NCBI GenBank assembly: GCA_030430565.1
Contig: JAUIKS010000004.1
Coordinates: 269,992-333,991, forward strand
Source: Polyangia bacterium
Lineage (GTDB): Bacteria; Myxococcota_A; Polyangia; Nannocystales; Nannocystaceae
Reading direction: 5' to 3'
DNA length: 64,000 bases
Part shown: piece after piece, positions 1 through 64,000 of the stretch
How the letters are laid out: every line of letters begins with the position of its first letter
Position numbering within the stretch: the stretch's first letter is position 1
The notes under the pieces: model-generated
Database searches by the model: none
Told to the model about the DNA's origin: nothing
The model's input: only the letters and a program-made list of their open reading frames with translations
Position numbers and translations under genes: made by a program

Positions 1-166
1 GGCTGAGCCCGCGAGCGCGCGCGCGAGCTCGCGCGCGCGCGCGGGCGCGAAGACGGCCGCCTCGACGCCGGCGCGGGCGAGCGCGGCGGCCAGCGAGGCG
101 CCGCGGACGACGTGCCCCGCGCCGCCGCCGAGCGCGTAGATCAGGACCGGCGCGCGATCCGACGCG
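1..166 (-). CDS. Partial CDS, 5' part of a glycosyltransferase (GT28/MurG-like); gene continues beyond the window start
   Basis: Minus-strand frame reads ...RAPVLIYALGGGAGHVVRGASLAAALARAG..., the N-terminal Gly-rich GGGxGH motif of MurG/GT28-type transferases. GC3 is high in this frame. No canonical start codon was found, so the start is uncertain. Confidence 0.35.
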
Positions 167-175
167 GCGCGCAGC

Positions 176-511
176 TCAGCTGCCCTCCCAGTGATCTTCG
201 ACCATGTCCCCAAAGTCGCTCGCGCCGGTCTCGAACAGGCTGTAGTCGGCGTCGCTGTAGGGCTCGTCGAACCAGGTGTCTTGGTGGAAGTACCAGAAGA
301 AGTAGGGGTCGTCGCGCAGGTGGGCGAAGGTGCCGCGGCGCGAGGGGTCGCGCATGGCCTCGCGCGTGCACGTGACGCAGGCCTGATGACCCTGGCTCGG
401 GCGCGCGTGCGACTCGCAGATCGGCTTGCCGCAGTGGGTGCACTGGTGGGCCGCGGTCTGCTTGCACGGGCGCTTAAACAGGATACCGGCGATCTCCTTG
501 CATCGTCTCAC
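176..511 (-). CDS. Small Cys-rich (zinc-ribbon-like) protein, 111 aa
   Basis: ORF with high GC3 and no Arg-rich bias. Two CxxC-type pairs (C-x6-C-THC-x4-C and CVTC) suggest a Zn ribbon. Lies 38 nt downstream of the lipoprotein gene on the same strand. Confidence 0.5.
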   Translation of the reverse strand: MRRCKEIAGILFKRPCKQTAAHQCTHCGKPICESHARPSQGHQACVTCTREAMRDPSRRGTFAHLRDDPYFFWYFHQDTWFDEPYSDADYSLFETGASDFGDMVEDHWEGS

Positions 512-549
512 GCGTGGCCTGCTTTCGGTGTCGCGGTGGTGGGCTCGGC

Positions 550-1326
550 TCAGCGCGCCGCGCCGTGGAACTCGTGGTGGAAGACCATCGCCGCGACGCG
601 CTGCTCGACGGTCAGCTCGGTGAGGCCGAGGAACACCGCCGAGCCGGCCGCGACGGCCTCGTCGACGCTGCCCTCCGGGGCGCCGTCGCGGCGCACGATC
701 CAGCGCCCGCCGTGGTGCTCGAGGGTCACGGCGCCGCCGCTGGTCAGCTCGACCTGGCTGCCCTTGACGCGCCCGAGCTCGCGGTCGTCGCCGAGCTTGA
801 GCTTGTAGCCGTCGCCCTTGATCTTGACCTTGAGCGCGGTGGAGTCGTCGGGGTTGTAGATCTTAAAGCCGTCGTCTTTCTGCTTGACCTTGGCCTTGAG
901 CGCGCCCGCAGCGTCCTTGAGCTTGACGCGATCGGCCTCGACCTTGAGCTTGCCGCGCTCGGCGTCGCCGGCCTTGAGCTTGTAGCCGTCTGGGTGCGGC
1001 TTCGCGGTCGCCCACGCGGCGCCGCCGATCTCGATGGAGAGCGGGACGCGTCCTTGCGAGACCTTCGTCGTCGCGGCGCTGCTCGGCGCGGCCTCACCGT
1101 TCGAACCGCCGTCGCAGGCGATGGTGAGGCCGCCGCAGGCGAGGCCGAGCGCGAGCGCGGGGGCGAGGGCGCGCGAGCGCAGGAGCCGTTGGCGGAGCGA
1201 GGGCGAGGGCGAGGGCTGCACGAGGCGATGGTAGGACGGCGCGCCGCGGCGCGCGACGGAAATGGTCGGCGCGCGGGAGCGCGCCTGCGCGTCCGCGAGC
1301 GGCCGACGAGCGCCGTGGTGGTACAT
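550..1326 (-). CDS. Lipoprotein with basic KLK-type repeats (about 258 aa from ATG at 1326)
   Basis: The long ORF 550..2292 is mostly antisense junk. The real gene starts at MYHHGARR... (ATG 1326). It has a lipobox ALGLAC/GG, then repeats DGYKLKAGD, GKLKVEAD, VKLKDAAG, LKVKIKGDGYKLKLGD. Confidence 0.6.
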   Translation of the reverse strand: MYHHGARRPLADAQARSRAPTISVARRGAPSYHRLVQPSPSPSLRQRLLRSRALAPALALGLACGGLTIACDGGSNGEAAPSSAATTKVSQGRVPLSIEIGGAAWATAKPHPDGYKLKAGDAERGKLKVEADRVKLKDAAGALKAKVKQKDDGFKIYNPDDSTALKVKIKGDGYKLKLGDDRELGRVKGSQVELTSGGAVTLEHHGGRWIVRRDGAPEGSVDEAVAAGSAVFLGLTELTVEQRVAAMVFHHEFHGAAR

Positions 1327-1413
1327 TGATCCGCAGGGCGTGCCGAGCCTGTTGTCGCGCGCTCGGTCGAGCCACGTAGGCGTGTTTGTGGGCACGAGCG
1401 AACGGCCACCTGT

Positions 1414-3234
1414 ATGAACGATCCGATCCGGATTCTCCTGTGGTTCGTCCGCAAGGACGACAGCCATGATCCGTTCGCGTTTCGCTTCGAGAGCCAGCTC
1501 TACAACGTGCTCGACGAGCGCGGCGTGGTCCTGCGCCCGGTCGAGCTCCCGTGGAGCGCGGCGCTGATGCGGCAGCTCGCGGCGCTGCGCGAGCCCAGCC
1601 CGCCCCAGCGCGCCCTCGAGGCGCTCGGCGCGGTCCTCAGCGAGTTCCTCGAGCCGGCCGGCTGGGCGCATCACTCGAAGGCGATCGTCGAGGCCAAGGG
1701 CACCCGCCAGGTCGTCGTCACGATCCGCGCCGCGGCGGCCGAGCTGTTCGCGTTGCCGTGGGAGCTGCTCACGATCAAGGAGACGCAGGAGCGCCTGGGC
1801 GCGCTCGATCACGTGATCCTGCGCTACGAGTGGCCGGGGACGAAGACCGTGCCGGCGCGGGCGCTGCCGGCGGGCGCGTCGACGCGTCGTGTGTTGATGG
1901 CGTGGGCTGGCGAGGTGCCGCACGAGGAGCACGAGCGCGCGATCCGGGCGAGCGCGGGGGCGGCGAAGGCGGGGGCCGCCGAGCTCTGTGTCGTGGCGAA
2001 CGCCTCGTACACCGACATCGCCGACGCGCTGCGCGAGGCGACGCGGGCGGGGCGACCGTTTCAGCTGCTGCACCTCCTGTGTCACGGCGGCGCGGACGAA
2101 GACGGGAGCTACGGGCTCGCGCTGGCGAGCGGCGACGGGGGCGTGGAGACGAGCGTGGTCGCGCCCGCGCGGCTGCAGAAGCTGGTCTCGAGCAACGCCG
2201 GCGAGCTGCGCTTGGTGGTCGTCGCGGCCTGCGACAGCGGGAGCGCGGGCGCGCCCGCGGCGCGGGCTGGCAGCGTGGCGCAGCGCATGCATCAGGCCGG
2301 CGTGCAGGCGGTGCTCGCCTCCCGCTACCCGCTCTCGATCACGGGATCGAGCCGGATGACGACCGCGCTGTACCGCGCGCTGCTCGAGCGCGACGAGAGC
2401 GTCGAGCAGGCCGTGATCGCGGCGCGGGTGGCCATCGATGACGGCGCCGGCTTTGACTGGGCGAGCCTCCAGCTCTACGCGCGCGCCGCCGACGGCGTGG
2501 GGATCCGGGTGTGGCCGCCTGCGCCGAAACCTGTCGAAACGGTCATGTCTCCCGGCGAGGGGGCGGCGACCGGCGCGACGGGGGGGCGCGCGTGGATCTA
2601 CGGCGCCGTCGCGGTCCTCGTGCTCGGCGCGGGCTTCGGGATCGTCCGCGCGCTCACGCCTCCGCCGGGCGCGGACGGGGCGCCCGCCGGGCAGCGCGCG
2701 AGCGACGCGGTCGTGACCGCGCAGAAGGATCTGCCCGCCGAGGCGAGCCCCGGCGCCGCGACCACGGAGGCGACGACGGGCGACGGGACGAGCTCGGGCT
2801 CCGAGGGGCGGGCGGAGACCGACGCGAAGGCGCCGGCGGAGCCCGGGACGACCGGCGCCGAGCCGGTGGCGAAGTCGACGATGGACCCCGCGCTCGCGCC
2901 CGAGACAAAAAAACTCCCGCCCGCGCGAACAGATTCGGCCCCGAAGGCGACTCCCAAGCCGAAGACCGTTCGATGCAGCGGCGCGAAGGAGAAGTGTTCG
3001 AAAGGGCTCATCGACAAGATCGAGGAGAAGCTGCTCGCGCCCACCGGCGGGGGCAGCTACTCGGTGAAGCTCAACGCCTGCGTCGACGGCTCGGTCAAGC
3101 TCGCCAGCTGCTCCGGCTGCAGCGACGCGCTCGAGCGAGAGGCGAGCGGGCGCGCGAAGCGGGTGAGCGCGAGCGTGGTCAAGAGCAAGGGGAAGGACAA
3201 GCTGCCGTGCTACGCGTCGTTTCGCTGGGATTGA
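1414..3234 (+). CDS. CHAT-domain (caspase-like) protease, membrane-anchored, with extracytoplasmic Cys-rich tail (606 aa)
   Basis: Conserved CHAT motifs: FALPWELL N-terminal motif, catalytic His in LLHLLCHGG, and catalytic Cys in VVVAACDSG. One predicted TM helix AWIYGAVAVLVLGAGFGIV. A Pro/Ala/Thr-rich linker precedes a C-terminal module with 8 Cys. Confidence 0.85.
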   Translation: MNDPIRILLWFVRKDDSHDPFAFRFESQLYNVLDERGVVLRPVELPWSAALMRQLAALREPSPPQRALEALGAVLSEFLEPAGWAHHSKAIVEAKGTRQVVVTIRAAAAELFALPWELLTIKETQERLGALDHVILRYEWPGTKTVPARALPAGASTRRVLMAWAGEVPHEEHERAIRASAGAAKAGAAELCVVANASYTDIADALREATRAGRPFQLLHLLCHGGADEDGSYGLALASGDGGVETSVVAPARLQKLVSSNAGELRLVVVAACDSGSAGAPAARAGSVAQRMHQAGVQAVLASRYPLSITGSSRMTTALYRALLERDESVEQAVIAARVAIDDGAGFDWASLQLYARAADGVGIRVWPPAPKPVETVMSPGEGAATGATGGRAWIYGAVAVLVLGAGFGIVRALTPPPGADGAPAGQRASDAVVTAQKDLPAEASPGAATTEATTGDGTSSGSEGRAETDAKAPAEPGTTGAEPVAKSTMDPALAPETKKLPPARTDSAPKATPKPKTVRCSGAKEKCSKGLIDKIEEKLLAPTGGGSYSVKLNACVDGSVKLASCSGCSDALEREASGRAKRVSASVVKSKGKDKLPCYASFRWD

Positions 3235-6119
3235 TCGGCCGCGCGTCGCGGGGGCGTCGCGGGCTGCTGGCGCTCGTCGTCATCGCCGTGTTGGCGCTCC
3301 TCGTCGGCGCGGACGCGCGCGCGCAGGAGGTCGCGCCCGCGGCGGAGCCCGAGCGTGGCGCGACCGGGGCGCCGCCGCCCGATCCCTGCGACGTGATGTG
3401 GACGCTGACGCTGCTCGACGAGGACCAGCGCGCGCTCATGCACGACGCCTGCGAGCTGGGTCCCAAGCCCAGCGGCGAGCTCGCGGCCGCGATGGCGCGG
3501 CTGGCGAGCTCTCCGGGCTGGCACGCGGGCGCGCTCGCGCACCTGGTCCAGCCTGGCGGGAAGACCCGGTTCACGGCGGGCGCCGAGCAGCCGGCGATCG
3601 AGGACATCCAGACCTGGGTGCAGCTCAACGGCAAGGCCTTCGCGGCGCTGCCCGAGGGCGCGAGCGGGGCGCGTCGGAGCGCGGGTCTGCGCGCGCGCCC
3701 GGCGGTCCATCCAGATGACCCTTCAGGCAGCTGGGGGCCGCTGTCCGACGCCTGCGGGGAGATCCGGCACGGCGAGCTGATGCGCAGCTTCCTCGACAGC
3801 GTCGAGGCCGACGCGGCGCCCGAGGACCTGCCCTTCGACGCCGACTTCCTCGAGTGCGTCGGGGTCGACAGCGCCCGCCTGCGCGGGACGAGGGTGCTGA
3901 CGGTCCGCGCCGACGGCCTGACGAGCTTGACCGCGATCATCGGGACGCGGACCTACACGCACGTGCGGGTGTTCGACCGCGCGAGCGCGCTGAAGATCGG
4001 CAAGCACCGCTTTCACGTGCTGGTGGTCCCCGAGGCCGCGCCGGTCACGCTGGTCGGGCGACATCAGAACCTCGAGCTGCCGCTGTACTGGCACGCGATC
4101 GTCGGCCGCAACGAGGCGGTGTGGGTCGAGCCGGTGCACATGTCGTGCCTCGAGCTGAGCTACGTCGCCGACGACGACACGCGGCTGTACTTCGACGGCG
4201 TGCCGATCCAGGCGCGGGGCGTCAAGACGCGGCTGCCGGGCGCGACGCGGCGCGAGCGGACGCTGACGATCTCGCTCGACCAGGCCCGCGCGCGCCTCCC
4301 CGATCACGAGGTCGTCGCGCTCAAGCACGTCTGGGGGACGGCCGACGCGCCTGGCACATGGACCATCCGACACCGCGAGAGCCTGCCGGCCGCGGTCAAG
4401 CCCGCCGAGCTCACGCGCGCGCACGAGTGTCGGGTGCTGAGCCTCGACTTCAGCGAGCCGGCGAAGAAGCGCATCGCGGTCCTGGGCGTCTCGCAGGGCG
4501 AGAGCTGCCAGCACTCGCCGATGTGGGCGGATGACCTGCGCGAGCGCGTGCGCCGGGTGATCGAGGACGACCCGGCGCACCGCGAGCGTCGCCAGTACGC
4601 CAACTTCTCAGCCTACGCGGCCGCCGCGGACGCGCTCTCGGCTTTGAAGTCGCGGCTCAACCCGCAGGAGGGGCGCACCACCGGGGCCGAGACCGGGGCC
4701 GACGCGATGGCGCTGGTGGGGACGGCGGCGAAGGAGGCGTGGCGCCAGGGCATCGACACGCTGCTGTCCTTCGAGCTGCAGTGCTCGCCGCGGGAGCCGG
4801 CGCGCTCGCGGCCCAGCGCGCCGCCGCTGCCGGGGCGTGACACGAGCGAGTGGAGCTACTCGCTCAAGGCGACGCGCATCGACGTCCGCAGCCTGTTCGC
4901 GCGCGGCTACCACGGGCGCGAGAGCCTCGACCTCGAGCGCTTCATCCACGTCGAGTCGATCGGCTTCGAGTCCTCGCGCATTCAGGAGCCGGTGCTGACC
5001 GTGCTGCTCGACCGCGTGTTCGCGGTCGTCGGCGTCCGGTTCATCTCGGCCGCCTCGAGCGTGCCCTACCGCGCGTCGTTGATGGTGCGCGCGGGGGTGT
5101 ACTTCGACGAGACCGAGGGCGCGCACTCGTGGGGGATCCCGCTCGCGGTGGTCTCGCTCGGGCCGACCGCCGGCGTGACTTGGAGTCAGAAGCTCGTCGT
5201 CGAGGATGACGGCGGTCGCCGGGCGATCCGCACGCAGCGGCCGCAGATCTGCGAGCAGCTCGCCAGCCGGGGCGGGCTCGACGCGGCGACGCGGGCCGAG
5301 CTCGACCGGCTGCTCGGCGCGAAGTCGTCCGGCGTGGTCGTCGGGCTGCGCGAGAGCAGCCGCGCGATCGACCAGAGCACGAACCCCGCGGCGGCGGTCT
5401 ACGAGGGGGTGTTCCGCGCGCCGCGGCCGGGCTGGTACCTGCTCGCGCTGTCGAAGGAGGAGGCGATCTGCGTGCACGCGACCGCCGACCCCCGCGAGCT
5501 GTGGGGCGACATCGCGATCACCGGCGGCCCGCTGATGTTCGGGCTCAACAAGACCTTTGAGACAGGGACTGCGGCCAAGCTGTACCTGCGCAGCCGCTTC
5601 GGCGCGACCTGGTACAACGCGCGCGCGCGCTGGATCGGCTACGGCCTGTTCGGCGGCTTCGCGTTCACCGACTACCGGGGCGCGCGCTCGGACTGGTCGG
5701 ACCTCGGCGGGACCGCGGGCGGGACCGGCTCCGCGTCGGACGAGCAGCGGCTGTGGCGGCGCTTCTCGCTGCTGCTCGGCCCGATGCTCGAGTTCCGCTC
5801 GCGCGCGACCGCGGCCGAGATCGAGTTCCGCGCGCGGGTGTCCCCGGCGGTCAACCTCGGCGTCGTCGACCTCACGCGGATCCCGGCGGAGGCGGCCGAC
5901 TTTCGCCGGCGCAACGTCAACGACGGGGTGCTCGACGTGGACTTCGACGTCTTCGTCGATCTCGGCATGTCGGCGCCGGTCGGGCGGGTCGAGCTCGGCG
6001 GCGCGATCATGCTGGGCTACACGGGCATCGACGATCGGCTCGCGTTGTCGAGCACCACCGCCTTCGCCGACGCGAACCTGTTCGTCGGGGTCGGGCTGTT
6101 TCTGGGGGGGGCGAGATGA
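3231..6119 (+). CDS. Large secreted protein (about 960 aa), unknown function, C-terminal region beta-barrel-like
   Basis: The long ORF 2511..6119 is junk upstream of about 3230. A TTG at 3231 overlaps the CHAT stop (tTGA) and gives signal peptide IGRASRGRRGLLALVVIAVLALLVGADARAQE. GC3 is high throughout. The C-terminal 300 aa show alternating hydrophobic strands (WIGYGLFGGFAFTDY, RVELGGAIMLGYTG, LFVGVGLFLGG). The start codon is uncertain. Confidence 0.6.
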   Translation: MIGRASRGRRGLLALVVIAVLALLVGADARAQEVAPAAEPERGATGAPPPDPCDVMWTLTLLDEDQRALMHDACELGPKPSGELAAAMARLASSPGWHAGALAHLVQPGGKTRFTAGAEQPAIEDIQTWVQLNGKAFAALPEGASGARRSAGLRARPAVHPDDPSGSWGPLSDACGEIRHGELMRSFLDSVEADAAPEDLPFDADFLECVGVDSARLRGTRVLTVRADGLTSLTAIIGTRTYTHVRVFDRASALKIGKHRFHVLVVPEAAPVTLVGRHQNLELPLYWHAIVGRNEAVWVEPVHMSCLELSYVADDDTRLYFDGVPIQARGVKTRLPGATRRERTLTISLDQARARLPDHEVVALKHVWGTADAPGTWTIRHRESLPAAVKPAELTRAHECRVLSLDFSEPAKKRIAVLGVSQGESCQHSPMWADDLRERVRRVIEDDPAHRERRQYANFSAYAAAADALSALKSRLNPQEGRTTGAETGADAMALVGTAAKEAWRQGIDTLLSFELQCSPREPARSRPSAPPLPGRDTSEWSYSLKATRIDVRSLFARGYHGRESLDLERFIHVESIGFESSRIQEPVLTVLLDRVFAVVGVRFISAASSVPYRASLMVRAGVYFDETEGAHSWGIPLAVVSLGPTAGVTWSQKLVVEDDGGRRAIRTQRPQICEQLASRGGLDAATRAELDRLLGAKSSGVVVGLRESSRAIDQSTNPAAAVYEGVFRAPRPGWYLLALSKEEAICVHATADPRELWGDIAITGGPLMFGLNKTFETGTAAKLYLRSRFGATWYNARARWIGYGLFGGFAFTDYRGARSDWSDLGGTAGGTGSASDEQRLWRRFSLLLGPMLEFRSRATAAEIEFRARVSPAVNLGVVDLTRIPAEAADFRRRNVNDGVLDVDFDVFVDLGMSAPVGRVELGGAIMLGYTGIDDRLALSSTTAFADANLFVGVGLFLGGAR

Positions 6120-7744
6120 GCCGTACGAGACGACGCGCGCTGGCGCTGGCGCTGGCGCTGGGCGGCGGGCTGACGATGGGCGCGTGCCTGGCGTTCCCGA
6201 CCGAGAAGCAGTGCAAGCGGGCCTGCCTGACCGCGCGCGGCTGCGGGCTGCTGCCCTCGGCGCTCGGCGGGAGCAACACCGAGACCATCGACGAGGCGCA
6301 GGTCGAGTGCGAGCTGCGCTGTCAGTCGACGCTGCTCGAGACGGAGACGCCGCTGGCCCAGCTGCTCGCGCTGCTCGAGACCACCGAGTCGGCCACGCTG
6401 TGCAGCGAGGCGGGGCGGATGACCTGCGCGGCGCTGAGCTCGAGCATCGCGGCGAGCGACGAGCTGGCGAGCGTGCAGGTGACCTCCGAACTCACGGTGT
6501 ACATGGCGGATGTCCGCAGCTTCGTGGCGGCGTTTCAGCCGGAGCGGTGGTGCGAGTCCTCGTACTTCGGCGAGAGCGCCGCGAGCGTGACCCAATCCGT
6601 AGCGATCCCGACCAAGGCCTGCTTCGACGCGATCACGGCCGCGAGCGACTGCGCGACCGTGCAGGGCCTCTACAACGACGCGAGCGAGCAGGCGGACTGT
6701 CGCTACGCTCGGCTCAGCCAGGTCGCCGCGCTCGAGGGGATGAACGCCGCGGTCAACGGCTGCACCGACGACGACGCGACGACGCTCGTCGGCGTCAAAG
6801 AGCTGGTGAGCGACCTGGCGAAGGACTGGGGGCTGGACGACGGCGGCCTGCTGATCAGCGACGGCGCGGTCGAGGCTGACGTAGACGAGCTCGCGCTCCG
6901 CCTCAACGAGCAGGCGGACCGCGAGCTGCGGGGGGTCGACGGGATCTTCCGGGATGTCTGCATCGCCTATGAGAGCGAGCAGAACTCGGGGATGACGGGG
7001 ACGACGGGGACGACGGGGACGACGGGGACGACGACCGGCGACGGGGGCACGAACTGCAACGTCGCGCCGCTGTGTCGCGAGCTCGACTGCGACTCGGATG
7101 TCATCCACTGCGATCCCGCGCTCTGCGAGCTCGGCATCAACGGCCCGAGCCGGGATTGCGGGCTGCTCGGGATCCAGTCGATCCAGCTCGGCTACGAGTA
7201 CAAGGGGGTGCGCGAGCTCGCGCCGGACGCGGTGCTAGGCTGCGGCGACACAGCCGCCGCGTACGCGTTCTCGGGGGTGCCGCTGGCGCAGATGAAGCCG
7301 ATCGCGATCGTCGCGGGCGCGCTCCCCGAGTACCTCGTGCCGGTCGACGTGACGCCCGAGGACGAGGATGAGCCGCTGGTCCACGAGTACACCTGGCACG
7401 TCGAGGGCGCGGAGCGCTGGACGCGAGCGGGGACGAGCCGACTCGTCGTGCCCTCGCCGCAGCTGCGCTACCTGCAGGCGCAGTACTCCAACCCGCTGGA
7501 GATGCTGGGATGGTTGCGGATCCGTCTGCCCGAGTCGGAGGCCTGCAACGAGCAGCCGCAGCTGTGCGAGGGCTACTTCAACAACAACTGCGACGACGGC
7601 CTCGACAACGACGGCAACGGGCTCACCGATCGCGAGGAGCCCTGGTGCGACGCGCTGTTTAACGAGCTCGCTGACGCCTGCCTCGTGGCTCACCACGCGA
7701 TCATGCCGAACCCCGCGTGCAACGTCGAAGACGACGAGCCGTGA
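6116..7744 (+). CDS. Cys-rich lipoprotein (543 aa)
   Basis: ATG at 6116 overlaps the upstream stop (ATGA). Signal peptide with lipobox MSRTRRRALALALALGGGLTMGAC. More than 30 Cys. Contains a (TGT)4 linker and a CDDGLDNDGNGLTDREEPWC module. Confidence 0.65.
   Translation: MSRTRRRALALALALGGGLTMGACLAFPTEKQCKRACLTARGCGLLPSALGGSNTETIDEAQVECELRCQSTLLETETPLAQLLALLETTESATLCSEAGRMTCAALSSSIAASDELASVQVTSELTVYMADVRSFVAAFQPERWCESSYFGESAASVTQSVAIPTKACFDAITAASDCATVQGLYNDASEQADCRYARLSQVAALEGMNAAVNGCTDDDATTLVGVKELVSDLAKDWGLDDGGLLISDGAVEADVDELALRLNEQADRELRGVDGIFRDVCIAYESEQNSGMTGTTGTTGTTGTTTGDGGTNCNVAPLCRELDCDSDVIHCDPALCELGINGPSRDCGLLGIQSIQLGYEYKGVRELAPDAVLGCGDTAAAYAFSGVPLAQMKPIAIVAGALPEYLVPVDVTPEDEDEPLVHEYTWHVEGAERWTRAGTSRLVVPSPQLRYLQAQYSNPLEMLGWLRIRLPESEACNEQPQLCEGYFNNNCDDGLDNDGNGLTDREEPWCDALFNELADACLVAHHAIMPNPACNVEDDEP
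6993..7028 (+). repeat. 9-bp tandem repeat gggacgacg x4, encoding (TGT)4
   Basis: Direct reading: atgacggggacgacggggacgacggggacgacggggacgacgacc. Confidence 0.8.
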
Positions 7745-7768
7745 CGGGCGGCGCGCGGGCGCGGGCGC

Positions 7769-10700
7769 TCAGGCGCGACGCGTGACGGTCCCGCGGTGCA
7801 GCGCGGTGTTGGCCGCCCAGGCCTGCTCGGGTGTCGGATCGACCAGGTGTCGAACCTCGCCGGCCTGCAGCACCGCGACCGCCTCGCCGCCCCGCAGCAG
7901 GATCCGGTTGCCGGCGACGGCGGGCACTCGCTCCCCGGGGAGGATGACGCCGAGCAGGTTGAGCGGGTCGGCGGCGGACAGGCAGAGGAGCTCGCGGTCG
8001 CGGTCTCCCTCGCCGTCGCGCCTGGCCGCGCGCAGCAGGCCGACGGCCTCGGGCAGCGCGTACTGCTCGCCGTCGACGCGCCCGCCGGAGACGAAGCGAC
8101 CGCCGCGGAGCTCGCCGCGGGCCTCGAGGCGACGCAGCGCTCGCAGCAGCGCGCGCCAGGGCGGGAGGTTGCGCTCGCGCTTCAGCAGCCGGCGGAACAC
8201 GACCCCGTAGCGGCGCAGCAGCACCCGCGCGACCGCCTCGGCGCGCTCGCTGTCGTCCGGGTCGTAGAGATCTGGTTCTTCGTCCATGTCGTCCGTGAGC
8301 AGGTCTCGCGGCGCGAGCGTCGACCAGCGCCCGGCGCGATCGAGCGGCGTGTCGTGCAGCGCGCGACGGGCTCGGCTCGCGCGCCCCCGACGTCCGCGGC
8401 CGCGCGCTCCCGCCGCGCCGCGACCGGAGGTGGCGCTCTTCGGGCCCAGCAGCGCGCGCAGCCCCGCGAAGCTGTCCGAGGTGAGCTCGCCGGCGGCGAC
8501 GAGCTCGCCGAGCGCGGTCTCGGCCTGGGTCCGCAGCAGCCCGGTCGCGGCGACGAGCTCGCGGAAGAACAGCGCGCCGCCGCGCTGCAGCACCGCGAGC
8601 AGCCGGCGCGCGTCGGAGGAGAGCCGCGGCGCCTCGTCCTCGGGCGTCTCCTCGGGCTCCTCCTCGTCGGGGCCCTCGACCCAGAGGTCGAGGTTCTCGC
8701 GCGTCAGCAGGGCGACGGGGGTCGACCGCAGCGGCCCCGAGCGCCGCCGCCCGCGGGGGGATCCGGCGCGCACGCTGCCCCAGACGATGTGACCAGAGAG
8801 ACATAAGGTGTCGAGCCACTCGGGCTCGTAGCGACGCAGGCGCGCGGGCAGCAGCTCGGTCTCCCAGGCGACCGCCGGCGCCTCGAAGCCCTCGAGGCGC
8901 TCGACCGCCGCGCGCAGGCTCTCGCGGCCCTCGCCGCGGGACTCGCTCGGCCCGGCGACGCCGTGCCAGCGCGTCAAGAAGCGCATGAAGGTCGCGCAGT
9001 CGACGGGCTGGATCTCGGCGCGCAGGCGGCGGATGGTGTAGCGGTGGATGCGGGCGAGCAGCCCGCGCTCGCACCATTCCTCTTCGGGCAGGTCGGGGTT
9101 TGGCCGCGGGTCGTCGAGGGGCTCGCCCGCGGGGGCCTCGGCGCGGGCGGTGAAGCGTCCGCGCAGCGCGTAGCCCTCGCTCTCGAGCGCGAGCAGGGCG
9201 GCGTCGACCGAGCTCGTCGCGAGGCCGAGCGCTCCGGCGAGCGCCGCGGCGGTGGTCGGGCCGAGACCGCCGAGGCGCGCGCGCGTGAGCTCGAGGGTCG
9301 CGAGATCGGGGTCGCGCGCGGGCCCGGCCTCGTCGCGCGCGCGCCGACGCGGGGGCGTGATCAGAGGCTCGAGCGGGCAGCGCTCGGCGCCGCCGAGCGC
9401 GGCCCACAGCTGCTCGAGGCGCTCGGCCGCGACCCAGACGCGGGCCCCCGCCGGGGTCGTGAGGGTCGTCGCGCGGCCGGAGCTGGCGAGCTTCGCGAGC
9501 AGCCCGCTCCAGGGGCGCCCCGATCGGCTCCGCCCCGCGAGACCTTCCTGTTCGGTCATATAGCCCAGCAGGACCAGGCCGTCGTGCAGCTCGTCCGCGC
9601 TCTCCGCCTCGGGCCAGGCCTGGGCGCGCACGCGCGCGATCGCGGCGGGGTCGAGGGTGGCGAGCTCGGCGGCGTTGCGCGGGTCGAGCCAGCGGCGCGT
9701 CCGCACGGCCTGGGTCCGCCGCTCCTCCAGCGGCGCGTCGTCGAGGAAGGCGTAGGGGTTGGCGTTGAGGACCTCGTGCGAGAGCGGCGAGGGCTCGGTG
9801 AGGTCAGCGGTCACGAGCCGCTTCTTCCCGGCGACGATGTCGGCGATCAGCGCTTCGAAGCCCTCGATGTCCATGGCCTCGCGCAGGCAGTCCTCGATGG
9901 TCTGCTGGACCAGCGGGTGGTCGGGGACCTCGCGCGCGCCGGTGATGTTCTCGAGGCAGGCGTTGGCGTCGGGGAAGACCACGGCCGCGAGGTCGTCGGC
10001 GAGCATGCGCTGCAGCTGCGGGGCGACCTTCTTGCCGCTGCGGCGGCGCGGGACCGCGAGCGCGCGCCCGGCGTTCCAGCGCCAGCGGATCTCGAACATC
10101 GGCGCGTCGAGCAGCGCCTGGACCAGCAGGTCGCGCAGCCCGGCGGGCTGGAGGAAGCGGAACACGTCCTCGAGCGGGAAGCTGTGTACCTCGCCGAGCG
10201 AGATGACGATCGCGTCGTCGGTCGCCGCCGCCTGCAGCTCAAAGTTGAAGCGCCGGCAGAAGCGCTTGCGCAGCGAGAGCCCCCACGCGCGGTTGATCCG
10301 CGAGCCGAAGGGGGAGTGCAGCACCAGCTGCATGCCGCCGCTCTCGTCGAAGAAGCGCTCGAGCACGAGCGTGTCCTGCGAGGGCATGGCCCCGAGCGCA
10401 GCTTGCCCGGCGGCCAGGTACTCGGCGAGCTGCTCTGCCGCCGGCAGCGCGAGCCCGAGGGTCTCGACGAGGTGACGGAGCGCCGCGCCGTCCTCGCGCG
10501 CGAGCAGCTCGCCGAGCTCGACGCGCAGGCGCGCGACCGCGGCCGAGAGCTCGCGCGTGCGTCCGGGCGCCTCGCCGAGCCAGAACGGGATCGACGGCGG
10601 CTGGCCGGCGGCGTCCTCGACCCGCAGGCGCCCGGGCTCGACCTTGACCACGCGCCACGAGCTGTTGCCGAGCTGGAACACGTCGCCCGCCATGCTCTCG

Positions 10701-12397
10701 ACCGCGAAGTCCTCGTGCACGGTGCCGACGCGCAGGCCCGCCGGCTCGAGCAGCACCTCGTAGTCGCCGGTGTCTGGGATCGCGCCGCCGCAGGTGATCG
10801 CGGTCAAGCGCGCGCCGCGACGGGGCCTGAGCCGATGGTTGACCGCGTCGCGGTGCAGCAGCGCGCCCCGGCGACCGCGTCGGGTCGAGAAGCCGTCGGC
10901 GAGCATCTCGACGATGGCGTCGAACTCGTCGCGGTCGAGGCCGCGGTAGGGGTAGGCGCGCGTGACCAGCTCGAACAGCTCATCCTCGCCCCAGCTGGTG
11001 TCGACCTCCTCTTCCTGCTCGACCGCGTCGTCGTCGTCCTCCTCCGCGCGTCGCCGCGACCGCGAGCGCAGCGGCTCGCGGGCGGCGACCGCGGCGACGA
11101 GCTGCTGCGCCAGGATGTCGAGGGGCTTTTGGGGCATCTCGAGCTGGTCGAGCTCGCCGCGGCGGACGCTGTCGAGCAGCGCCGCGCACTCGATGAGGTC
11201 GTCGCGGGTGATCGGGAACAGCCGGCCTTTGGGCGTCTCGCCGACGCTGTGCCCCGAGCGACCGACGCGCTGCAGGAACGCGGCGATCGAGCGCGGCGAG
11301 CCGAGCTGGCACACCAGGTCGACCGCGCCGATGTCGATGCCGAGCTCGAGCGATGCGGTCGAGACGATCGCGGCGAGCTCGCCGGCCTTGAGCCGCTGCT
11401 CGCAGCGCAGGCGCTTCTCCTTGGACATCGAGCCGTGGTGCGCGCCGATCCGCTCGGCGCCGACGCGCTCGGCGAGGTGTCGGGTGACGCGCTCGGCCAT
11501 GCGCCGGGTGTTGACGAACACCAGCGTGGTCTTGTGGCCCTGGATCAGCGCGGCGATGCGGTCGTAGACCTCGGCCCAGACCTCGTGGGACATGACCGCG
11601 GAGAGCGGCGAGCCGGGCAGCTCGAGCGCGAGGTCGGCCTCGCGGCGGTGGCCCTCGTCGATGATCTCCACGGCCTCGCGGGCGCGGTTGATCGCCTGGT
11701 CGCGGGGCCATGAGCCGACGAGGTAGGCGGCGACCTCCTCGATGGGGCGCTGCGTCGCCGAGAGCCCCACGCGCAGCGGCGCGGCGCCGACGCGGTCACG
11801 GGCGAGCGCGGCGAGGCGCTCGACGGTCAGCGCCAGGTGGGCGCCGCGCTTGTTGCCGACGAGCGCGTGGATCTCGTCGACGATGATCGTGCGCGTGGTC
11901 GCCAGCATCTCGCGGCCGCGCGCGCTCGTCAGCAGGATGTAGAGCGACTCGGGGGTCGTGACGAAGAGGTGCGGCGGGCGGCGGAGCATGGCCTGGCGCG
12001 CCGAGCTCGGCGTGTCGCCCGTGCGGACGGCGACGCGCAGCGGGGCCGGCGGGAGCCCGCGGCGCTCGAGCGCGCGCTGGATGCCGGCGAGCGGCGCGTG
12101 GAGGTTGCGCTCGATGTCGTTGCTCAGCGCCTTGAGCGGGGAGACGTAGACGACGCGCGTCTCGTCGGGCAGCTCGCGCTCGCCGCCGCGCTCGCTGGCC
12201 TCGCGCACGAGCGAGTCGATCGCGGTCAGGAACGCGGCGAGCGTCTTGCCCGAGCCGGTGGGCGCGGCGATCAGCGTCGGCCGCCGCGAGCGAATCGCGC
12301 TCCAGCCACGAACCTGCGCCGGCGTGGGCGCGGCGAAGCTCTGCGCGAACCACTCGGAGACCGCTGGGTGAAACGCGTCAAGTGCAGTGTGTGCCAT
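7769..12397 (-). CDS. lhr: ATP-dependent helicase Lhr (large helicase-related), 1542 aa
   Basis: Walker [13 protein letters not shown] box ([14 protein letters not shown]), and helicase motif [10 protein letters not shown]. Length and the long C-terminal extension are typical of Lhr. Confidence 0.9.
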
Positions 12398-12430
12398 GGT
12401 CCGTCCGCCTTAACGGACATACTACGGACG

Positions 12431-12459
12431 AAAACGGGCGGTCGGCCGCGCTCGCGGCC
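12431..12459 (-). terminator. Possible intrinsic terminator after the HK/receiver operon
   Basis: On the minus strand, a GC hairpin ggccgc-gagc-gcggcc is followed by cccgttttcg. A second perfect hairpin ctgaca-acgtcc-tgtcag lies at 12465..12482. Confidence 0.25.
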
Positions 12460-12520
12460 GACATGCTGACAACGTCCTGTCAGCTGCCTGGCTATTCGGG
12501 GGAGCGTGTTTGGCGCGATG

Positions 12521-12898
12521 TCACCGCGGACCGAGCACGGCGTCGACCAGCGATCGCATCTGCACCGGGAGGGTCAGGACCTGCGTCGGCGAGTCGAGCG
12601 CGAGCGACCGACACGCCAGGGGCGCGACGAGCTCCTCGAGCACCACGATCCGCAGCCGCAGCGGATCGCGCGCCGCCGCGAGCTCCTGCGCGAGCGCCCG
12701 CGCGTCGCCGGTCGTGAAGCTCGGGCCGAGGATGATGGCGAGCGCGCCGGTGAGCTCGCCGGCGGCGCGGTCGAGCTCGGCGCGCTCCGAGACGAAGCGG
12801 AACACGATCCCCGCCCGCGAGAGCGCCAGCGCCACGGAGTCGCGGGCGGCGTGGCTGCGCGTCCACACGAGCACCCGCGGGGCGCTCGCCTCGTTCAC
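12521..12898 (-). CDS. Small protein (126 aa), possible degenerate receiver-like domain
   Basis: GTG start overlaps the histidine-kinase stop (GTGA). GC3 is high. The alternating beta/alpha hydrophobic pattern (RVLVWTRS...AIILGPS...LRIVVLEEL) resembles a CheY fold, but the acidic pocket and phospho-Asp are absent. Confidence 0.45.
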   Translation of the reverse strand: MNEASAPRVLVWTRSHAARDSVALALSRAGIVFRFVSERAELDRAAGELTGALAIILGPSFTTGDARALAQELAAARDPLRLRIVVLEELVAPLACRSLALDSPTQVLTLPVQMRSLVDAVLGPR

Positions 12899-13989
12899 GC
12901 GACCTCCGAGGTCGCGCGCCGCCCGGGCCAGTGAAACCACGCGACGAAGCAGCCGTCGATCAGCTCGGCGCCGAGCAGGCGCCGCGCGAGCGCGTCGTCG
13001 AGGCTCGCGCGGGCGTAGCCGTGGGTCACGAAGTCGCCGCAGATCCGCAGCCCGATGCCGTGGCCGCCGGTCGTGAAGCCGCCGCGAAACAGCTCCGAGA
13101 GCTGGTCGCCGAAGCGCTCGCGCAGCGCGGCCTGCTGGGCCGCGCTCACGCGGTTGATCACGGCGAAGCGGAGGTCGGTGTCTTCGAAGTCGTCGACGGC
13201 GCGGACGACCACGTCGACGCGGCCGTCGACGCTGTGCCGCGCGGCGTTGTTGACGAGGTTGTAGATCACGCGGTCGAGCGCGGAGAACTCCATGCAGCGC
13301 TCGCTGACGGCGCCCTCGAAGTCGCAGTGAAAGCGCACGACCGTCGTCGTCGTCGCCGGCGCGTCCGCGGCCCCCGGGGCGTAGCGCACGTCCGTCCACT
13401 TCTCGCGCAGCAGCGCGACCGAGTGGGCGCGGCCCTGGAGGTCGAGCTGGTAGCGCGCGGGGTCGAGGTCGTGCAGCGCGTTGCGCATCATCTTCAGGTG
13501 GTCGCGCGAGAGGATGAAGACGCGCTGCAGATCGTTCGGCAGCGCCTCGTCCTCGCGGATCACGTCGAGGTGCATGAGCAACGCCATCAGCGATCCGCCG
13601 CGGACGTCGTGCAGCGACCGCCGGATCGACATCGGCGCGTCGGCGGCTCGCAGCGTCGCGCCCAGCCGGCGCACGCGCGCGAGCAGCTCGGTGAACAGCT
13701 CGGAGCTGACGAGCTCGCGCAGCGCGGCGAGGCCCTGCTGCGGGCGCTCGAGATCCGCGCGGCTGCGGTCGTAGACGACGAGCAGGAACTCGTAGAGCGC
13801 GCGGACGTTGGCGCGATCGAAGCTGGGGAGCTCGCGGATGGACGCGGTGACGGTGTCGCCGCGGTAGCGCTCGCCGCGCTCCCGCAGCGTGGTCGTGGGC
13901 GCGAGCGCGAGCAGCCGCGCGGGGGAGATCGGGCAGGGGGCCTGGGCGCTCATCGTTGGATCGGGTGCCTCCACGAGGGGACGTGGCAC
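12895..13989 (-). CDS. Sensor histidine kinase (cytoplasmic, 364 aa)
   Basis: H-box LHDVRGGSLMAL, N-box NLVNNAARHS, and G-boxes GGFTTGGHGIGL. Confidence 0.8.
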   Translation of the reverse strand: MPRPLVEAPDPTMSAQAPCPISPARLLALAPTTTLRERGERYRGDTVTASIRELPSFDRANVRALYEFLLVVYDRSRADLERPQQGLAALRELVSSELFTELLARVRRLGATLRAADAPMSIRRSLHDVRGGSLMALLMHLDVIREDEALPNDLQRVFILSRDHLKMMRNALHDLDPARYQLDLQGRAHSVALLREKWTDVRYAPGAADAPATTTTVVRFHCDFEGAVSERCMEFSALDRVIYNLVNNAARHSVDGRVDVVVRAVDDFEDTDLRFAVINRVSAAQQAALRERFGDQLSELFRGGFTTGGHGIGLRICGDFVTHGYARASLDDALARRLLGAELIDGCFVAWFHWPGRRATSEVA

Positions 13990-14103
13990 CCGCGCGCGCG
14001 CGCGGCCGCAGACAGGGGCCGCGCCGCGCGGGACCGTGTTTTTAGGGACATGCTCGAATGAGCATGTGATAACGGCGCACGAGCCGCGGCGCGACGCCGC
14101 GCG

Positions 14104-15250
14104 TCAGCCCGGATCGGCGCCGACCAGGAACACCTCCTCGTGCATGTAGAACGCGCCGCCGATCAGCGCGCCGCTGCTCGGCGCGCCGGCGAGCGTGAGC
14201 GGCGGGAAGTCCTCCCAGCCCGCCGCGTAGGTGTACTCGAAGCACTGGGTGATGTCCTGCACGTGCGCCATGCTCTCGGTGAGCGCGACCGCGTGGGGGC
14301 CCAGCGCCTGCTCTTGGGAGCAGCCGTACTGCATGGGGTTGATCCACGTGTTCTCGCCCACGATGTCCATCCACATCGCGCGCACGTCGTCGACCGCCGG
14401 CGCCTCGGGGACCTGCCAGCCCTCGTTGTCGTCGCAGCAGGGCACCTCAGAGACCTCGGCGGCGTCGTAGCTCTCGGGATCGAAGCCGCCGTAGTACCAG
14501 GAGGTCTCGGTCGTGAGCATCGAGACGTTCTCGGTCGACGTCGGGAGGCCGCCCATCAGCTCGCCGTCGTTGTACGAGAACGCGATGAGGAGCGTCGCGC
14601 CCGCGAGATCCGGGAACATGCTGTCGCGGTCGCCGGCGTCGACCCAGCCGAACTCGTCGAGGTCGAGCACGTGGTAGGTGTCGTGGGTGAGGATGAACGC
14701 GCGGCGGATCGCGTTCGCGCTGAACGACGCCTCGATCGGGGCGCTCGGCGCCAGGTCGGCGTTGCCGAGCTCGTCCCAGCGGATCGGGTTCCACTGCTGA
14801 TCGCCGACGGGCAGCGACCACAGCGCGCAGCCGTCGGGCTCGACGCAGCTCCACTCGCCCCAGGTGCAGTCGTCGCCGCAGGTCCGGGACTCGGTCCCGC
14901 ACGGGTCGCAGGCGCCGCCTGGCTCGACCTGTCCCGGCGTACACTCACCGGGGCAGCTGCCCGGCTCGCCCGTCGAGGTGTCCGGATCCATCGTCGTGGT
15001 GCTCGAGCCGTCGCCGGTCGTCGGCGACCCGGTGGCGCCGGCGGTCGTGCTCGTCGCGTCCGAGCTGGTCGAGGCGCTCGTCGTGCTCGAGGCGCCCGGA
15101 TCGGTCGCGCCGCCGGTGCCGGCGTCCGTGTTTCCCGCGCCCGTGAGCCCGTAGCTCGAGCTGGAGCCGCCGCCGTCGTTGAAGCACCCGGCGCATAGGG
15201 GCGCTGCGAGTGCGCAGGCTAGAATTAGCGAGCTTGTATCTCGGGTCATG
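14104..15250 (-). CDS. Lipoprotein (382 aa) with Ser/Thr-rich linker and Cys-containing C-terminal domain
   Basis: Real start is MTRDTSSLILACALAAPLCAGC (ATG 15250, lipobox LCAGC). A low-complexity STG-rich linker follows. The globular C-terminal domain is of unknown function. Confidence 0.6.
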
Positions 15251-15339
15251 TCCGTAAGTTTATGTCGGTGCGGGGGGCGATTTCGAGCTGCGCGATGAGC
15301 GCGTCGGGGCAGAAGGCGCCAATTTTCCGCTTGACGACC

Positions 15340-15361
15340 TAGTACTACCCGGGTAGTACTA
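15340..15361. promoter_or_regulatory. Perfect 22-bp palindrome tagtactacccgggtagtacta, candidate BlaI-type operator overlapping a sigma70-like promoter
   Basis: ttgacg (15331-15336) is a -35-like hexamer immediately 5' of the palindrome, which lies 40 bp upstream of the repressor ATG. BlaI/MecI/CopY repressors bind dyad operators overlapping their own promoters. Confidence 0.5.
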
Positions 15362-15400
15362 ATCAGGTAGTTTAAATTGCGCGATTGTGCGCGGGGGCCC

Positions 15401-15808
15401 ATGACGGCGACAGAACATCTCGGGAAGCTGCAATTATCCATCATGCGCGTGCTCTGGTCGGCCGGCGAGGCCACCGTCAGCGACGTACACGAGGCGCTGC
15501 GTCACAGCCACGGCCTGGCGCCCACGACCATCGCCACGATGCTCAAGAAGATGGAGCGCAAGGGGGTCGTCTCGCACCGGACCGAGGGACGGCGCTTCGT
15601 CTACCGGCCGACGGTGAGCGAGGCGCTGGTCACCCGCTCGATGGTCACGGAGCTCGCCGAGCGCCTGTTCGACGGCGACAAGGTCGCGCTCGTCAGCCAC
15701 CTGCTCACGGCCCACGAGGTCGACGCGGATGAGCTGGCGGCGCTGCAGAGGAAGATCGACGCCGCGCGCCACGGCGCCGGTCAGGACGAGGATAAGGAGG
15801 AGGCGTGA
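15401..15808 (+). CDS. BlaI/MecI/CopY-family transcriptional repressor
   Basis: N-terminal winged-helix sequence LSIMRVLWSAGEATVSDVHEAL...TTIATMLKKMERKGVV is typical of penicillinase-repressor family proteins. The stop overlaps the start of the downstream M56 peptidase gene. Confidence 0.8.
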   Translation: MTATEHLGKLQLSIMRVLWSAGEATVSDVHEALRHSHGLAPTTIATMLKKMERKGVVSHRTEGRRFVYRPTVSEALVTRSMVTELAERLFDGDKVALVSHLLTAHEVDADELAALQRKIDAARHGAGQDEDKEEA

Positions 15809-18567
15809 TGACGGCTTGGATCTTCGATTGGCTGGCGACCTACTTCGTGCACAGCAGCGCGCTCTTGCTGCTCGCGCTCGCGGCTGACCGCTGGCTGCGG
15901 GCCCGGCCCGAGCTCGCGAGCGCGGTCTGGAAGACGGCGCTCGTGGCCGGCGTGGTCACGGCGAGCCTGCAGACCGGCGGCGTCATCGAGCCGCTCGGCG
16001 GCCGCTTCTACATCGACGTGGACGACGCGCGCGCCGTCGAGGCCGCGGGCGCGCCCGCGCTCGCGGAGGCCACGGCGATCTCGCCTGAGCCGCCCGGATC
16101 CGCGATCGAGGCCGCGATGGCGCGCTCGGCCCCCCGGGACGAGACCGAGACCGAGACCGCGACCGCGACCGTCACGATCGCGGACGCGGGCGCCGCGAAG
16201 GCGGTCTCGGTGGTCTCGACGAGCCAGGGGGAGACGGCGGTCGTCGAGCTGCGCGCGCCCGACGGGGGCGACGACGCGACGACGCGCGCGGTGTCGATCG
16301 TCGAGCAGCCGGCGGAGGCGGCGAGCGGCGCGGTCGCGATCGCCGCCGCGCCTGTCCAGACGGTCACGCGCGGCGCGGTCGCGGGGCTCGACTGGCGCGC
16401 GCTCGTGATCGGCGCGTGGCTGCTCGGCTGTCTGTTTGGACTGATCCGCGTGGCGCGGGCGTGGGTCCGGCTGACGCGTCAGCTCCGTGGACGGCGGACC
16501 ATCCGCGGCGGCTCGATCCGCGCGATCTTTGAGCGGCTGTGCCGCGTCGCGCGGGTCCCCGGGGTCCGGCTCTCGTGCACCCACCGGATCCACGTGCCGC
16601 TCGCGGCCGGCCTCGTGCGCCCCGAGATCTGCGTGCCGCGACGCGTGCTGCGGTCGCTCAGCCCGGCCTCGCAGGAGAGCCTGCTCGCCCACGAGCTCGC
16701 GCACGTGGTCCGGCGCGACCCGGCCTGGCAGCTGCTCGGCGCGCTGCTCGAGCGCGCGCTGTTCTTCCAGCCGCTCAACCGGATCGCGACGCGCAAGATC
16801 TCGAGCTACGCGGAGTACCTGTGCGACGCGTGGGCGGCCAAGCACACCCGCGAGCCGCTCGCGCTGGCGCAGTGCTTGACCGAGGTCGCGGCCTGGGCCG
16901 CGCACCAGCGCGGGCGCCTGCCGGTGCCGGCGATGGCGGGGCGGCCCTCGAGCCTGCTCGGCGCGCGGGTGCAGCGGCTGCTCGACATGTCGCAAAGGCC
17001 CGATGACCTGCTGAAGGCCAACGGTCGCCCGTGGGCGTCGGCGGTCGTGAGCGCGGGGATGTTCGGCGCGGTCGCGCTGGTCGCCCCCGGCGCGCTCGGC
17101 TCGGCTGGTGACGGCCATGAGCTCGGCTACGACTGCGGCGGTGAGTACGTCGCGATCGGGGTCCCGGTGGGTCCCGACGCGATCGGCCACGGGACCCGCC
17201 TCGCCGCGAGCGTCGGCGACGTGAGCCCCGGCGGCGCGACGCTGGCCGACTCCACCGTGCTCGTCGCCGACAACGCGCTCGCGGGCGCCGTCTCGGCGGT
17301 GGAGCGGTCGATCGGAGCCGTCTCGGCCGTCGCCGTGGCGGAGGCGAGCGCGGCCGACAGCCGCGAGCCGCGCGGCGTTGAGCGCGAGCGCAGGCGGCTC
17401 GAGCGGAAGCTCGACCGCGCGGCCCGACGCGCGCGCAAGAGCGCTGACCGGCAGCGCAAGCACGAGCGCGAGGTCCAGGCGACCCGGCGCTCGCTCGAGG
17501 CCGTCGCGGGCCGCGAGCGCGGCGAGCACCACGTCGTGCTCGACCTGCGCGGCGTGGAGCTCGACGACGTGGAGCGGCTGGCGGCCCGCGCCGCGATCGC
17601 CGGCCTCGAGGAGATGGAGCTCGACAACCTCGACCTCGAGGTCAAGATCGACGACTGCGACAGCGATCGCGGACGTCGGCACCGGCGCCGCAGCGAGTCG
17701 CCGCTGGTCTACCGCTACTCGAAGGGGGGCGACACCGTGACCATCACCGTCGATCCTGGCGGACAGGTCTGGCTGGAGTCGCCCGAGGGGACCAAGATCG
17801 AGCTCGGCGACCACTGGAGCGTCGAGCTCGAGGGCGCGGGGGTCCACGGCTGGACGCCGGCGCAGCGCGAGAAGATCGCCCAGGCCGAGCGGCGCATGCG
17901 GGCGCTCGAGCGGCGGGCCGACGCCCAGCATCACGCGGTCGAGCGTCACGTCTCGCGCGAGCTAGAGCGCGAGCTAGAGCGGGAGGCTCGTCGCCTCGAG
18001 GGCGAGGCGCGCGCCATCGAGCGCTCGCTCGAGGCGCGCGCGCGGTCGATGCAGCGGACCGCGGAGCGCCTGTCTCGAGAGACCAACGAGCAGACCCGCC
18101 GCGCGCTCGAGCGGGAGCTTCGCCGCGAGCGCGCCGAGCTGGAGCGCGAGGGCGAGGCGGCCCGCCGCCGGCTGACGCGCGACGCCGAGCAGCTTCGCCG
18201 TGAGGCCGAGCGCGCGCAGCGTGAGGCGATGAAGCGGATGACCGGCGAGGCGCAGGAGCGCGCCCGCGACGGAGCGGAGCGGGCGCGGCGGGAGGCCGAG
18301 CGGGCGCAGCGGGAGGCCGAGCGGGCGCAACGGGAGGCCGAGCGCGTGCAGCGAGACGCGGAGCGGGCGCGGCGGGAGGCCGAGCGAGTGCAGCGAGACG
18401 CGGAGCGGGCGCGAGGGGAGGCTGAGCGCGCGAGGTCGAAGCAGAAGTCGAAGGCAAAGTCGAAGCCGAAGGCGAAGTCGAAGTCGAAGGCGAAGTCGAA
18501 GCCGAAGACGAAGGCGAAGCCGAGGCCGGGCACGTTCACCGCGCCGCCGAGCGCAGGGCCGATCTAG
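15805..18567 (+). CDS. BlaR1/MecR1-like M56 family membrane metalloprotease with long C-terminal charged coiled-coil and Lys-rich tail (920 aa)
   Basis: N-terminal TM helices. HEXXH zinc motif in LLAHELAHVVRRDPAW. Strong SD aaggaggagg upstream. The C-terminal 350 aa are REAERAQ-type heptads ending in a (KSKAKSKP)n tail. Confidence 0.8.
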   Translation: MMTAWIFDWLATYFVHSSALLLLALAADRWLRARPELASAVWKTALVAGVVTASLQTGGVIEPLGGRFYIDVDDARAVEAAGAPALAEATAISPEPPGSAIEAAMARSAPRDETETETATATVTIADAGAAKAVSVVSTSQGETAVVELRAPDGGDDATTRAVSIVEQPAEAASGAVAIAAAPVQTVTRGAVAGLDWRALVIGAWLLGCLFGLIRVARAWVRLTRQLRGRRTIRGGSIRAIFERLCRVARVPGVRLSCTHRIHVPLAAGLVRPEICVPRRVLRSLSPASQESLLAHELAHVVRRDPAWQLLGALLERALFFQPLNRIATRKISSYAEYLCDAWAAKHTREPLALAQCLTEVAAWAAHQRGRLPVPAMAGRPSSLLGARVQRLLDMSQRPDDLLKANGRPWASAVVSAGMFGAVALVAPGALGSAGDGHELGYDCGGEYVAIGVPVGPDAIGHGTRLAASVGDVSPGGATLADSTVLVADNALAGAVSAVERSIGAVSAVAVAEASAADSREPRGVERERRRLERKLDRAARRARKSADRQRKHEREVQATRRSLEAVAGRERGEHHVVLDLRGVELDDVERLAARAAIAGLEEMELDNLDLEVKIDDCDSDRGRRHRRRSESPLVYRYSKGGDTVTITVDPGGQVWLESPEGTKIELGDHWSVELEGAGVHGWTPAQREKIAQAERRMRALERRADAQHHAVERHVSRELERELEREARRLEGEARAIERSLEARARSMQRTAERLSRETNEQTRRALERELRRERAELEREGEAARRRLTRDAEQLRREAERAQREAMKRMTGEAQERARDGAERARREAERAQREAERAQREAERVQRDAERARREAERVQRDAERARGEAERARSKQKSKAKSKPKAKSKSKAKSKPKTKAKPRPGTFTAPPSAGPI
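18238..18535 (+). repeat. Degenerate 21-bp (heptad) repeats encoding (R/E)EAERAQ, followed by a 24-bp-type repeat encoding KSKAKSKP
   Basis: Direct reading of gagcgggcgcagcgggaggcc... units, then tcgaaggcgaagtcgaagccgaag units. Confidence 0.75.
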
Positions 18568-18697
18568 TCGAGCCTTCGCGCGTCGTTCAAGACCTGGTTC
18601 ATCCGTCACTTGAATCAGGAGCTGCGCCGCAGCCCGAGCGCGTCGGTTATACTAGAAGTCGGGTGGCGCAGCTCGCGACGAGCTGAACCACGAGACA

Positions 18698-19417
18698 GTG
18701 ATGCGCGAGTTCGACGACCGCTACTGGCACGCCGCGAGGCGTCGAATCGCTACGCTCGCCTCGCTCGACCCACGGCGCGAGCTCGTGTTCGCCAGCGAGT
18801 CGCACGACTACCGGGTGCTCGATCCCGTATCGGAGCAGCAACTAGCGAACTTCGAACGCGCCAGCGCCAATCGCCTGCCCCACGACTACCGAGCGTTCCT
18901 GCTGCACTACGGCGCGGGCGGAGCGGGGCCGGACTACGGGATCTACGACTTCCATCACCTCGATCGAGCCAACGTATCCCTTCGCTTCCCGCTCACCGCC
19001 ACGCAGGACTGGCCTGAAGACGGTCGAGATCCGCTCTGGAAGCGCCCTGGTCTGTTAACAATCTCCACATCAGGCTGCGCGATCGACTGGTACCTCGAGG
19101 TCAACGGTCCGCAACCCGGCACCATGTGGGTCAACGCGGGCCCCGGCGAGCAGCTCATGCGCACCGAGTCGTTCGGCGCGTGGTTCAGCGATTGGCTCGA
19201 TCGAGTCGAGCGCGGAGTGCACGCGCACGTCGTGATCCGGAGGCTGGTCGAGCGCGGCGCCGGATTCACCGAGATCGCCGCGTCCATCGACGCGAAATCC
19301 TACTCGTTTCACGCGTGCGGCGTCGACTACGTAGGTTTTCTGGGGATACCTGGCCGCCTGCAGATCGCCGACGATCGCGTCGTCCAGCTTGATGTCGGCA
19401 CCTCGTGGATCGAATGA
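18698..19417 (+). CDS. SMI1/KNR4-family (SUKH superfamily) protein, putative polymorphic-toxin immunity protein
   Basis: Hallmark SMI1/KNR4 motif LPHDYRAFLLHYGAGG....GIYDF. No toxin gene is adjacent. Confidence 0.75.
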   Translation: MMREFDDRYWHAARRRIATLASLDPRRELVFASESHDYRVLDPVSEQQLANFERASANRLPHDYRAFLLHYGAGGAGPDYGIYDFHHLDRANVSLRFPLTATQDWPEDGRDPLWKRPGLLTISTSGCAIDWYLEVNGPQPGTMWVNAGPGEQLMRTESFGAWFSDWLDRVERGVHAHVVIRRLVERGAGFTEIAASIDAKSYSFHACGVDYVGFLGIPGRLQIADDRVVQLDVGTSWIE

Positions 19418-19661
19418 AAGCCGTCGCCGCACGACGCCTCCGCGCAGGTGTAGAGGCAGAGCGCTGGTCAGCGGGGGGGGAGCTGTAGATGCCAAACGCA
19501 GGATCAGGGACGGTGGGCGTGCTCGTCGGGCGCTGGCGTCTTCGCGGGGGGCGTACCTTCTCTATCGCCCGTGGAAGGGCGCGTCGGCGCGCTGTGGGAG
19601 AACGGCGGCGGGATCCACCGCGTGACCAACGACGAGCCCGTCCGGCCATGAGCAGCAGCTG

Positions 19662-22600
19662 CTAGCCACCCGGCAGCAGCGGCTCGCAGATCGCGGCCGC
19701 GTCGGGGTAGCGCTCGCCGAGGCGCTTGAGGCGCTGACACCCGATCCGTGTTAGCGCGGAGGGGGGGATTGGCCACGTCGAGCGACCGTCGGGCTCGCGC
19801 AGCACGATGCGGTCCGCGAGGTCCACGAGCAGCGCGCCGGAGGTCGGGTCCCAGATCTTCGCGGTCTTGTCTTTGCCGGCGGAGATCAGGAACCGGTCGT
19901 CCGGCGAGAAGTCAAGCGCGGTAATGTCGATCTCGTGGCCCGCGAGCGTCGCTATCGGGGAGCCGGTGGAGGCGTCCCATACGCGCACCATGTTGTCCTG
20001 CCCCGCGGTCGCGATGCGTGCGCCGTCCCCCGAGTAGACCACGGTGGTGACCGCGTTCGTGTGTCCCTTCAGGGTGGCGACCGGTAGTCCCGAGGCCACG
20101 TCCCAGATCCGCGCGGTCGAGTCGAAGCTCGCGGTCGCGATGCGTGCGCCGTCCGGCGAGAAGGTCACCGATCGGACCACATCCTGGTGTCCGCTCAGCT
20201 CGTTGATGAGCTCGCCGGTGGAGGCGCTCCAGACCCGCGCGGAACGGTCCGCGCTGCCGGTCGCTACGCGCGTGCCGTCCGGTGATACAGCCAGGGCCCA
20301 GATAGCGTTCTCGTGGCCGGTGAGCGTGGCCACGGACTCGCCCGAGCGGGCGTCCCAGATCCGCGCGGTCTTGTCGAAGCCCACGGTGAAGAGGCGAGCG
20401 TCGTCCGGTGAGAAGGCCGTCCGCCAGACGACCCACTCGTGGCCCGAGAGCGTCGACTGGAGCTCGCCCGTTCGCGCGTCCCAGATCCGCGCGGTGCCGT
20501 CCACGCCAGTGGACGCGAGCCGGTCGCCGGCGTGAGAGAACACGACCGATATGACCTCGCCCTCGTGACCGGTGAGCACAGCTAGTGACGCGCCGGTGGC
20601 CACGTCCCAGATCCGCGCCGTGCCGTCGTCACTGGCGGTAGCGAGGCGGGCGCCATCCGGTGACATGGCCATGTTCGTGATGCCCTTGATCGGGCCGCGT
20701 AGCTTCATCAGCGGCGCACCCGAGGCGGCGTCCCAGATCCTCACGGTGTCGTCGCGGCCAGCGGTAGCGACGCGGGCGCTGTCCGGAAAGAATATCGCCG
20801 CGAAGACGGTGTGCTCGTGCGCCCGCGCTGTGGTGACCACCTCGTCGATGCTCGGGCTCCAGATACGGACCGTCTTGTCCTGACTACCGGTAGCGATGTG
20901 AGAGCCATCCGGTGAGTAGGTCAGCGCGAACAGGTTAGAGCTGTGGCCGCGGAGGGTGGCCACGGCCCGGCCCGAGCGGGCGTCCCAAACCCGCGCCGTC
21001 CGATCGAAGCCCGCGGTCGCAATATGGGCGCCGTCCGGTGAGTAGGCGATCGCGGTGACGAATTTGTCATGGCCCGAGAGCGTGGCGATCGGCTGGCCGG
21101 TGGTGGCGTCCCAGATCCGCGCGGTCGAGTCGAAGCTCGCGGTAGCGATGCGGGCGCTGTCTGGCGCGAAGGCCAGCTTCTCGACGCGGTTTTGGTGGCC
21201 GCGGAGCGTGGTGACGAGGCGACCCGAGGGCAGCTCCCAGACGCGCGCGGTGCTGTCCCCGCTCGCGGTCGCGACGCGGGCGCTGTCCGGTGAGAACGCG
21301 AGCGCCGGGATCGATTCGTCATGACCGCGGAGCGTGGCCACAGGCCGGCCCGAGGCCGCGTCCCAGATGCGCGCCGTGGTGTCCCGACTGCCGGTGACGA
21401 GATGGGCGCCGTCGGGCGAATAGGCCACCGTCACGACCGCGTCCTCATGACCGCGGAGCGTAGCGACCAGGCGGCCGGTGGCCACGTCCCAGATGCGCGC
21501 CGTCTTGTCCTCGCTGGCGGTCGTGACGCGGGCGCCGTCCGGGGCGTAGGCCAGCGTCCAGACGCGGCTCTCATGGCCACGGAGCGTCGTGATCGGCGCG
21601 CCGGTGCGGGCGTCCCAGATCCTCGCGGTGTGGTCGAAGGCCGCGGTCGCGAGGCGGGCGCCGTCCGGAGAGAAGGCGACGCCCCAGACCTCCTCCTCGT
21701 GGCCCTCGATCGTGGCGATGACCTGGCCGGTCGCCGCGTCCCAAATGCGCGCCGTGTGATCCCCGCTCGCGGTCGCGAGGCGGGCGCCGTCGGGTGAGTA
21801 CGCGAGCGCCCAGATGTCGCGATCGTGTCCCTCGAGGGTGAGCGTCGGGGTGATGATCTGGGCGTCGTTCGCGAGCACGTGCGCGAGCGCGTCGGTGGCC
21901 TCGGGCGGCGGCGGCGACTCCCACTCCGGCGCGTAGGCGCCGACGGCCTGGACCGCGAGCGCGAGCGCCTCGCCCTCGCGGTTCTCGGGGATCAGCATCT
22001 TCGCCCGCAGCCCGCGCTGGGCGCTGAGCAGCCGCTTCTGCGCGCGCTTCTCGGCGTCGAGCTGCGCGTACTGCTGCTCGACGAGGCGCTTTTGCTGCTC
22101 GACGGTCTGCTTCTCGCTCCGCAGATCTCGCTCGCTGGCGACGGCGCGACGCCACTGGACGGCCGCGAGCGCGCTGAGCACCCCCATGACGATCAGCCCA
22201 GAGGCGAGCGCCGCCACCATGCGCCGCGCGCGGGCCCATCGCTGCTGACCCTCGATCGTCTCGATCAGCACGCGCACGGATTCGAAGCGTCGCGCGGGGT
22301 GGGTCTCGAGCGCGCGCTCGAGCGCGCGGCGCAGCCAGGCCGGGACGCTGCTGCCCGAAGGAGCAGGTCTTCGCTGACCGGTCGTGACCGCGCGCTTGAG
22401 CTCGGCGAAGGTCGCGCCGGCGAAGGCGCGCTCGCCGTAGAGCGCCTCCCACATCGTGAGCGCGAGCGCGAACTCGTCGGTGCGCTCGTCGACGCGGGCG
22501 CCGAGGAATTGCTCGGGGGCCATGTACGACGGCGTGCCGATGACCGCGCCCGCGGCCGTCAGCTCGACGGAGAGCGCGAGCGAGGCCTCGTCGAGGCGCG

Positions 22601-23429
22601 CCTCCTCGATCGCCTCGTCCGAGCGCGCGAGCCCGAAGTCCATGACGCGCGCGCGGCCGTCGTCGTCGACCATGATGTTTTCGGGCTTGATGTCGCGGTG
22701 AAGCAGACCCTCGGCGTGCGCGGCCGCGACGCCCCGCGCCGCCTGCAAGATGACCGAGAGGACTTGTCGCCAGCGCGGCCGCTCGTCCGCGATCCAGGCG
22801 CCGAAGGTGCGCCCCGCGACGAGCTCCATCGAGAGCCAGATCTGCCCGTGGTGCGTGCCGACGTCATGGACCGCGACCACGTTCGGGTGCGCGAGCTTGG
22901 CGAGCGCCTGGGCCTCGCGCTCGAGCCGGATGTTCGCGTCGTTGTGGCCGCCTCGGATCAGCTTGACCGCGACCTCGCGATCGAGGCGCGGATCGTAGGC
23001 GGCGTAGACGATCCCCATGCCGCCCGCGCCGAGCGTGCGCAGGATCCTGAGACGCCCGACGCGCTCGTCGACGGCGAGCGGCGCCTGCGGAGTCTGCGGT
23101 GCGCCGTCGCTCGTGGGGAGGGTGCTCGCGCGGGCGATCGCGGTGGCGACGCTGTCGCCGAGTGACGCCTCGCGCGGCTCGATCGCGCGGGCGGCCGCGA
23201 CCGTGTTGTCGAGCGCGTCGACGCGCGCGGCGACGGTCTTGTCGACGTCGACCGCGATCGCGGCCCCTTGGTGCTCGATGGTCTCGTCGACCGCGTGCTC
23301 GGCGGTGCGGCGGTCGCCGTCGAGCGTCGGCTCGTGCGCCGGAGGTCGCCGGGACGCGCTGGCGCGAGGTGACGCGCGACGCCGCGGCGTGACGCGCGTG
23401 GCGTCGACCTGGTCGGAACTATCTGCCAC
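19662..23429 (-). CDS. Ser/Thr protein kinase fused to a long WD40 beta-propeller array (1255 aa)
   Basis: Kinase motifs: Gly-rich loop GAGGMGIVY, VAVK lysine, catalytic loop HRDIKPENIM, DFGLA, APE. A TM segment follows. More than 14 WD40 repeats carry recurring TARIWD/SGH motifs. Confidence 0.85.
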   Translation of the reverse strand: MADSSDQVDATRVTPRRRASPRASASRRPPAHEPTLDGDRRTAEHAVDETIEHQGAAIAVDVDKTVAARVDALDNTVAAARAIEPREASLGDSVATAIARASTLPTSDGAPQTPQAPLAVDERVGRLRILRTLGAGGMGIVYAAYDPRLDREVAVKLIRGGHNDANIRLEREAQALAKLAHPNVVAVHDVGTHHGQIWLSMELVAGRTFGAWIADERPRWRQVLSVILQAARGVAAAHAEGLLHRDIKPENIMVDDDGRARVMDFGLARSDEAIEEARLDEASLALSVELTAAGAVIGTPSYMAPEQFLGARVDERTDEFALALTMWEALYGERAFAGATFAELKRAVTTGQRRPAPSGSSVPAWLRRALERALETHPARRFESVRVLIETIEGQQRWARARRMVAALASGLIVMGVLSALAAVQWRRAVASERDLRSEKQTVEQQKRLVEQQYAQLDAEKRAQKRLLSAQRGLRAKMLIPENREGEALALAVQAVGAYAPEWESPPPPEATDALAHVLANDAQIITPTLTLEGHDRDIWALAYSPDGARLATASGDHTARIWDAATGQVIATIEGHEEEVWGVAFSPDGARLATAAFDHTARIWDARTGAPITTLRGHESRVWTLAYAPDGARVTTASEDKTARIWDVATGRLVATLRGHEDAVVTVAYSPDGAHLVTGSRDTTARIWDAASGRPVATLRGHDESIPALAFSPDSARVATASGDSTARVWELPSGRLVTTLRGHQNRVEKLAFAPDSARIATASFDSTARIWDATTGQPIATLSGHDKFVTAIAYSPDGAHIATAGFDRTARVWDARSGRAVATLRGHSSNLFALTYSPDGSHIATGSQDKTVRIWSPSIDEVVTTARAHEHTVFAAIFFPDSARVATAGRDDTVRIWDAASGAPLMKLRGPIKGITNMAMSPDGARLATASDDGTARIWDVATGASLAVLTGHEGEVISVVFSHAGDRLASTGVDGTARIWDARTGELQSTLSGHEWVVWRTAFSPDDARLFTVGFDKTARIWDARSGESVATLTGHENAIWALAVSPDGTRVATGSADRSARVWSASTGELINELSGHQDVVRSVTFSPDGARIATASFDSTARIWDVASGLPVATLKGHTNAVTTVVYSGDGARIATAGQDNMVRVWDASTGSPIATLAGHEIDITALDFSPDDRFLISAGKDKTAKIWDPTSGALLVDLADRIVLREPDGRSTWPIPPSALTRIGCQRLKRLGERYPDAAAICEPLLPGG

Positions 23430-23573
23430 CCCTCACAACTGTGTCATGGGAGGTAGGTGCGGCGGGGGCCGAGCTCGCCCCGCGGGCGCTCGCGCGAATC
23501 AGCGCGGCCGATGCCGCGCGTCCACGACCCGGCGCCGCGCGGGCGCGACGAGCTCGCGCGAGGGCCTCGCGGT

Positions 23574-24896
23574 TCACGGCAAGGGCTTGACGCGCGACGC
23601 GTAGCGGTCGTCGTCGCGGGCTCGGACCACCGCGTCGTCGAACAGCGCCAAGATCATCCGCAGCCGCGCCGAGCCGGGATCGTTCGGGCGCTCGCGGACC
23701 GCCGCGCGCACGGCCGCGTGGGTCACGAGCAGGGTCCGCTCGAGGGTGAGCGCGGCGGCCTCGTCGTCCGCGAGCGCGCGGCGGAGCAGGGCGTCGACCG
23801 CAGCTCGTGGAGCGCTCTTCTGCGCGCTCTTCTGCGCGCTCTTCTGCGCGCTCTTCTGCGCGCTCTTCTGCGCGCTCTTCTGCGCGCTCTTCTGCGCGCT
23901 CGTCCCGAGCAGCGTCGGCAGCTGCCAGCTCGTGAGCTGCTGACCGGCGGGGATCGTCAGCGCGCCGAGGTCGGGGTGCTCCAGCGTGACGGCCGCTTTG
24001 CCGGTCTCGATCATGTCGAGGCGACCGAGCCGCGCGCGCTCACCCGGCGCGGCGCTGGACTCCGCGCCGTCACGGATCACGGTGAGCGGCGCGGAGCCTG
24101 GCGCGACGGTCAGCTCGATGATCACGCTGCGCGACCAGGTGCCGGCGTCGGCGCGGTTGAGGTGACGCGCCAGCGCGGCGCTGACCATCGCGTCGCGTCG
24201 GCGCTCGCGCCAGCCGGGGGGCGGCGCGGCCTTGCTGCGCCACGGCACGAACTCGACGTCGCGCAGCTCCGCGCGCGCGCGCGTCTGGGCCACGGCGACC
24301 CGCGCGTGGTAGCGCAGGCGCTTCAGCAGCGTGCGCCGAGCGGCGCGCCCCTTCCAGTCGCCGGGCGCGGGCGTGTGCTCGAGGTGTCCCCAGAGGAAGG
24401 CGACGACCCAGTCGTCGAACAGCCCGTGGCCCTCGAGCTCGTCGAGCGCGTCGATCAGCGCGCCGTCGTCGACGGGCGGGGCGGCGCGCCCGGCCGCGCG
24501 AGCGCGGAGCTCGGCGTCGATCAGCGCGCGCAGCTTGGCCGGGAGGACGCCGGAGAGCGCCCGCTCGACCTCCGCGAGCTCTGGCCCGGCGAGCGTGCGG
24601 CCGTCGTAGAGCACACGCGAGAGCGCGCGGCGGACAACCGGGTCGCGGACGCGGGCGGCGGCCGCCTCGAGCTGGGCCTCGGTGAGCTGGGGTCCGACGC
24701 CCAGCAGGGGCGGGCGCTCGATGTCGGGCAGGCGCGCGGGCTTGGGCGGCGGCGCGGCCTCGACCTCCTCGCCGCCCAGCAGCGCGACCTGCAGCAGCGC
24801 GACGCCGTGGACCAGGCGCGCGCCCCAGCGGCTGCGCAGGACCCGAGCGCGCGGGCGGAGGCGCCGGGCCCAGGGCCGCGAGCGCGCGCCGCTCAC
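23574..24896 (-). CDS. Hypothetical Cys-free protein (about 441 aa) with (SAQK)7 tandem array, overlap-coupled to the radical SAM gene
   Basis: The frame has high GC3 downstream of the rSAM stop. A GTG at 24896 overlaps the rSAM TGA (GTGA). The N-terminal about 30 aa are Arg-rich, so the true start may be further in (e.g. GTG giving VLYDGRTL...). No Cys residues in the whole protein. Confidence 0.5.
   Translation of the reverse strand: MSGARSRPWARRLRPRARVLRSRWGARLVHGVALLQVALLGGEEVEAAPPPKPARLPDIERPPLLGVGPQLTEAQLEAAAARVRDPVVRRALSRVLYDGRTLAGPELAEVERALSGVLPAKLRALIDAELRARAAGRAAPPVDDGALIDALDELEGHGLFDDWVVAFLWGHLEHTPAPGDWKGRAARRTLLKRLRYHARVAVAQTRARAELRDVEFVPWRSKAAPPPGWRERRRDAMVSAALARHLNRADAGTWSRSVIIELTVAPGSAPLTVIRDGAESSAAPGERARLGRLDMIETGKAAVTLEHPDLGALTIPAGQQLTSWQLPTLLGTSAQKSAQKSAQKSAQKSAQKSAQKSAQKSAPRAAVDALLRRALADDEAAALTLERTLLVTHAAVRAAVRERPNDPGSARLRMILALFDDAVVRARDDDRYASRVKPLP
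23812..23895 (-). repeat. Perfect 12-bp tandem repeat gcgctcttctgc x7 (minus strand encodes SAQK x7)
   Basis: Direct reading: seven identical units with no mismatches. Confidence 0.9.
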
Positions 24897-26002
24897 CGTC
24901 CACCCCCGGCGCGCAGGGTCACGAGGCCATCTGACCGTTGGGATAGGTTGGTGCGCGCCGGCAGCAACGGGTCGGCGAAGAACGCCGGGCCGCGGCACGA
25001 GTGGTTGTTGCGGGTCTGCAGCCAGCAGTCGAGGCCGTCCGAGCGCCGCGCGTCGCCGGGCGTGCGGAACGCCGTGAAGCCCTGGGCCCAGATGTCGCGC
25101 AGCCGCCGGTCGCGGATGTTGCCCTGGCTCTCGCGCTTGTCGGTGGTGGTGCAGGGCATGACCTCGCCGGTCGCCGAGACCACGCAGACGAAGCGCCCCG
25201 CGCCGCAGAGGAACGGCTGGTCGCGGTAGAAGCAGTCGTCGGCGCCGGCGCTGCCCCACTCGTTGTCGCACTCGACGTGGATCCGACCGCGCAGTCGCCT
25301 CACGAGCGCGGCCGCGCGCCGCAGCTGCGCGGGCGTAGCGAGCAGCGCCTCGCGGTGGTGGTCGGCGCGCCCCTCGGGCGTCACGAGGTGCAGCCCCCAG
25401 GAGTCGGCGCCGGAGTCGAGGATCGTCGGGATCATGTCGGCGAGCAGGTCGGCGTTCTCGCGCGTCACGGTGGTGCCCGCGACGACCTCGGGGCAGCCGA
25501 TCTGCTTGAGCGCCGCGATCGCGCGCACGGCCGCGTCGAAGCTGCCGGCGCGCCCGCGGAAGCGGTCGTGGTACGCGCGCGGACCGTCGAGGCTGACCGC
25601 GACCATCACCGGCGTGTAGCGCTCGAACAGCGGCAGCAGGTGCTCCACGCGGCCGCCGTGGGTGTGCAGCGCCCAGGGGACGCGGTGGCGCGCGGCGTGG
25701 GCGACGATTCGCTCGAGGTCGCGGCGCAGCAGCGCCTCGCCGCCCGCGATCACGAGGTTGGGGCGATCGAGCGCGACGAGCTCGTCGATGAGCAGCTCGC
25801 AGGCCTCCGCGGCCGTCAGCTCGCCGGGCTCGCGGCGGCCGGCGTGCGAGTAGCAGTGCGGGCACTTGAGGTCGCAGGCCGAGGTGCTGATCCACTGCAC
25901 CGCGTGGGGCGGGCGCGCGTACCCTAGCCGATGGAGCAGCCGCGTCTCGGCCTGCCAGACCGCCGCGGCGTTGCGTGAGAACAGACGGTGGAGCAGTCCC
26001 AT
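24893..26002 (-). CDS. Radical SAM / SPASM-domain peptide-protein maturase (369 aa from ATG; GTG alternative at 26011)
   Basis: CX3CX2C motif ISTSACDLKCPHCYSH. C-terminal SPASM-type Cys cluster CGAGRFVCVVSATGEVMPC ... C ... C. Confidence 0.85.
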   Translation of the reverse strand: MGLLHRLFSRNAAAVWQAETRLLHRLGYARPPHAVQWISTSACDLKCPHCYSHAGRREPGELTAAEACELLIDELVALDRPNLVIAGGEALLRRDLERIVAHAARHRVPWALHTHGGRVEHLLPLFERYTPVMVAVSLDGPRAYHDRFRGRAGSFDAAVRAIAALKQIGCPEVVAGTTVTRENADLLADMIPTILDSGADSWGLHLVTPEGRADHHREALLATPAQLRRAAALVRRLRGRIHVECDNEWGSAGADDCFYRDQPFLCGAGRFVCVVSATGEVMPCTTTDKRESQGNIRDRRLRDIWAQGFTAFRTPGDARRSDGLDCWLQTRNNHSCRGPAFFADPLLPARTNLSQRSDGLVTLRAGGGR

Positions 26003-26338
26003 GCGCTCCACCGTACGTGGTGTTCGCGGCGCGTGGGGGCGCCGCGCGACGCTTTGACGAGAGTTTTACGCGCGCGCGGACCCGCGCGCCGGCGTCGACG
26101 CCTCGCGGCTGCAGGCCGACGAGGCCGCCCAGCTTTTTCCGCGCGGGCGGATAATTTTCGCTTCGGTGGTGACTCCTCTCTCAGAGGCGTGAAGACGCGT
26201 AACAACACTGGCCCGGCCGCCAATGGGTCTCTCGAGCGGTCTGGCCGTTATGGCCAAGAGGCCACGTTCTCCGCGGCTCGCGTCTCGGAGCGTCGAGCTC
26301 CGGTGAGCGTGACGGCGACTGGGGGGTCAGCCGTCACC

Positions 26339-26971
26339 TCACCGGGCCTCGTCGATCTTGTCGCGCAGCTGCCGGGCCCAGCCGGCGAGGTCGGTCATCG
26401 TCGAACGATACTCCTCGGGGCTCGCCGAGAGCCGCTCGACGATCACTGCGAGCCGCTCTTTGCCGCGGCGCAGGCGGCTGTGCACGGTCCCGGTCGGGAT
26501 CCCGAGCAGCTCCCCGATCGCGCGGCCGGTCAGGCCCTCGAACATGTTGAGCTCGAGCGCGATCTGGTACTCGATCGGGATCGAGCGCAGCGCCTGGACC
26601 AGCAGGGTGGTCTCGCGCTTCTTCGCGATCATCGAGGTCATCGTGTGCGCGCGATCGAGGTCGGCGGTGCAGAAGTCGACGAAGTCGTCGCGCTCGCGCC
26701 CGCGCTTTCGCTTCTTGCGGTAGTAGCCGCGCAGCTGGTTGAGCGCCGTCGCGAACAGGTAGCTGCGGAAGCTCTTCCCCTTGCGGATGCTCTCCTTGTT
26801 CTTCGTGCAGGCGAGCAGCGTCTCGGAGATCAGGTCCGCGACATCCTCGGGGTCCGCGACCTTGTTGTGGAAGAAGCGCGAGAGGATGCCGAAGTAGCGC
26901 TCCAGCAGCTTATTGCCGGAGCGCTTGTCACCGCTGATCCAGCGCTCGAGGAGCTCCCAGTCTTCCTCCAT
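26339..26971 (-). CDS. ECF-family RNA polymerase sigma factor (sigma-70 regions 2 and 4)
   Basis: Region 2: ISETLLACTK...YLFATALNQLRGYYRKK. Region 4: YQIALELNMFEGLTGRAIGELLGIPTGTVHSRLRRGKERL. Confidence 0.85.
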   Translation of the reverse strand: MEEDWELLERWISGDKRSGNKLLERYFGILSRFFHNKVADPEDVADLISETLLACTKNKESIRKGKSFRSYLFATALNQLRGYYRKKRKRGRERDDFVDFCTADLDRAHTMTSMIAKKRETTLLVQALRSIPIEYQIALELNMFEGLTGRAIGELLGIPTGTVHSRLRRGKERLAVIVERLSASPEEYRSTMTDLAGWARQLRDKIDEAR

Positions 26972-27087
26972 GCCGGCAGCGTATCAGATCGCCCGCGGGC
27001 TCGCCTCGCGGGAGTTGAGCGCGACCCCGCGGCGGCACCACTCGAGCAACGCGCGCGCGGCCCCGCGGCGGCGCGGCGAGGTGCGGC

Positions 27088-28083
27088 GTGAGTGCGCGGC
27101 GTCGGGGTGATCGCTCGTCGAGCGCGCGGGTGGAGCGCCTCGTCGAGCGCCTCTCGTCCCAGCCGGGCGCGGGTCTCAGCGTCTTCGCGATCGACCACGA
27201 CGCCATGCTCGACCGCGTGCGCGCCCGCCTGTTCGGCGCCGCCTCGTCGCCGGAGGGCCGCGGGCCGCGGACGCGGGTCGGGCGATTCGAAGTCACGCGG
27301 CGGATCGGCGCGGGCGCGGCCGGGGTCGTGTTCCTGGCGCGCGACCTCGAGCGCGGCCGCGACGTCGCGCTCAAGCTGCTCCGGCCGTGGTTTCGCGGCG
27401 ACGCGGCGCTGCGCCGCGCGGCGCTGGAGGTGCGCCTCCGGGCCGCGGCGACGGAGCGCGCACCGGGCCCGCGCGTGATCCCGATCCGCGCCGTCGGCCG
27501 CGCGCGCGGGCGCCTCTTCATCGCCATGGATCACTTCGACGCGCGCCCGCTCCCGCGCTGGATCGCGGCGCGGCGACGCGCGACGCGGGCGATCATCGAC
27601 GTGTTCAAACAGGCAGGTCAGGGCCTCGCCGAGCTCCACGCCGCCGGCCTCGCGCACGGGACCTTCACGCCCGCTGCGGTCCTCGTCGCCGACGACGGCG
27701 CGGCGCGGGTGACCGAGCTGGCGCGCGCCGCGTTGCTCGAGCTCCCCGGAGGATCGCTCAGCGCCACGCAGCGCGCCGCGCTGACGGGCGCGACCCGCTA
27801 CCTCTCGCCCGAGGAATTGACGGGGCGCGAGCGAGACGCCCGCAGCGATCAGTTCCGGTTCTGCGTCGCGCTCTACGAGGCGCTCGTCGGGGCGCCCCCC
27901 TTCGGCGGCGCGACCCTCGACGAGCTGGTGCTGCGCGTGACTCGAGGGCAGCGCGAGCGACCGCCGCGTGAGCACGAGCTGCCTACGCGGGTGCTCGGCG
28001 TCATCGCCCGCGGGCTCGAGCCGGATCCCGGCGAGCGCTGGCCGACGATGCGCGCGCTGCTGTCCGCGCTCGACCGCAGCTAG
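27088..28083 (+). CDS. Ser/Thr-kinase-like pseudokinase (331 aa), divergent from the ECF sigma gene
   Basis: Gly-rich loop IGAGAAGVVF and VALK lysine are present. The catalytic loop is LAHGTFTPAAV (no HRD Asp) and the DFG is replaced by TELARA, so the protein is predicted inactive. Confidence 0.7.
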   Translation: MSARRRGDRSSSARVERLVERLSSQPGAGLSVFAIDHDAMLDRVRARLFGAASSPEGRGPRTRVGRFEVTRRIGAGAAGVVFLARDLERGRDVALKLLRPWFRGDAALRRAALEVRLRAAATERAPGPRVIPIRAVGRARGRLFIAMDHFDARPLPRWIAARRRATRAIIDVFKQAGQGLAELHAAGLAHGTFTPAAVLVADDGAARVTELARAALLELPGGSLSATQRAALTGATRYLSPEELTGRERDARSDQFRFCVALYEALVGAPPFGGATLDELVLRVTRGQRERPPREHELPTRVLGVIARGLEPDPGERWPTMRALLSALDRS

Positions 28084-28123
28084 CCCGCTTGCGCGCGCCC
28101 GCCGGTGACGGTAATTGTTAGGA

Positions 28124-29110
28124 ATGTTACGTAAGATCGTCGCGTCGCGTAGTGTTTTGCTCGCTACGGCGCTGGCCGCCTGCGGGCCGTCGACGGGGGA
28201 GAGCGCGACCCTGGGCGCGACCAGCGAGCAGGGCGCGAGCAGCTCGACGGGGGTCGATAGCGCCAGCGCCGGCGCCGTGACCGGCGCGAACTCGACGAGC
28301 GGCACGAGCGGCCCATCGACGACCTCGAGCACCACCGCCGACGCGACGAGCTCGCCCATGGAGACCACCGCCGACACGGTCCCCGACACCGACGACTGCG
28401 ACTTCATCTGCGAGACCTCCGGCCCGACCGAGGAGCCGTGGGCGTGCTCGCCGAGCGAGAACGACTGCCCGCCGCGCGACGGCCAGCCGCAGAAGTGCGT
28501 GTTCTACGTGCCACAAAACGGCTCCCTGCGGCGCGAGGGCACGCGGTGCATCCCCGTCACCGGCGACAAGGGGCCCTACGAGCCGTGCAGCTTACCGACC
28601 GGGATCGGGCCCGAGATCAGCGACGACTGCGACGGCAGCGGCTACTGCCTCGAGGTCTACGGGACCGCCGACCACGGATTCTGCGCGCCGTACTGCGAGC
28701 CGGGGTTTGGCTGCGACGCGTACCCGGGCGCGAGTCACTCGCAGGAGAACGGCTCGAGCTTCCCCGAGGCGTGCCTGTACGGCGACTGCGATCCGGCCGA
28801 TCCGCAAGCTTGCCCCGAGGACATGCGATGCGTGTTCTACCCTGCGTGGCTCTACGACGCGACGCAGTGCTGGAAGGTCCCCGAGGGCGGGCTCGAGCTG
28901 GGCGCGAGCTGTGACTACGGGCAGTGCGCCCCGGGGCTGCTGTGCGTACGCGATGACTACGCCAACGGCTGCCAGAGCGAGCGCTGCTGCGTCGAGTGGT
29001 GCGACAAGCAGAGCCCGAGCTGCGCCGACCCGGGCAGCAGCTGCGAGGGCACCTGGGCCGGCGTCAACGCCGACCTGGGCGCGTGCGTGATCCCGGGCTC
29101 GACGGAGTAG
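28124..29110 (+). CDS. Cys-rich lipoprotein (328 aa)
   Basis: MLRKIVASRSVLLATALAACG lipobox, a Ser/Thr-rich linker, then about 30 Cys in a C-terminal domain. Confidence 0.65.
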   Translation: MLRKIVASRSVLLATALAACGPSTGESATLGATSEQGASSSTGVDSASAGAVTGANSTSGTSGPSTTSSTTADATSSPMETTADTVPDTDDCDFICETSGPTEEPWACSPSENDCPPRDGQPQKCVFYVPQNGSLRREGTRCIPVTGDKGPYEPCSLPTGIGPEISDDCDGSGYCLEVYGTADHGFCAPYCEPGFGCDAYPGASHSQENGSSFPEACLYGDCDPADPQACPEDMRCVFYPAWLYDATQCWKVPEGGLELGASCDYGQCAPGLLCVRDDYANGCQSERCCVEWCDKQSPSCADPGSSCEGTWAGVNADLGACVIPGSTE

Positions 29111-29235
29111 GCGGCGCAGACTCGCGGCGCGCTTCAGCGGCGGCGCCGCCCCTCGCCGGCGCGAGCCGTGTGATCCTTCGAGCGGGAGCGAACCAGCCGA
29201 GGCGCTCCGGCTTCGCTTGTCCTGGCGCTCGGTAG

Positions 29236-29263
29236 TTTACATGTCTTATTGTACATGTATAGA
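29236..29263 (+). promoter_or_regulatory. AT-rich sigma70-like promoter candidate (TTTACA-16-TATAGA) upstream of the giant kinase gene
   Basis: tttacatgtcttattgtacatgtatagaac is a 30-nt AT-rich island in a 70% GC background, 105 nt upstream of the kinase start. It contains two ACATGT palindromes. Confidence 0.3.
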
Positions 29264-29368
29264 ACGCGCGAACGGAGATGTGGTAAACCAGCGCTGCTCG
29301 CGGATCTCGGGCACGACGGGGGCGAGCGCTATTCTCGTCGGCTCGCCGCGCGGCGCCCTTGAAGCCGA

Positions 29369-32300
29369 GTGACCGAGTCGGACTACAGCCCGGTCTCGCC
29401 CCGCGTTCGCGGCGCGAGCACCCCCCGCGCGAAGCTCGACAACACGACGCGAGCCGTGGCGCGGCCGGCCTCGCCGGGGTCGCGCTCGCGCCGCTTCGCC
29501 GGCCCGCGCGACGAGACGACGCCCACGCTCACGGAGTCTCACGACGTGTTCGCGGCGTCGAGGACCCAGGCTGGCGACGCGCTTCGCGTCGGCGCGCAGC
29601 TGGGTCGCTACGTCATCCTCTCGAAGCTCGGCGAAGGCGGGATGGGGCAGGTCTACTCGGCGTTTGACCGGGAGCTCGAGCGACGCGTCGCGATCAAGGT
29701 CCTGCGCGAGAACCTCGCCGGAGACTCGAAGGGGTGGGCGCGAATGCGCCGGGAGGCGCAGGCGCTCGCGCGGGTCTCCCACCCCTACGTGGTGCAGGTG
29801 TACGACGTCGGCGAGTTCGACGGGCGGCTGTTCCTCGCCATGGAGTTCGTGAAGGGCGAGACGCTGCGCGCCTGGCAGCGGCGCCACAGCCCAGAGACGC
29901 CCGCGGGTCGTCGCGCGATCGTCGATATGTACATTCAGGCAGGCCGCGGCCTCGCGGCCGCGCACGCGGAGGGCTTGGTCCACCGCGACTTTAAGCCGGA
30001 GAACGTGCTCGTCGGCGAGGACGGACGTCCACGCGTGCTCGACTTTGGGCTCGCGGTTGAGCGTCGGGCCGCGAGCGCGTCGACGCGGGAGGGCGAGTAC
30101 GCGGGCGGCAGCTTGCTCGACAGCGATCTCACGCGCACGGGCTCGATCATGGGGACGCCCTCGTACATGGCCCCAGAGCAATTCCTCGCGATGGAGACGG
30201 ATCAGCGCGCCGACATCTTCGCGTTCTCGGCCAGCTTGTTCGAGGCGCTCTACGGCGTACGCCCGTTCCGCGGCGACAGCTTCGTCGAGCTGCGCGCGGC
30301 GGTGCTGACTGGCGAGCCGCGCCCGCGGCCGGGGCGATCGAGCGTCCCCGTCTGGCTCGACACGATCATCCGCGACGGGCTCGCGCGTGACCTGGACGCG
30401 CGCCCTGCAAGCCTCGCCGCGACGCTCGACGCGCTCTCGAACGACCCGATCGCGTCGAGGCGTCGGCGGCGGCGCCTCGTGGCGAGCGTCTGCGCGATCG
30501 TGCTCGCCATCGCGGGCGTCGTGCTCGGCGGCGTCTCGCTGCGGCAGCGCTGGCAACACAGACACGCGCAGGCGCAGGCCGCGACGCGGCTCGAGGCGGT
30601 CGAGCGACGTATCGAGGCGCTGAGGGCGACTGGCGCCGTGGAGGAAGCGGAGCGCGCGTTCTCGGCGTTCGTCAGCAACCCTGACAACCGCGGAACCTTC
30701 GCGCACGGCCGCGCGTGGCTTCATCGGGCCGCGCGCTCGCGGGCTCGCGGCGACGGAGAGGAGGCGATCGACTCATTCGCGGCGGCGTACGTGTCAGCGA
30801 CCGAGCTCGAGGATCACGCGGCGGCGCTGGTCGGGCTCGTCGAGATGTTCCGCGAGACCGTGCGATGGCCGGAGCTCGCGCGCGCGCTGGCGACCCTCGC
30901 GGAGCGCCACGAGGATGTGAGCCAGCGCCCCGAGATCGCGGCGCTGCGGCTCGACTCGGCGCTCGCGCGCCGGGACTTCGCGAGCGCGAGAGCGCTGCTT
31001 CGCGGCCCGTTGGCCGATCGCCCGCAGCGCGCCGCGCTGCCCGTGGTCGAGGCGCTCGCGACCGCGGTCACGACCTCGCTCGCGCACTGCGTGACCAAGG
31101 GGGCGCCGGCCGATCTCGACGGGGACGGCGACCGCGAGCTCAACCTCAAGTGCGATCGACTCGCGCTCGATGACGCGCCGCCGCTGCCGTCCGCGCTCCG
31201 CTCGGCGCTCAACCTGATCGAGCGCGAGCCCTTCGCGGTCAACCATGTCGACGGTGAACCGGCGCTTCAGCTCATGACCGAGCCTCCCGCCGTCGGCGCC
31301 GATGTGTCATCGCGCGCGGAGGCGGTGCTTCGTCAGCGCGTCGACGGCGGCAGCGTGGAGCTGTTTCGCTGGCCCGAGGACCCGATCACCGCGCTGCTCG
31401 CCGCCGACCTCGACGGGGACGGCGACCGGAACATCCTCGTCGGGACAGGTCCCTACACGCGCCACGTCGTCGAACTCGCGCGCGACCCGACGGGGGCGTG
31501 GTCTCGGCGCTCTCCCGCGCCGGAGCTCGATCGACGGGCGTCGGATATCAACAGTCTGCTCGCGGACGACCTCGACGGGGACGGCACCATCGAGCTCATC
31601 GCGGTGCTCGGCCCCTGGCAGGCCTACGAGATCCAGGTGCTGCGTCACGACCCGGCGAGCGACACGCTGCGCACGATCACGCGGCGCCGCCTCGGCTACA
31701 TGAGCGGCGCCGCGCTCGCGCGGCGTCGCGTTGACGACCGTGAGCGAGTCGAGCTGGTCGTCAGCAGATCCGACCGCTACGACAACGCGGCGATGTTCCC
31801 GCCCGATCGACCGCGCGGCGATCCGCCTGGGACCTATCGGTTTCGCCTCGTCGATGACGAGCTCGTCGAGACCGCCTTCGTCCCCGCGCCGAGCTTGGGC
31901 CCGGGCGCGGACTCGATCGAGCGACGTCCCATCGCTGCGGACCTCGACGGTGACGGTCAGGACGAGGTGATCGTGAGCCGACGGGTTCGAGAGCACCCCG
32001 ACACGGAGCACCGGCACATGGTCATGATCCAGGTTAACGGACCAGACGGATCGCTCATCCCGATCTACTTGTCCGAGATGTGGGGGCTCTCCGCGCTCGA
32101 CGTCGACGGTGACGGTGATGACGAGCTCATCGTCTCGGTCGGCGACGACTGGGCGATGTGGGCGCTGGGCGTAGGCGAGCGCGCGACGCCCTCGGTGACC
32201 TCGAGTCGGTCCACGCCCGGCGCCGACGAGCCCGACGTGCGCGACCCGGTGCTCGCGCGGATGTGGCGTCGGGCGGCAGACCTCGCGCACATCGGGCTGC

Positions 32301-33964
32301 TCCGGCAAGCGGGTGACAGCTTCGTGACGATCTCCGACTCGGTCGATCAGGGGGACCTCCGCAGGGTCGCGCAGATGAACGCCGGCGCGCTCTACGAGGC
32401 CCTCTCGCTCGACGCTCGCGCCGCCCGGTTGTTCCACGAGGCGACCATGACGTCGCCCGCGACCGCGCGCGGCGTAGAGCACATCGCGGCCGCGCGCGCC
32501 TATCTCCGGCTCGGTGACTTCCCGCGCGCGGCCGAGCACCTCGTGGACGCGCCGACGGTCGGAGAGACCAAGCCCGCGCTGGAGCGGGCCCTCAGCGGGC
32601 TGAGAGGCGCGCCCGGCGTTGAGCTCACCTTTGATGAACCGCTCGACCGGCGATGGCGTATCGCTCAACCCGTCGCGGTGGCGCGGGATGGCGTCCGCGG
32701 ATCCCTGCATGTCGACGCGATCACGCCTGGCGAATTGCTCTCGGCCCCGGTGGTGTTGTCGGGCGGGACCTCGTCGCTCGAGGTCGAGCTGACGGTCGAC
32801 CGGATCGAGTGGAGCTCGGCGCTCGCGATCGCGGTCATCCCCGAGGCGGGCGGTGTTACGCCGCTCGCCGCGAACGCGCGCTCGGGCGGAGGGGGGACCG
32901 CGCAGCACACTGACCTCGAGTGTCTCGCCCATAATCGCGTCAGGCTGGCGAGGCTCACGTCGGGCGAGGACGGCGACGTGCACAACCGGATCGGGCGCTT
33001 CTCGATCCGCGTGATGTCGATCCCGGCGCTCAACGAGATGACCTGTGAGATCACGCGAGCGGACGGGACGCTCCTGCGGTACGCCCGCGTCAGGCTCCGA
33101 GGGGCTCACGCGCCGAGCGGGCGCTACCGACTCGCGATCTCGTCCATGGGCGGCGGCACGAGCTGGGTGTCCGCGGATATCCACCGAATCTCGATGTACG
33201 GGGCGAGGCTCGCGTCGCTCGCCGACGCCGCGCGCGAGGACAGCTCCGTCAACGAGGCCGCGCGCCGGCTGAGCGAGGACGACCTCCTCGGCGCGCTGCA
33301 GGTGAGCGTCGATGTCGTGGGGCCTTCACGCGCGAGCGAGCTCATCGAGATGTCCGCGCTCGCGCGCCTCGGCCGCTGGCCCGAGGCGCAGGCTGTGCTC
33401 GAGCGAATCCTGACGCGCGAGGGCCACGGGGCGGACTCCCTCGACGTGCTCCTGCGGATCGAGCCCGAGGTCTACGGCGCGCTGCTTCGCGGCGCGACCA
33501 GCCCAGCCGCGGCGCGAGAGGCCATCGTCGAGGCGTGGGCGCCGCTACTCGACGCTGGCACATCACGCGACGCGCGAACGAGCTCGGTGTTGTGGGCTGC
33601 CCTCGCGGAGGTCGAGCTCGCCAACGACTCCTTCGAACTCCTTGAGCTGCGGGCCCGCGTCGCGTACGCGCGCGGTCAGCTAGACGTCGCGGCGCGGACC
33701 TATCGGGCCGCGCTCATCGCCCTCGAGGACCCCTCGCGTCGCGGGCCGCTGGCGCCAGGGAGCCGGGAGCGCGCGCGCTCGCGGATCCTCTTCGAACTCG
33801 CGTCGCTCGCCATCAAGGCAGGGGACGAGGACGGGGCGCGGGCGCTGCTCGCAGAGCTGTTCGACGGGGACAACCCGGACGTCTTCTACGTCGACGCCTT
33901 GCGAGCCCGCGCGGACCTCCGCCCGCTCTGGGGGATGGTGCCGGAGCCGTTTGGTGGCGCGTAG
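29369..33964 (+). CDS. Giant Ser/Thr protein kinase (1531 aa) with TM segment, FG-GAP/VCBS-like DxDGDG repeats and C-terminal TPR-like region
   Basis: Kinase motifs GEGGMGQVY, VAIK, HRDFKPENVL, DFGLA, APE. TM helix LVASVCAIVLAIAGVVLGGV. Repeats ADLDGDGDRE, DLDGDGDRNILVG, DDLDGDGTIELIAV, ADLDGDGQDEVIVS, LDVDGDGDDELIVS. GTG start at 29369 is uncertain. Confidence 0.85.
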   Translation: MTESDYSPVSPRVRGASTPRAKLDNTTRAVARPASPGSRSRRFAGPRDETTPTLTESHDVFAASRTQAGDALRVGAQLGRYVILSKLGEGGMGQVYSAFDRELERRVAIKVLRENLAGDSKGWARMRREAQALARVSHPYVVQVYDVGEFDGRLFLAMEFVKGETLRAWQRRHSPETPAGRRAIVDMYIQAGRGLAAAHAEGLVHRDFKPENVLVGEDGRPRVLDFGLAVERRAASASTREGEYAGGSLLDSDLTRTGSIMGTPSYMAPEQFLAMETDQRADIFAFSASLFEALYGVRPFRGDSFVELRAAVLTGEPRPRPGRSSVPVWLDTIIRDGLARDLDARPASLAATLDALSNDPIASRRRRRRLVASVCAIVLAIAGVVLGGVSLRQRWQHRHAQAQAATRLEAVERRIEALRATGAVEEAERAFSAFVSNPDNRGTFAHGRAWLHRAARSRARGDGEEAIDSFAAAYVSATELEDHAAALVGLVEMFRETVRWPELARALATLAERHEDVSQRPEIAALRLDSALARRDFASARALLRGPLADRPQRAALPVVEALATAVTTSLAHCVTKGAPADLDGDGDRELNLKCDRLALDDAPPLPSALRSALNLIEREPFAVNHVDGEPALQLMTEPPAVGADVSSRAEAVLRQRVDGGSVELFRWPEDPITALLAADLDGDGDRNILVGTGPYTRHVVELARDPTGAWSRRSPAPELDRRASDINSLLADDLDGDGTIELIAVLGPWQAYEIQVLRHDPASDTLRTITRRRLGYMSGAALARRRVDDRERVELVVSRSDRYDNAAMFPPDRPRGDPPGTYRFRLVDDELVETAFVPAPSLGPGADSIERRPIAADLDGDGQDEVIVSRRVREHPDTEHRHMVMIQVNGPDGSLIPIYLSEMWGLSALDVDGDGDDELIVSVGDDWAMWALGVGERATPSVTSSRSTPGADEPDVRDPVLARMWRRAADLAHIGLLRQAGDSFVTISDSVDQGDLRRVAQMNAGALYEALSLDARAARLFHEATMTSPATARGVEHIAAARAYLRLGDFPRAAEHLVDAPTVGETKPALERALSGLRGAPGVELTFDEPLDRRWRIAQPVAVARDGVRGSLHVDAITPGELLSAPVVLSGGTSSLEVELTVDRIEWSSALAIAVIPEAGGVTPLAANARSGGGGTAQHTDLECLAHNRVRLARLTSGEDGDVHNRIGRFSIRVMSIPALNEMTCEITRADGTLLRYARVRLRGAHAPSGRYRLAISSMGGGTSWVSADIHRISMYGARLASLADAAREDSSVNEAARRLSEDDLLGALQVSVDVVGPSRASELIEMSALARLGRWPEAQAVLERILTREGHGADSLDVLLRIEPEVYGALLRGATSPAAAREAIVEAWAPLLDAGTSRDARTSSVLWAALAEVELANDSFELLELRARVAYARGQLDVAARTYRAALIALEDPSRRGPLAPGSRERARSRILFELASLAIKAGDEDGARALLAELFDGDNPDVFYVDALRARADLRPLWGMVPEPFGGA

Positions 33965-34226
33965 ATTCGCGTCACGGCCGCGCGTCGCGATCGAGCTCGA
34001 TCATCTCGCGCGATCAGCTCGCGCGCTGTTTCACCTCGAGCGACCCGTGGGTGCTGGCGCTGCGCTCGGGGTCGCCGCCGCGGCGATGGAGGCGCTCGCC
34101 TCGGCGCCCGCGTCGAGATGTCCCAAGGGCCCTGTGCGCGATCCCGCGACCGACAGGCCGCGGGCGGGCGCTCGCGCGCGTCGTCGCGCCGCGCGTCCTC
34201 GCGTATCCTGCGAGCGGTAGGTGAAC

Positions 34227-35627
34227 ATGCTACGTCGACCTGTATCTCCCCGTCTCGCGGCCGCGGCCGTCCTGCTGCTCCCGGCGTCGCTCGCCGCCAA
34301 GCCCGGCGCGCCGAGCCCGAACTCGCCCGCCAAGCCCGTCGAGATCCCGGCTCACCAGCAGCAGCTCAAGGCGCCGCCCTGCGGCCTGCACGAGACCACT
34401 CCGCAGCGCTTCGTGCCGTTTCGCGAGCGCCACGCGACGAAGCTCAAGGCCTCCTACGCCATCGGCGCGATCGGCGAGACGATCAAGCTCAAGGCCAACC
34501 TCCAGACCGAGGACGGCACCCCGATCGCGTTTAAATCGGTCGAGTTCAAGGTCGACAATCAGGTCGTCGGCGCCGTCAAGTCCGACTCCAAGGGCGTCGC
34601 CACGATCAACTACAAGGTCCCCAACAAGTTCGGGCCGAAGACCTGGGAGGCGCGCTACGCCGGCAACAACAAGTGCAAGGGGTCGAGCGGATCGAGCACG
34701 GTCGGCACCGTCCGCGCGCCGACGAAGTTCAGCCTCATCTACCCGCCCAAGTACGCGAACGTCGGCGCCAAGGTGACGATCAACGGGGTCCTCAAGCGGA
34801 CGACCGACGACGCGACCGTCGGGGGGCGCGAGCTCGAGGTCTACGTCGGCGGCGCCTCGGTCGCGAAGGTGGCGACCAGCTCGGGCGGCCACTTCACCGT
34901 CGAGTACGTGCCCGTCGCGGGCGCCAACAAGCCGCTCGATATCAAGCTGCAGTTCCTGGGCGACGTGCTCTACAACCCTAAGAGCACGGTGGTCAGCATG
35001 CCGCTGTATCCGCCCAAGCAGACCGTCTTGGTCCGCGGCGTGTCGCTCACCGGCTTCTACGGGCAGACCCTCAACACCTCGGTGCTCGTCACCCTCGGCG
35101 CGCTCACGGGTCCGAAGTTCCACGGCGCGCCGGTGCGCGTCTGGTACCGGCACGGCGACAACGACACCACGAACCTGGGGGCGGGCACGACCAATCAGTT
35201 CGGCGTCGCCACGGTCTCGACCACGCTCCGCGCGAAGCCGGGCGTGTACACGATGGACGGCTTCGCCGACGTCGATCGCAAGCGCTACACGATCGACCAC
35301 GAGTGGGGGAACACGAAGCTGACGGTCTACAAGGCGCCGGTGACCGTGTCCGCGCTCGGACCCAACACCGTGCAGATCGGCGCCCAGGTCAGCTTCGCGA
35401 TCAAGGTCGTGCGGACCACCGACAAGCAGGGCGCGAGCGACGTCGAGGTCTGCTTCTCCACGAAGTGCGTCAAGACCGACGGCGCGGGGCGGGCGACGCT
35501 GAAGTTCACGGTCCCGAACGGCGGGGGCACGGGGCCGCGCACCTTCAGCTTCGCGTCGAAGGCCGACGCGTACCACCTCGCCGGGGTCAAGAACGTGGCG
35601 GTGCAGGTCTCGCCCAACACGAACTAG
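34227..35627 (+). CDS. Secreted protein with repeated Ig-like beta-sandwich modules (putative), 466 aa
   Basis: Signal peptide MLRRPVSPRLAAAAVLLLPASLAAKP. Repeated about 90-aa segments show beta-rich T/V/K patterns (KVTINGVLKRTTD..., ATLKFTVPNGG...). Confidence 0.65.
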   Translation: MLRRPVSPRLAAAAVLLLPASLAAKPGAPSPNSPAKPVEIPAHQQQLKAPPCGLHETTPQRFVPFRERHATKLKASYAIGAIGETIKLKANLQTEDGTPIAFKSVEFKVDNQVVGAVKSDSKGVATINYKVPNKFGPKTWEARYAGNNKCKGSSGSSTVGTVRAPTKFSLIYPPKYANVGAKVTINGVLKRTTDDATVGGRELEVYVGGASVAKVATSSGGHFTVEYVPVAGANKPLDIKLQFLGDVLYNPKSTVVSMPLYPPKQTVLVRGVSLTGFYGQTLNTSVLVTLGALTGPKFHGAPVRVWYRHGDNDTTNLGAGTTNQFGVATVSTTLRAKPGVYTMDGFADVDRKRYTIDHEWGNTKLTVYKAPVTVSALGPNTVQIGAQVSFAIKVVRTTDKQGASDVEVCFSTKCVKTDGAGRATLKFTVPNGGGTGPRTFSFASKADAYHLAGVKNVAVQVSPNTN

Positions 35628-35770
35628 CGCTCCGCCCAAGCCGCGCGAGCGGGGTGCCGATGAGCCGGGCGCAGGGTCGAGCGTGTGTACTGTTCAGGGA
35701 TGTCTGCACGAACGTGGACAGCGAGCGTCCCCGACTCCGCGCCGCGAAGCGGTGTCCAGGGCGGGCGGCG

Positions 35771-38389
35771 TCAGCTGCCAGCCGCCGCCCGACCCGCGGG
35801 AGCCGACGCGCGCGCGCGCAGGAGCTCCTCGACGTAGCGCGCCCAGGCTGGTTGAAGCCGTCGCGTTAGCGCCACGCTCGGGCCATCGATCCCGCCGTCA
35901 GCACGCCTCGCGCGCTGCTCGATCGCCGCCGCGATCGCCCGTACCTCCACCGCGCCGACCGTCGCGCTGTTGGACTTCAGGTCGTGCGCGGCGAGCTCGA
36001 GCGCGCGCTTGTCCGCCCGCGACGCGGCCTCCTCGACGCTCGAGACGATCTGTCCGATGCCCTCCACGAAGTCGTCGACGAGCGCGTTTAGGGCGTCGTC
36101 GTCCTCTTCTCCGAGGATGCTCTTCAGGTTCGCGAACGCGGCGAGGTCGAGGACCTCATGATCTGGGGGGCCGTCGCTTCCGCCGGCGTGCGCAGCGCTC
36201 GACGTCTCGGCTCGTGGTCGGGCGAGGGCCGCGCGCGCGGCGTAGCGCGCCAGCGCTCGCGCGAGATCGTCGACGCGGAACGGCTTGCTGATGTAGTCGT
36301 CCATGCCCGCCTCGAGGCAGCGCCTGCGATCCTCGACGGTCGCGTTCGCCGTGACCGCGATGATGTAGGGCTGCGGCAGCTGCGGGTCCGCCCGAATGCG
36401 CCGCGTCGCCTCTAGCCCGTCGAGCTGCGGCATATGGAGATCCATCAAGATGACATCGTAGTGAACGCGCCGAAGCGCCGCGATCGCCTCGTCTCCGTCG
36501 GAGACCACGGACGCGCGCAGCCCCAGCGTCGCGAGCGAGAGCCGCGCGACGCGTTGGTTGATGTCGTTGTCCTCCGCGATCAGCAGGCGCGCGTGCGTCG
36601 GCAGCTCGGCCGGGGGCTCGCCGACCTCAACGCTGGCTGCGGCCGCGGCCGCGACCTCCTCTCCCGGGGCGCGGTCGAACAGCGCGACCAGCTCGTTGTA
36701 GAGGCGCGAGGTCTTCACCGGCTTCGACAGGAACGCGGCGAACTCCGCCATCACCGGGCTGGACGAGCGCTCGCCCAGCGAGGTCAACATGAGCAGCGGG
36801 AGCGTCCTCGCCGAAGGGAGCGCGCGCGCGCGCTCGGCCAGCTCGAGGCCGTTCATCCCCGGCATGTGCATGTCTACGATCGCGCAGTCAAACTCGTCCC
36901 CGCCCTCGAGCACGGCGAGCGCCGCGGGGCCGGACTCGACGAGGCGCGGTCGCATCCCCCACGAGGACAGCTGCAGCTCGAGGATCCGGCGGTTCGTCGC
37001 GTTGTCGTCAACGACCAGCACTCGGAGCCCCGTGAGCAGCGGCTGCGCCGCGTCGAGGTAGGGCGAGTGCGGGTAGGGGGCCGCGGCCGCGCGGAGCGTG
37101 AAGTGAAAGGTCGAGCCGACGCCCTTGACGCTCTCCGCCCACAGCCGCCCGCCCATCGCCTCCACCAGGCGGCGAGAGATCGTCAACCCCAGCCCGGTCC
37201 CGCCGAACCGGCGGGTCGTCGAGTTGTCCTCCTGCGTGAACGCGTCAAACAAGAGCTCCAGCTTCTCCGGCGAGACGCCGATCCCGGTGTCGCGGACGGA
37301 GCACCGCAGCTCGTACGCGCCGCCTTCCTCCGCGGGCGGGCGCGCGCTGACCGAGACGACGACCTCGCCCTCCTCGGTGAACTTGATCGCGTTGCCGACG
37401 AGGTTGACGAGCGTCTGCTGAACGCGCGTCGGATCGCTGTAGATCGCCAGCGGGACGTCGGGGTCGATGCGCGCGGAGAGCTCGAGACCCTTGCTGGCGG
37501 CCTTGAGCGCCACGACGTCGAGCGCGGTCTCGACGAGCTCGCGGATCGACATCGGCACCCGCTCGAGGGTCAGCTGCCCGGCCTCGATCTTGGAGACGTC
37601 GAGGATGTCGTTGATCAGCGACAGCAGCGTCTCGCCGCTGCTGCGAACGGTCTCGACGAAGTCGCGCTGCTCGGCGTCGAGCGAGGTCTCGAGCAGCAGC
37701 CCGGTCATGCCGATCACGGCGTTCATCGGGGTGCGAATTTCGTGGCTCATGTTGGCGAGGAACTCGCCCTTGGCCTGGCTCGCGCGCTCCGCCGCCTCGC
37801 GCGCCGCCGCGGCCTCTCGCAGCGCGTGGCGCCGCTCATCGTCGGCGCGCTTGCGCCCCGACTCGGCGGCGATCGACGTGCCGGTCACGAGCAAGACCAG
37901 GACCATCAGGCCGACGAGCCGGTCGGACTCGAGCGTCAGCGCGCCCGTGGTCGCGTACGAGATCACCGCGAAGGATGACGCCGCCGAGACCGCGAAGATC
38001 CAGCCCGCGCGCGCGCCGGAGAGGAACACCAAGAGCGATGGGAGCAGCGTGAGCCCGAGCGCCGAGGGGCTGCCGAGCCCCGCGCTCGCGGAGGCGTTGA
38101 TCGTCGCCACGATCAGCAGCGTCGCGCCGAGCACGTAGCCGCTGCGCTCGGTGGGCACACCCGCGCGCGTCGCCGCGACGAGACCCACGCTGACGAGCCA
38201 CAGGCAGCTCGAGCTGACGCCCTCGACGAGCTTCCCTCCGAGGAGCTGGGCCGCGATCGAGAGCGGCAGCACGAACACGAAGAACAGCAGGAGGCCGACG
38301 GCGAGCCGCAGCCGACGAAGGCGATCTCCGCCCACTCCGCGCGCGCGCGGGTGGATAAGTCGATCGAGCCAGATCGGTGCAAGCGTCAC
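35771..38389 (-). CDS. Membrane hybrid sensor histidine kinase with two receiver domains and C-terminal Hpt domain (872 aa)
   Basis: Multiple N-terminal TM helices. HisKA box [19 protein letters not shown]. HATPase boxes [10 protein letters not shown] and [10 protein letters not shown]. Two receiver domains ([11 protein letters not shown]...D; [11 protein letters not shown]...D...K). Hpt His in [12 protein letters not shown]. Confidence 0.85.
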
Positions 38390-38716
38390 TGTATGTCGTC
38401 CCCTGTGCGAGAACGCTGCCGCGATCGTGCCGCACGAGATGTCTTGACGTGTCGGCGCTGCAGAATCTTCGCGGATCTATTGTCGCACCTTAGAGACGCG
38501 ATTTGTGTGGGCCTGCGCTCAAACGCGCGCGCTCGCGCGTCGCGTCGGCGCTCGGTTTCGGGCGCAGCGGCGGCTCGGCGGTCGGTCGTCGACGCCCCGC
38601 GCCGCGGGGGGGTCAATTAGACCTGACTGTTTGGACATGACCCGTTGGGTCTCGGCGCGCGGGCGCCGCTGGCCTTCGATCGCGCGCCCGTGGTAAGCCG
38701 GACGGGCGGGGGTGAT

Positions 38717-40306
38717 ATGCAGGTACACAGGGCCAAATGGTACGCGACGGGGGCGCTCGCGATCGTGGTGGTCGCGTGCGCTGGATCCGGCGGCGAGGGC
38801 GAGTCGACCGCGAGCGCCACGACGGGCGAGACGACGGGCGAGAGCGGGGCGACCACGGAGGACGTCGGGACCACGGCGGCCTCGGAGGACGAAGACCCTC
38901 CCGTCGTCGTCACGCACTCCTTCGGCTCGCTCAAGCTCGCGGCCAACAGCGACACCAACCGCTGCGTGCAGTGGACCGTCAACAACGACGAGCACCTGTA
39001 CGTGCAGTCGGTGCTGCTGGCGAACAGCGGCGCGCTCCACCACTCGAATTGGTACGTCGTCCCCGAGGAGGAGTACCCCGGCGAGGACGGCTACTTCCCC
39101 TGCGGCGAGCGCGACTTCAACGACCTCGCCGCGGCGCTCAAGGGCTCGGTGTTGTTCGCCCAGTCGACGCAGGCGTTCACCGACGACCAGCGCTTCATCG
39201 ACGGCGCCGTGGTCAAGGTCCCCGCGCGCAACAAGGTCATGGCGACCGTGCACACGGTCAACGCCGCGCCGCGCGAGGTCGATACCGAGCTGCGCATGAG
39301 CTTTGAGCTGGTGCACCCGTCCGAGGTCGAGACGGTGGTCGCGCCGATCTCGGCCCAGTACCGCGAGCTGGCGATCCCGCCCGCGACGCGCTCGAGCTTC
39401 ACGACGCGCTGCGACTGGAGCTCCTCGTACTACGGAGCCGTCGGCGCGCCACCTGACTTTAAGATCCACTATATCCTGCCGCACTACCACTACCTCGGCG
39501 AGCGCTTCGAGCTCCGCGTCGTCGGCGGCGAGCGCGACGGCGAGCTGATCTACGAGCTCGACGGCTTCACCGGCGACGCGCTCGGGCGCACCTACGACCC
39601 GCCGCTCGAGCTGCCCGGCGCGACCGGCTTCGAGTTCTCCTGCGCCTACAACAACTGGACCGAGAACACGGTCGGGTGGGGCGGCAAGGGCGAGATGTGC
39701 GTCGCGCTGATCCTCGCGGAGAGCGAGGCCATGCTCGGCGGGACCGTGTTCGAATCCTCGGCCGTGGGCCTCGAGGACGGCGTGGTCCAGTACGAGGGGG
39801 ACTGCTTCGACATCGCGAAGCCCAAGGCGCCCGAGCAGGGGATGCCGACGCCGGAGGAGATCGCGGCGCCGCTGTACATCCCGCCCGTCGATCCCGCCGA
39901 CCAGGGGCTCCCGCCGATCCCGCCCTGCTACGACAGCGATCCACAGGTCGCGCCTGAACAACCGACCACGTTGTCGAGCGTCGCCTCGTCGATCTTCGCG
40001 CCCTCGTGCACCTTCTCGTCGTGTCACGGCGAGCTCGCGGTCGCGGGCCTCGACCTCAGCCTCACCGGCGCCGCGCTGCACACCGCGCTGAGCGAGCACG
40101 TGGTCAAGGCCGACACGGCGCTCCCGTTGATCGCCCCCGGCGATCCCGAGGGAAGCTGGCTCTACCGCCTGCTCTCGCGCTGTGATCCGCTCAACGACGC
40201 GGGTGACGCGGTCGCGCATATGCCCCTCAACGCGCCGTTCTTGCTCGACGACGAGCTGGTGGCGAAGCTGCGCGCGTGGATCGAGGCGGGCGCGCCGAAC
40301 GACTGA
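38717..40306 (+). CDS. Lipoprotein, unknown function (529 aa)
   Basis: Start MQVHRAKWYATGALAIVVVACAGSGG (lipobox VVACA/G). Acidic Thr/Gly linker. Large C-terminal domain with scattered Cys (CTFSSCHG is not a CxxCH motif). Confidence 0.6.
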   Translation: MQVHRAKWYATGALAIVVVACAGSGGEGESTASATTGETTGESGATTEDVGTTAASEDEDPPVVVTHSFGSLKLAANSDTNRCVQWTVNNDEHLYVQSVLLANSGALHHSNWYVVPEEEYPGEDGYFPCGERDFNDLAAALKGSVLFAQSTQAFTDDQRFIDGAVVKVPARNKVMATVHTVNAAPREVDTELRMSFELVHPSEVETVVAPISAQYRELAIPPATRSSFTTRCDWSSSYYGAVGAPPDFKIHYILPHYHYLGERFELRVVGGERDGELIYELDGFTGDALGRTYDPPLELPGATGFEFSCAYNNWTENTVGWGGKGEMCVALILAESEAMLGGTVFESSAVGLEDGVVQYEGDCFDIAKPKAPEQGMPTPEEIAAPLYIPPVDPADQGLPPIPPCYDSDPQVAPEQPTTLSSVASSIFAPSCTFSSCHGELAVAGLDLSLTGAALHTALSEHVVKADTALPLIAPGDPEGSWLYRLLSRCDPLNDAGDAVAHMPLNAPFLLDDELVAKLRAWIEAGAPND

Positions 40307-40434
40307 GCTCTCCGCGCACGCGCTCGCGCGCGCGCGCGGGTCCGCGTTTGCGTGGCGCTCGCGCTCGCGTTGCTCCGCGCGGGGCGGGATAGTACGATCG
40401 AAGACCACGAAGGCAGGCGCGGAGGTCCCCTCTC

Positions 40435-41199
40435 ATGTCGAGCATCACCGTTCTCGTGCGAAACGCCAGCAATCTGTCGAGGCGGCAACACCTCGACGGC
40501 AGCCGATTCCTCATCGGGCGCGAGGAGGGGGATATCGTCCTCGGTGACCCGCAGGTCAGCTGGCGGCACGGCGAGTTCGTGTTCGACGGCGCCAGCGGGG
40601 TGCTGTTTTACAACGACCTGGGCTCGAGCAACGGCTCGTTCCTCGAGAACGGCCAAGAGATCTCGGCGCCGACGCCCGTGAAGCCGGGGCAGATCGTCCG
40701 CGTCGGTAACTGCGTGATCACGGTCGAGGCCTGCGACGCCACCGGCCGCGAGCTCACCCTGAAGCCGCAGGGGCAGGCGAAGGCGGTCCGCAAGGCCAAG
40801 CCCAGCTTGACCTCGCCGGGCTGGCCGGCCGAGCAGCTGCTGGGCGACGCGCTCGGGGTCGTCCGCGAGGCCCAGCAGCGCGCCCGCGAGCGACGCGAGG
40901 CCGAGGACATCAAGACCGAGCCCGGCGTCGTGCGAGCGCGGCGAGTCCGAACGCAGACCAAGCCGCAGCGCATCATCTCGCACAAGCACGCGCAGCCGAG
41001 CGCGGCGGAGCGCCGCAACGGCGCCTGGTACGAGATCGCGGCGCTCGATCCGGATCCGCGCGCGCGGACCTTCGTGATGGGGCTGGCGAGCGGCCACGTC
41101 GTGCTCCGCGTGCGCACCGAGACGAGCACGGGGACATCCGAGGCGCTCACGACCTGCCCTGGTTCGCTCGTGGACTTCGAGTTCCTCGGCGAGTCCTGA
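40435..41199 (+). CDS. FHA-domain protein (254 aa)
   Basis: FHA core FLIGREEGDIVLGDPQVSWRHGEFVF...NDLGSSNGSFLNGQEI (conserved G-R, S-xx-H, N-G). Confidence 0.8.
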   Translation: MSSITVLVRNASNLSRRQHLDGSRFLIGREEGDIVLGDPQVSWRHGEFVFDGASGVLFYNDLGSSNGSFLENGQEISAPTPVKPGQIVRVGNCVITVEACDATGRELTLKPQGQAKAVRKAKPSLTSPGWPAEQLLGDALGVVREAQQRARERREAEDIKTEPGVVRARRVRTQTKPQRIISHKHAQPSAAERRNGAWYEIAALDPDPRARTFVMGLASGHVVLRVRTETSTGTSEALTTCPGSLVDFEFLGES

Positions 41200-41221
41200 C
41201 CCGTCGCAGACGAACTGAGCG

Positions 41222-42850
41222 GTGGGCGAGCGGGATAGTGATAGCGGCTCGCTCGGGGGCCTCGCCACCGCGCTCGGCTATGTAGCGATTGAGCACGGGC
41301 GTGACCAAGCCCTGCGCGCCCTCAACCCCGCGCCGCGCGTGTTCGAGTCGTTCCTGCACGCGCCCGCCGCCGGCGCGATCGTCCGCTGGAGCGCGCCGTT
41401 CCTAGATAACTTCCTCGTTGACGCGCGGCGGTGGTGGGCCGAAGGGCGCGCCGAGCTGCTGCGCTCCGGGTCCTGGGTTCAAGAGGCGCGCGAGGGCGAG
41501 CCCGGAGAGTTTGAGGCCTGCGCGCTCTGCGTTGGTGGGCGCGAGCTGCTCGTGATCGAGCGCGCGCGCTACTCCGGGCGCGAGCGGCAGGCGCTGCTGC
41601 AAAAGAGCCGCGAGCTCCGGCTCGCGTACCAGCGTCTCGAGCGAACCGAGGCGCGGCTGCAGCGTTCGAAGCAGGCCGCCGACGCCGCGAACCAGGCGAA
41701 GAGCGCGTTCCTCGCCAACATGAGCCACGAGATTCGAACGCCGATGAACGTGATCGTCGGCCTCGTCGAGCTGCTGCTCGAGGGCTCGCTCGACGATCAG
41801 CAGCGGTCGCGGCTCCAGCTCGTCCGCTCGGCGTCGAGTCAGCTGTTGACGCTGATCAACGAGCTCCTCGACTTCTCGAAGATCGAGGCCGGGCAGATCG
41901 AGCTCGATCGCGTCCGCTTCGACCTGCCGACGCTCGTGCGCGAGCTGTTCGACTGGCTTGACGGGCAGGCGCGCGCGAAGGGCGTCACGCTCGGCTACGT
42001 CGTCGACGCGGCGGTCCCGCGCGCGCTCTTCGGGGATCCCGGGCGACTGCGGCAGATCCTGCTCAACCTGCTGAACAACGCGATCAAGTTCACGGCCGAG
42101 GGCTACGTGCGGCTCGAGGTCGAGGTCGCGCGGGAGGGGCGGGCGCACGTCACGCTCCGCTTCACGATCGCGGACACCGGCATCGGGATCCCGGCGTCGT
42201 TCATGCCGCGGCTCTTCGACTCGTTCTCGCAGGCCGACGTCTCGACGACGCGGAGGTTCGGCGGGACCGGGCTCGGCCTGGCGATCTCGAAGCAGCTGTG
42301 TGAGCTGATGGGCGGTCAGATCGAGGTCGAGAGCGAGGAGGGGGTGGGGACCACGTTTCGCTTCACGGCGCAGGTCGAGCGCGCCCCGATCGACGACGCT
42401 CCCGCCCTTCCGGAGCGAGCCGCTACGACGCCCACGTTCCGCCCGGACCTCCGGATCTTGGTCGCCGAGGACAACAAGCTCAATCAGCTCGTGCTCCTCG
42501 CCGTGCTCGAGCAGCTAGGCCTCGAAGCCGAGGTCGTGTCAACGGGCGCGCTCGCGGTCGCGGCGTTGCGGCGCGCGCCCTACGACCTCGTGTTTATGGA
42601 CGTGCAGATGCCCGAGCTCGACGGCGTCGAGGCCACGCGAATGATTCGCGAACCATCCACGGGGGTCGTGAACCCCGACGTGCCGATCGTCGCGATGACC
42701 GCCCACGCGATGGCGCAGGATCGACGGCGCTGTCTCGACGCCGGCATGAATGATCACATCAGCAAGCCGATCCAGCGGGCCCGGCTACTCGAGGTGATCG
42801 CGGCGTTCTGCTCGGATCGAGCGCGCGGACCCGAGCCCGGGTCCGCGTGA
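41222..42850 (+). CDS. Hybrid histidine kinase (HisKA + HATPase + receiver), cytoplasmic, 542 aa
   Basis: [20 protein letters not shown]-box [11 protein letters not shown]-box [10 protein letters not shown]. The receiver ([11 protein letters not shown]...D...K) has conserved residues. Confidence 0.85.
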
Positions 42851-42870
42851 ATCAAGAGACAGCTCGCGCG

Positions 42871-43647
42871 CTACTCCGGCCAGAGGCAGACGTCGTCGCC
42901 GAACATGCCGAAGCCCTGGAAGCACTCCATGCCGTCGGGGCAGGAGTCGTCCATCCCGCACACGATCCCGCAGTACTCCTGGAATTCGCCGTCGCCTGGG
43001 AAGTCGACGCAGGCGTCGCCGGGGACGCCGTCGCACTGCATGTTGCCGAAGCACTGCCCCGGCGTGCACTGGCTCCACGGGGTCCCGTCATCGTCGCCCG
43101 TCACGCAGGTCTCGCCCTCGAGGCAGTCGGAGTCCTCTCCGCTCGGGCACGGTCCGTAGGGCTGATCGCCGTCGCCGTCGCCGTCGCCGTCTCCATCGCC
43201 GTCGCCGTCGCCGTCGCCATCGCCGTCGCCATCGCCGTCTCCATCCCCGTCGCCGTCGCCGTCACCATCTCCATCCCCATCACCGTCGCCGGTCGGATCG
43301 GTGTCGGGGCCGAGGCACTCACAGGGGTCGAAGCCGCTGCCTTCATCATTGCAGACCTGCGCGCCCATTCCTCCGTTGGGGCAGGCGCAGCCGATGCTCT
43401 CTCCGGGCACGCAGGCGTTGCCGTTGGTCGCGTCGCTGTTCGAGTTGCTCCCGGATCCGCCGGTCTGTCCGTCGGTGTCGGTGCTCGTGCCGTTGGAGTT
43501 CCCAGACGTGCTCTCGTCGTCCCCCTCGGTCTCGGTCTCGGTCTCGGTCTCGCTGTCGGTCGGGGTGACGGATCCCTCCGATGAGCTGTCGCCGCAGGCC
43601 GTGAGCGCGAACACCAGGGAGGTCATGAGAAGCCATCTTGCTTGCAT
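42871..43647 (-). CDS. Lipoprotein with (GD)n low-complexity tract and Cys-rich modules (258 aa)
   Basis: MQARWLLMTSLVFALTACG lipobox, an ETETETE tract, and about 27 consecutive GD dipeptides. Cys-rich segments flank the tract. Confidence 0.65.
   Translation of the reverse strand: MQARWLLMTSLVFALTACGDSSSEGSVTPTDSETETETETEGDDESTSGNSNGTSTDTDGQTGGSGSNSNSDATNGNACVPGESIGCACPNGGMGAQVCNDEGSGFDPCECLGPDTDPTGDGDGDGDGDGDGDGDGDGDGDGDGDGDGDGDGDGDGDGDGDQPYGPCPSGEDSDCLEGETCVTGDDDGTPWSQCTPGQCFGNMQCDGVPGDACVDFPGDGEFQEYCGIVCGMDDSCPDGMECFQGFGMFGDDVCLWPE
43165..43290 (-). repeat. Hexanucleotide repeat (gtcgcc/atcgcc)n of about 21 units, encoding (GD)n
   Basis: Direct reading: gtcgccgtcgccgtcgccgtctccatcgccgtcgcc... 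Confidence 0.85.
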
Positions 43648-43935
43648 ATACGAAGAATACATCCGCGCTCTTGGACGGTGTCCACTGGGGAACACCGCGC
43701 GCGCGACCTTTCTCCGGTTGGCGGCTCGATTTGGGCGGACGGTTGTTCGAACGGAACGAAGAACTCCGTTCGCAAGCGCCGAGGGATGACAGCGTTTTGC
43801 GCGCCCCGTATGGCGTGATGTCTCGACGGCGAGGACGAGCGGTCGACGCCTCGAGCGCGCGGACGATCGCCCGCGCCGCGGCGAACGCCGCGGGCGGGGA
43901 GCAGCTCAGGTCACAGCTCGATCGCCGACTCTACT

Positions 43936-45276
43936 CTACGGGGTCTCGCCGCAGTAGCGCAGGTCGCACGGACCCGGCTGGTCGAGGTTGTAGAGGTAGA
44001 AGCTGCCGCAGTTGACGACCTGGATGTTGGAGTTCCAGTTGCACTGGTTGGCGTTCCAGTTGAAGCAGACTTGGCGGTCGACGATGCCGTCCTGCGGGGT
44101 CGGGTGCGTGCCGTTGAGCCAGCCCGGCGCGTCCGTGCCGCAGGAGTAGATCGACGGGGCGGACTCGGGCATCTGCGTGCCGGCCTCGCCTTCGAAGCGG
44201 TACCAGGCGTTGCCCTGCCACTGCGGCGAGACGTCGCCGTTTTGGTTGTCGCAGTACTCGATGCCGTTGTTGCCGTCGTTGAAGGCGACGTTGCGGTCGG
44301 CGAGGTTCAGCGTGTTGTAGGGCTCGTTGCACTGGGCGTCGACCTCCGAGAGGCAGTCCGCCGAGCAGCCGTCGCCGTCCTCGTTGTTGCCGTCGTCGCA
44401 CTCCTCGTTGTCCGTCCAGACGAAGCCGTCGCCGCAGACCGGGCTCAGGCACGTGGACGGGCAGTCGTCGGTGTCGTCGTCGTTGCCGTCGTCGCACTCC
44501 TCGCCGGCGGTGGCGTTGACGATCATGTCGCCGCAGGCGGCCGCGGTGCAGTCGTCGTTACAGGTCTCGGACTCGCCGCCGTCGTCGCACTCCTCGTTGT
44601 CGAGCCAGACGTAGCTGTCGCCGCAGGTCGCGGCCATGCAGGTGTCGATGCAGTCGTCGGTGTTGTCGTCGTTGGCGTCATCGCACTGCTCGGCGCCCTG
44701 CAGCTCGCCGTCGCCGCAGGTCTCCATCATGCAGTCGGCGGTGCAGCCGTCGCCGTCCTCGTTGTTGCCGTCGTCGCAGGCCTCGCCGGCGCTCGCGTTG
44801 AGCGTGCCGTCTCCGCAGACCGGCGCGGTGCAGTCGTCGTCGCAGAGGTCCGTCTCGCCGCCGTCGTCACACTCCTCGTTGTCGGCCCAGACGTAGCCGT
44901 CGCCGCAGGAGGGCTCCTCGCAGCTGTCGAGGCAGGCGTCGGTGTTGTCGTCGTTGCCGTCGTCGCAGGCCTCGCCGTCCTCGACGACCTCGTTGCCGCA
45001 CTCGGGCGGCGGCTCGCCGGTGGTCGGCTCGATCGTCGCGGCGGTGGTGCCCTCGGTCGTCCCCTCCGTGGCGCCGCCCGTCGTCGTCGGGTCGGTCTCC
45101 GTCATCGGCCCGGCCGAGGTCGTCGTCATCACGTCGCCCGTGGTGGTGCCGGTGGTCTCGTCGGTGGTCGCGTCCACCGTGGTCTCGGTGCCGCCGTCGT
45201 CGCCGGAGCAGGCCGAGACGACGAGGGCCGCGTTCGCGGCGACAAGGAAGAGGCGGAGCGCGTGTGCAGTCTTCAT
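43936..45276 (-). CDS. Lipoprotein with Myxococcus-type cysteine-rich repeats (446 aa)
   Basis: Lipobox LVVSACSG. At least six repeats of the CGDGxxxxxEECDDGNxxxxDxCxxxC pattern characteristic of the myxobacterial Cys-rich repeat family. C-terminal globular domain. Confidence 0.75.
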   Translation of the reverse strand: MKTAHALRLFLVAANAALVVSACSGDDGGTETTVDATTDETTGTTTGDVMTTTSAGPMTETDPTTTGGATEGTTEGTTAATIEPTTGEPPPECGNEVVEDGEACDDGNDDNTDACLDSCEEPSCGDGYVWADNEECDDGGETDLCDDDCTAPVCGDGTLNASAGEACDDGNNEDGDGCTADCMMETCGDGELQGAEQCDDANDDNTDDCIDTCMAATCGDSYVWLDNEECDDGGESETCNDDCTAAACGDMIVNATAGEECDDGNDDDTDDCPSTCLSPVCGDGFVWTDNEECDDGNNEDGDGCSADCLSEVDAQCNEPYNTLNLADRNVAFNDGNNGIEYCDNQNGDVSPQWQGNAWYRFEGEAGTQMPESAPSIYSCGTDAPGWLNGTHPTPQDGIVDRQVCFNWNANQCNWNSNIQVVNCGSFYLYNLDQPGPCDLRYCGETP

Positions 45277-45510
45277 GCCGGTATTAAAGACATGTCTTAA
45301 GGGCCATGTTTGAGAAATCGCGCGGTGACGAGCTCGGCGCCGGGTGTCAGCTCACGTCGTGGTCGCGGTCGCGCCGTGGTCGGCGACCTGCACGGGCCCG
45401 GCGCGCGGGATGAGTTGCGCGATGTGCGCGGGTTGTGCGACGGCGGTTGCGCCGTTGCCGAGAACGTGGCAACACGGCGCGAATCCGGCAACACAAGCAC
45501 GGAGGTGCCA

Positions 45511-46086
45511 ATGGATTCGGAGCGCTTGGGCATCGGGGCACGGCTTTGGCTCGCTTTTATCCTTCCGTGGCGGATCTTGTTCGACGGCGCGTTGGCGGCG
45601 AAGTTGGTGCGCGCGGAGTCGGACACGCCAGCGCTCGCGCCGACGCCGGCGCCGGCGCCTGAACCCGCGCCCGCACCTGAGCCCGCGCCCGAGCCCCCCC
45701 GCGAGCGCGATTACACGCCCGCGCTGCAGCTGCTCGGGATCCTGCAGCGAGATGGGCGCTTGATCGACTTCTTGCAGGAGGAGATCGCGGGCTTCAGCGA
45801 CGCGGACATCGGCGCTGCGGCCCGCGCCGTGCATCAGGGCTGCAAGAAGGCGCTCTCGGAGTACGTCGCGGTGGCCGCCGTGCGCAGCGAGAGCGAGGGG
45901 GATCCGGTGACCCTCGAGGCCGGTTTTGACCCCGCGCGCACCCGCGTGACCGGGAACGTCGTCGGGCAGCCGCCGTTTCGCGGGCGGCTGGCGCATCACG
46001 GCTGGGAGGTCACGAAGATCGATCTGCCGACGGTGCGCGAGGGACAGGGCGTCCACGTGATCGCGCCGGCCGAGGTAGAGCTCTGA
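45511..46086 (+). CDS. DUF2760-like protein (191 aa) with PAPAPEPAP linker, first gene of the Hsp70-pair module
   Basis: Real start is MDSERLGIGARLWLAFILPW (the longer ORF from 45310 is Arg-rich junk). Hydrophobic N-terminus, a Pro-Ala-Glu linker, then a conserved C-terminal domain. The family assignment is from memory of domain architecture, not a database search. Confidence 0.55.
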   Translation: MDSERLGIGARLWLAFILPWRILFDGALAAKLVRAESDTPALAPTPAPAPEPAPAPEPAPEPPRERDYTPALQLLGILQRDGRLIDFLQEEIAGFSDADIGAAARAVHQGCKKALSEYVAVAAVRSESEGDPVTLEAGFDPARTRVTGNVVGQPPFRGRLAHHGWEVTKIDLPTVREGQGVHVIAPAEVEL

Positions 46087-46166
46087 AGACAGACGGCGCC
46101 TGGTACAAACGACCCAGCCAGCGCGGACGAAGGTCCGATCGCTAGGCGGGAGAGAGAACACCAGCG

Positions 46167-47957
<1,791 letters not shown>

Positions 47958-47976
47958 GCGACGGGACCAACGAAGT

Positions 47977-50829
47977 ATGGGCAGGCGAGGGAAGCGGTCG
48001 AAGAAGCGCGCGAGGTCGGAGAAGTCCGCGCGCTACGTCGTCGGCGTCGACCTCGGCACCACCCACTGCGCGGTCGCGGCGAGCCCGGTCGATCACCCGG
48101 CGATCGAGCTGATCGACATCCCGCAGCTCGTCGCCCGCGGCGAGACCCGCGCGCGCCCGCTGCTGCCCTCGTTCTTGTACCTGCAGGCGCCGGGCGAGCT
48201 CGATGAGTCCGCGCTGGCGCTGCCCTGGGGGCCCTGTGAGCGCGTCGTCGGCAGCTACGCGCGCGCGCTCGGGGAGCGCGTCCCGAGCCGGCTCGTGGCC
48301 TCGGCCAAGAGCTGGATCTGCCACGGCGGCGTCAACCGTCGCGCGCCGATCCTGCCCTGGAACGCGCCGGAGGAGGAGCCGCACATCTCGCCGTTTCAGG
48401 CCTCGGTGCACTACCTCGCGCACCTGCGCGCGGCCTGGGATCACGCGCGCCCCGACGCGCCGCTCGCGGAGCAGGACGTTGTCGTCACCGTGCCGGCCTC
48501 CTTCGACGACGACGCGCGCTCGCTGACCGTCGAGATCGCGCGTGAAGCTGGCCTTTCGAACATCCGCTTGATCGAGGAGCCGCAGGCGGCGTTCTACGAC
48601 TTCCTCGGCGCCCGCGCGGGCGCGGGCGCGAGCGCGCTCGACGAGGCGCTCGCCGACGGCCTCGACGAGGCCCGGCTGATCCTCGTCGTCGACATCGGCG
48701 GCGGCACCACCGACCTCACGCTCGTGCGCGCGGCGGCCGACCCCGACGGCGGCCCGCCGCAGCTCGAGCGGCTCGCGGTCGGCGGTCACCTGATGCTCGG
48801 CGGCGACAACATGGACGCCGCGCTCGCCCATCACGTGCAGCAGCTCGCCGAGCTCGAGTCGCTCGACGCCACCGAGTGGTCCGCGCTGGTCCAGGCCGCG
48901 CGCCAGGCGAAGGAGGTGCTGCTCGCCGCCGACGCCCCGCGCGAGACCGTGGTCTCGATCCAACGCCGCGGCTCCCGGCTGATCGGCAACACCCGCAGCG
49001 TCACGCTCACGCGCAAAGACGTGCAGTCGGTGCTGCTCGACGGCTTCCTCCCGCGCACGCGGCCGACCGAGGTCGCCAGCCGCAAGGGCCGCGCGGGCCT
49101 GACGACGCTGGGCCTGCCGTACACCACCGACCCCGCGATCCCGCGGCACATCTGCACCTTCCTGCGCAAGCACGTCTACGCCGCGCGCGAGGCCGGCGCG
49201 CGGATCGAGGACGGCCTCCCGCGCCCCGACCGGCTGCTGCTCAACGGCGGGGTGTTCAACGCGCCGGCGATCGTCAGCCGTCTACAAGATGTCTTAAAGG
49301 GCTGGTACGGCGAGACCGTGCCGCTGCTCAAGCACACCTCGCTCGACACCGCGGTCGCCCGCGGCGCGGCCCGCTACGCGCTCGGCAAGCGCGGCTTCGG
49401 CCAGCTGATCACCGGCGGCAGCGCGCGCGCCTATTACATCGGCGTCGACCAGCGAACGCCCGGCGCGCGCAAGGCCTTCTGCGTCGCGCCGCGCGGCATG
49501 GACGAGGGCTCGACCGTGCGCGTCGAGGATCAGGTGTTCGCGCTCGTCGTCGGGCGCATGGTGCAGTTCCCCGTCTACAGCTACACCGGCGACCGCGTCG
49601 ATCCGGTCGGGGCGTTGATCGAGGTCCCGGAGGGGGACGATGACGACCTGACGCTGCTGCCGCCGCTCGAGACCTCGCTGCGGGCGCGCGCCGATCTGCA
49701 CGTCGGCGACGACGGGACCGTGCCCGTGCATCTCTCCGCGACGTTGACCGAGAGCGGCACCCTCGAGATCTACCTCGTGACGGTCGAGCTCCCGCCGCGG
49801 CAGTGGCGGCTCGAGTTCGCGCTCAGCGAGCACGCCGAGACCAGCTGGTCGAGCGCCGACAGCGAGCCCGAGGATGTCCGCGAGCCGCTGCCGACCCACT
49901 TCCCCGAGGCCAAGGCGCGGCTCGAGCAGGTCTACGGCGACGATCGCCTCGGCGGGGACGACCGCGCGGGCAAGCGCCTGCGCAAAGATCTCGAGAAGCA
50001 TCTCGGGCCGCGCGGCGAGTGGTCCTCGAGCACCTGCCGCGCGCTCGCGTCGATCCTGATCGACCGGCGAGCGTTCCGCGGGAGGACGCCGGCGCACGAG
50101 CTCGCGTGGCTCCGCCTGGTCGGCTGGTGCCTGCGACCTGGTTTCGGCGCGCGCGGGGACGCGGCGCGCGTCGACACGCTCTGGTCGCTCTTGGAGGCCG
50201 GAGAGGGCGAGGGGGGCGGCAGCCTCGTCCACCGAGAGGACAAGACCATCGGCGGCGAGTGGTGGGTGCTGTGGCGACGGGTCGCCGGCGGCCTCAGCCG
50301 CGCGCGGCAGGACGCGCTGTTCGACGCCGTGCGGCCGTGGCTCGCGGGGGGTAGACCGCCGCCCGGTCCGCGCGCCCACGGCAAGCCCGAGATGATCCGC
50401 ATGCTCGCCGCGCTCGAGCAGCTCTCGGCGGCGCGCAAGCAGGAGGCCGGCGCGTGGTTCTTGCAGCGGCACAAGAAGGTCGGATCCTGGTGGCCGCTCG
50501 GGCGACTCGGCGCGCGCCAGCCGTTTCGCGGGCGCGCCGAGGACGTCGTGCCGCCGGAGATCGCCGAGGCGTGGATCGAGCGGATCCTGGAGCTCAACTG
50601 GAACAAGGCCGACGGGGCAGCCTTCGCCGCGGTCCTGATCGCGCGCATGACCGGCGACCCGGCCCGTGACGTCCGCCCGCCGCTGCGCAAGGCCGTGCTC
50701 GCGCGCCTGCGCTCGCAGAAGTCGCCCTCGCGCTGGATCGGCATCGTCAGCGAGAAGTCGAGCCTGTCCGAGCGCGACACGAAGCAGCTGTTCGGCGACT
50801 CGCTGCCCGCCGGCCTGCGCATGAAGTGA
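47977..50829 (+). CDS. Hsp70-family ATPase with about 400-aa C-terminal extension (950 aa)
   Basis: VGVDLGTTHCAVA and VVDIGGGTTDLTL motifs. Long helical C-terminal region. Confidence 0.85.
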   Translation: MGRRGKRSKKRARSEKSARYVVGVDLGTTHCAVAASPVDHPAIELIDIPQLVARGETRARPLLPSFLYLQAPGELDESALALPWGPCERVVGSYARALGERVPSRLVASAKSWICHGGVNRRAPILPWNAPEEEPHISPFQASVHYLAHLRAAWDHARPDAPLAEQDVVVTVPASFDDDARSLTVEIAREAGLSNIRLIEEPQAAFYDFLGARAGAGASALDEALADGLDEARLILVVDIGGGTTDLTLVRAAADPDGGPPQLERLAVGGHLMLGGDNMDAALAHHVQQLAELESLDATEWSALVQAARQAKEVLLAADAPRETVVSIQRRGSRLIGNTRSVTLTRKDVQSVLLDGFLPRTRPTEVASRKGRAGLTTLGLPYTTDPAIPRHICTFLRKHVYAAREAGARIEDGLPRPDRLLLNGGVFNAPAIVSRLQDVLKGWYGETVPLLKHTSLDTAVARGAARYALGKRGFGQLITGGSARAYYIGVDQRTPGARKAFCVAPRGMDEGSTVRVEDQVFALVVGRMVQFPVYSYTGDRVDPVGALIEVPEGDDDDLTLLPPLETSLRARADLHVGDDGTVPVHLSATLTESGTLEIYLVTVELPPRQWRLEFALSEHAETSWSSADSEPEDVREPLPTHFPEAKARLEQVYGDDRLGGDDRAGKRLRKDLEKHLGPRGEWSSSTCRALASILIDRRAFRGRTPAHELAWLRLVGWCLRPGFGARGDAARVDTLWSLLEAGEGEGGGSLVHREDKTIGGEWWVLWRRVAGGLSRARQDALFDAVRPWLAGGRPPPGPRAHGKPEMIRMLAALEQLSAARKQEAGAWFLQRHKKVGSWWPLGRLGARQPFRGRAEDVVPPEIAEAWIERILELNWNKADGAAFAAVLIARMTGDPARDVRPPLRKAVLARLRSQKSPSRWIGIVSEKSSLSERDTKQLFGDSLPAGLRMK

Positions 50830-51181
50830 CAGCGCGGGCGCGCGCGCGAAACTTATGTCTTTAAGAACATATAAACGCGGAGGCCGGGGAGACCGACGTC
50901 ACGGCTCGCCGCGGCGCCCGGCGCGATCATGAAGAACGGGCGCGGGACCTCCGTCGAAGCCTGTACACGCCCAGCGCCGAGCCCGGCCCCGCGTGGAGGA
51001 ACTCCGTGACGCAGCGCCGTGACACCGCCGAGCCCGCCGATTCTGCGCGACCGCGCGCGGCCCTGGAATCCTCGGCGATCCTCGCGGGTTCTCGAGCGGG
51101 CCCCGCCCGCGCGCCGCGCCTGATGATTGGCGCGTCAGAGCGCCTTTGGTATGTTTCGATCGTCTCACCTGGAAGGACATC

Positions 51182-52279
51182 ATGAATTTGAGCTGGTTCG
51201 CGCTACCGGCGGCGCTCGCGGGCGGGTTATTGCTCGCGTCGCCGGCCTCCGCCTCATCGCCCACTTACACGCAGTGCATCGACGGGTGTAATCGCGCGGG
51301 CCTCTCCGGTGATGACCGCGCGACCTGCAAGCTGCAGTGCGATCACGACGAGAAGGCGCGTGCTCGTCAACAACAGGCGAACGGTCAGCCTGTCTCGCCG
51401 CACAGCTCCAGCCCCACCGGCGCACCCCACGTGACCGGCGCCCCGGCGACGCCCCCGGCCCAGAGCCCCGAGCACGTCGCCGCGCTCTGCCGGGCCCAGT
51501 GCTCCAGCGAGGCGCCCGCTGATCGCATGACCTGCGAGCTCAACTGCAAGGCCTCGGCCGCGCCTCGGCCCGCGCCGCCGTCCGCGACGGTCCACAACGG
51601 CGCGGTGTACAACCCCAACAACGGGCAGACCGCAGTCCCGAGCACGACCTACCCAAACTCGTACCCGAGCACGGGCGCGAGCACCCACTGGCCGAGCGGA
51701 CCGACGCACGGCGCCCCGCCGACCTACGGCGCCACGCGCCCGCAAGAGACCGCCGCGCAGCAGCAAGAGCGTCTCCAGTGCGAGGCCAACTGTAGCCGCC
51801 CCGGCGTCTCCAACACCGACCTCGAGACCTGCAAGCTCAACTGCGACGCCGTGGGGTGGGTGCAGAGCCAGCCGTTGCAGCGCCGGATCATCTCCGACCG
51901 CCCGCTGACCCAAGCCGAGCTCGACGCGATGCGTCGGCAGGCCATCCAGAATTCTCCGGGCTCGGCCGGCACGACCTACCCCAACCAGTACCCGAGCGCC
52001 GCCTCGTCGACCTACGTCTACCGGCAGCCGGGCGCGGGCCCCTCGACGACGACGCGCAAGACCACCGACCCGGCGGTCCTGCAGCGCTGCGCCAGCGCCT
52101 GGTACACCTGCGACAGCGGCTGCTCCACGCCCGAGGCCAGCTGCCTCGACTCGTGCAACGCGATCCGCAGCAGCACGGACCAGGCGACCTGCAAGCTCAA
52201 CTGCACCAACGTGCGCGACAGCTGCAAGGACCGCTGCAACAGCGCCCGGACCTCCTGCGAGAGCGTCCCGATCCGCTGA
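51182..52279 (+). CDS. Secreted Cys-repeat protein (365 aa) with five C-x3-C ... TCKLNC modules
   Basis: Signal peptide MNLSWFALPAALAGGLLLASPASA. Repeated CIDGCNR...ATCKLQCD, CRAQCSS...MTCELNCK, CEANCSR...ETCKLNCD, CDSGCST...SCLDSCN, ATCKLNCTN. Confidence 0.65.
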   Translation: MNLSWFALPAALAGGLLLASPASASSPTYTQCIDGCNRAGLSGDDRATCKLQCDHDEKARARQQQANGQPVSPHSSSPTGAPHVTGAPATPPAQSPEHVAALCRAQCSSEAPADRMTCELNCKASAAPRPAPPSATVHNGAVYNPNNGQTAVPSTTYPNSYPSTGASTHWPSGPTHGAPPTYGATRPQETAAQQQERLQCEANCSRPGVSNTDLETCKLNCDAVGWVQSQPLQRRIISDRPLTQAELDAMRRQAIQNSPGSAGTTYPNQYPSAASSTYVYRQPGAGPSTTTRKTTDPAVLQRCASAWYTCDSGCSTPEASCLDSCNAIRSSTDQATCKLNCTNVRDSCKDRCNSARTSCESVPIR

Positions 52280-52337
52280 GCGCGGCGATCCTCGACGTGA
52301 ACAAGCCGTCATGTCCTCCACGACATGACGGATTGTC

Positions 52338-53300
52338 CTACTCGTAGCGCGCCAGCGCGAAGCGCCGCAGGGTCTCGCCGACCGCCTCCAGGCTCTCGGC
52401 GGAGAGCTCGTCGATCGTGTCCGCGTGCGTGTGCCACGGCGCGTAGTCGTGATCGATCAGCAGGATCGCCGGCACCCCGGCGCGCGCGAGCGGCACGTGA
52501 TCATCGAAGACGGCGGTCCGGTGCACGCGATCGACAAACGCCGCGTAGCCGAGCCCCGCGCCCATCGACCACAGCGAGCGCGCCAGCGGCTCGGCCTGAT
52601 CCAGCGAGTAGGGCTCCAGCTCGAGCTCCAGCCCGCGCTCACCCACCATGTCGAGCACCACCGCGAACTCGGCCCGCCGCAGATCCGCGAACGCGCCGCC
52701 GTCGCGCAGCTCCTCCGCCAGCGCCAGCGAGCCCGCGCAGTAGCCCCCCAGCCCCGGCCGCCCGAGCTCCTCGCCGTCGAACAAGACGATCGTGAAGCCG
52801 ACGTCCGCGGGCAGCTGCCGCGCCAGCAGCGGGGTCAGCTCGAGCAGCACCGCCAGCCCGCTCGTGCCGTCGTTCGCCCCCGGGATCGGCTGCTCACGTC
52901 GCGCCGGATCGGGGTCCTCCTCGGCCCACGGGCGCGTGTCAAAGTGCGTGCCGAGGATGAAGCGTCGCGTCGCCCCAGGGCGGACCATGGCGACCAGCGT
53001 CGTCATCGCAAACTCCGCGCCGCCGCGCGGATCCTGCCCGCGGTGCTCGAGCCGCCGGACGTGTCCAAACGCGGCGAGCTCGCGGCTGAGCGCGTCGATC
53101 GACGCCGCGCGTCGCGGGTCGCCCAGCGCCCGCGGCAGCTCGAGCAGCGCGCGCACCCGACGAAGCGCCCGCGCGCCCGAGAAGCGCTGGTCGTCGCGTT
53201 CGTCCGCGCGCGCGCTCGTGGGGCGGTCGGGCGGAGCCGGCGGCGCGCAGGCGGCGAGCGCGAGCGCGAACAGAAGAGCAGGGCGGCGCACGAGGTTCAC
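52338..53300 (-). CDS. M28-family zinc peptidase (aminopeptidase/glutaminyl-cyclase-like)
   Basis: HFDTRPWAEED, DGTSGLAVLLEL, VLFDGEELG and AILLIDHDYAPWHTHADT motifs. The start is set at GTG 53300 (VNLVRRPALLFALALAACA signal/lipobox). The upstream ATG at 53354 would overlap the tRNA. Confidence 0.75.
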   Translation of the reverse strand: MNLVRRPALLFALALAACAPPAPPDRPTSARADERDDQRFSGARALRRVRALLELPRALGDPRRAASIDALSRELAAFGHVRRLEHRGQDPRGGAEFAMTTLVAMVRPGATRRFILGTHFDTRPWAEEDPDPARREQPIPGANDGTSGLAVLLELTPLLARQLPADVGFTIVLFDGEELGRPGLGGYCAGSLALAEELRDGGAFADLRRAEFAVVLDMVGERGLELELEPYSLDQAEPLARSLWSMGAGLGYAAFVDRVHRTAVFDDHVPLARAGVPAILLIDHDYAPWHTHADTIDELSAESLEAVGETLRRFALARYE

Positions 53301-53349
53301 GGTACCGAAAACGACCAGACCCCCGAGCGAAATCACTCGGGGGTCTGAA

Positions 53350-53421
53350 GCCACTGAACGGACTTGAACCGTTGACCTACTAATTACGAATCAGTTGCTC
53401 TACCAACTGAGCTACAGTGGC
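53350..53421 (-). tRNA. tRNA-Thr: tRNA-Thr (anticodon CGT)
   Basis: A 72-nt cloverleaf folds by hand: acceptor GCCACTG/CAGTGGC, D-stem GCTC/GAGC, anticodon stem ACTGA/TTAGT with loop TTCGTAA (U33, anticodon CGT, A37), T-stem AACGG/CCGTT with TTCAAGT loop. No encoded CCA. Confidence 0.85.
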
Positions 53422-53551
53422 GTGGGCGGTGTTTCTACGCTGCTTGGCTGCGTTCGTCAACGTCTTGGCCGGGCGATTTCTCGATTTCCGACGAGCGGTC
53501 TGTCGACCGGCCTGCGAACCGCTCTGTCCGCGTGCGCGGACGCGCGACCAC

Positions 53552-54547
53552 TCACGGCAACCAGCGCGCGCCGGGTGGCTCGATCGGCCCCTTGGTCGGG
53601 TGCTCTGGCTGCGCGGCCGCGCGGCGACCGAGCCGGAGGATCAGCTCCCCGCGGATCTGCTCGGTCGTGATCCAGCCGAGCGCGCGCGAATCGCAGCACG
53701 CGCCCTCCTCGCGGTTGTCAGACAGGATCAGGTAGCCCTCGGCTTCCATCTCCAGGGGTCCAACATCATCGGGGAGGCCGACTCCGCTCCAGCTCGGCGC
53801 GGCCGGGTCGTGGGGCACGAGCACGGGGTAGCGCTGCTCGCCCAGCTGCTCGATCGCGGTCGCGTAGATGCGTGGCTGGGCGTCGGCTCGCTTCGCGCTC
53901 GAGAGGCGGATCGACGCGCCGGGCTCTTGGCGGACGGGGACGCCGTTGATCGCGAGCCCGAGCGCGCCGTTGGGGACGTTGAAGGTCACGGTGTCGCCGG
54001 GAACCGCGAGCACGCGCCCGACGCGGAGCGAGCGGCTCCCTGGGGCGCGTCCACGCAGGCCCGGCTCGGGCTCTACGCCGCTGCGCTCCTGCACGGCCTC
54101 CCAGTTGTCATCGTTGAAGCCGAGATCCTCGACATCGACGACGGCGGTGTTGCGCAGCACCTCCTCGGCGGGGCGAGCTGGATCGGCGTGCCTCGGCGTG
54201 CCCTCGCGCTCGCCGGGCCTTGGCGGCTCGTGGGCGACCGGGATCACCACTTCGTCCGCGAACTCCGGCGCGCTCGGGGTGTAGATCACGAGATCGCCCG
54301 CCTCGAGTCGCCACGCGCTCCTCAGCAGCATGACGTGGTCGCCGTCGACGATCGTCGGAGCCATGCCGTCGCCATGGATCTGCACCACCGTTGCGACGCT
54401 CGCGCGCGCGAGCAGCAGCACGCCGCCCAGGGCGAGCACGGACCAGGCCAAGCGCGTCGACAGCTGACCGCGGCCGCCGCGGCGAACGCCGCGACTCTCG
54501 TACTCCTCATCCCCGTAGGGGCGGCGGCGAAACAGGCGGGACAGCAT
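53552..54547 (-). CDS. lepB: Signal peptidase I (LepB)
   Basis: Real start is MLSRLF (ATG 54547), with a TM anchor. Box B GDGMAPTI (Ser nucleophile region) and box E GYLILSDNR. The longer ORF upstream is junk. Confidence 0.8.
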   Translation of the reverse strand: MLSRLFRRRPYGDEEYESRGVRRGGRGQLSTRLAWSVLALGGVLLLARASVATVVQIHGDGMAPTIVDGDHVMLLRSAWRLEAGDLVIYTPSAPEFADEVVIPVAHEPPRPGEREGTPRHADPARPAEEVLRNTAVVDVEDLGFNDDNWEAVQERSGVEPEPGLRGRAPGSRSLRVGRVLAVPGDTVTFNVPNGALGLAINGVPVRQEPGASIRLSSAKRADAQPRIYATAIEQLGEQRYPVLVPHDPAAPSWSGVGLPDDVGPLEMEAEGYLILSDNREEGACCDSRALGWITTEQIRGELILRLGRRAAAQPEHPTKGPIEPPGARWLP

Positions 54548-55247
54548 GATCGGGTGGGGCGAGCTCGGCCGAATTGGCCTCGTCGAGCGCTCGACACAGC
54601 GCGGCCACATCTTCCACGACCTGGTGCGGATCGCCAAAGAACACGCCGATCCCCGCGAGCCCGTGGGCTCCGGCGGCGAGCACCGCGGGCGCGGTGTGTC
54701 GGTTGATCCCGCCGAGCGCGAGCAGCGGCCCGCCGAGGCGCGTCCACGGTCGCAGCGCGTCGAGACCGGCCGCTCGCTTCTCGACCCCGGGCTGCGAGGT
54801 GCTCGGCGTGAACACCGGGGCGAAGCAGGTGTAGTCGACGAGCGGGCGCCGGCGCGCCTCGGCCGTGACGTCGGGCTGTCCGTGACACGAGCGACCGAGC
54901 AGACGCTCGCCGAGCCGTTCGCGCGCCCGCGCGAGCTGCTTGGTCGTGGGGTCTCCGCGTAGCTGTAGGCCGGCGAGGTCGTGGTCCCCCAGCAGCGCGG
55001 CCGCCTCGGCGAGCGCGGCGTGATCACAGGACAGCAGCGCGCGGACGCCCTGTTCGCGACACGCGCGGCGCAGCGGCGCGAGCCGGCCGTCGTCCGACAG
55101 GAGCTGCCTCGGAGAACACCCTGGCCCTCGGAGCAGGACCGCGAACTCCGATCGATCCACGCCCGCCTCCAGCCACGCCCGCGTCAGGCTCGGCGCGACC
55201 GGGCCGGTCGGCGGCGTGATCGCGAGCAGCCGCAGCGCGCCCGCCAC
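54507..55247 (-). CDS. thiE: Thiamine-phosphate synthase (ThiE)
   Basis: TIM-barrel ThiE-like sequence (LLAITPP..., GGINRHTAPAVLAAGAHGLAGIGVF). Immediately downstream of thiG. Confidence 0.7.
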   Translation of the reverse strand: MAGALRLLAITPPTGPVAPSLTRAWLEAGVDRSEFAVLLRGPGCSPRQLLSDDGRLAPLRRACREQGVRALLSCDHAALAEAAALLGDHDLAGLQLRGDPTTKQLARARERLGERLLGRSCHGQPDVTAEARRRPLVDYTCFAPVFTPSTSQPGVEKRAAGLDALRPWTRLGGPLLALGGINRHTAPAVLAAGAHGLAGIGVFFGDPHQVVEDVAALCRALDEANSAELAPPDHAVPPVSPPPLRG

Positions 55248-56075
55248 CTACTCGATGAGCCCGCCGGTCGGGCTCGAGGCGTTGGCGTAGGGCTTGGCCT
55301 GCATGCGCCCGGCGAGGAAGGCCTTGCGTCCGGCGATGATGCCGTCACGCATCGCCTCGGCCATCAGCGCGGGTTTTCGCGCCTTGGCGATCGCGGTGTT
55401 CATGAGCACCGCGTCGACGCCGAGCTCCATCGCCACCGTCGCGTCGCTGGCCGTGCCGACCCCGGCGTCGACGATCACCGGCACGTTGGCCTGCTCGACG
55501 ATCAAGCGCAGCGTGTGGGCGTCGCGGATGCCGAGGCCGCTGCCGATCGGGGCCGCGAGCGGCATGACGGCGGCGCAGCCCAGCTCCTCGAGCTTGCGGC
55601 AGACGATCGGGTCGGCGGTGCAGTACGGGAGGACCACGAAGCCCTCGTCGAGCAGGATCTTCGCCGCCTTCAGCGTCTCCTCGTTGTCCGGATAGAGCGT
55701 CTTCGGGTCGCCGATGACCTCGAGCTTGACGAGCTCGGCGATGCCCAGCTCGCGCGCGAGTCGAAGCGTCCGCACCGCGTCATCAGCGGTGTAGCAGCCG
55801 GCCGTGTTCGGCAGCAGCGTGTAGCGGCTGGTGTCGATCCAGCTCAGCAGGTTGCGCTTCTCTTTGAGGTCTACGCGTCGCAGCGCGACCGTCACGATCT
55901 CGGCGCCGCTCGCCGCGAGCGCGGATACGGTCTCGGCCTCGTCTTTGTACTTGCCGGTGCCGACGATCAGGCGCGAGCGCAGCGTGCGGCCGCCGAGCGT
56001 CCAGGTGTCATGCTGCGAGGGGGAAACGGTCGCGTTCACGGCTTGTTGTCCTGTCTTCTTCAAGCTCTTCTTCAA
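55248..56075 (-). CDS. thiG: Thiazole synthase (ThiG)
   Basis: [49 protein letters not shown]: all canonical ThiG blocks. Confidence 0.9.
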
Positions 56076-56112
56076 GCTCTTCAGGTCTGCTTCATCCCGA
56101 GCGCGTTCACGC

Positions 56113-56325
56113 TCAACCTCCGCCGACGAAGGTCACGATCTCGAGGCGGTCGCCGTCGACGAGCACCGTGTCGGCGTAGCGAGCGCGCGGGACGATCTCG
56201 CGGTTTCGCTCGACGGCGACCTGCTTCGGGATCAGCTTGAGCTCCTCGAGCAGATGCGCGACGGTCCGTAGCGCGGCGTCGGCTGCGAGCTCGTGGGGGT
56301 CGCCATTGAGCACGATCGCGGGCAC
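56113..56325 (-). CDS. thiS: Sulfur-carrier protein ThiS
   Basis: 70 aa, ubiquitin-like, ends in GG (TFVGGG). Immediately upstream of thiG. Confidence 0.8.
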
Positions 56326-56650
56326 GGGCGGGAAGGTACACCGAACTAGGCACGAGCCGGCACGCGGACTTCACCACGGGCCGCGGCGACCGAAATGCCG
56401 AAAAAATCACGTCAAACGCTGTTATTTGCGACGCGAACCGCGCTGCGCAGCGTTGCTGAAACCCACCAGTGTGGTGATTGTGCAACACATCACACTGGAT
56501 CGGAGAGCCAGGTTTAACCATCTAGATCGAGTAATTCCAGATGGTTAGCTCGCCGGTGGTGTGCGTCACACTTTGGCCCGGTTTGTGCTTTTCAAGAAGG
56601 GCATGCGTCCTGTAGCTGAGACCCGTCGTCCGAATATCCCCCTTGAGCGT

Positions 56651-57322
56651 ATGGACACGGCGGATGTGCTCGCCTGCGTGGAGCCCTTCATCGCCGCCCG
56701 GCCGACGGAGATCACCACGCTCGTGCGCGCCGCGGTCCGCCTTCGTAAGAGCTCGAGCAGCGTCATCGTCAACGAGGGGCAGATCCCCGACGGCTTCTAC
56801 ATCGTGCTGCGCGGACGCGTGAACCTGGTGCGAGTCGCTGATGGCGGGCGCGATCTTATCCTCGCGGTCCTCGGCGCGGGTGACGTGTTTGGTGAGGAGT
56901 GCGCGATCGGTGCGGTCGGTATGTCGACGACCGCCGTCGCCGCGGTGCAGACTGAGCTGCTCCGCATCGCCCCCGAGGCGGTCGTCGAGCACCTCAAGCG
57001 CGAGCCCGAGACCATGCTGCGTCTCATGCGGCTGCAGAACGACAAGCTCCGCGATGTCGAGTCGGTCGCCAGCGGGCTCGCGCTCTGCGATGTCGAGGAG
57101 CGGCTCCGCCGGACGCTGCGACGCCTGGCCCGTCGGCAAGGTCGCCGCGTCGACTCGAGCAACAGCTGGATCCTCGCGCCGGTGCCCACGCAGTCCGAGC
57201 TCGCGCGCATGGTCGGCTCCTGCCGCGAGACGGTCTCGCGCACGCTGAGCGCCATGGCCCGCCGCGGGATGGTCAGCTCGAGCGGTCGCCGGATGATCCT
57301 CAAAGACAGCTTGATGGGCTGA
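56651..57322 (+). CDS. Crp/Fnr-family transcriptional regulator
   Basis: cNMP-binding beta-roll (VIVNEGQIPDGFYIVLRGRVNLV...GAGDVFGE) and C-terminal HTH (QSELARMVGSCRETVSRTLSAM). The start is set at ATG 56651 because upstream codons have low GC3. Confidence 0.75.
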   Translation: MDTADVLACVEPFIAARPTEITTLVRAAVRLRKSSSSVIVNEGQIPDGFYIVLRGRVNLVRVADGGRDLILAVLGAGDVFGEECAIGAVGMSTTAVAAVQTELLRIAPEAVVEHLKREPETMLRLMRLQNDKLRDVESVASGLALCDVEERLRRTLRRLARRQGRRVDSSNSWILAPVPTQSELARMVGSCRETVSRTLSAMARRGMVSSSGRRMILKDSLMG

Positions 57323-57368
57323 TCCAGAGGAGCCGGAATATCCCCGTCGCGCTCGCCGTAGCGAGCGT

Positions 57369-58619
57369 ATGAGTCGACGCCACGCTCGTGATACCGTCCC
57401 GAGCCGTGGCGCCTCTCGTTTCAGCAGGTCGCGGCGCGTGAACGTGCCCTCGGAGCGGCGACGCGGGGATCGACGAAAGAGCGATCGACGTCGCGTCAAC
57501 ACGCGGCGGATCCGGCCGACGTTCGCGCGCATCGACCACGGCGCGCTCGCGCACAACCTCCGAGTCGTCCAGCAGCGCGTCGGCGAGCGCTGTCGCGTGC
57601 TCGCGGTGGTCAAGGCGGACGGCTACGGCCACGGCGCGATCGAGTCGGCGCGCGCCTTCGTCGACGCCGGCGCGTGGGGGCTCGCGGTCAGCCTCGTCGA
57701 GGAGGGCGTCGAGCTGCGACAGGCCGGTGTGCACGCGCCGGTGCTCGTGCTCGGCGGTGTGCATCCCGGCTCCGAGGATGTCATCGTCCACCGCAGCCTC
57801 ACCCCGGTGGTCTGGGCGCCCGAGCACCTTCAGCTGCTCTCGGCTGCGGTCCGTCGCAGCGGCGCGACCCGGCTGCGCGTGCACGTCAAGATCGACAGCG
57901 GCATGTCGCGCCTCGGCCTGCGCCTCAGCGAGGTCAGCGCGTTGATCGACTGGCTCACGGGCGACGACGGGCGGGCGCTCGAGGTCGAGGGTCTCATGAC
58001 CCATCTCGCGTGCGCGGACGAACCGGACGACGCGGTCAGCCCCTCACAGATCGATCAGTTCAACACCGCCTCGCGGCTGTTCGCCAATCGCGGCATCCAC
58101 CCGCGGATCCGTCACGTCTGCAACAGCGCCGGTCTCGTTCGCCTGCCCGACGCCCACTTCGACATGGTGCGTCCCGGGATCGCGCTCTACGGCGCGGCCT
58201 CGAGTCGATTCGTCGAGCTGCCTGGACTTCGGATGGCGATGAGCTGGCACTCGCGCGTGCTCGGGATCCGCGAGATCCCTGCCGGCTCGCGCGTCTCCTA
58301 CGGCCACCGCGAACAGCTGACCCGCGACTCGCGGCTCGGCATCGTCCCGGTGGGCTACGCCGACGGCTACCCCCGCGGCATGTCCGGCCAGGCGGAGGTC
58401 TTGGTCCGTGGACACCGCTGCCGCGTCATCGGCAACATCACGATGGACACCTCGATGATCGACCTGACCGATCTACCAGGCGCCCGCGCGGGCGAGCGCG
58501 TGACGCTGCTCGGCCAGCAGGGCCGGCAGCGCGTCGACGCCTACGAGCTCGCCGACTGGGCCGGCGTGATCCCCTACGAGATCATGTGCGGGCTCTCGAA
58601 GCGAGTCCCGCGTCGTTAG
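57369..58619 (+). CDS. alr: Alanine racemase
   Basis: PLP-lysine motif AVVKADGYGHG and C-terminal MDTSMIDLTDLP...YEIMCGLS. The first about 25-45 codons are Arg-rich; the true start may be GTG at 57438. Confidence 0.85.
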   Translation: MSRRHARDTVPSRGASRFSRSRRVNVPSERRRGDRRKSDRRRVNTRRIRPTFARIDHGALAHNLRVVQQRVGERCRVLAVVKADGYGHGAIESARAFVDAGAWGLAVSLVEEGVELRQAGVHAPVLVLGGVHPGSEDVIVHRSLTPVVWAPEHLQLLSAAVRRSGATRLRVHVKIDSGMSRLGLRLSEVSALIDWLTGDDGRALEVEGLMTHLACADEPDDAVSPSQIDQFNTASRLFANRGIHPRIRHVCNSAGLVRLPDAHFDMVRPGIALYGAASSRFVELPGLRMAMSWHSRVLGIREIPAGSRVSYGHREQLTRDSRLGIVPVGYADGYPRGMSGQAEVLVRGHRCRVIGNITMDTSMIDLTDLPGARAGERVTLLGQQGRQRVDAYELADWAGVIPYEIMCGLSKRVPRR

Positions 58620-58630
58620 CCCCGGCGAGC

Positions 58631-59149
58631 TCAGTCGGCGTCCGAGCAGCCCTCGAGCTCGCCGGTGGCCGCGTTCGCGCCGGGGCACATCGCCGGATCA
58701 TTGTCGTCGGTCTCGGTCAGCCCGCCCACGGTGAAGCGGTCGAAGCCGTCGTCGTCGACGGACAGCGTCCCCGAGGAGAAGCAGTAGGTCACCCCGTCGA
58801 CCTCGATGATGCCCGTCACGTCGGTCGGCGTCGCGGCGCCGATGAGACCCTCCCACTGCAAGGTCGCGCTCCCCCCGTCCCAGCCGAGCACGAGCGAGGG
58901 GGGGTCGCTGACCTGGTTGAGCAGGCGCGCGCTCCGGGGCCCGCTCGAGCTGACCGCCGCGCCGTTGACGGTGCCGGAGACCGAGGTGTTCCCCGCGACG
59001 CACAGCTCTTCGCCGCCGGCGGTTGTACCCTCCGACTCGCTACCCGTCGCCGAGTCGCTCTCGCTCGTCGAGTCCGTGTCGCTCGCCGAGTCCCCGCAGC
59101 TAGCGAGGCAAAACAAAAGCGCGCAGCTCACCCCAAGTACTCTCGTCAT
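58631..59149 (-). CDS. Small lipoprotein (172 aa)
   Basis: MTRVLGVSCALLFCLASCG lipobox, a Ser/Asp/Thr-rich linker, and a short beta-rich domain. Confidence 0.55.
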   Translation of the reverse strand: MTRVLGVSCALLFCLASCGDSASDTDSTSESDSATGSESEGTTAGGEELCVAGNTSVSGTVNGAAVSSSGPRSARLLNQVSDPPSLVLGWDGGSATLQWEGLIGAATPTDVTGIIEVDGVTYCFSSGTLSVDDDGFDRFTVGGLTETDDNDPAMCPGANAATGELEGCSDAD

Positions 59150-59247
59150 CACGCGTCTCCTCCGCGCAGGCGGCTCTCCGCCTGCACGAGCTAGGACGCG
59201 GGAATCTCCTGTCCATTCAGACAGCTTTGACAAGGCGCGCGGGCGCG

Positions 59248-60399
59248 CTATTTCGTCTCGGGCTGGGGCGCGGCCCCGGCCGCCTCGGCGCCCGCCTCAC
59301 CGGCGGCGTCCGCCGCCGCGTCGCCGCCGGCCTCGGCCTTGCACTCCTCGGGGCCCACGTAGTCGGGGCTGCAGGGGTCGCTGATGCTCTGCGTCTCGGT
59401 CGCCTGCTTGCACTCCTCGGGCCCCACGTAGTCAGGGCTGCAGGGATCATTGATGCTCTGGGTCTCGACCTTGGTCGGGGCCTGGACCGCGCCGGTGCCC
59501 GACTTCTTCCAGTTGACGCGCAGCTTCGTGAAGGTCGTCGAGTTGCCGGTGTCGAAGGTCGTGTAGTCGGTGGAGCGCTCGCGCAGGTAGCCGTCGGCGG
59601 TCGCGAAGAGCGACATCGCCTTGCCCTCGCGCTTGACCTCGTGGCTGCCGGACTTGGCGGTTGTCGTCTCGGTCTCGGTCTCTTTGCCCTCGAGGCGCGC
59701 GACCTCGACGCCGCTCTCGTCGAGCTTGTACAGGCCCTCGACCGTGGTCGTCAGCGTGCCCACGACGTAGCGCCCGAGCTTGCCCTCGCGGCCCTTCTTC
59801 TTGTCCTCGTCCCAGCTCTCCCCGATCTTCAGCGGGCGATCCGGGACCTCGTAGAACGAGAACTCGAGGGCGTCGAGCGCCTGCTGGATCGCCATCGAGA
59901 GCTCCTGGGGGACGTCGGGGGGGATCTGCGGCATGTAGACGACCTTGCCGCTGTCGTCGACGTTGAAGCTGATCTCGGATCCGGTGAGGTTCTGCGTCGC
60001 GAAGGCCTTGACCTCCGAGACGCTGACCGGCGACGCGGGCGGCTGACCCCACACGATGTCGACGTTCGAGATCTTCGCGGTCAGCAGGTTGCCGCCGCGC
60101 TGGGGATCCTTGCCCTGGACCGTCAGCGCGACGTCGAACTTGATCGAGCGCGTGACGTTGGCCGGGAACGCGACGAACTGGATCGTCTCGCTGCGCTCGA
60201 CGTGGCCGCGGTACAGCTGCCCCGGCGTGAAGTCGTACTGCAGCGTGATGCCGGCGGCGGGCGCCTCGACCTTCGACATCGCGGGGCCGCGCTTGCAGCC
60301 GCTCGTGGCGAGACCGAGGAGCGGCGCGCTGGCGATGGCGAGGCCGCAGAGGAGCGTTCGAGTCACGCGGAGCAGCGAGGAGCCGTTCGAGGCGAGCAT
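59248..60399 (-). CDS. Lipoprotein (383 aa) with C-terminal 23-aa tandem duplication TQSI(N/S)DPCSPDYVGPEECK
   Basis: Lipobox LGLATSGC, globular middle domain, then two near-identical Cys-containing 23-aa repeats and an Ala/Glu-rich tail. Confidence 0.6.
   Translation of the reverse strand: MLASNGSSLLRVTRTLLCGLAIASAPLLGLATSGCKRGPAMSKVEAPAAGITLQYDFTPGQLYRGHVERSETIQFVAFPANVTRSIKFDVALTVQGKDPQRGGNLLTAKISNVDIVWGQPPASPVSVSEVKAFATQNLTGSEISFNVDDSGKVVYMPQIPPDVPQELSMAIQQALDALEFSFYEVPDRPLKIGESWDEDKKKGREGKLGRYVVGTLTTTVEGLYKLDESGVEVARLEGKETETETTTAKSGSHEVKREGKAMSLFATADGYLRERSTDYTTFDTGNSTTFTKLRVNWKKSGTGAVQAPTKVETQSINDPCSPDYVGPEECKQATETQSISDPCSPDYVGPEECKAEAGGDAAADAAGEAGAEAAGAAPQPETK
59338..59475 (-). repeat. 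69-bp tandem duplication (2 copies, about 88% identical)
   Basis: cttgcactcctcggggcccacgtagtcggggctgcaggggtcgctgatgctctgcgtctcggtcgcctg is followed at once by cttgcactcctcgggccccacgtagtcagggctgcagggatcattgatgctctgggtctcgac... Confidence 0.85.
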
Positions 60400-60440
60400 G
60401 GGCGGAGAGTACGCAAGGCCGCCCAGGCGCTCAAGTTTCG

Positions 60441-62078
60441 TCAGCTGCCGTTGGCGACCGGACGCGTCGTCGATCGAGGGATACGCGGGACACGCGGCGG
60501 AGGCGTGACGCGCGTGGTCGGTCCGGGCGTCGTGTTCGCCAGGTTCGGGGCAGGCGCCGCGCCGTCTGTATCGGTCGCGTCCGCGGCTGCGGCTGCTTCT
60601 TCGGCGGCGGCTGCCTCCGCCGCGGCCGCGCGGCGCTTCTCCGCCTCCTCGAGCTTGCGCTGCTCCTCCTCGCGGTCGGGCGGACCGGGGCGACGATCCT
60701 GCACGAAGCGCTCGCCCTCCGGGCGGCTCGAGTCACGGACGTGGACGACGACGCTGCGCTCTAGCTCCCCAGGGAGGTAGCCGGTCCAGCCGCTGTGCAT
60801 GGTCGGCGCGACCCACTCGAACACCCAGCGCGCGTCCTTGGGCGCCAGGTTGACGCAGCCGTGGCTCTTGCGCTTGCCGAATTGATCGTGCCAATAGGCG
60901 CCGTGCAGCGCGTTGTGGCCCTGGAACAGCAGCACCCAGGGCACGTGCTGGACCATGTAGGCGTTGTCCTCGTAGCCCTGGTTGTCCATGGTCAGCGTCG
61001 TGACCTTGGCCCAGATCGGGTAGTTGCCGCGCGGCGTCGGGCTGCCGCGCCCGCTCGAGATCAGCGTCGCGTAGACCGGATCCTCGCCGCGATACGCGAC
61101 CAGGACCTGCTCGCCGAGGTCGACGTCGATCCACTGATCGTTGCCGCGCTCACGCAGCCGGGTCTCGCCCAAGACGCCCTCCGGCGGCTCGAGCACGTGG
61201 ACCTCGTTGACGCGGCTGGCGTCGACCCAGCGCCCCTCGGCGATTTTGAGCCAGCGCTCGCGCGGCTTCTTCTTGCCGCGCAGGACCTTCGCGTCCGCCA
61301 GCGTCGCCTCGGCGTCCGGCGCGTCCTCCTCGACCTCGAGGATCCGGACCCGCGCGCGCCTCGGCAGGGTGTCGACCCGGTCGGAGGTCGCGTCGGGCTC
61401 TTGGTGCACCGGCGTCTTGTCCTTGAACACCCAGGCGAAGGCGGGCCCAGGCTCGGCGTTGCGCAGGTACACGCCGGACCACTTCGAGCCGTCGCCCATC
61501 CAGGCCGCGCCCTCGCGGGTCACGAGCGGCCCGTCGACGGTCTCGAAGTACTCGAGGCCCTCGTACTCAAACTGCCGGGTCGCCGCCAGCGTCATGCCCT
61601 TCTCGAGCGAGCGCGTGACCTCGCCGTTGTCGAGCGCCTCTTTATTGCGGTACATCGCCGCGCCGTCCTCGCGCACGACGATGTAGCGGTAGGGCAGGCG
61701 CTGGTCTTTCTCGACCTGCACGGCCGCGCCGTGCTCCGGCGGCTCGTCGCTCGGGCGCGCCTGCTCCGAGCAGACGTAGCCGAAGGGGTAGACGGCGTAC
61801 CAGGGCTTGCCGTGGCAGCCGCGCTTGTCACGGCTCTCGACGGTGCCCTTGACCAGCAGCCGCGTGCCCTTCGTGAGCGTGGCGAGCCGCTTGCCCGGCG
61901 CCCACGGGCGGGCGTGCAGCGAGGTCTCGAGCCAGCGCGCCTCGATGTACCGGAGGTCGGTCTCCTGGAGCGCCTGGAGCTCGATGGCCTGACCATCCTC
62001 CGCGGTCACCGGCTCGATGCTCTCGAGCGCGGCGACGGTCTGGAGCGTCATTATGACCGCTGCTGTTCCAAGCGCCAC
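60441..62078 (-). CDS. L,D-transpeptidase (YkuD domain) with N-terminal and charged C-terminal extensions (545 aa)
   Basis: Catalytic motif FGKRKSHGCVNLAPKDARWVFEWV (His/Cys of the YkuD fold). The C-terminus has an EEQRKLEEAEKRRAAAAEAAAAEE low-complexity region. Confidence 0.8.
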   Translation of the reverse strand: MALGTAAVIMTLQTVAALESIEPVTAEDGQAIELQALQETDLRYIEARWLETSLHARPWAPGKRLATLTKGTRLLVKGTVESRDKRGCHGKPWYAVYPFGYVCSEQARPSDEPPEHGAAVQVEKDQRLPYRYIVVREDGAAMYRNKEALDNGEVTRSLEKGMTLAATRQFEYEGLEYFETVDGPLVTREGAAWMGDGSKWSGVYLRNAEPGPAFAWVFKDKTPVHQEPDATSDRVDTLPRRARVRILEVEEDAPDAEATLADAKVLRGKKKPRERWLKIAEGRWVDASRVNEVHVLEPPEGVLGETRLRERGNDQWIDVDLGEQVLVAYRGEDPVYATLISSGRGSPTPRGNYPIWAKVTTLTMDNQGYEDNAYMVQHVPWVLLFQGHNALHGAYWHDQFGKRKSHGCVNLAPKDARWVFEWVAPTMHSGWTGYLPGELERSVVVHVRDSSRPEGERFVQDRRPGPPDREEEQRKLEEAEKRRAAAAEAAAAEEAAAAADATDTDGAAPAPNLANTTPGPTTRVTPPPRVPRIPRSTTRPVANGS

Positions 62079-62158
62079 GTCGTCACGCTACCACCGCGTC
62101 TGGGTGGTTCCAATTTCCTACGCCCGCGCGCCGTCAGTGATTCCAGCGCCGCGCCGCG

Positions 62159-63754
62159 TTATGAGCTCGGGACCACCGGCAGCCACCGCCGCGCGCGCGC
62201 GGCCTTGCCCTTGCGGCGCGCGCGGGCCTCCTCGTCGCCGAAGCGCAGCGGGCGATCGGTCGCGGGCGTCTCCGCGAACGCGCGCACCCAGTCGGCGTAG
62301 CGACCGCCGGCGCGCACGGCCTTGATCGCGGCGTGCCCGGCCTCGGGGCCACGCTGCGCCAGCAGGTACTCGACGTGGGCCCAGCGCGGCGACTGCGGGC
62401 GAATTTCAACCTGTCCTTTAAGACCCGCGCGGATCTTCTTGAGCCTGCGCTCGGCCTGCTTGACGCCGAAGAAGGGCTGGCCGTCGAGCGGTGTGTTGCG
62501 CTTGGCGACGAAGGTCGAGAAGGTCAGCACGATCCGCTGGATCTTGGCGAGCTCCAGCGCGAAGCGGATCAGCTCGTCGACGTCCTCGTCGGTCTCGCTC
62601 GGCGCGCCCATCATCTCGTAGATCTTCATGCGCGGGAACTTCTGGGCGCGGATCAGGCGGGCGGCCGTGAGCAGGTCCTCTTCCTTAATGCCGCGGTCTA
62701 GGACGTCGCGCATGCGCTGGCTGATCCCGTCGGAGGCGACGGTGATCGTCCGGTAGCCGCCGCGGCGCAGATCCTGGAGCAGCCGCGGCGTCAGGCGATC
62801 GGCGCGCAGGCTCGAGATGCCCACGCCGCGTCCCGAGTTGACGATCTCGGCGACCATCGGCTCGAGCTCCGGGTGGTCCGTGACGGCGGCGCCGACGAGG
62901 CCGACGCGGCGGGCCTCCTCGGGGATCAGCGAGAGCGGGCGCTCGCGTTTTAACAGCCGCATCCCGCCCACGACGTCGCGGCGCATCACGCAGAACGAGC
63001 AGCGCCGCGAGCAGCCGCGCTCGGGCTCGACCAGGAACATATCCGAGAGTTCGGTGTCGGGGCTCAGCAGCGCGGAGTAGGCCGGCAGCCGCTGCTTGCT
63101 GGCGACCGCCGGTCTGGGCAGCGGCGACCAGTGTCCGGGCGCGAGCTCGCCGGTGATCGTGTGGGGCAGCTCGGCCGCGCTCAGGATGGCGTCCTCGCGC
63201 CTGCGGGTGTCGAGCAGGCGCCGCAGCGCCTCGGGCAGCAGGTCCTCGGCCTCGCCGCAGATCAGGAGGTCGACGAAGGGGAGCAGCGCGCTGGGGTTGC
63301 TGAAGGTGAGCGGGCCGCCGGCGAGGATGATCGGATCCCGGGGGCCGCGATCGGCGGCGAGCAGCGGGATCCCGACGCCGTCGAGGAGGCGGATGACGCC
63401 CGCGAGCTCGAGCTCGTAGGCGACGGAGAGCGCGATGACGCGGTAGTCCGAGAGCGGGCGCTCTGTCTCATAGGACAGCACGCGACGGCGCGGCTGCGGC
63501 CACTGAAGCGAGGTCGGCTCCCAGGCGTCGGGCAGGAACGCTCGATGGGCGGTGATGCCCTCATCCTCGTTGAGCTGACGGTACAGCGTCTGAAACCCAA
63601 GGCTCGACATCCCGGCGCGGTACGGGCTGGGGTAGGTGAGCACCACGTCTGCCGGTCGCCCGAGCGGCGAGGGGCCGCGCTCACGGGACCGGCGGTGTCG
63701 CAGGAGCTCGAGCTCGTCACCGCGTGTGGTCGCGTGCCTCGGCATCTTCGCCAC
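62159..63754 (-). CDS. B12-binding domain radical SAM protein (531 aa)
   Basis: N-terminal cobalamin-binding-like region (VVLTYPSPY...MSSLGFQTLY...ILAGGPLTFSNP) followed by a radical SAM CX3CX2C (ERGCSRRCSFCV). Confidence 0.8.
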   Translation of the reverse strand: MAKMPRHATTRGDELELLRHRRSRERGPSPLGRPADVVLTYPSPYRAGMSSLGFQTLYRQLNEDEGITAHRAFLPDAWEPTSLQWPQPRRRVLSYETERPLSDYRVIALSVAYELELAGVIRLLDGVGIPLLAADRGPRDPIILAGGPLTFSNPSALLPFVDLLICGEAEDLLPEALRRLLDTRRREDAILSAAELPHTITGELAPGHWSPLPRPAVASKQRLPAYSALLSPDTELSDMFLVEPERGCSRRCSFCVMRRDVVGGMRLLKRERPLSLIPEEARRVGLVGAAVTDHPELEPMVAEIVNSGRGVGISSLRADRLTPRLLQDLRRGGYRTITVASDGISQRMRDVLDRGIKEEDLLTAARLIRAQKFPRMKIYEMMGAPSETDEDVDELIRFALELAKIQRIVLTFSTFVAKRNTPLDGQPFFGVKQAERRLKKIRAGLKGQVEIRPQSPRWAHVEYLLAQRGPEAGHAAIKAVRAGGRYADWVRAFAETPATDRPLRFGDEEARARRKGKAARARRWLPVVPSS

Positions 63755-63856
63755 AACCTACAGCATCTCGCGTCACATAAAAAAACGACGACCCGCGGAG
63801 GCGGGCCGTCGAAGGACTTCGATGCTCGTGGATGGAATTCTGGTTCGAGGAGCCTC

Positions 63857-64000
63857 CTAGAAGCGGAGGCTGAGGGACGCGGACGCGCCGCCACGCGAGG
63901 GCGCGAGGCCGAGGCCGGTGAGCTGGACCTTGCCGTCCTTGTCGGCGTAGTGGCCCTTGCCCTTCTTCTTATTGATCACGTCGACGACGATCAGCGCGAT
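63857..64000 (-). CDS. Partial CDS (3' end), probable outer-membrane beta-barrel protein; gene starts beyond the window end
   Basis: Minus-strand frame ...IALIVVDVINKKKGKGHYADKDGKVQLTGLGLAPSRGGASASLSLRF* ends in an aromatic residue (Phe) with an alternating pattern, typical of OMP C-termini. Confidence 0.35.
   Translation of the reverse strand: MALIVVDVINKKKGKGHYADKDGKVQLTGLGLAPSRGGASASLSLRF

Follow-up and report, generated by a model that had tools for sequence, protein, structure and literature searches.

A three-gene operon of Myxococcota that looks like an undescribed wiring of the cell envelope to a CHAT-family protease

Organisation of the operon and its products

Three ORFs, g1 (1414-3234), g2 (3231-6119) and g3 (6116-7744), lie on the plus strand of the window, i.e. 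the whole 64-kb stretch of DNA that was analysed. The TGA stop codon of g1 (3232-3234) overlaps the TTG start codon of g2 at 3231 (tTGA), and the TGA stop codon of g2 (6117-6119) overlaps the ATG start codon of g3 at 6116 (ATGA). Public gene callers choose an alternative g2 start, GTG at 3207, which yields a protein of 970 aa. The GC3 values of g1, g2 and g3 are 0.93, 0.96 and 0.94, respectively, in a host genome of ~73% GC, and all three, but none of the overlapping alternative frames, show the GC pattern over codon positions that marks genuine genes. Coordinates, overlaps and codon-position GC all agree with the three coupled genes on one strand that were proposed in the initial annotation, except that the lengths given there for g2 and g3 (960 and 543 aa) are corrected to 962 aa, counted from the TTG codon, and 542 aa. 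Short gene overlaps are also seen in orthologous loci and are therefore a conserved feature rather than a product of chance.

Upstream, a 258-aa lipoprotein-like ORF (550-1326, minus strand) is divergent to g1, and downstream an Lhr-type helicase gene (7769-12397, minus strand) is convergent, 24 nt past g3; because of these flanking orientations, g1-g2-g3 can be regarded as a self-contained unit. A scan of positions 1-8200 for promoters and terminators gave no signal exceeding the shuffled expectation. The locus is chromosomal and single-copy, set among ordinary genes, and no recognisable defence island surrounds it in the rough, partly annotated gene map of the window or in the Pfam-annotated upstream flank.

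The product of g1 (606 aa) is a predicted membrane-anchored protease of the CHAT family, as judged from GC3, the Pfam match, an AF2 model (mean pLDDT 80) and its homologues (n = 148). Its residues 1-360 (1414-2493) form the predicted cytoplasmic CHAT (caspase-like) domain, within which residues 93-354 match Pfam PF12770 (CHAT, clan CD) with an E-value of 1.5e-17 and a score of 64.5 bits (curated cut-off 24). The fold is caspase/separase-like, with Csx29, separase and SAVED-CHAT as the closest folds, and this CHAT part is the only portion of the operon products that PADLOC recognises. The catalytic dyad consists of His224 (2083-2085), in the motif LLCHGG, and Cys273 (2230-2232), in AACDSG. Both residues are invariant in 46 orthologues, so the intact dyad claimed initially is borne out, and the degeneracy that was looked for in the orthologues as a refutation is absent.

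As had also been proposed, a single TM helix follows the CHAT domain: residues 393-412 (2590-2649) are the sole hydrophobic 19-mer in g1, with the helix predicted at 395-412. Residues 413-520 (2650-2973) constitute a disordered, Pro/Ala/Thr/Lys/Glu-rich periplasmic linker of ~100 aa (pLDDT ~40), which in orthologues is 61-158 aa long (mean 92), with ~85% low-complexity residues and ~19% Pro. The protein ends with an alpha/beta 'tail' domain of ~85 aa (residues 521-606; 2974-3231) that is modelled by AF2 with a pLDDT of 90-97 and the topology a-b-b-a-a-b, and that carries the terminal motif LPCxxxFxW. Near-invariant in this domain are C528, G559, P598, C599 and W605, including the conserved Cys pair C528 (2995-2997) and C599 (3208-3210). 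The initial annotation had described a 190-aa tail with an 8-Cys module; a periplasmic segment of this size (194 aa) does follow the TM helix, but it holds six Cys (521, 528, 556, 566, 569 and 599) rather than eight, and only C528 and C599 among them are near-invariant. None of 39 tail sequences scanned individually gave a Pfam match, and a PDB search with a profile of 39 tail sequences gave no match; plasmids and phages were likewise blank for the tail. Among 1.84 billion representative proteins, the domain is restricted to the C-terminus of proteins of ~575-615 aa or fragments.

For g1, a cytoplasmic CHAT domain and a periplasmic tail are predicted from the charges flanking the TM helix (in 45 orthologues, a mean K/R count of 2.5 before the helix and 1.1 after it, i.e. 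N-in) and from the tail Cys pair. No N-terminal signal peptide is present, and paralogues bearing Ricin-type lectins after the TM helix were also counted in favour of the N-in orientation.

GC3, 21 homologues and an AF2 model (pLDDT 74.6) indicate that g2 (3231-6119) encodes an outer-membrane-anchored periplasmic protein. Its predicted Sec signal peptide (residues 1-31; 3231-3323) comprises an Arg-rich segment and a hydrophobic core at residues 7-30, with cleavage predicted after ARA on the basis of the AxA motif. About 720 aa of novel domains are followed by a predicted C-terminal 8-stranded outer-membrane beta-barrel of ~210 aa (residues ~750-962; 5478-6116) with an OmpA/NspA-like fold. The large secreted protein of the initial annotation thus retains its signal peptide, but it is probably not free, being anchored in the outer membrane by this barrel according to the model. 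In 8-stranded barrels of the matched kind, e.g. OmpA, both termini face the periplasm, so that the N-terminal part of g2 should be periplasmic. Conservation within g2 is highest at residues ~420-480 and ~540-600. The likeness to OmpA/NspA/OmpX-type barrels concerns the fold of the C-terminal ~210 aa; in contrast to OmpA, the domain order is inverted, with the barrel placed C-terminally after the novel domains, and both an OmpA_C peptidoglycan-binding domain and a match to a Pfam barrel family are missing. Sequence searches with g2 gave no match in Pfam, NCBIfam, PDB or PADLOC, none of the 21 homologues has a Pfam domain, and tblastn against plasmids and phages found no match.

The third gene, g3 (6116-7744), encodes a Cys-rich predicted lipoprotein, identified by GC3, a lipobox and conserved Cys residues. 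The lipobox LTMGA/C places the predicted lipidation at Cys24 (6185-6187), and the protein contains 27 Cys, in agreement with the earlier description. Thirteen orthologues have in common the lipobox Cys24, the motif C-x3-C-x5-CG(L/F)LPSxLG and 14 invariant Cys. Searches of Pfam, PDB, PADLOC, plasmids and phages gave no match to g3, and residues 490-511 show a weak, sub-threshold NCBIfam match to an acidic double-disulfide repeat.

This anatomy bears on the proteolytic release suggested in the initial annotation. In such a system, the CHAT domain would cleave g2, g3 or its own tail and thereby free an extracellular factor. A precedent would be the DdvA-type CHAT domains with their presumed periplasmic autoprocessing. 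M. xanthus DdvA (with DdvS) is a transmembrane anti-sigma protein with a periplasmic TPR-CHAT part, i.e. with a topology opposite to that of g1 (PMC11506125). Its dyad is incomplete, whereas that of g1 is intact, and its output is the release of a sigma factor, whereas g1 lacks an anti-sigma domain and is not flanked by a sigma gene. Against release, the CHAT domain of g1, devoid of a signal peptide, is cytoplasmic by charge bias, g2 and g3 carry export signals as well as numerous conserved Cys, and g2 is predicted to be held in the membrane rather than released. With a predicted cytoplasmic CHAT domain and two exported partners, release is topologically unlikely, and we consider maturation of this kind extremely improbable.

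Distribution of the trio and related loci

About 15 distinct loci, all from Myxococcota, carry the g1/g2/g3 trio at 28-64% identity, permuted orders included (the window, L001/8, L002/7, L004-L006, L009-L013, L015, L016, L020 and L021). The gene order is g1-g2-g3, g2-g3-g1 or one in which g1 is divergent, and the preservation of linkage in so many loci, at such identities and in varied order argues for a function rather than for shared ancestry of the block. The conservation of synteny was among the points to be checked, and it holds down to 28-30% identity and through the permutation of gene order. Partners that usually occur without CHAT were sought as a refutation, but all g2 homologues with sufficient flanking DNA adjoin a CHAT gene. 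The tail domain is associated with g2/g3. On the other hand, the occurrence in other phyla that was to be checked was not found: the trio is limited to one Myxococcota lineage and a narrow set of genomes, and is a rare operon of marine-type myxobacteria. In one locus (L022), a tail-bearing CHAT gene has no g2 or g3 within 7 kb.

Such linkage might in principle carry no signalling meaning, with g2 and g3 being ordinary outer-membrane proteins and the operon either coincidental or encoding a structural envelope tether. TolA and TonB, which have structural or energy-coupling roles, likewise have a Pro-rich linker between a TM helix and a C-terminal domain, a plan that g1 fits, and locus L022 shows that g1 can exist without adjacent g2 and g3. 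However, the linkage persists over three gene orders and down to the lowest identities, and the catalytic dyad is invariant. At the level of sequence comparison, on which the resemblance of g1-g2-g3 to the trans-envelope couplers FecA-FecR, TonB and TolA-TolB-Pal is an analogy, the g1 tail has no match to TonB_C, TolA, FecR or STN, and no ExbBD or TolQR partner genes are located nearby in the rough, partly annotated gene map of the window. A tether or a coincidence therefore appears very unlikely.

The CHAT part of g1 also has a wider family around it. Several CHAT paralogues are present per genome, and the CHAT module, at 42-50% identity, is exchanged between sensor architectures that include STAND NTPases and lectins. 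Where a CHAT-TM paralogue carries another extracytoplasmic domain, such as a Ricin lectin or RCC1, its gene neighbours are different. In many related loci, the CHAT gene adjoins a gene for a cytoplasmic protein of 554-683 aa with a weak Peptidase_C25 match, which gave no PADLOC match and is possibly a substrate or a second protease. Neither this C25-like protein nor the MPAB_Lcp_cat oxygenase of related loci has a homologue anywhere in the 64-kb window, and neither the operon nor the rest of the window encodes a candidate substrate. A 292-aa ORF following g3 in locus L010 looked gasdermin-like by eye and was rejected, as Pfam, PADLOC and PDB sequence searches with it were empty.

Comparison with known CHAT proteases

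According to the initial annotation, the arrangement does not match any described CHAT system. Full-text literature searches found no description of the g1-g2-g3 module; nevertheless, the CHAT-TM-periplasmic architecture as such is known from HetF (PMC9457339), and a membrane CHAT protein from DdvA (PMC11506125). In HetF of Anabaena/Nostoc, the founder of the CHAT family, one TM segment joins an N-terminal cytoplasmic CHAT domain to a periplasmic C-terminal part, and the substrate is the cytoplasmic protein PatU3 (PMC9457339). The same plan is seen in g1, with its N-terminal, predicted cytoplasmic CHAT domain, one TM helix and periplasmic C-terminal part. However, the periplasmic part of HetF is made of TPR, whereas g1 has a disordered linker and a novel 85-aa Cys-stapled domain with no TPR match. 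Coupled genes for an outer-membrane barrel or a lipoprotein are not mentioned for HetF (PMC9457339), in contrast to g1 with its g2 and g3.

By this likeness, g1 could be a housekeeping or developmental protease that degrades one cytoplasmic regulator (of division, envelope growth or development), with g2 and g3 only positioning or stabilising it. Its single-copy location among ordinary chromosomal genes without phage or plasmid matches would suit such a role, as would its hosts, which are developmental, multicellular-type bacteria. The swapping of CHAT among sensor architectures and the multiple paralogues form a pattern more typical of conflict or sensing, though, and together with the non-TPR periplasmic part and the narrow set of genomes they make this role rather doubtful.

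The remaining comparisons concern defence. Oligomerisation activates SAVED-CHAT of Haliangium (type III-B/CBASS), whose substrate in the PCaspase cascade is a second caspase-like protease (10.1101/2023.06.23.546230). No SAVED domain is present in g1, as positions 10-283 of the 498-position PADLOC model were matched and 284-498 were not; in addition, the sensor of SAVED-CHAT is a nucleotide receptor, whereas the presumed sensor part of g1 is extracytoplasmic. No cyclase, Cas10 or CRISPR genes appear in the rough, partly annotated map of the window or in the upstream flank as annotated with Pfam. In contrast to Craspase Csx29, a TPR-CHAT protein associated with Cas7-11/gRAMP, g1 is devoid of TPR, and no CRISPR-associated genes occur among the ORFs listed for the window, which is not systematically annotated. 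The gasdermin-activating CHAT/caspase systems have an adjacent gasdermin gene, whereas Pfam and PADLOC searches with g2 and g3 found no gasdermin. The earlier statement that the partners are neither gasdermins nor NTPase/TPR proteins holds for all three of Pfam, NCBIfam and PADLOC.

A role in abortive or altruistic death, analogous to 'extrinsic apoptosis', would have g2 and g3 detect an attack on the envelope and g1 kill or arrest the cell, in many relatives via a second caspase-like protease. The proximity of the CHAT domain to the defence proteases Csx29 and SAVED-CHAT points in this direction, as do the adjacent C25-like protein of the relatives, which recalls the SAVED-CHAT to PCaspase cascade, and the paralogues fused to STAND NTPases. 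Caspase effectors of conflict systems have, furthermore, been described in multicellular bacteria (Kaur et al., PMC8195603). However, no effector or second protease is encoded in the 64-kb window, PADLOC is blank for g2, g3 and the C25-like protein, the gasdermin-like neighbour in locus L010 is unsupported, and the defence-island context is missing. Death as the outcome is thus a tentative and, on balance, unlikely proposal.

A putative envelope-to-cytoplasm sensor

We propose, with a probability of roughly one half, that the three operon products form a sensor spanning the envelope, with a caspase-like protease in the cytoplasm as its output. Trans-envelope sensing was already suggested in the initial annotation; the anatomy of the three proteins fits it, while the function is what we infer from that anatomy, and the same applies to the physical contacts between g1, g2 and g3, the direction of signalling, the substrate and the biological role. 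In this model, exported g2 would be lodged in the outer membrane by its C-terminal 8-stranded barrel, from which the multidomain N-terminal part of ~720 aa would hang into the periplasm, and g3, a disulfide-rich lipoprotein, would reside in the same compartment. In the inner membrane, g1 would expose its CHAT domain to the cytoplasm and span the periplasm with its ~100-aa flexible linker, so that the small disulfide-stapled C-terminal domain could dock on g2 and/or g3.

The docking would change upon an outer-membrane or periplasmic event, e.g. envelope damage, attack by a phage, predator or competitor, or a ligand, given the sensing role that we assume for g2 and g3. Altered docking would in turn change the clustering or conformation of g1 and switch on the CHAT protease, which would then cleave its cytoplasmic target(s). 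By analogy with SAVED-CHAT, activation of g1 may proceed by oligomerisation. Cell-surface signalling follows a similar logic.

A more far-reaching and rather speculative version is that the module is a bacterial counterpart of extrinsic (death-receptor) caspase activation. The g2 barrel and g3 would report an envelope attack via the periplasm-spanning tether and directly switch on the cytoplasmic CHAT domain. In many relatives, this domain would then set off another caspase-like protease. The module would then be one member of a wider, undescribed 'receptor-CHAT' class (CHAT and TM helix combined with a lectin, RCC1 or the tail).

To our knowledge, the bacterial CHAT and caspase-like systems known so far respond to internal triggers, i.e. 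cyclic nucleotides, crRNA-guided complexes or STAND NTPases, and HetF is a developmental protease for whose periplasmic part we know of no partner. In the module proposed here, a caspase-like protease would be linked to dedicated partners in the outer membrane and the periplasm, and such coupling would amount to outside-in control of intracellular proteolysis across the Gram-negative envelope. The analysis also defines three unannotated protein families, namely g2, g3 and the g1 tail domain, and points to further receptor-like CHAT proteins among social, multicellular-type bacteria. The operon thus looks like an undescribed wiring of the cell envelope to an intracellular protease, and if a role in death or defence were true, the parallels between bacterial and animal caspases would extend to receptor-mediated activation.

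A self-contained three-gene unit confined to Myxococcota

Three forward-strand genes make up the module: g1 (1414-3234), encoding a membrane-anchored CHAT protease of 606 aa, g2 (3231-6119), encoding its large partner, and g3 (6116-7744), encoding a 542-aa lipoprotein. Their third-codon-position GC (0.93-0.96; window GC ~73%) has the same signature as that of the neighbouring Lhr helicase gene, and this signature is absent from alternative ORFs overlapping the three. The ORFs and both overlaps, tTGA at 3231-3234 and ATGA at 6116-6119, confirm the overlap-coupled arrangement proposed in the initial annotation. Public gene callers start g2 at an in-frame GTG at 3207 (970 aa); g2 overlaps g1 with either this start or TTG 3231 (962 aa).

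The ORF next upstream of g1 is divergent and encodes a lipoprotein-like product of 258 aa with K-L-K-rich repeats (550-1326, minus strand). A 111-aa Cys-rich CxxC...CxxC ORF (176-511, minus strand) is also present upstream. Downstream, an Lhr-type helicase gene (7769-12397, minus strand; DEAD, Helicase_C, DEAD_assoc and Lhr winged-helix domains) converges on g3, with 24 nt between the stop codons. As the upstream neighbour is divergent and the downstream one convergent, g1-g2-g3 constitutes a self-contained unit. In the most closely related locus, L005, a homologue of the 111-aa ORF is also found upstream of the module and an Lhr-type helicase also adjoins it.

Only 21 g2 homologues were found in 5.8 billion clusters. 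The few named ones are from Myxococcota (Myxococcales, Myxococcota MAGs and Paraliomyxa miuraensis), the remainder being metagenome or assembly proteins without a source name. When a single genome per GTDB species was scanned, 12 loci were recovered, and every one belongs to Myxococcota (Nannocystaceae, Nannocystis, Paraliomyxa and Polyangia/Myxococcales MAGs). According to tblastn and ORF inspection, all three genes co-occur wherever a locus includes sufficient flanking DNA; L014, at a contig end, could not be counted. The order is g1-g2-g3 in L001/8, L002/7, L005, L006 and L009-L012 (g3 of L012 being a weak match only) and g2-g3-g1 in L004, L015 and L016, while in L013 g1 is divergent upstream of g2-g3. 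The trio was also present in L020 and L021, reached from CHAT homologues. Short junction overlaps are common to most loci, and identity to the window proteins drops as low as 28-30% (g2) and about 25% (g3). Of the conserved synteny that the initial annotation suggested looking for across Myxococcota and other phyla, that in Myxococcota was found, but the distribution of the module is narrow. As to whether the partners occur without CHAT, g1 accompanies g2/g3 wherever the flanks suffice; conversely, L022 encodes a tail-bearing CHAT protein with no g2/g3 within 7 kb.

Architecture of the three proteins

By profile, catalytic dyad and fold, g1 is a bona fide CHAT family member. Pfam places the domain at residues 93-354 (E 1.5e-17), and the dyad noted earlier is intact, His224 and Cys273 being invariant in 46/46 g1 sequences. 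The AlphaFold2 model, built from 46 orthologues (mean pLDDT 80), comprises a confident CHAT domain (residues 1-360), a helix (395-412), a disordered segment (415-509; pLDDT about 40) and a C-terminal alpha/beta domain, the tail (~525-605; pLDDT 90-97), ordered helix-strand-strand-helix-helix-strand. Fold comparison of the CHAT domain gave values of 20.8 for Csx29/TPR-CHAT, 18.0 for gingipain, 17.6 for separase, 17.4 (21%) for SAVED-CHAT and 14.3 (22%) for DdvA.

The CHAT domain is predicted to be cytoplasmic and the tail periplasmic, since g1 has no N-terminal signal peptide, Lys/Arg residues average 2.5 over the 15 positions preceding the TM helix versus 1.1 after it (45 orthologues), and two cysteines of the tail domain, C528 and C599, form a near-invariant pair. 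Among orthologues the linker spans 61-158 aa; proline makes up about 19% of it and low-complexity residues about 85%. The tail contains six cysteines, and not the 8-Cys module of the initial annotation. Its domain has no match in Pfam or PDB sequences; among 1.84 billion representative proteins scanned with HMMER, it was confined to the C-terminus of ~575-615-aa proteins or fragments. Other matches, multi-stretch and in giant repetitive proteins, were taken as spurious.

The g2 protein has an Arg-rich N-terminus with a hydrophobic signal sequence, no Pfam domain, and ten cysteines (eight invariant, two near-invariant). Its predicted structure (pLDDT 74.6) consists of a helical region (residues 50-210), beta-sandwiches (220-420), an alpha/beta region (430-620), a beta region (620-770) and long antiparallel strands (781-961). 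Foldseek matched the model to the OmpA TM domain (E 1.3e-4 to 1.9e-4, probability 1.0). The original view of g2 as secreted needs correcting, since the OmpA-like match points to a protein anchored in the outer membrane rather than free.

That g3 is a Cys-rich lipoprotein was borne out by its LTMGA|C signal and, in an alignment of 13 orthologues, by an invariant lipobox Cys and 14 invariant cysteines. The motif C-x3-C-x5-CG(L/F)LPSxLG is conserved in the same alignment, and residues ~150-315 form a clade-specific insertion. In some clades, including that of the window, g3 carries an acidic DNDGNG-type C-terminal motif, which gives a weak, sub-threshold match to the NCBIfam 'acidic double-disulfide repeat'. 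No g3 orthologue has a Pfam match.

CHAT relatives and neighbouring genes

The N-terminal CHAT module of g1 recurs, at 42-50% identity, in proteins that continue with STAND-type NTPase domains (PF20703 and AAA_16), with a TM helix and then a Ricin lectin or RCC1 repeats, or with other C-terminal extensions. Receptor-like CHAT-TM-Ricin/RCC1 paralogues were seen at L017:6001-11850 and L018:2432-8229 and in proteins P0059, P0070, P0086 and P0096, several of them within single genomes. The neighbours of CHAT paralogues differ from g2/g3: a 1367-aa tachylectin/tectonin protein adjoins a CHAT-TM-Ricin protein, and a Metallophos-AAA_16-TPR STAND protein adjoins another paralogue. Therefore, g2/g3 accompany the tail domain rather than CHAT itself, which appears to behave as a portable output domain joined to a variety of sensors.

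The CHAT gene of one large clade adjoins a gene whose cytoplasmic product, 554-683 aa long, matches Peptidase_C25 weakly (E 4e-6), has a visible SHG...ACFGAG pair and gives no PADLOC or PDB sequence match. It occurs in L001/8 (L001:4409-6073), L002/7, L006, L009, L020 (5249-6940), twice in L021 (3816-5618 and 13557-15254, both minus strand) and in L022 (5235-6920, minus strand), where it lies beside the CHAT gene in that locus devoid of g2/g3. This protein might itself be a second protease, or else serve as a substrate. A rubber-oxygenase-like MPAB_Lcp_cat gene often lies 3' of g3 in loci of this clade (L001:12565-13875, L002:12535-13914, L020:13400-14665). The window contains homologues of neither gene.

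In L010, from a Polyangia MAG, a 2003-aa protein (2065-8076) with peptidoglycan-binding, Amidase_2, DUF7362/DUF7379/DUF7363 and C-terminal CHAT domains is encoded directly upstream of the module. A 292-aa ORF overlapping the g3 end there (13956-14834) looked gasdermin-like by eye only; Pfam, PADLOC and PDB sequence searches were negative and this identity was rejected. Elsewhere in the window (15443-18567, plus strand), a 121-aa ORF, resembling a BlaI/MecI-type repressor by eye in its N-terminal residues, overlaps the start of a 920-aa ORF opening with hydrophobic segments; the two may form a putative BlaR1-like sensor-protease pair.

A putative trans-envelope sensor-protease

The conserved trio loci and the protein architecture indicate that the trans-envelope, CHAT-centred module proposed initially is real, and it was not described in the full-text literature searched. 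Nor did comparison assign it to a known system: g1 lacks a SAVED domain (the SAVED-CHAT model of PADLOC matched only at positions 10-283/498), it lacks the TPR of Craspase, whose Cas7-11 is likewise missing among the ORFs listed for the window, and, as noted initially, the partners are not gasdermin-like, no gasdermin being adjacent. Unlike DdvA-type anti-sigma proteins, g1 has the opposite topology and an intact dyad. The claim that no described CHAT system matches must nevertheless be narrowed, as the architecture of g1 is preceded by that of HetF, minus the TPR domain of the latter. Cell-surface signalling and TonB/TolA couplers follow a similar logic, but homology was not detected.

We suggest, with about even odds, that the module is a trans-envelope sensor-protease. 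The g2 protein would be anchored in the outer membrane with its body in the periplasm, g3 would be a lipoprotein of the envelope-spanning assembly, and g1, anchored in the inner membrane, would carry a tether that is long enough to span the periplasm and ends in a small folded domain. An outer-membrane or periplasmic change might alter docking of the tail, and the resulting change in g1 clustering or conformation would switch on CHAT, which would cleave cytoplasmic targets. Outside-in signalling is proposed because CHAT is the sole cytoplasmic catalytic element; contact among the three proteins, like the direction, trigger and substrate of signalling, is what we infer. The proteolytic release considered earlier seems unlikely.

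By analogy, such an outside-in mechanism appears feasible. HetF, whose cytoplasmic CHAT domain is accompanied by a TM helix and by a periplasmic domain, degrades cytoplasmic PatU3 (PMC9457339). In the case of SAVED-CHAT, oligomerisation switches the protease on, and its target is another caspase-like protease (10.1101/2023.06.23.546230). The role of the sensor-protease may be regulatory, as in HetF, or it may be defensive or suicidal. That the CHAT module recurs as a portable effector speaks for a part in sensing or conflict; caution is called for by the ordinary chromosomal context and by the absence of a PADLOC match for g2/g3 and of an effector gene. Signalling by CHAT proteases is already known; what is new here is a sensor arm of three unannotated families.

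Follow-up and report, generated by a model that had tools for sequence, protein, structure and literature searches.

Two overlapping genes on the minus strand of the window, the 64,000-nucleotide stretch of DNA analysed here, very probably form an autonomous, co-inherited module, in which a Twitch-like cytoplasmic radical SAM enzyme (rSAM) is combined with a partner from an unannotated protein family, termed X, and an array of SAQK repeats within X is an incidental recent insertion. The pair is uncharacterised, and it stays together, sometimes fused, across two bacterial phyla. SPASM/Twitch radical SAM enzymes are a major source of new peptide chemistry, and we know of very few that mature whole proteins. 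The module is self-contained and phylogenetically broad, with about 200 sequence clusters, and the only plausible dedicated client or partner of the enzyme is X, which is Cys-free and predicted to be membrane-anchored, and whose fold matches no solved structure.

Conserved pairing of the two genes

The two genes are located as follows.
24893-26002, minus strand: rSAM gene, ATG at 26002, 369-aa product
23574-24896, minus strand: X gene (downstream ORF), 440 aa, Cys-free, GTG start overlapping the rSAM TGA (GTGA)

An earlier note on this DNA had described the downstream frame as coding, with a GTG start on the rSAM stop codon, and both points hold. The GC3 of the frame stays at 0.90-0.98 between about 24900 and 23600, the 4-bp GTGA overlap is also present in an independent gene call from another assembly, and X homologues align from the N-terminus, in line with the GTG start at 24896. 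The length of 441 aa given previously is corrected to 440 aa (441 codons with the stop), while the absence of Cys and the (SAQK)7 array stand.

The same note had called for a check of synteny and had reckoned with a downstream ORF that is unconserved or absent beside orthologues. It can be observed that an X homologue lies immediately downstream of rSAM in all 12 orthologous loci with downstream DNA, which come from Nannocystaceae, Polyangia and Myxococcales MAGs (Myxococcota) and from Planctomycetota, Pirellulales and Phycisphaeraceae. Moreover, fusions of rSAM and X constitute at least nine clusters at 50% identity; the hydrophobic helix of X is kept in all of them, the rSAM C-terminus being joined to X across it, and the two fusions checked, on contigs of 184 kb and 57 kb, stand alone among unrelated genes. 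Such natural fusions provide a one-gene test system. Pairwise identities of rSAM and X correlate (r = 0.86), with X diverging about twice as fast (median identity 36% vs 65%), and evolution faster than that of the enzyme is usual for substrates and precursors. The adjacency, the correlation and the fused clusters agree well with the previous suggestion that the downstream protein is a partner or possible substrate. Here, an rSAM-X module is defined as an rSAM orthologue (at least about 60% identity; motifs AVQW, VPWAxHTHGG, EWGSAG, CTTTD and DCWLxTR) followed by or fused to an X-family protein (motifs W-x-x-K and R-L-D). The pair in the window falls under this definition, an arrangement common to the 12 loci and the fusions.

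No other conserved neighbour emerged from all-vs-all clustering of neighbours, and no Pfam family recurred among 87 neighbouring proteins. The small precursor gene that had been reported missing was likewise not found, since no small ORF within 1.2 kb at 13 loci was kept in more than two closely related loci. The 336-bp upstream spacer, previously described as lacking an ORF with native codon usage, contains no frame with coding-like GC3.

The radical SAM enzyme

Two Cys-containing regions characterise the enzyme.
25853..25876, minus strand: CX3CX2C motif CDLKCPHC (C43/C47/C50), [4Fe-4S] ligands, 100% conserved in 123 homologues
24995..25207, minus strand: auxiliary-cluster region, residues 266-336, C266-x6-C273-x10-C284 ... 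C326-x9-C336

The Pfam Radical_SAM model (PF04055) matches rSAM at 73.1 bits against a cut-off of 29.5, and the SPASM model (PF13186) at 32 bits against 21.5, the latter covering residues 266-317 only. The full SPASM pattern comprises seven Cys, CX9-15GX4C ... CX2CX5CX3C ... C. Beyond the radical SAM triad, the only Cys conserved in the 123 members are C266, C273, C284, C326 and C336, so that the CX13GX4C half of the pattern is present (C266...G280-x4-C284), while the CX2CX5CX3C block is missing across the 123 members and C326-x9-C336 stands in its place. SPASM domains bind two auxiliary clusters, and Twitch is a truncated SPASM with a single auxiliary Fe-S cluster (PMC10114670). Because only five auxiliary Cys are conserved and CX2CX5CX3C is absent, a full SPASM domain is rejected, and rSAM looks Twitch-like, with one predicted auxiliary cluster. 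Regarding the earlier assignment, the CX3CX2C motif is retained, while the SPASM-type cluster was overstated.

A protein identical to rSAM is present in the public collection (P0004), together with more than 280 homologues at 60-88% identity; across phyla, the identity is 60-76%. A comparison with HMM subfamilies had been advised earlier, with the thought that rSAM might fall into a well-characterised one. Among the best 25 of 60 NCBIfam matches no model reached its cut-off, the equivalogs all scoring far below, and judged by these profiles rSAM belongs to no well-characterised or curated subfamily. The best full-length NCBIfam alignments were with the MftC, TIGR04133 ‘rSAM_w_lipo’, GDL-peptide, StsB and PqqE maturases, and the closest solved structures were SkfB (2e-25), followed by CteB, PqqE and anSME, which are peptide or protein maturases. 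The N-terminal extension occupies only about 35 aa before the core, too short for an RRE. Among PADLOC models, pVip matched the generic rSAM core only (E 4e-10 for the rSAM of the window, 6.5e-14 for the fusion P0203) and X had no match, and a role in anti-phage defence of the pVip/viperin type was rejected on these grounds.

The partner protein X

X homologues form a family of about 208 clusters. X has no Pfam, NCBIfam or PDB relative, and in terms of these collections it is a previously unannotated protein family. After an Arg-rich segment and a hydrophobic helix come a flexible linker and a well-folded domain; the AF2 model of X has a pLDDT of 83 and a pTM of 0.78. The key regions are listed below.
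24771..24896, minus strand: residues 1-42, Arg-rich segment (RVLRSRW...) and hydrophobic helix 23-41, predicted signal-anchor/TM helix (AF2)
24216..24248, minus strand: conserved loop VPWRSKAAPPP with W219 and K222, candidate modification or functional site
24015..24023, minus strand: R292-L293-D294 motif of the small beta domain; conservation in 152 sequences R 99%, L 95%, D 95%
23634..23663, minus strand: C-terminal helix LRMILALFDD, R413 91% (152 sequences), L416 at least 90% (69-sequence alignment)

W219 (99%), K222 (97%) and W254 (97%) are strongly conserved in 152 sequences, besides the RLD motif, and W219-x-x-K222 and R292-L-D are close to invariant. The W219/K222 loop is modelled as coil (pLDDT 69-79) between two long helices. 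The C-terminal consensus of the family is lR..L.lfdd, several homologues ending in ...LFD[DEH], and the LRMILALFDD helix is the true C-terminus in many members. Conservation is higher in the distal W/K and RLD motifs than in the Arg-rich loop and the helix. Family members contain one or two hydrophobic segments; the loop has a net charge of about +3.2, and the 25 residues that follow the helix have one of about -1.5. Under the positive-inside rule, this predicts an extracytoplasmic folded domain, with only the Arg-rich loop inside. It should be noted that myxobacterial X helices are weakly hydrophobic (KD19 1.2-1.7). A twin-arginine-like motif occurs in only 11 of 69 members, and therefore Tat export of pre-modified, folded X is not general. 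The exclusion of Cys chemistry on X in the earlier note extends to the whole family, whose members contain 0-3 Cys, none of them conserved. No lipobox, C/S-x-P-x-R motif or Sulfatase Pfam match was found in X, nor any transporter or protease features.

The SAQK array

The most eye-catching element of X is a tandem repeat, which proves to be a red herring; the conserved features are the W-x-x-K loop and the RLD motif.
23812..23901, minus strand: (SAQK)7 array, X residues 333-360, 12-bp unit x 7.5, 100% identical (TRF)

The seven perfect repeats noticed earlier are real, in frame and perfectly regular, and Lys is a known crosslinking target of radical SAM enzymes in other systems (PMC9055067, PMC11851443). 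Nevertheless, comparative data effectively refute the idea, to which the earlier note had given weight, that Lys/Ser/Gln radical chemistry has the array as its functional target. The array is absent from all of the approximately 150 relatives; in 141 of 152 members the equivalent loop has 7 aa, and the enzyme family is conserved whether or not the array is present. The region is also of low confidence in the AF2 model (pLDDT 54-59). Since the DNA units are 100% identical, the expansion is very recent, and comparison of the sequences identifies the array as an incidental slippage insertion private to this genome.

Flanking genes and upstream elements

The surroundings of the pair contain the following features.
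26339-26971, minus strand: ECF sigma-70 family factor gene (TIGR02937 79 bits; Sigma70_r2 and r4_2)
19662-23429, minus strand: kinase with HRD/DFG motifs and WD40 repeats
27088-28083, plus strand: divergent kinase-like gene, HGT for HRD and ELA for DFG
26054..26079, minus strand: 26-nt element CCGCGCGCGCGTAAAACTCTCGTCAA, situated 52-77 nt before the rSAM ATG, which may be a promoter or an operator
26295..26345, minus strand: strong RNA hairpin spanning the stop codon of the ECF sigma gene, which may act as a terminator or attenuator before rSAM

All three genes named in the earlier note are present, those of the ECF sigma factor, the WD40 kinase and the divergent pseudokinase, but the ECF/kinase context is confined to the closest relatives (L001/L017 and L026). 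The sigma gene lies upstream of rSAM only in the window and in these loci and is absent in L003, L005 and L007; on this comparison it is context only, kept beside the module in close relatives alone. The hairpin (MFE -40.8 kcal/mol, z = -5.5; none of 200 shuffles folds equally well) stands between the sigma gene and rSAM, and the regulatory role once suggested for the context is not supported. In comparison with the Myxococcales MAG locus L017, CCGCGCGCGCGTAAAACTCTCGTCAA forms a conserved island in an otherwise diverged spacer.

Proposed function of the pair

Our favoured reading, put forward tentatively, is that X is the protein client of the enzyme, by analogy with AtsB/sulfatase or QhpD/QhpC. 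It is favoured because of the synteny in 12 of 12 loci, the fusions, the correlated identities and the lack of any other conserved neighbour, because the closest structures and full-length NCBIfam alignments are those of peptide or protein maturases, and because W219 and K222 are near-invariant in a lower-confidence coil between helices, with W254 and R292 conserved at 97% and 99%. A precedent is AtsB, a radical SAM enzyme of the SPASM/Twitch class, which matures a whole exported protein encoded next to it, a sulfatase (PMC10114670). In the proposed process, rSAM and X would be made in fixed proportion through the GTGA overlap. The enzyme would generate a 5'-deoxyadenosyl radical and take a hydrogen from X at an exposed loop of nearly invariant sequence, P-W219-x-S-K222-A-(A/G)-P, and a Cys-independent modification would be installed there, most plausibly a C-C crosslink or an oxidation involving Trp and/or Lys. 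The predicted modified peptide of X is VPWRSKAAPPPGWR. Subsequently, X would be inserted or exported via the Arg-rich segment and the hydrophobic helix, and its folded domain would work outside the cytoplasm. We consider unlikely the most specific form of this proposal, in which rSAM is coupled through a membrane helix, in some cases within a single polypeptide, to an extracytoplasmic domain whose fold matches no solved structure, and installs a Cys-independent modification in the W-x-x-K loop before or during export, for example a Trp-Lys crosslink or a protein-derived cofactor.

Several observations do not favour X as a client. With the folded domain predicted to be extracytoplasmic, a cytoplasmic Fe-S enzyme would need to act before translocation. 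Fusion through a hydrophobic helix is seen more typically with enzyme subunits than with an enzyme and its substrate, and the cross-phylum conservation of rSAM is also typical of small-molecule enzymes. Several scattered invariant residues and the compact fold of X suggest that it is itself active. AF2 modelling of a natural fusion yielded no confident docking (pTM 0.54), a test compromised by the shallow, noisy alignment of the rSAM half. Almost as likely is the possibility that X is not a substrate but an integral-membrane subunit, belonging to a radical SAM enzyme or sensor that spans the membrane. Here, the Arg-rich juxtamembrane segment and the helix would tether rSAM to the inner membrane face, where it might act on a ubiquitous substrate, either soluble or associated with the membrane (for example a lipid tail, quinone, tetrapyrrole or polyprenyl-linked intermediate), and the periplasmic domain would bind a ligand or envelope component, or regulate the enzyme. 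Subunits are usually fused in the manner seen here, with the rSAM C-terminus joined to X via the kept helix; the charge distribution, read by the positive-inside rule, puts the domain outside and the Arg-rich loop inside; and rSAM is very highly conserved while X drifts. Translational coupling gives a 1:1 stoichiometry, an autonomous module without pathway genes nearby fits a ubiquitous substrate, and the conserved residues of X (Arg, Lys and Trp) are typical of ligand binding. Membrane-lipid SPASM/Twitch enzymes are also known, including in Planctomycetes (Gms, PMC11214058), but the known lipid enzymes Tes, Grs and Gms need no partner and cluster with lipid genes, none of which is found here. 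Furthermore, conservation is lower in the loop and helix, which would touch the enzyme, than in the W/K and RLD motifs farther away, the weak hydrophobicity of the myxobacterial helices does not suit a membrane subunit, and neither fold nor family hints at a binding or catalytic role for X.

The similarity of rSAM to peptide maturases in NCBIfam and the PDB would also fit a RiPP-type maturase whose precursor is unlinked, too small or too variable, as is the case for the unlinked precursors of some RiPP systems, with X, which carries a predicted membrane anchor, as an accessory for export, immunity or scaffolding. This is improbable, given that no conserved small ORF was found within 1.2 kb at the 13 loci, that the core starts at about residue 35 and leaves no room for an RRE or PqqD-like domain, that 60-76% identity over two phyla is atypical, that the fused genes stand alone among unrelated neighbours, and that X has no transporter or protease features; a RiPP maturase with cognate precursor was rejected accordingly. 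We regard as very improbable a divergent tetrapyrrole (AhbD/NirJ-like) or small-molecule enzyme with X unrelated to the chemistry, which would leave the strict pairing and the fusions unexplained. JGI names some homologues ‘AdoMet-dependent heme synthase’, and AhbD and NirJ models match at 1e-29 to 1e-33, but AhbD, NirJ, NirJ1 and AhbC score 100-116 bits against cut-offs of at least 500 and cover the N-terminal core only. With AhbD, NirJ, NirJ1 and NirJ2 at 94-116 bits against the same cut-offs, membership of the heme-type families was rejected. A hemC gene is adjacent to the module only in L005/L006, where it comes after it, and L003 has an ABM-domain gene ahead of the module, but heme genes are not recurrent neighbours.

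Should X be modified as its favoured role as client implies, the module would represent a new protein-level radical modification and a new envelope protein family in two phyla. If the W-x-x-K loop is the site, this would be a protein-level counterpart of streptide/darobactin chemistry and a new class of rSAM-matured envelope proteins in Planctomycetota and in marine or soil Myxococcota. If X is a subunit, the pair would be an unusual trans-membrane radical SAM enzyme.

Comparison with known systems

Gms, the GMGT synthase, is likewise a SPASM/Twitch enzyme that acts at the membrane and is found in Planctomycetes; its homologues were collected at 400 aa or more, and the bacterial ones cluster with tes or mss (PMC11214058). 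By description only, the present system differs, with an rSAM of 369 aa and no lipid genes nearby. The Trp-Lys and Trp-Arg enzymes (StrB/SuiB, DarE, WgkB and WprB) are comparable in that W219/K222 is the only near-invariant pair in the loop of X, and these rSAM-SPASM proteins demonstrate that Trp can be bonded to a Lys or Arg side chain with no Cys involved (PMC9055067, PMC11851443). However, they act on short peptides in which the spacing is W-x-K, W-G-K or K-x4-W, in contrast to W-x-x-K in a 400-aa protein, and membership of StrB/WgkB/DarE was rejected, the WgkB model NF050035 scoring 57 bits against 650.

MftC and PqqE, which form C-C bonds in cofactor precursors independently of Cys, the type of chemistry that a Cys-free client would require, are among the top NCBIfam matches with full-length alignments, but the scores are far lower than the cut-offs (123.1 vs 265 bits for MftC, TIGR03962; 85 vs 381 bits for PqqE), no MftA/MftB or PqqA/PqqD neighbour is present, and the second half of SPASM is missing here. 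Membership of MftC was rejected on the basis of the score and the lack of a conserved small ORF or neighbour. TIGR04133 ‘rSAM_w_lipo’ is one of the three best NCBIfam matches (122.5 bits, full length), and its name presumably denotes an rSAM/SPASM protein paired with an exported lipoprotein, a similar pairing. Its score, however, is far below the cut-off of 425, and X has neither a lipobox nor an NCBIfam match.

By sequence, the nearest solved structure is that of SkfB, the maturase of the sporulation killing factor (PDB 6efn; 2e-25 with the family profile). SkfB forms a Cys-to-Met thioether in a small peptide and has an N-terminal peptide-binding extension. Here, by contrast, there is no Cys substrate or peptide, and TIGR04403 scores 69 bits against a cut-off of 300. 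SkfB is described as one of the rSAM-Twitch enzymes, having only one auxiliary cluster (PMC10114670), and the Cys count of the present enzyme agrees with this. Regarding anSME/AtsB, membership was rejected: no anSME model occurs among the best 25 of 60 NCBIfam matches, and X lacks Cys and a Sulfatase Pfam match. The anSME enzyme has a full SPASM domain of 7-8 Cys with two auxiliary clusters, compared with five conserved auxiliary Cys here, and the AtsB system differs in that X is no sulfatase, without C/S-x-P-x-R or a conserved Cys, and in that fusion across a helix is not AtsB-like. The best functional analogy is nevertheless provided by AtsB/anSME and its sulfatase, where, as proposed for the present module, an rSAM is encoded beside a full-length, exported, non-peptide client with no small precursor (PMC10114670).

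Organization and Regulation of the Locus

The gene of the radical SAM enzyme (rSAM) and the ORF that follows it, the product of which is termed X, lie between an ECF sigma factor gene and a kinase gene.

26339–26971, minus strand: ECF sigma factor gene, separated from the rSAM gene by a 336 bp spacer
26002 (ATG) to 24893 (stop), minus strand: radical SAM gene, 369 aa
24896 (GTG start, overlapping the rSAM stop as GTGA) to 23574, minus strand: X ORF, 440 aa
19662–23429, minus strand: Ser/Thr kinase with WD40 repeats, 1255 aa, 145 bp beyond X
27088–28083: divergent kinase-like gene

Third-position GC is 0.90–1.00 in the rSAM frame and switches at ~24900 to 0.90–0.98 in the X frame, and by the same measure no coding-like frame is present in the 336-bp spacer. 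The sequence-level details of the earlier note were correct throughout, including the layout, the GTGA overlap, third-position GC, the motifs, the absence of Cys from X and its seven SAQK repeats. Both the HRD and DFG motifs of the WD40 kinase are intact. At the corresponding positions the kinase-like gene at 27088–28083 carries HGT and ELA, and its description as a pseudokinase is therefore reasonable.

Regulation of the module by the sigma factor, as had been suggested from gene order, is possible in the lineage of the window but does not belong to the module as such. An upstream ECF sigma gene is confined to the window, to the closest relative (L001/L017, a Myxococcales MAG locus with an rSAM 88% identical to that of the window) and to a Logan contig. 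A 26-nt element, CCGCGCGCGCGTAAAACTCTCGTCAA, at 26054–26079 on the minus strand, 52–77 nt 5' of the rSAM ATG, is kept in locus L017 while the remaining spacer has diverged, and is a candidate promoter or operator. A simple promoter scan upstream of rSAM, including this element, gave no ECF-type or sigma-70 site. An RNA hairpin at 26295–26345 (minus strand) extends across the stop codon of the sigma gene, with a folding energy of -40.8 kcal/mol (z = -5.5; 0 of 200 shuffles as stable). As a possible terminator or attenuator, it could divide the sigma gene from the rSAM gene.

Several further genes were observed around the module. In L001 an extra 179-aa lipoprotein gene (1585–2124, plus strand) lies between the sigma and rSAM genes; its product combines a lipobox (LAAAC) with a linker rich in Ser, Thr and Gly and a C-terminal domain rich in Cys. 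A 331-aa lipoprotein of similar build is encoded in the window past the pseudokinase (28115–29110, plus strand), and neither lipoprotein matches Pfam or NCBIfam. A 920-aa protein with a BlaR1-type M56 peptidase domain (1.6e-18) is encoded at 15805–18567 (plus strand) of the window, and directly past X, L001 has a Penicillinase_R (BlaI) repressor gene followed by a 930-aa gene of M56-like type.

Classification and Distribution of the Radical SAM Enzyme

The rSAM sequence contains CDLKCPHC at residues 43–50, and Pfam matches to Radical_SAM (73 bits) and to SPASM (32 bits, residues 266–317 only) were obtained. In an alignment of 123 homologues C43, C47 and C50 are invariant, and the only other conserved Cys residues are C266, C273 (94%), C284, C326 and C336 (91%); C245 and C257 are not conserved. 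The enzyme thus belongs to the radical SAM superfamily with an incomplete SPASM signature. The auxiliary cluster had been described as SPASM-type, which holds for the first half of the signature, C266-x13-G-x4-C284; the CX2CX5CX3C block is missing and C326-x9-C336 is found in its place. A SPASM domain carries two auxiliary clusters and a Twitch domain, its truncated form, a single one (PMC10114670), so the five conserved auxiliary Cys residues would fit a Twitch domain. Among solved structures SkfB, a Twitch enzyme, comes closest (4e-17 for the single sequence and 2e-25 for the family profile), and CteB, PqqE and anSME come next.

Sixty rSAM models of NCBIfam were matched, and the best 25 of the 60 were all far under cut-off. 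The top models, TIGR04053, MftC and TIGR04133 ("rSAM_w_lipo"), gave ~123 bits against cut-offs of 265–425, while AhbD gave 116 bits (cut-off 500) and PqqE 85 (cut-off 381). The thresholds and gene contexts of anSME, MftC, PqqE, AhbD/NirJ, WgkB, TIGR04133 and pVip all failed to accommodate rSAM. The N-terminal ~30 residues (MGLLHRLFSRNAAAVWQAETRLLHRLG, residues 1–30) form a conserved helix-like extension before the rSAM core which is too short for an RRE, and which might bind the membrane or an Arg-rich segment of X.

More than 280 homologues of rSAM were found, the best 120 being 64–76% identical across at least 83% of the length; named sources include MAGs of Planctomycetes, Pirellulales and Phycisphaerales. 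A scan of species-representative genomes yielded Nannocystaceae, Polyangia and Myxococcales MAGs as well as Planctomycetota, Planctomycetaceae and Phycisphaeraceae MAGs. The identical protein is encoded on an NCBI contig of 473 kb and also by a Logan assembly, in which the following gene is likewise called with a 4-bp overlap.

Pairing of rSAM with X

Word-indexed searches for X returned 3 and then 5 matches only, and the family was revealed only when all 1.84 billion representatives were scanned with an HMM; it comprises 208 clusters at E <= 1e-3. The gene 3' of rSAM in three Planctomycetota/Polyangia contigs has no Pfam match, yet is an X homologue (phmmer 1e-63 to 6e-28). Among 13 orthologous loci, an X homologue is located directly downstream of rSAM in all 12 that have downstream DNA. 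All-versus-all clustering of the ORFs of the 13 loci gave rSAM, X and their antisense shadows as the only conserved groups, and among 87 proteins encoded nearby and compared with Pfam no family recurred except lineage-local ones. Fusions with an N-terminal rSAM and a C-terminal X domain (687–817 aa) number at least nine among the matches listed; two of these were verified in DNA, on contigs of 184 kb and 57 kb with unrelated neighbours. Between loci, the pairwise identity of rSAM correlates with that of X (r = 0.86); the medians are 65% for rSAM and 36% for X.

The downstream protein, which the earlier note had offered as an unconventional partner or substrate, is a genuine partner according to its constant position, the fusions and the correlated identities. 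Furthermore, rSAM falls in no well-characterised subfamily and X is present beside its orthologues. The pair is a genuine, autonomous and co-inherited module, established as obligate and translationally coupled or fused. It is also established that the module contains no peptide precursor, in agreement with the earlier reading: small ORFs within 1.2 kb are common to two close relatives at most.

Variants of the arrangement were found. In locus L015, on a contig binned as "Candidatus Nealsonbacteria" with Planctomycete-like sequence, two tandem X copies (1715–3361 and 3383–4675) lie past rSAM, and the first copy has PRPRSTSIGPRRNW instead of the W-x-S-K motif. In L001/L017 (3527–4785) X is interrupted: one ORF of 90 aa overlaps the stop codon of rSAM and a second, of 329 aa, lies in a different frame, reflecting either an assembly-error frameshift or a pseudogene. 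P0179, a metagenomic X-family member of 617 aa, has C-terminal ankyrin repeats (Ank_2, 1.3e-18) beyond the conserved LFDD end.

Structure and Conserved Sites of X

No match to X exists in Pfam, NCBIfam or PADLOC, and its profile has none among PDB sequences at E <= 1. The AlphaFold2 model of X, based on a 69-sequence alignment, has a pLDDT of 83 and a pTM of 0.78, with the following predicted regions.

Residues 23–41: helix
Residues 42–72: disordered Pro/Ala-rich linker
Residues 73–256: helical domain
Residues 260–315: small beta domain
Residues 363–420: C-terminal helices

In 55 of 69 members the N-terminus consists of two hydrophobic segments with an Arg-rich loop between them (consensus VLRGRxSPRxVR). 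The net charge in the family is ~+3.2 for this loop and ~-1.5 for the 25 aa past the second helix, and by the positive-inside rule the Arg-rich segment would be cytoplasmic and the folded domain extracytoplasmic. The first hydrophobic segment is lacking, and the Arg-rich segment and second helix are kept, in the myxobacterial X proteins and in all fusions. In the latter the Arg-rich segment runs straight on from the rSAM C-terminus, which fits the predicted topology. No consistent A-x-A pattern of a signal-peptidase site is found past the second helix. Tat export was rejected as a general feature, RR-x-phi-phi being present in only 11 of 69 members.

Across 152 sequences the near-invariant residues of X are W219 (99%), K222 (97%), W254 (97%) and R292-L-D (99/95/95%), together with R199 and R413. 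W219 and K222 are part of a coil, P-W-x-S-K-A-(A/G)-P, that has a long helix on either side and is modelled with lower confidence; the conserved W..K loop is established. Family members contain 0–3 Cys residues, none of them conserved, and X of the window has none; the exclusion of Cys chemistry on X is established.

The (SAQK)7 array (residues 333–360) is no conserved substrate motif. The segment matching residues 330–366 has 7 residues in 141 of 152 members and 36 residues only in X of the window. The array is missing from the first three relatives found by word-indexed search and from the Myxococcales MAG orthologue, which is 58–62% identical. Its DNA (23812–23901) comprises 7.5 copies of a 12-bp unit with 100% identity, and model confidence is low in this region. 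The array was inserted recently by replication slippage, in a surface loop that tolerates it.

Possible Roles of X

It is tentatively proposed, at somewhat below an even chance, that X is the protein substrate of rSAM. While still in the cytoplasm, X would be modified by the enzyme at its W219/K222 loop; insertion or export would follow. Such a role accounts for the autonomy of the module, for the faster evolution of X around few fixed residues and for the relatedness of rSAM to maturases of peptides and proteins. QhpD, which acts on QhpC, is a precedent. Another is AtsB acting on its sulfatase (PMC10114670), and the Trp-Lys and Trp-Arg crosslinking rSAMs are Cys-free precedents (PMC9055067, PMC11851443). 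The fusions across a hydrophobic helix, the predicted extracytoplasmic domain of X and the very high conservation of rSAM are better explained if X instead tethers rSAM to the membrane and adds a periplasmic domain for binding or sensing, with a ubiquitous lipid, cofactor or carrier-linked intermediate as the actual substrate. This second role is only slightly less likely than the first, and it gives no reason why conservation within X is highest at the distal W/K and RLD (R292-L293-D294) motifs. The rest of the probability is shared by a peptide precursor encoded at an unlinked site, a role with tetrapyrroles or small molecules, and other functions.

To ascertain whether the W-x-x-K loop docks in the rSAM barrel, the natural fusion P0203 was modelled with AlphaFold2. 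The model has a pTM of 0.54, and its pLDDT falls under 50 in the regions that bind the clusters; in the underlying alignment the rSAM half was covered by 9 true rows, the others being noise.

Comparison with Known Systems

A full-text literature search found no published description of the rSAM-X pair, and no curated model covers X. A link to heme was rejected, since the hemC and ABM neighbours and the JGI label "heme synthase" are not recurrent. The only tetrapyrrole hints, likewise not recurrent, are a porphobilinogen deaminase gene after the module in one Planctomycete lineage (L005 10486–11556; L006 3317–4423) and an ABM-domain gene before it in a Pirellulales MAG (L003 5132–5503). A defence-system reading was rejected, the similarity to pVip being only generic. 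Assignment as a Gms-type lipid synthase is not supported, as these enzymes differ from rSAM in both length and gene neighbourhood.

Many rSAM families are uncharacterised, and the existence of rSAM-X is therefore no surprise. The module is unusually clean, broad and open to direct testing. It joins a maturase-like rSAM enzyme to a protein partner dedicated to it, and is set apart by the unknown fold of that partner, its predicted membrane-spanning link and the natural fusions.
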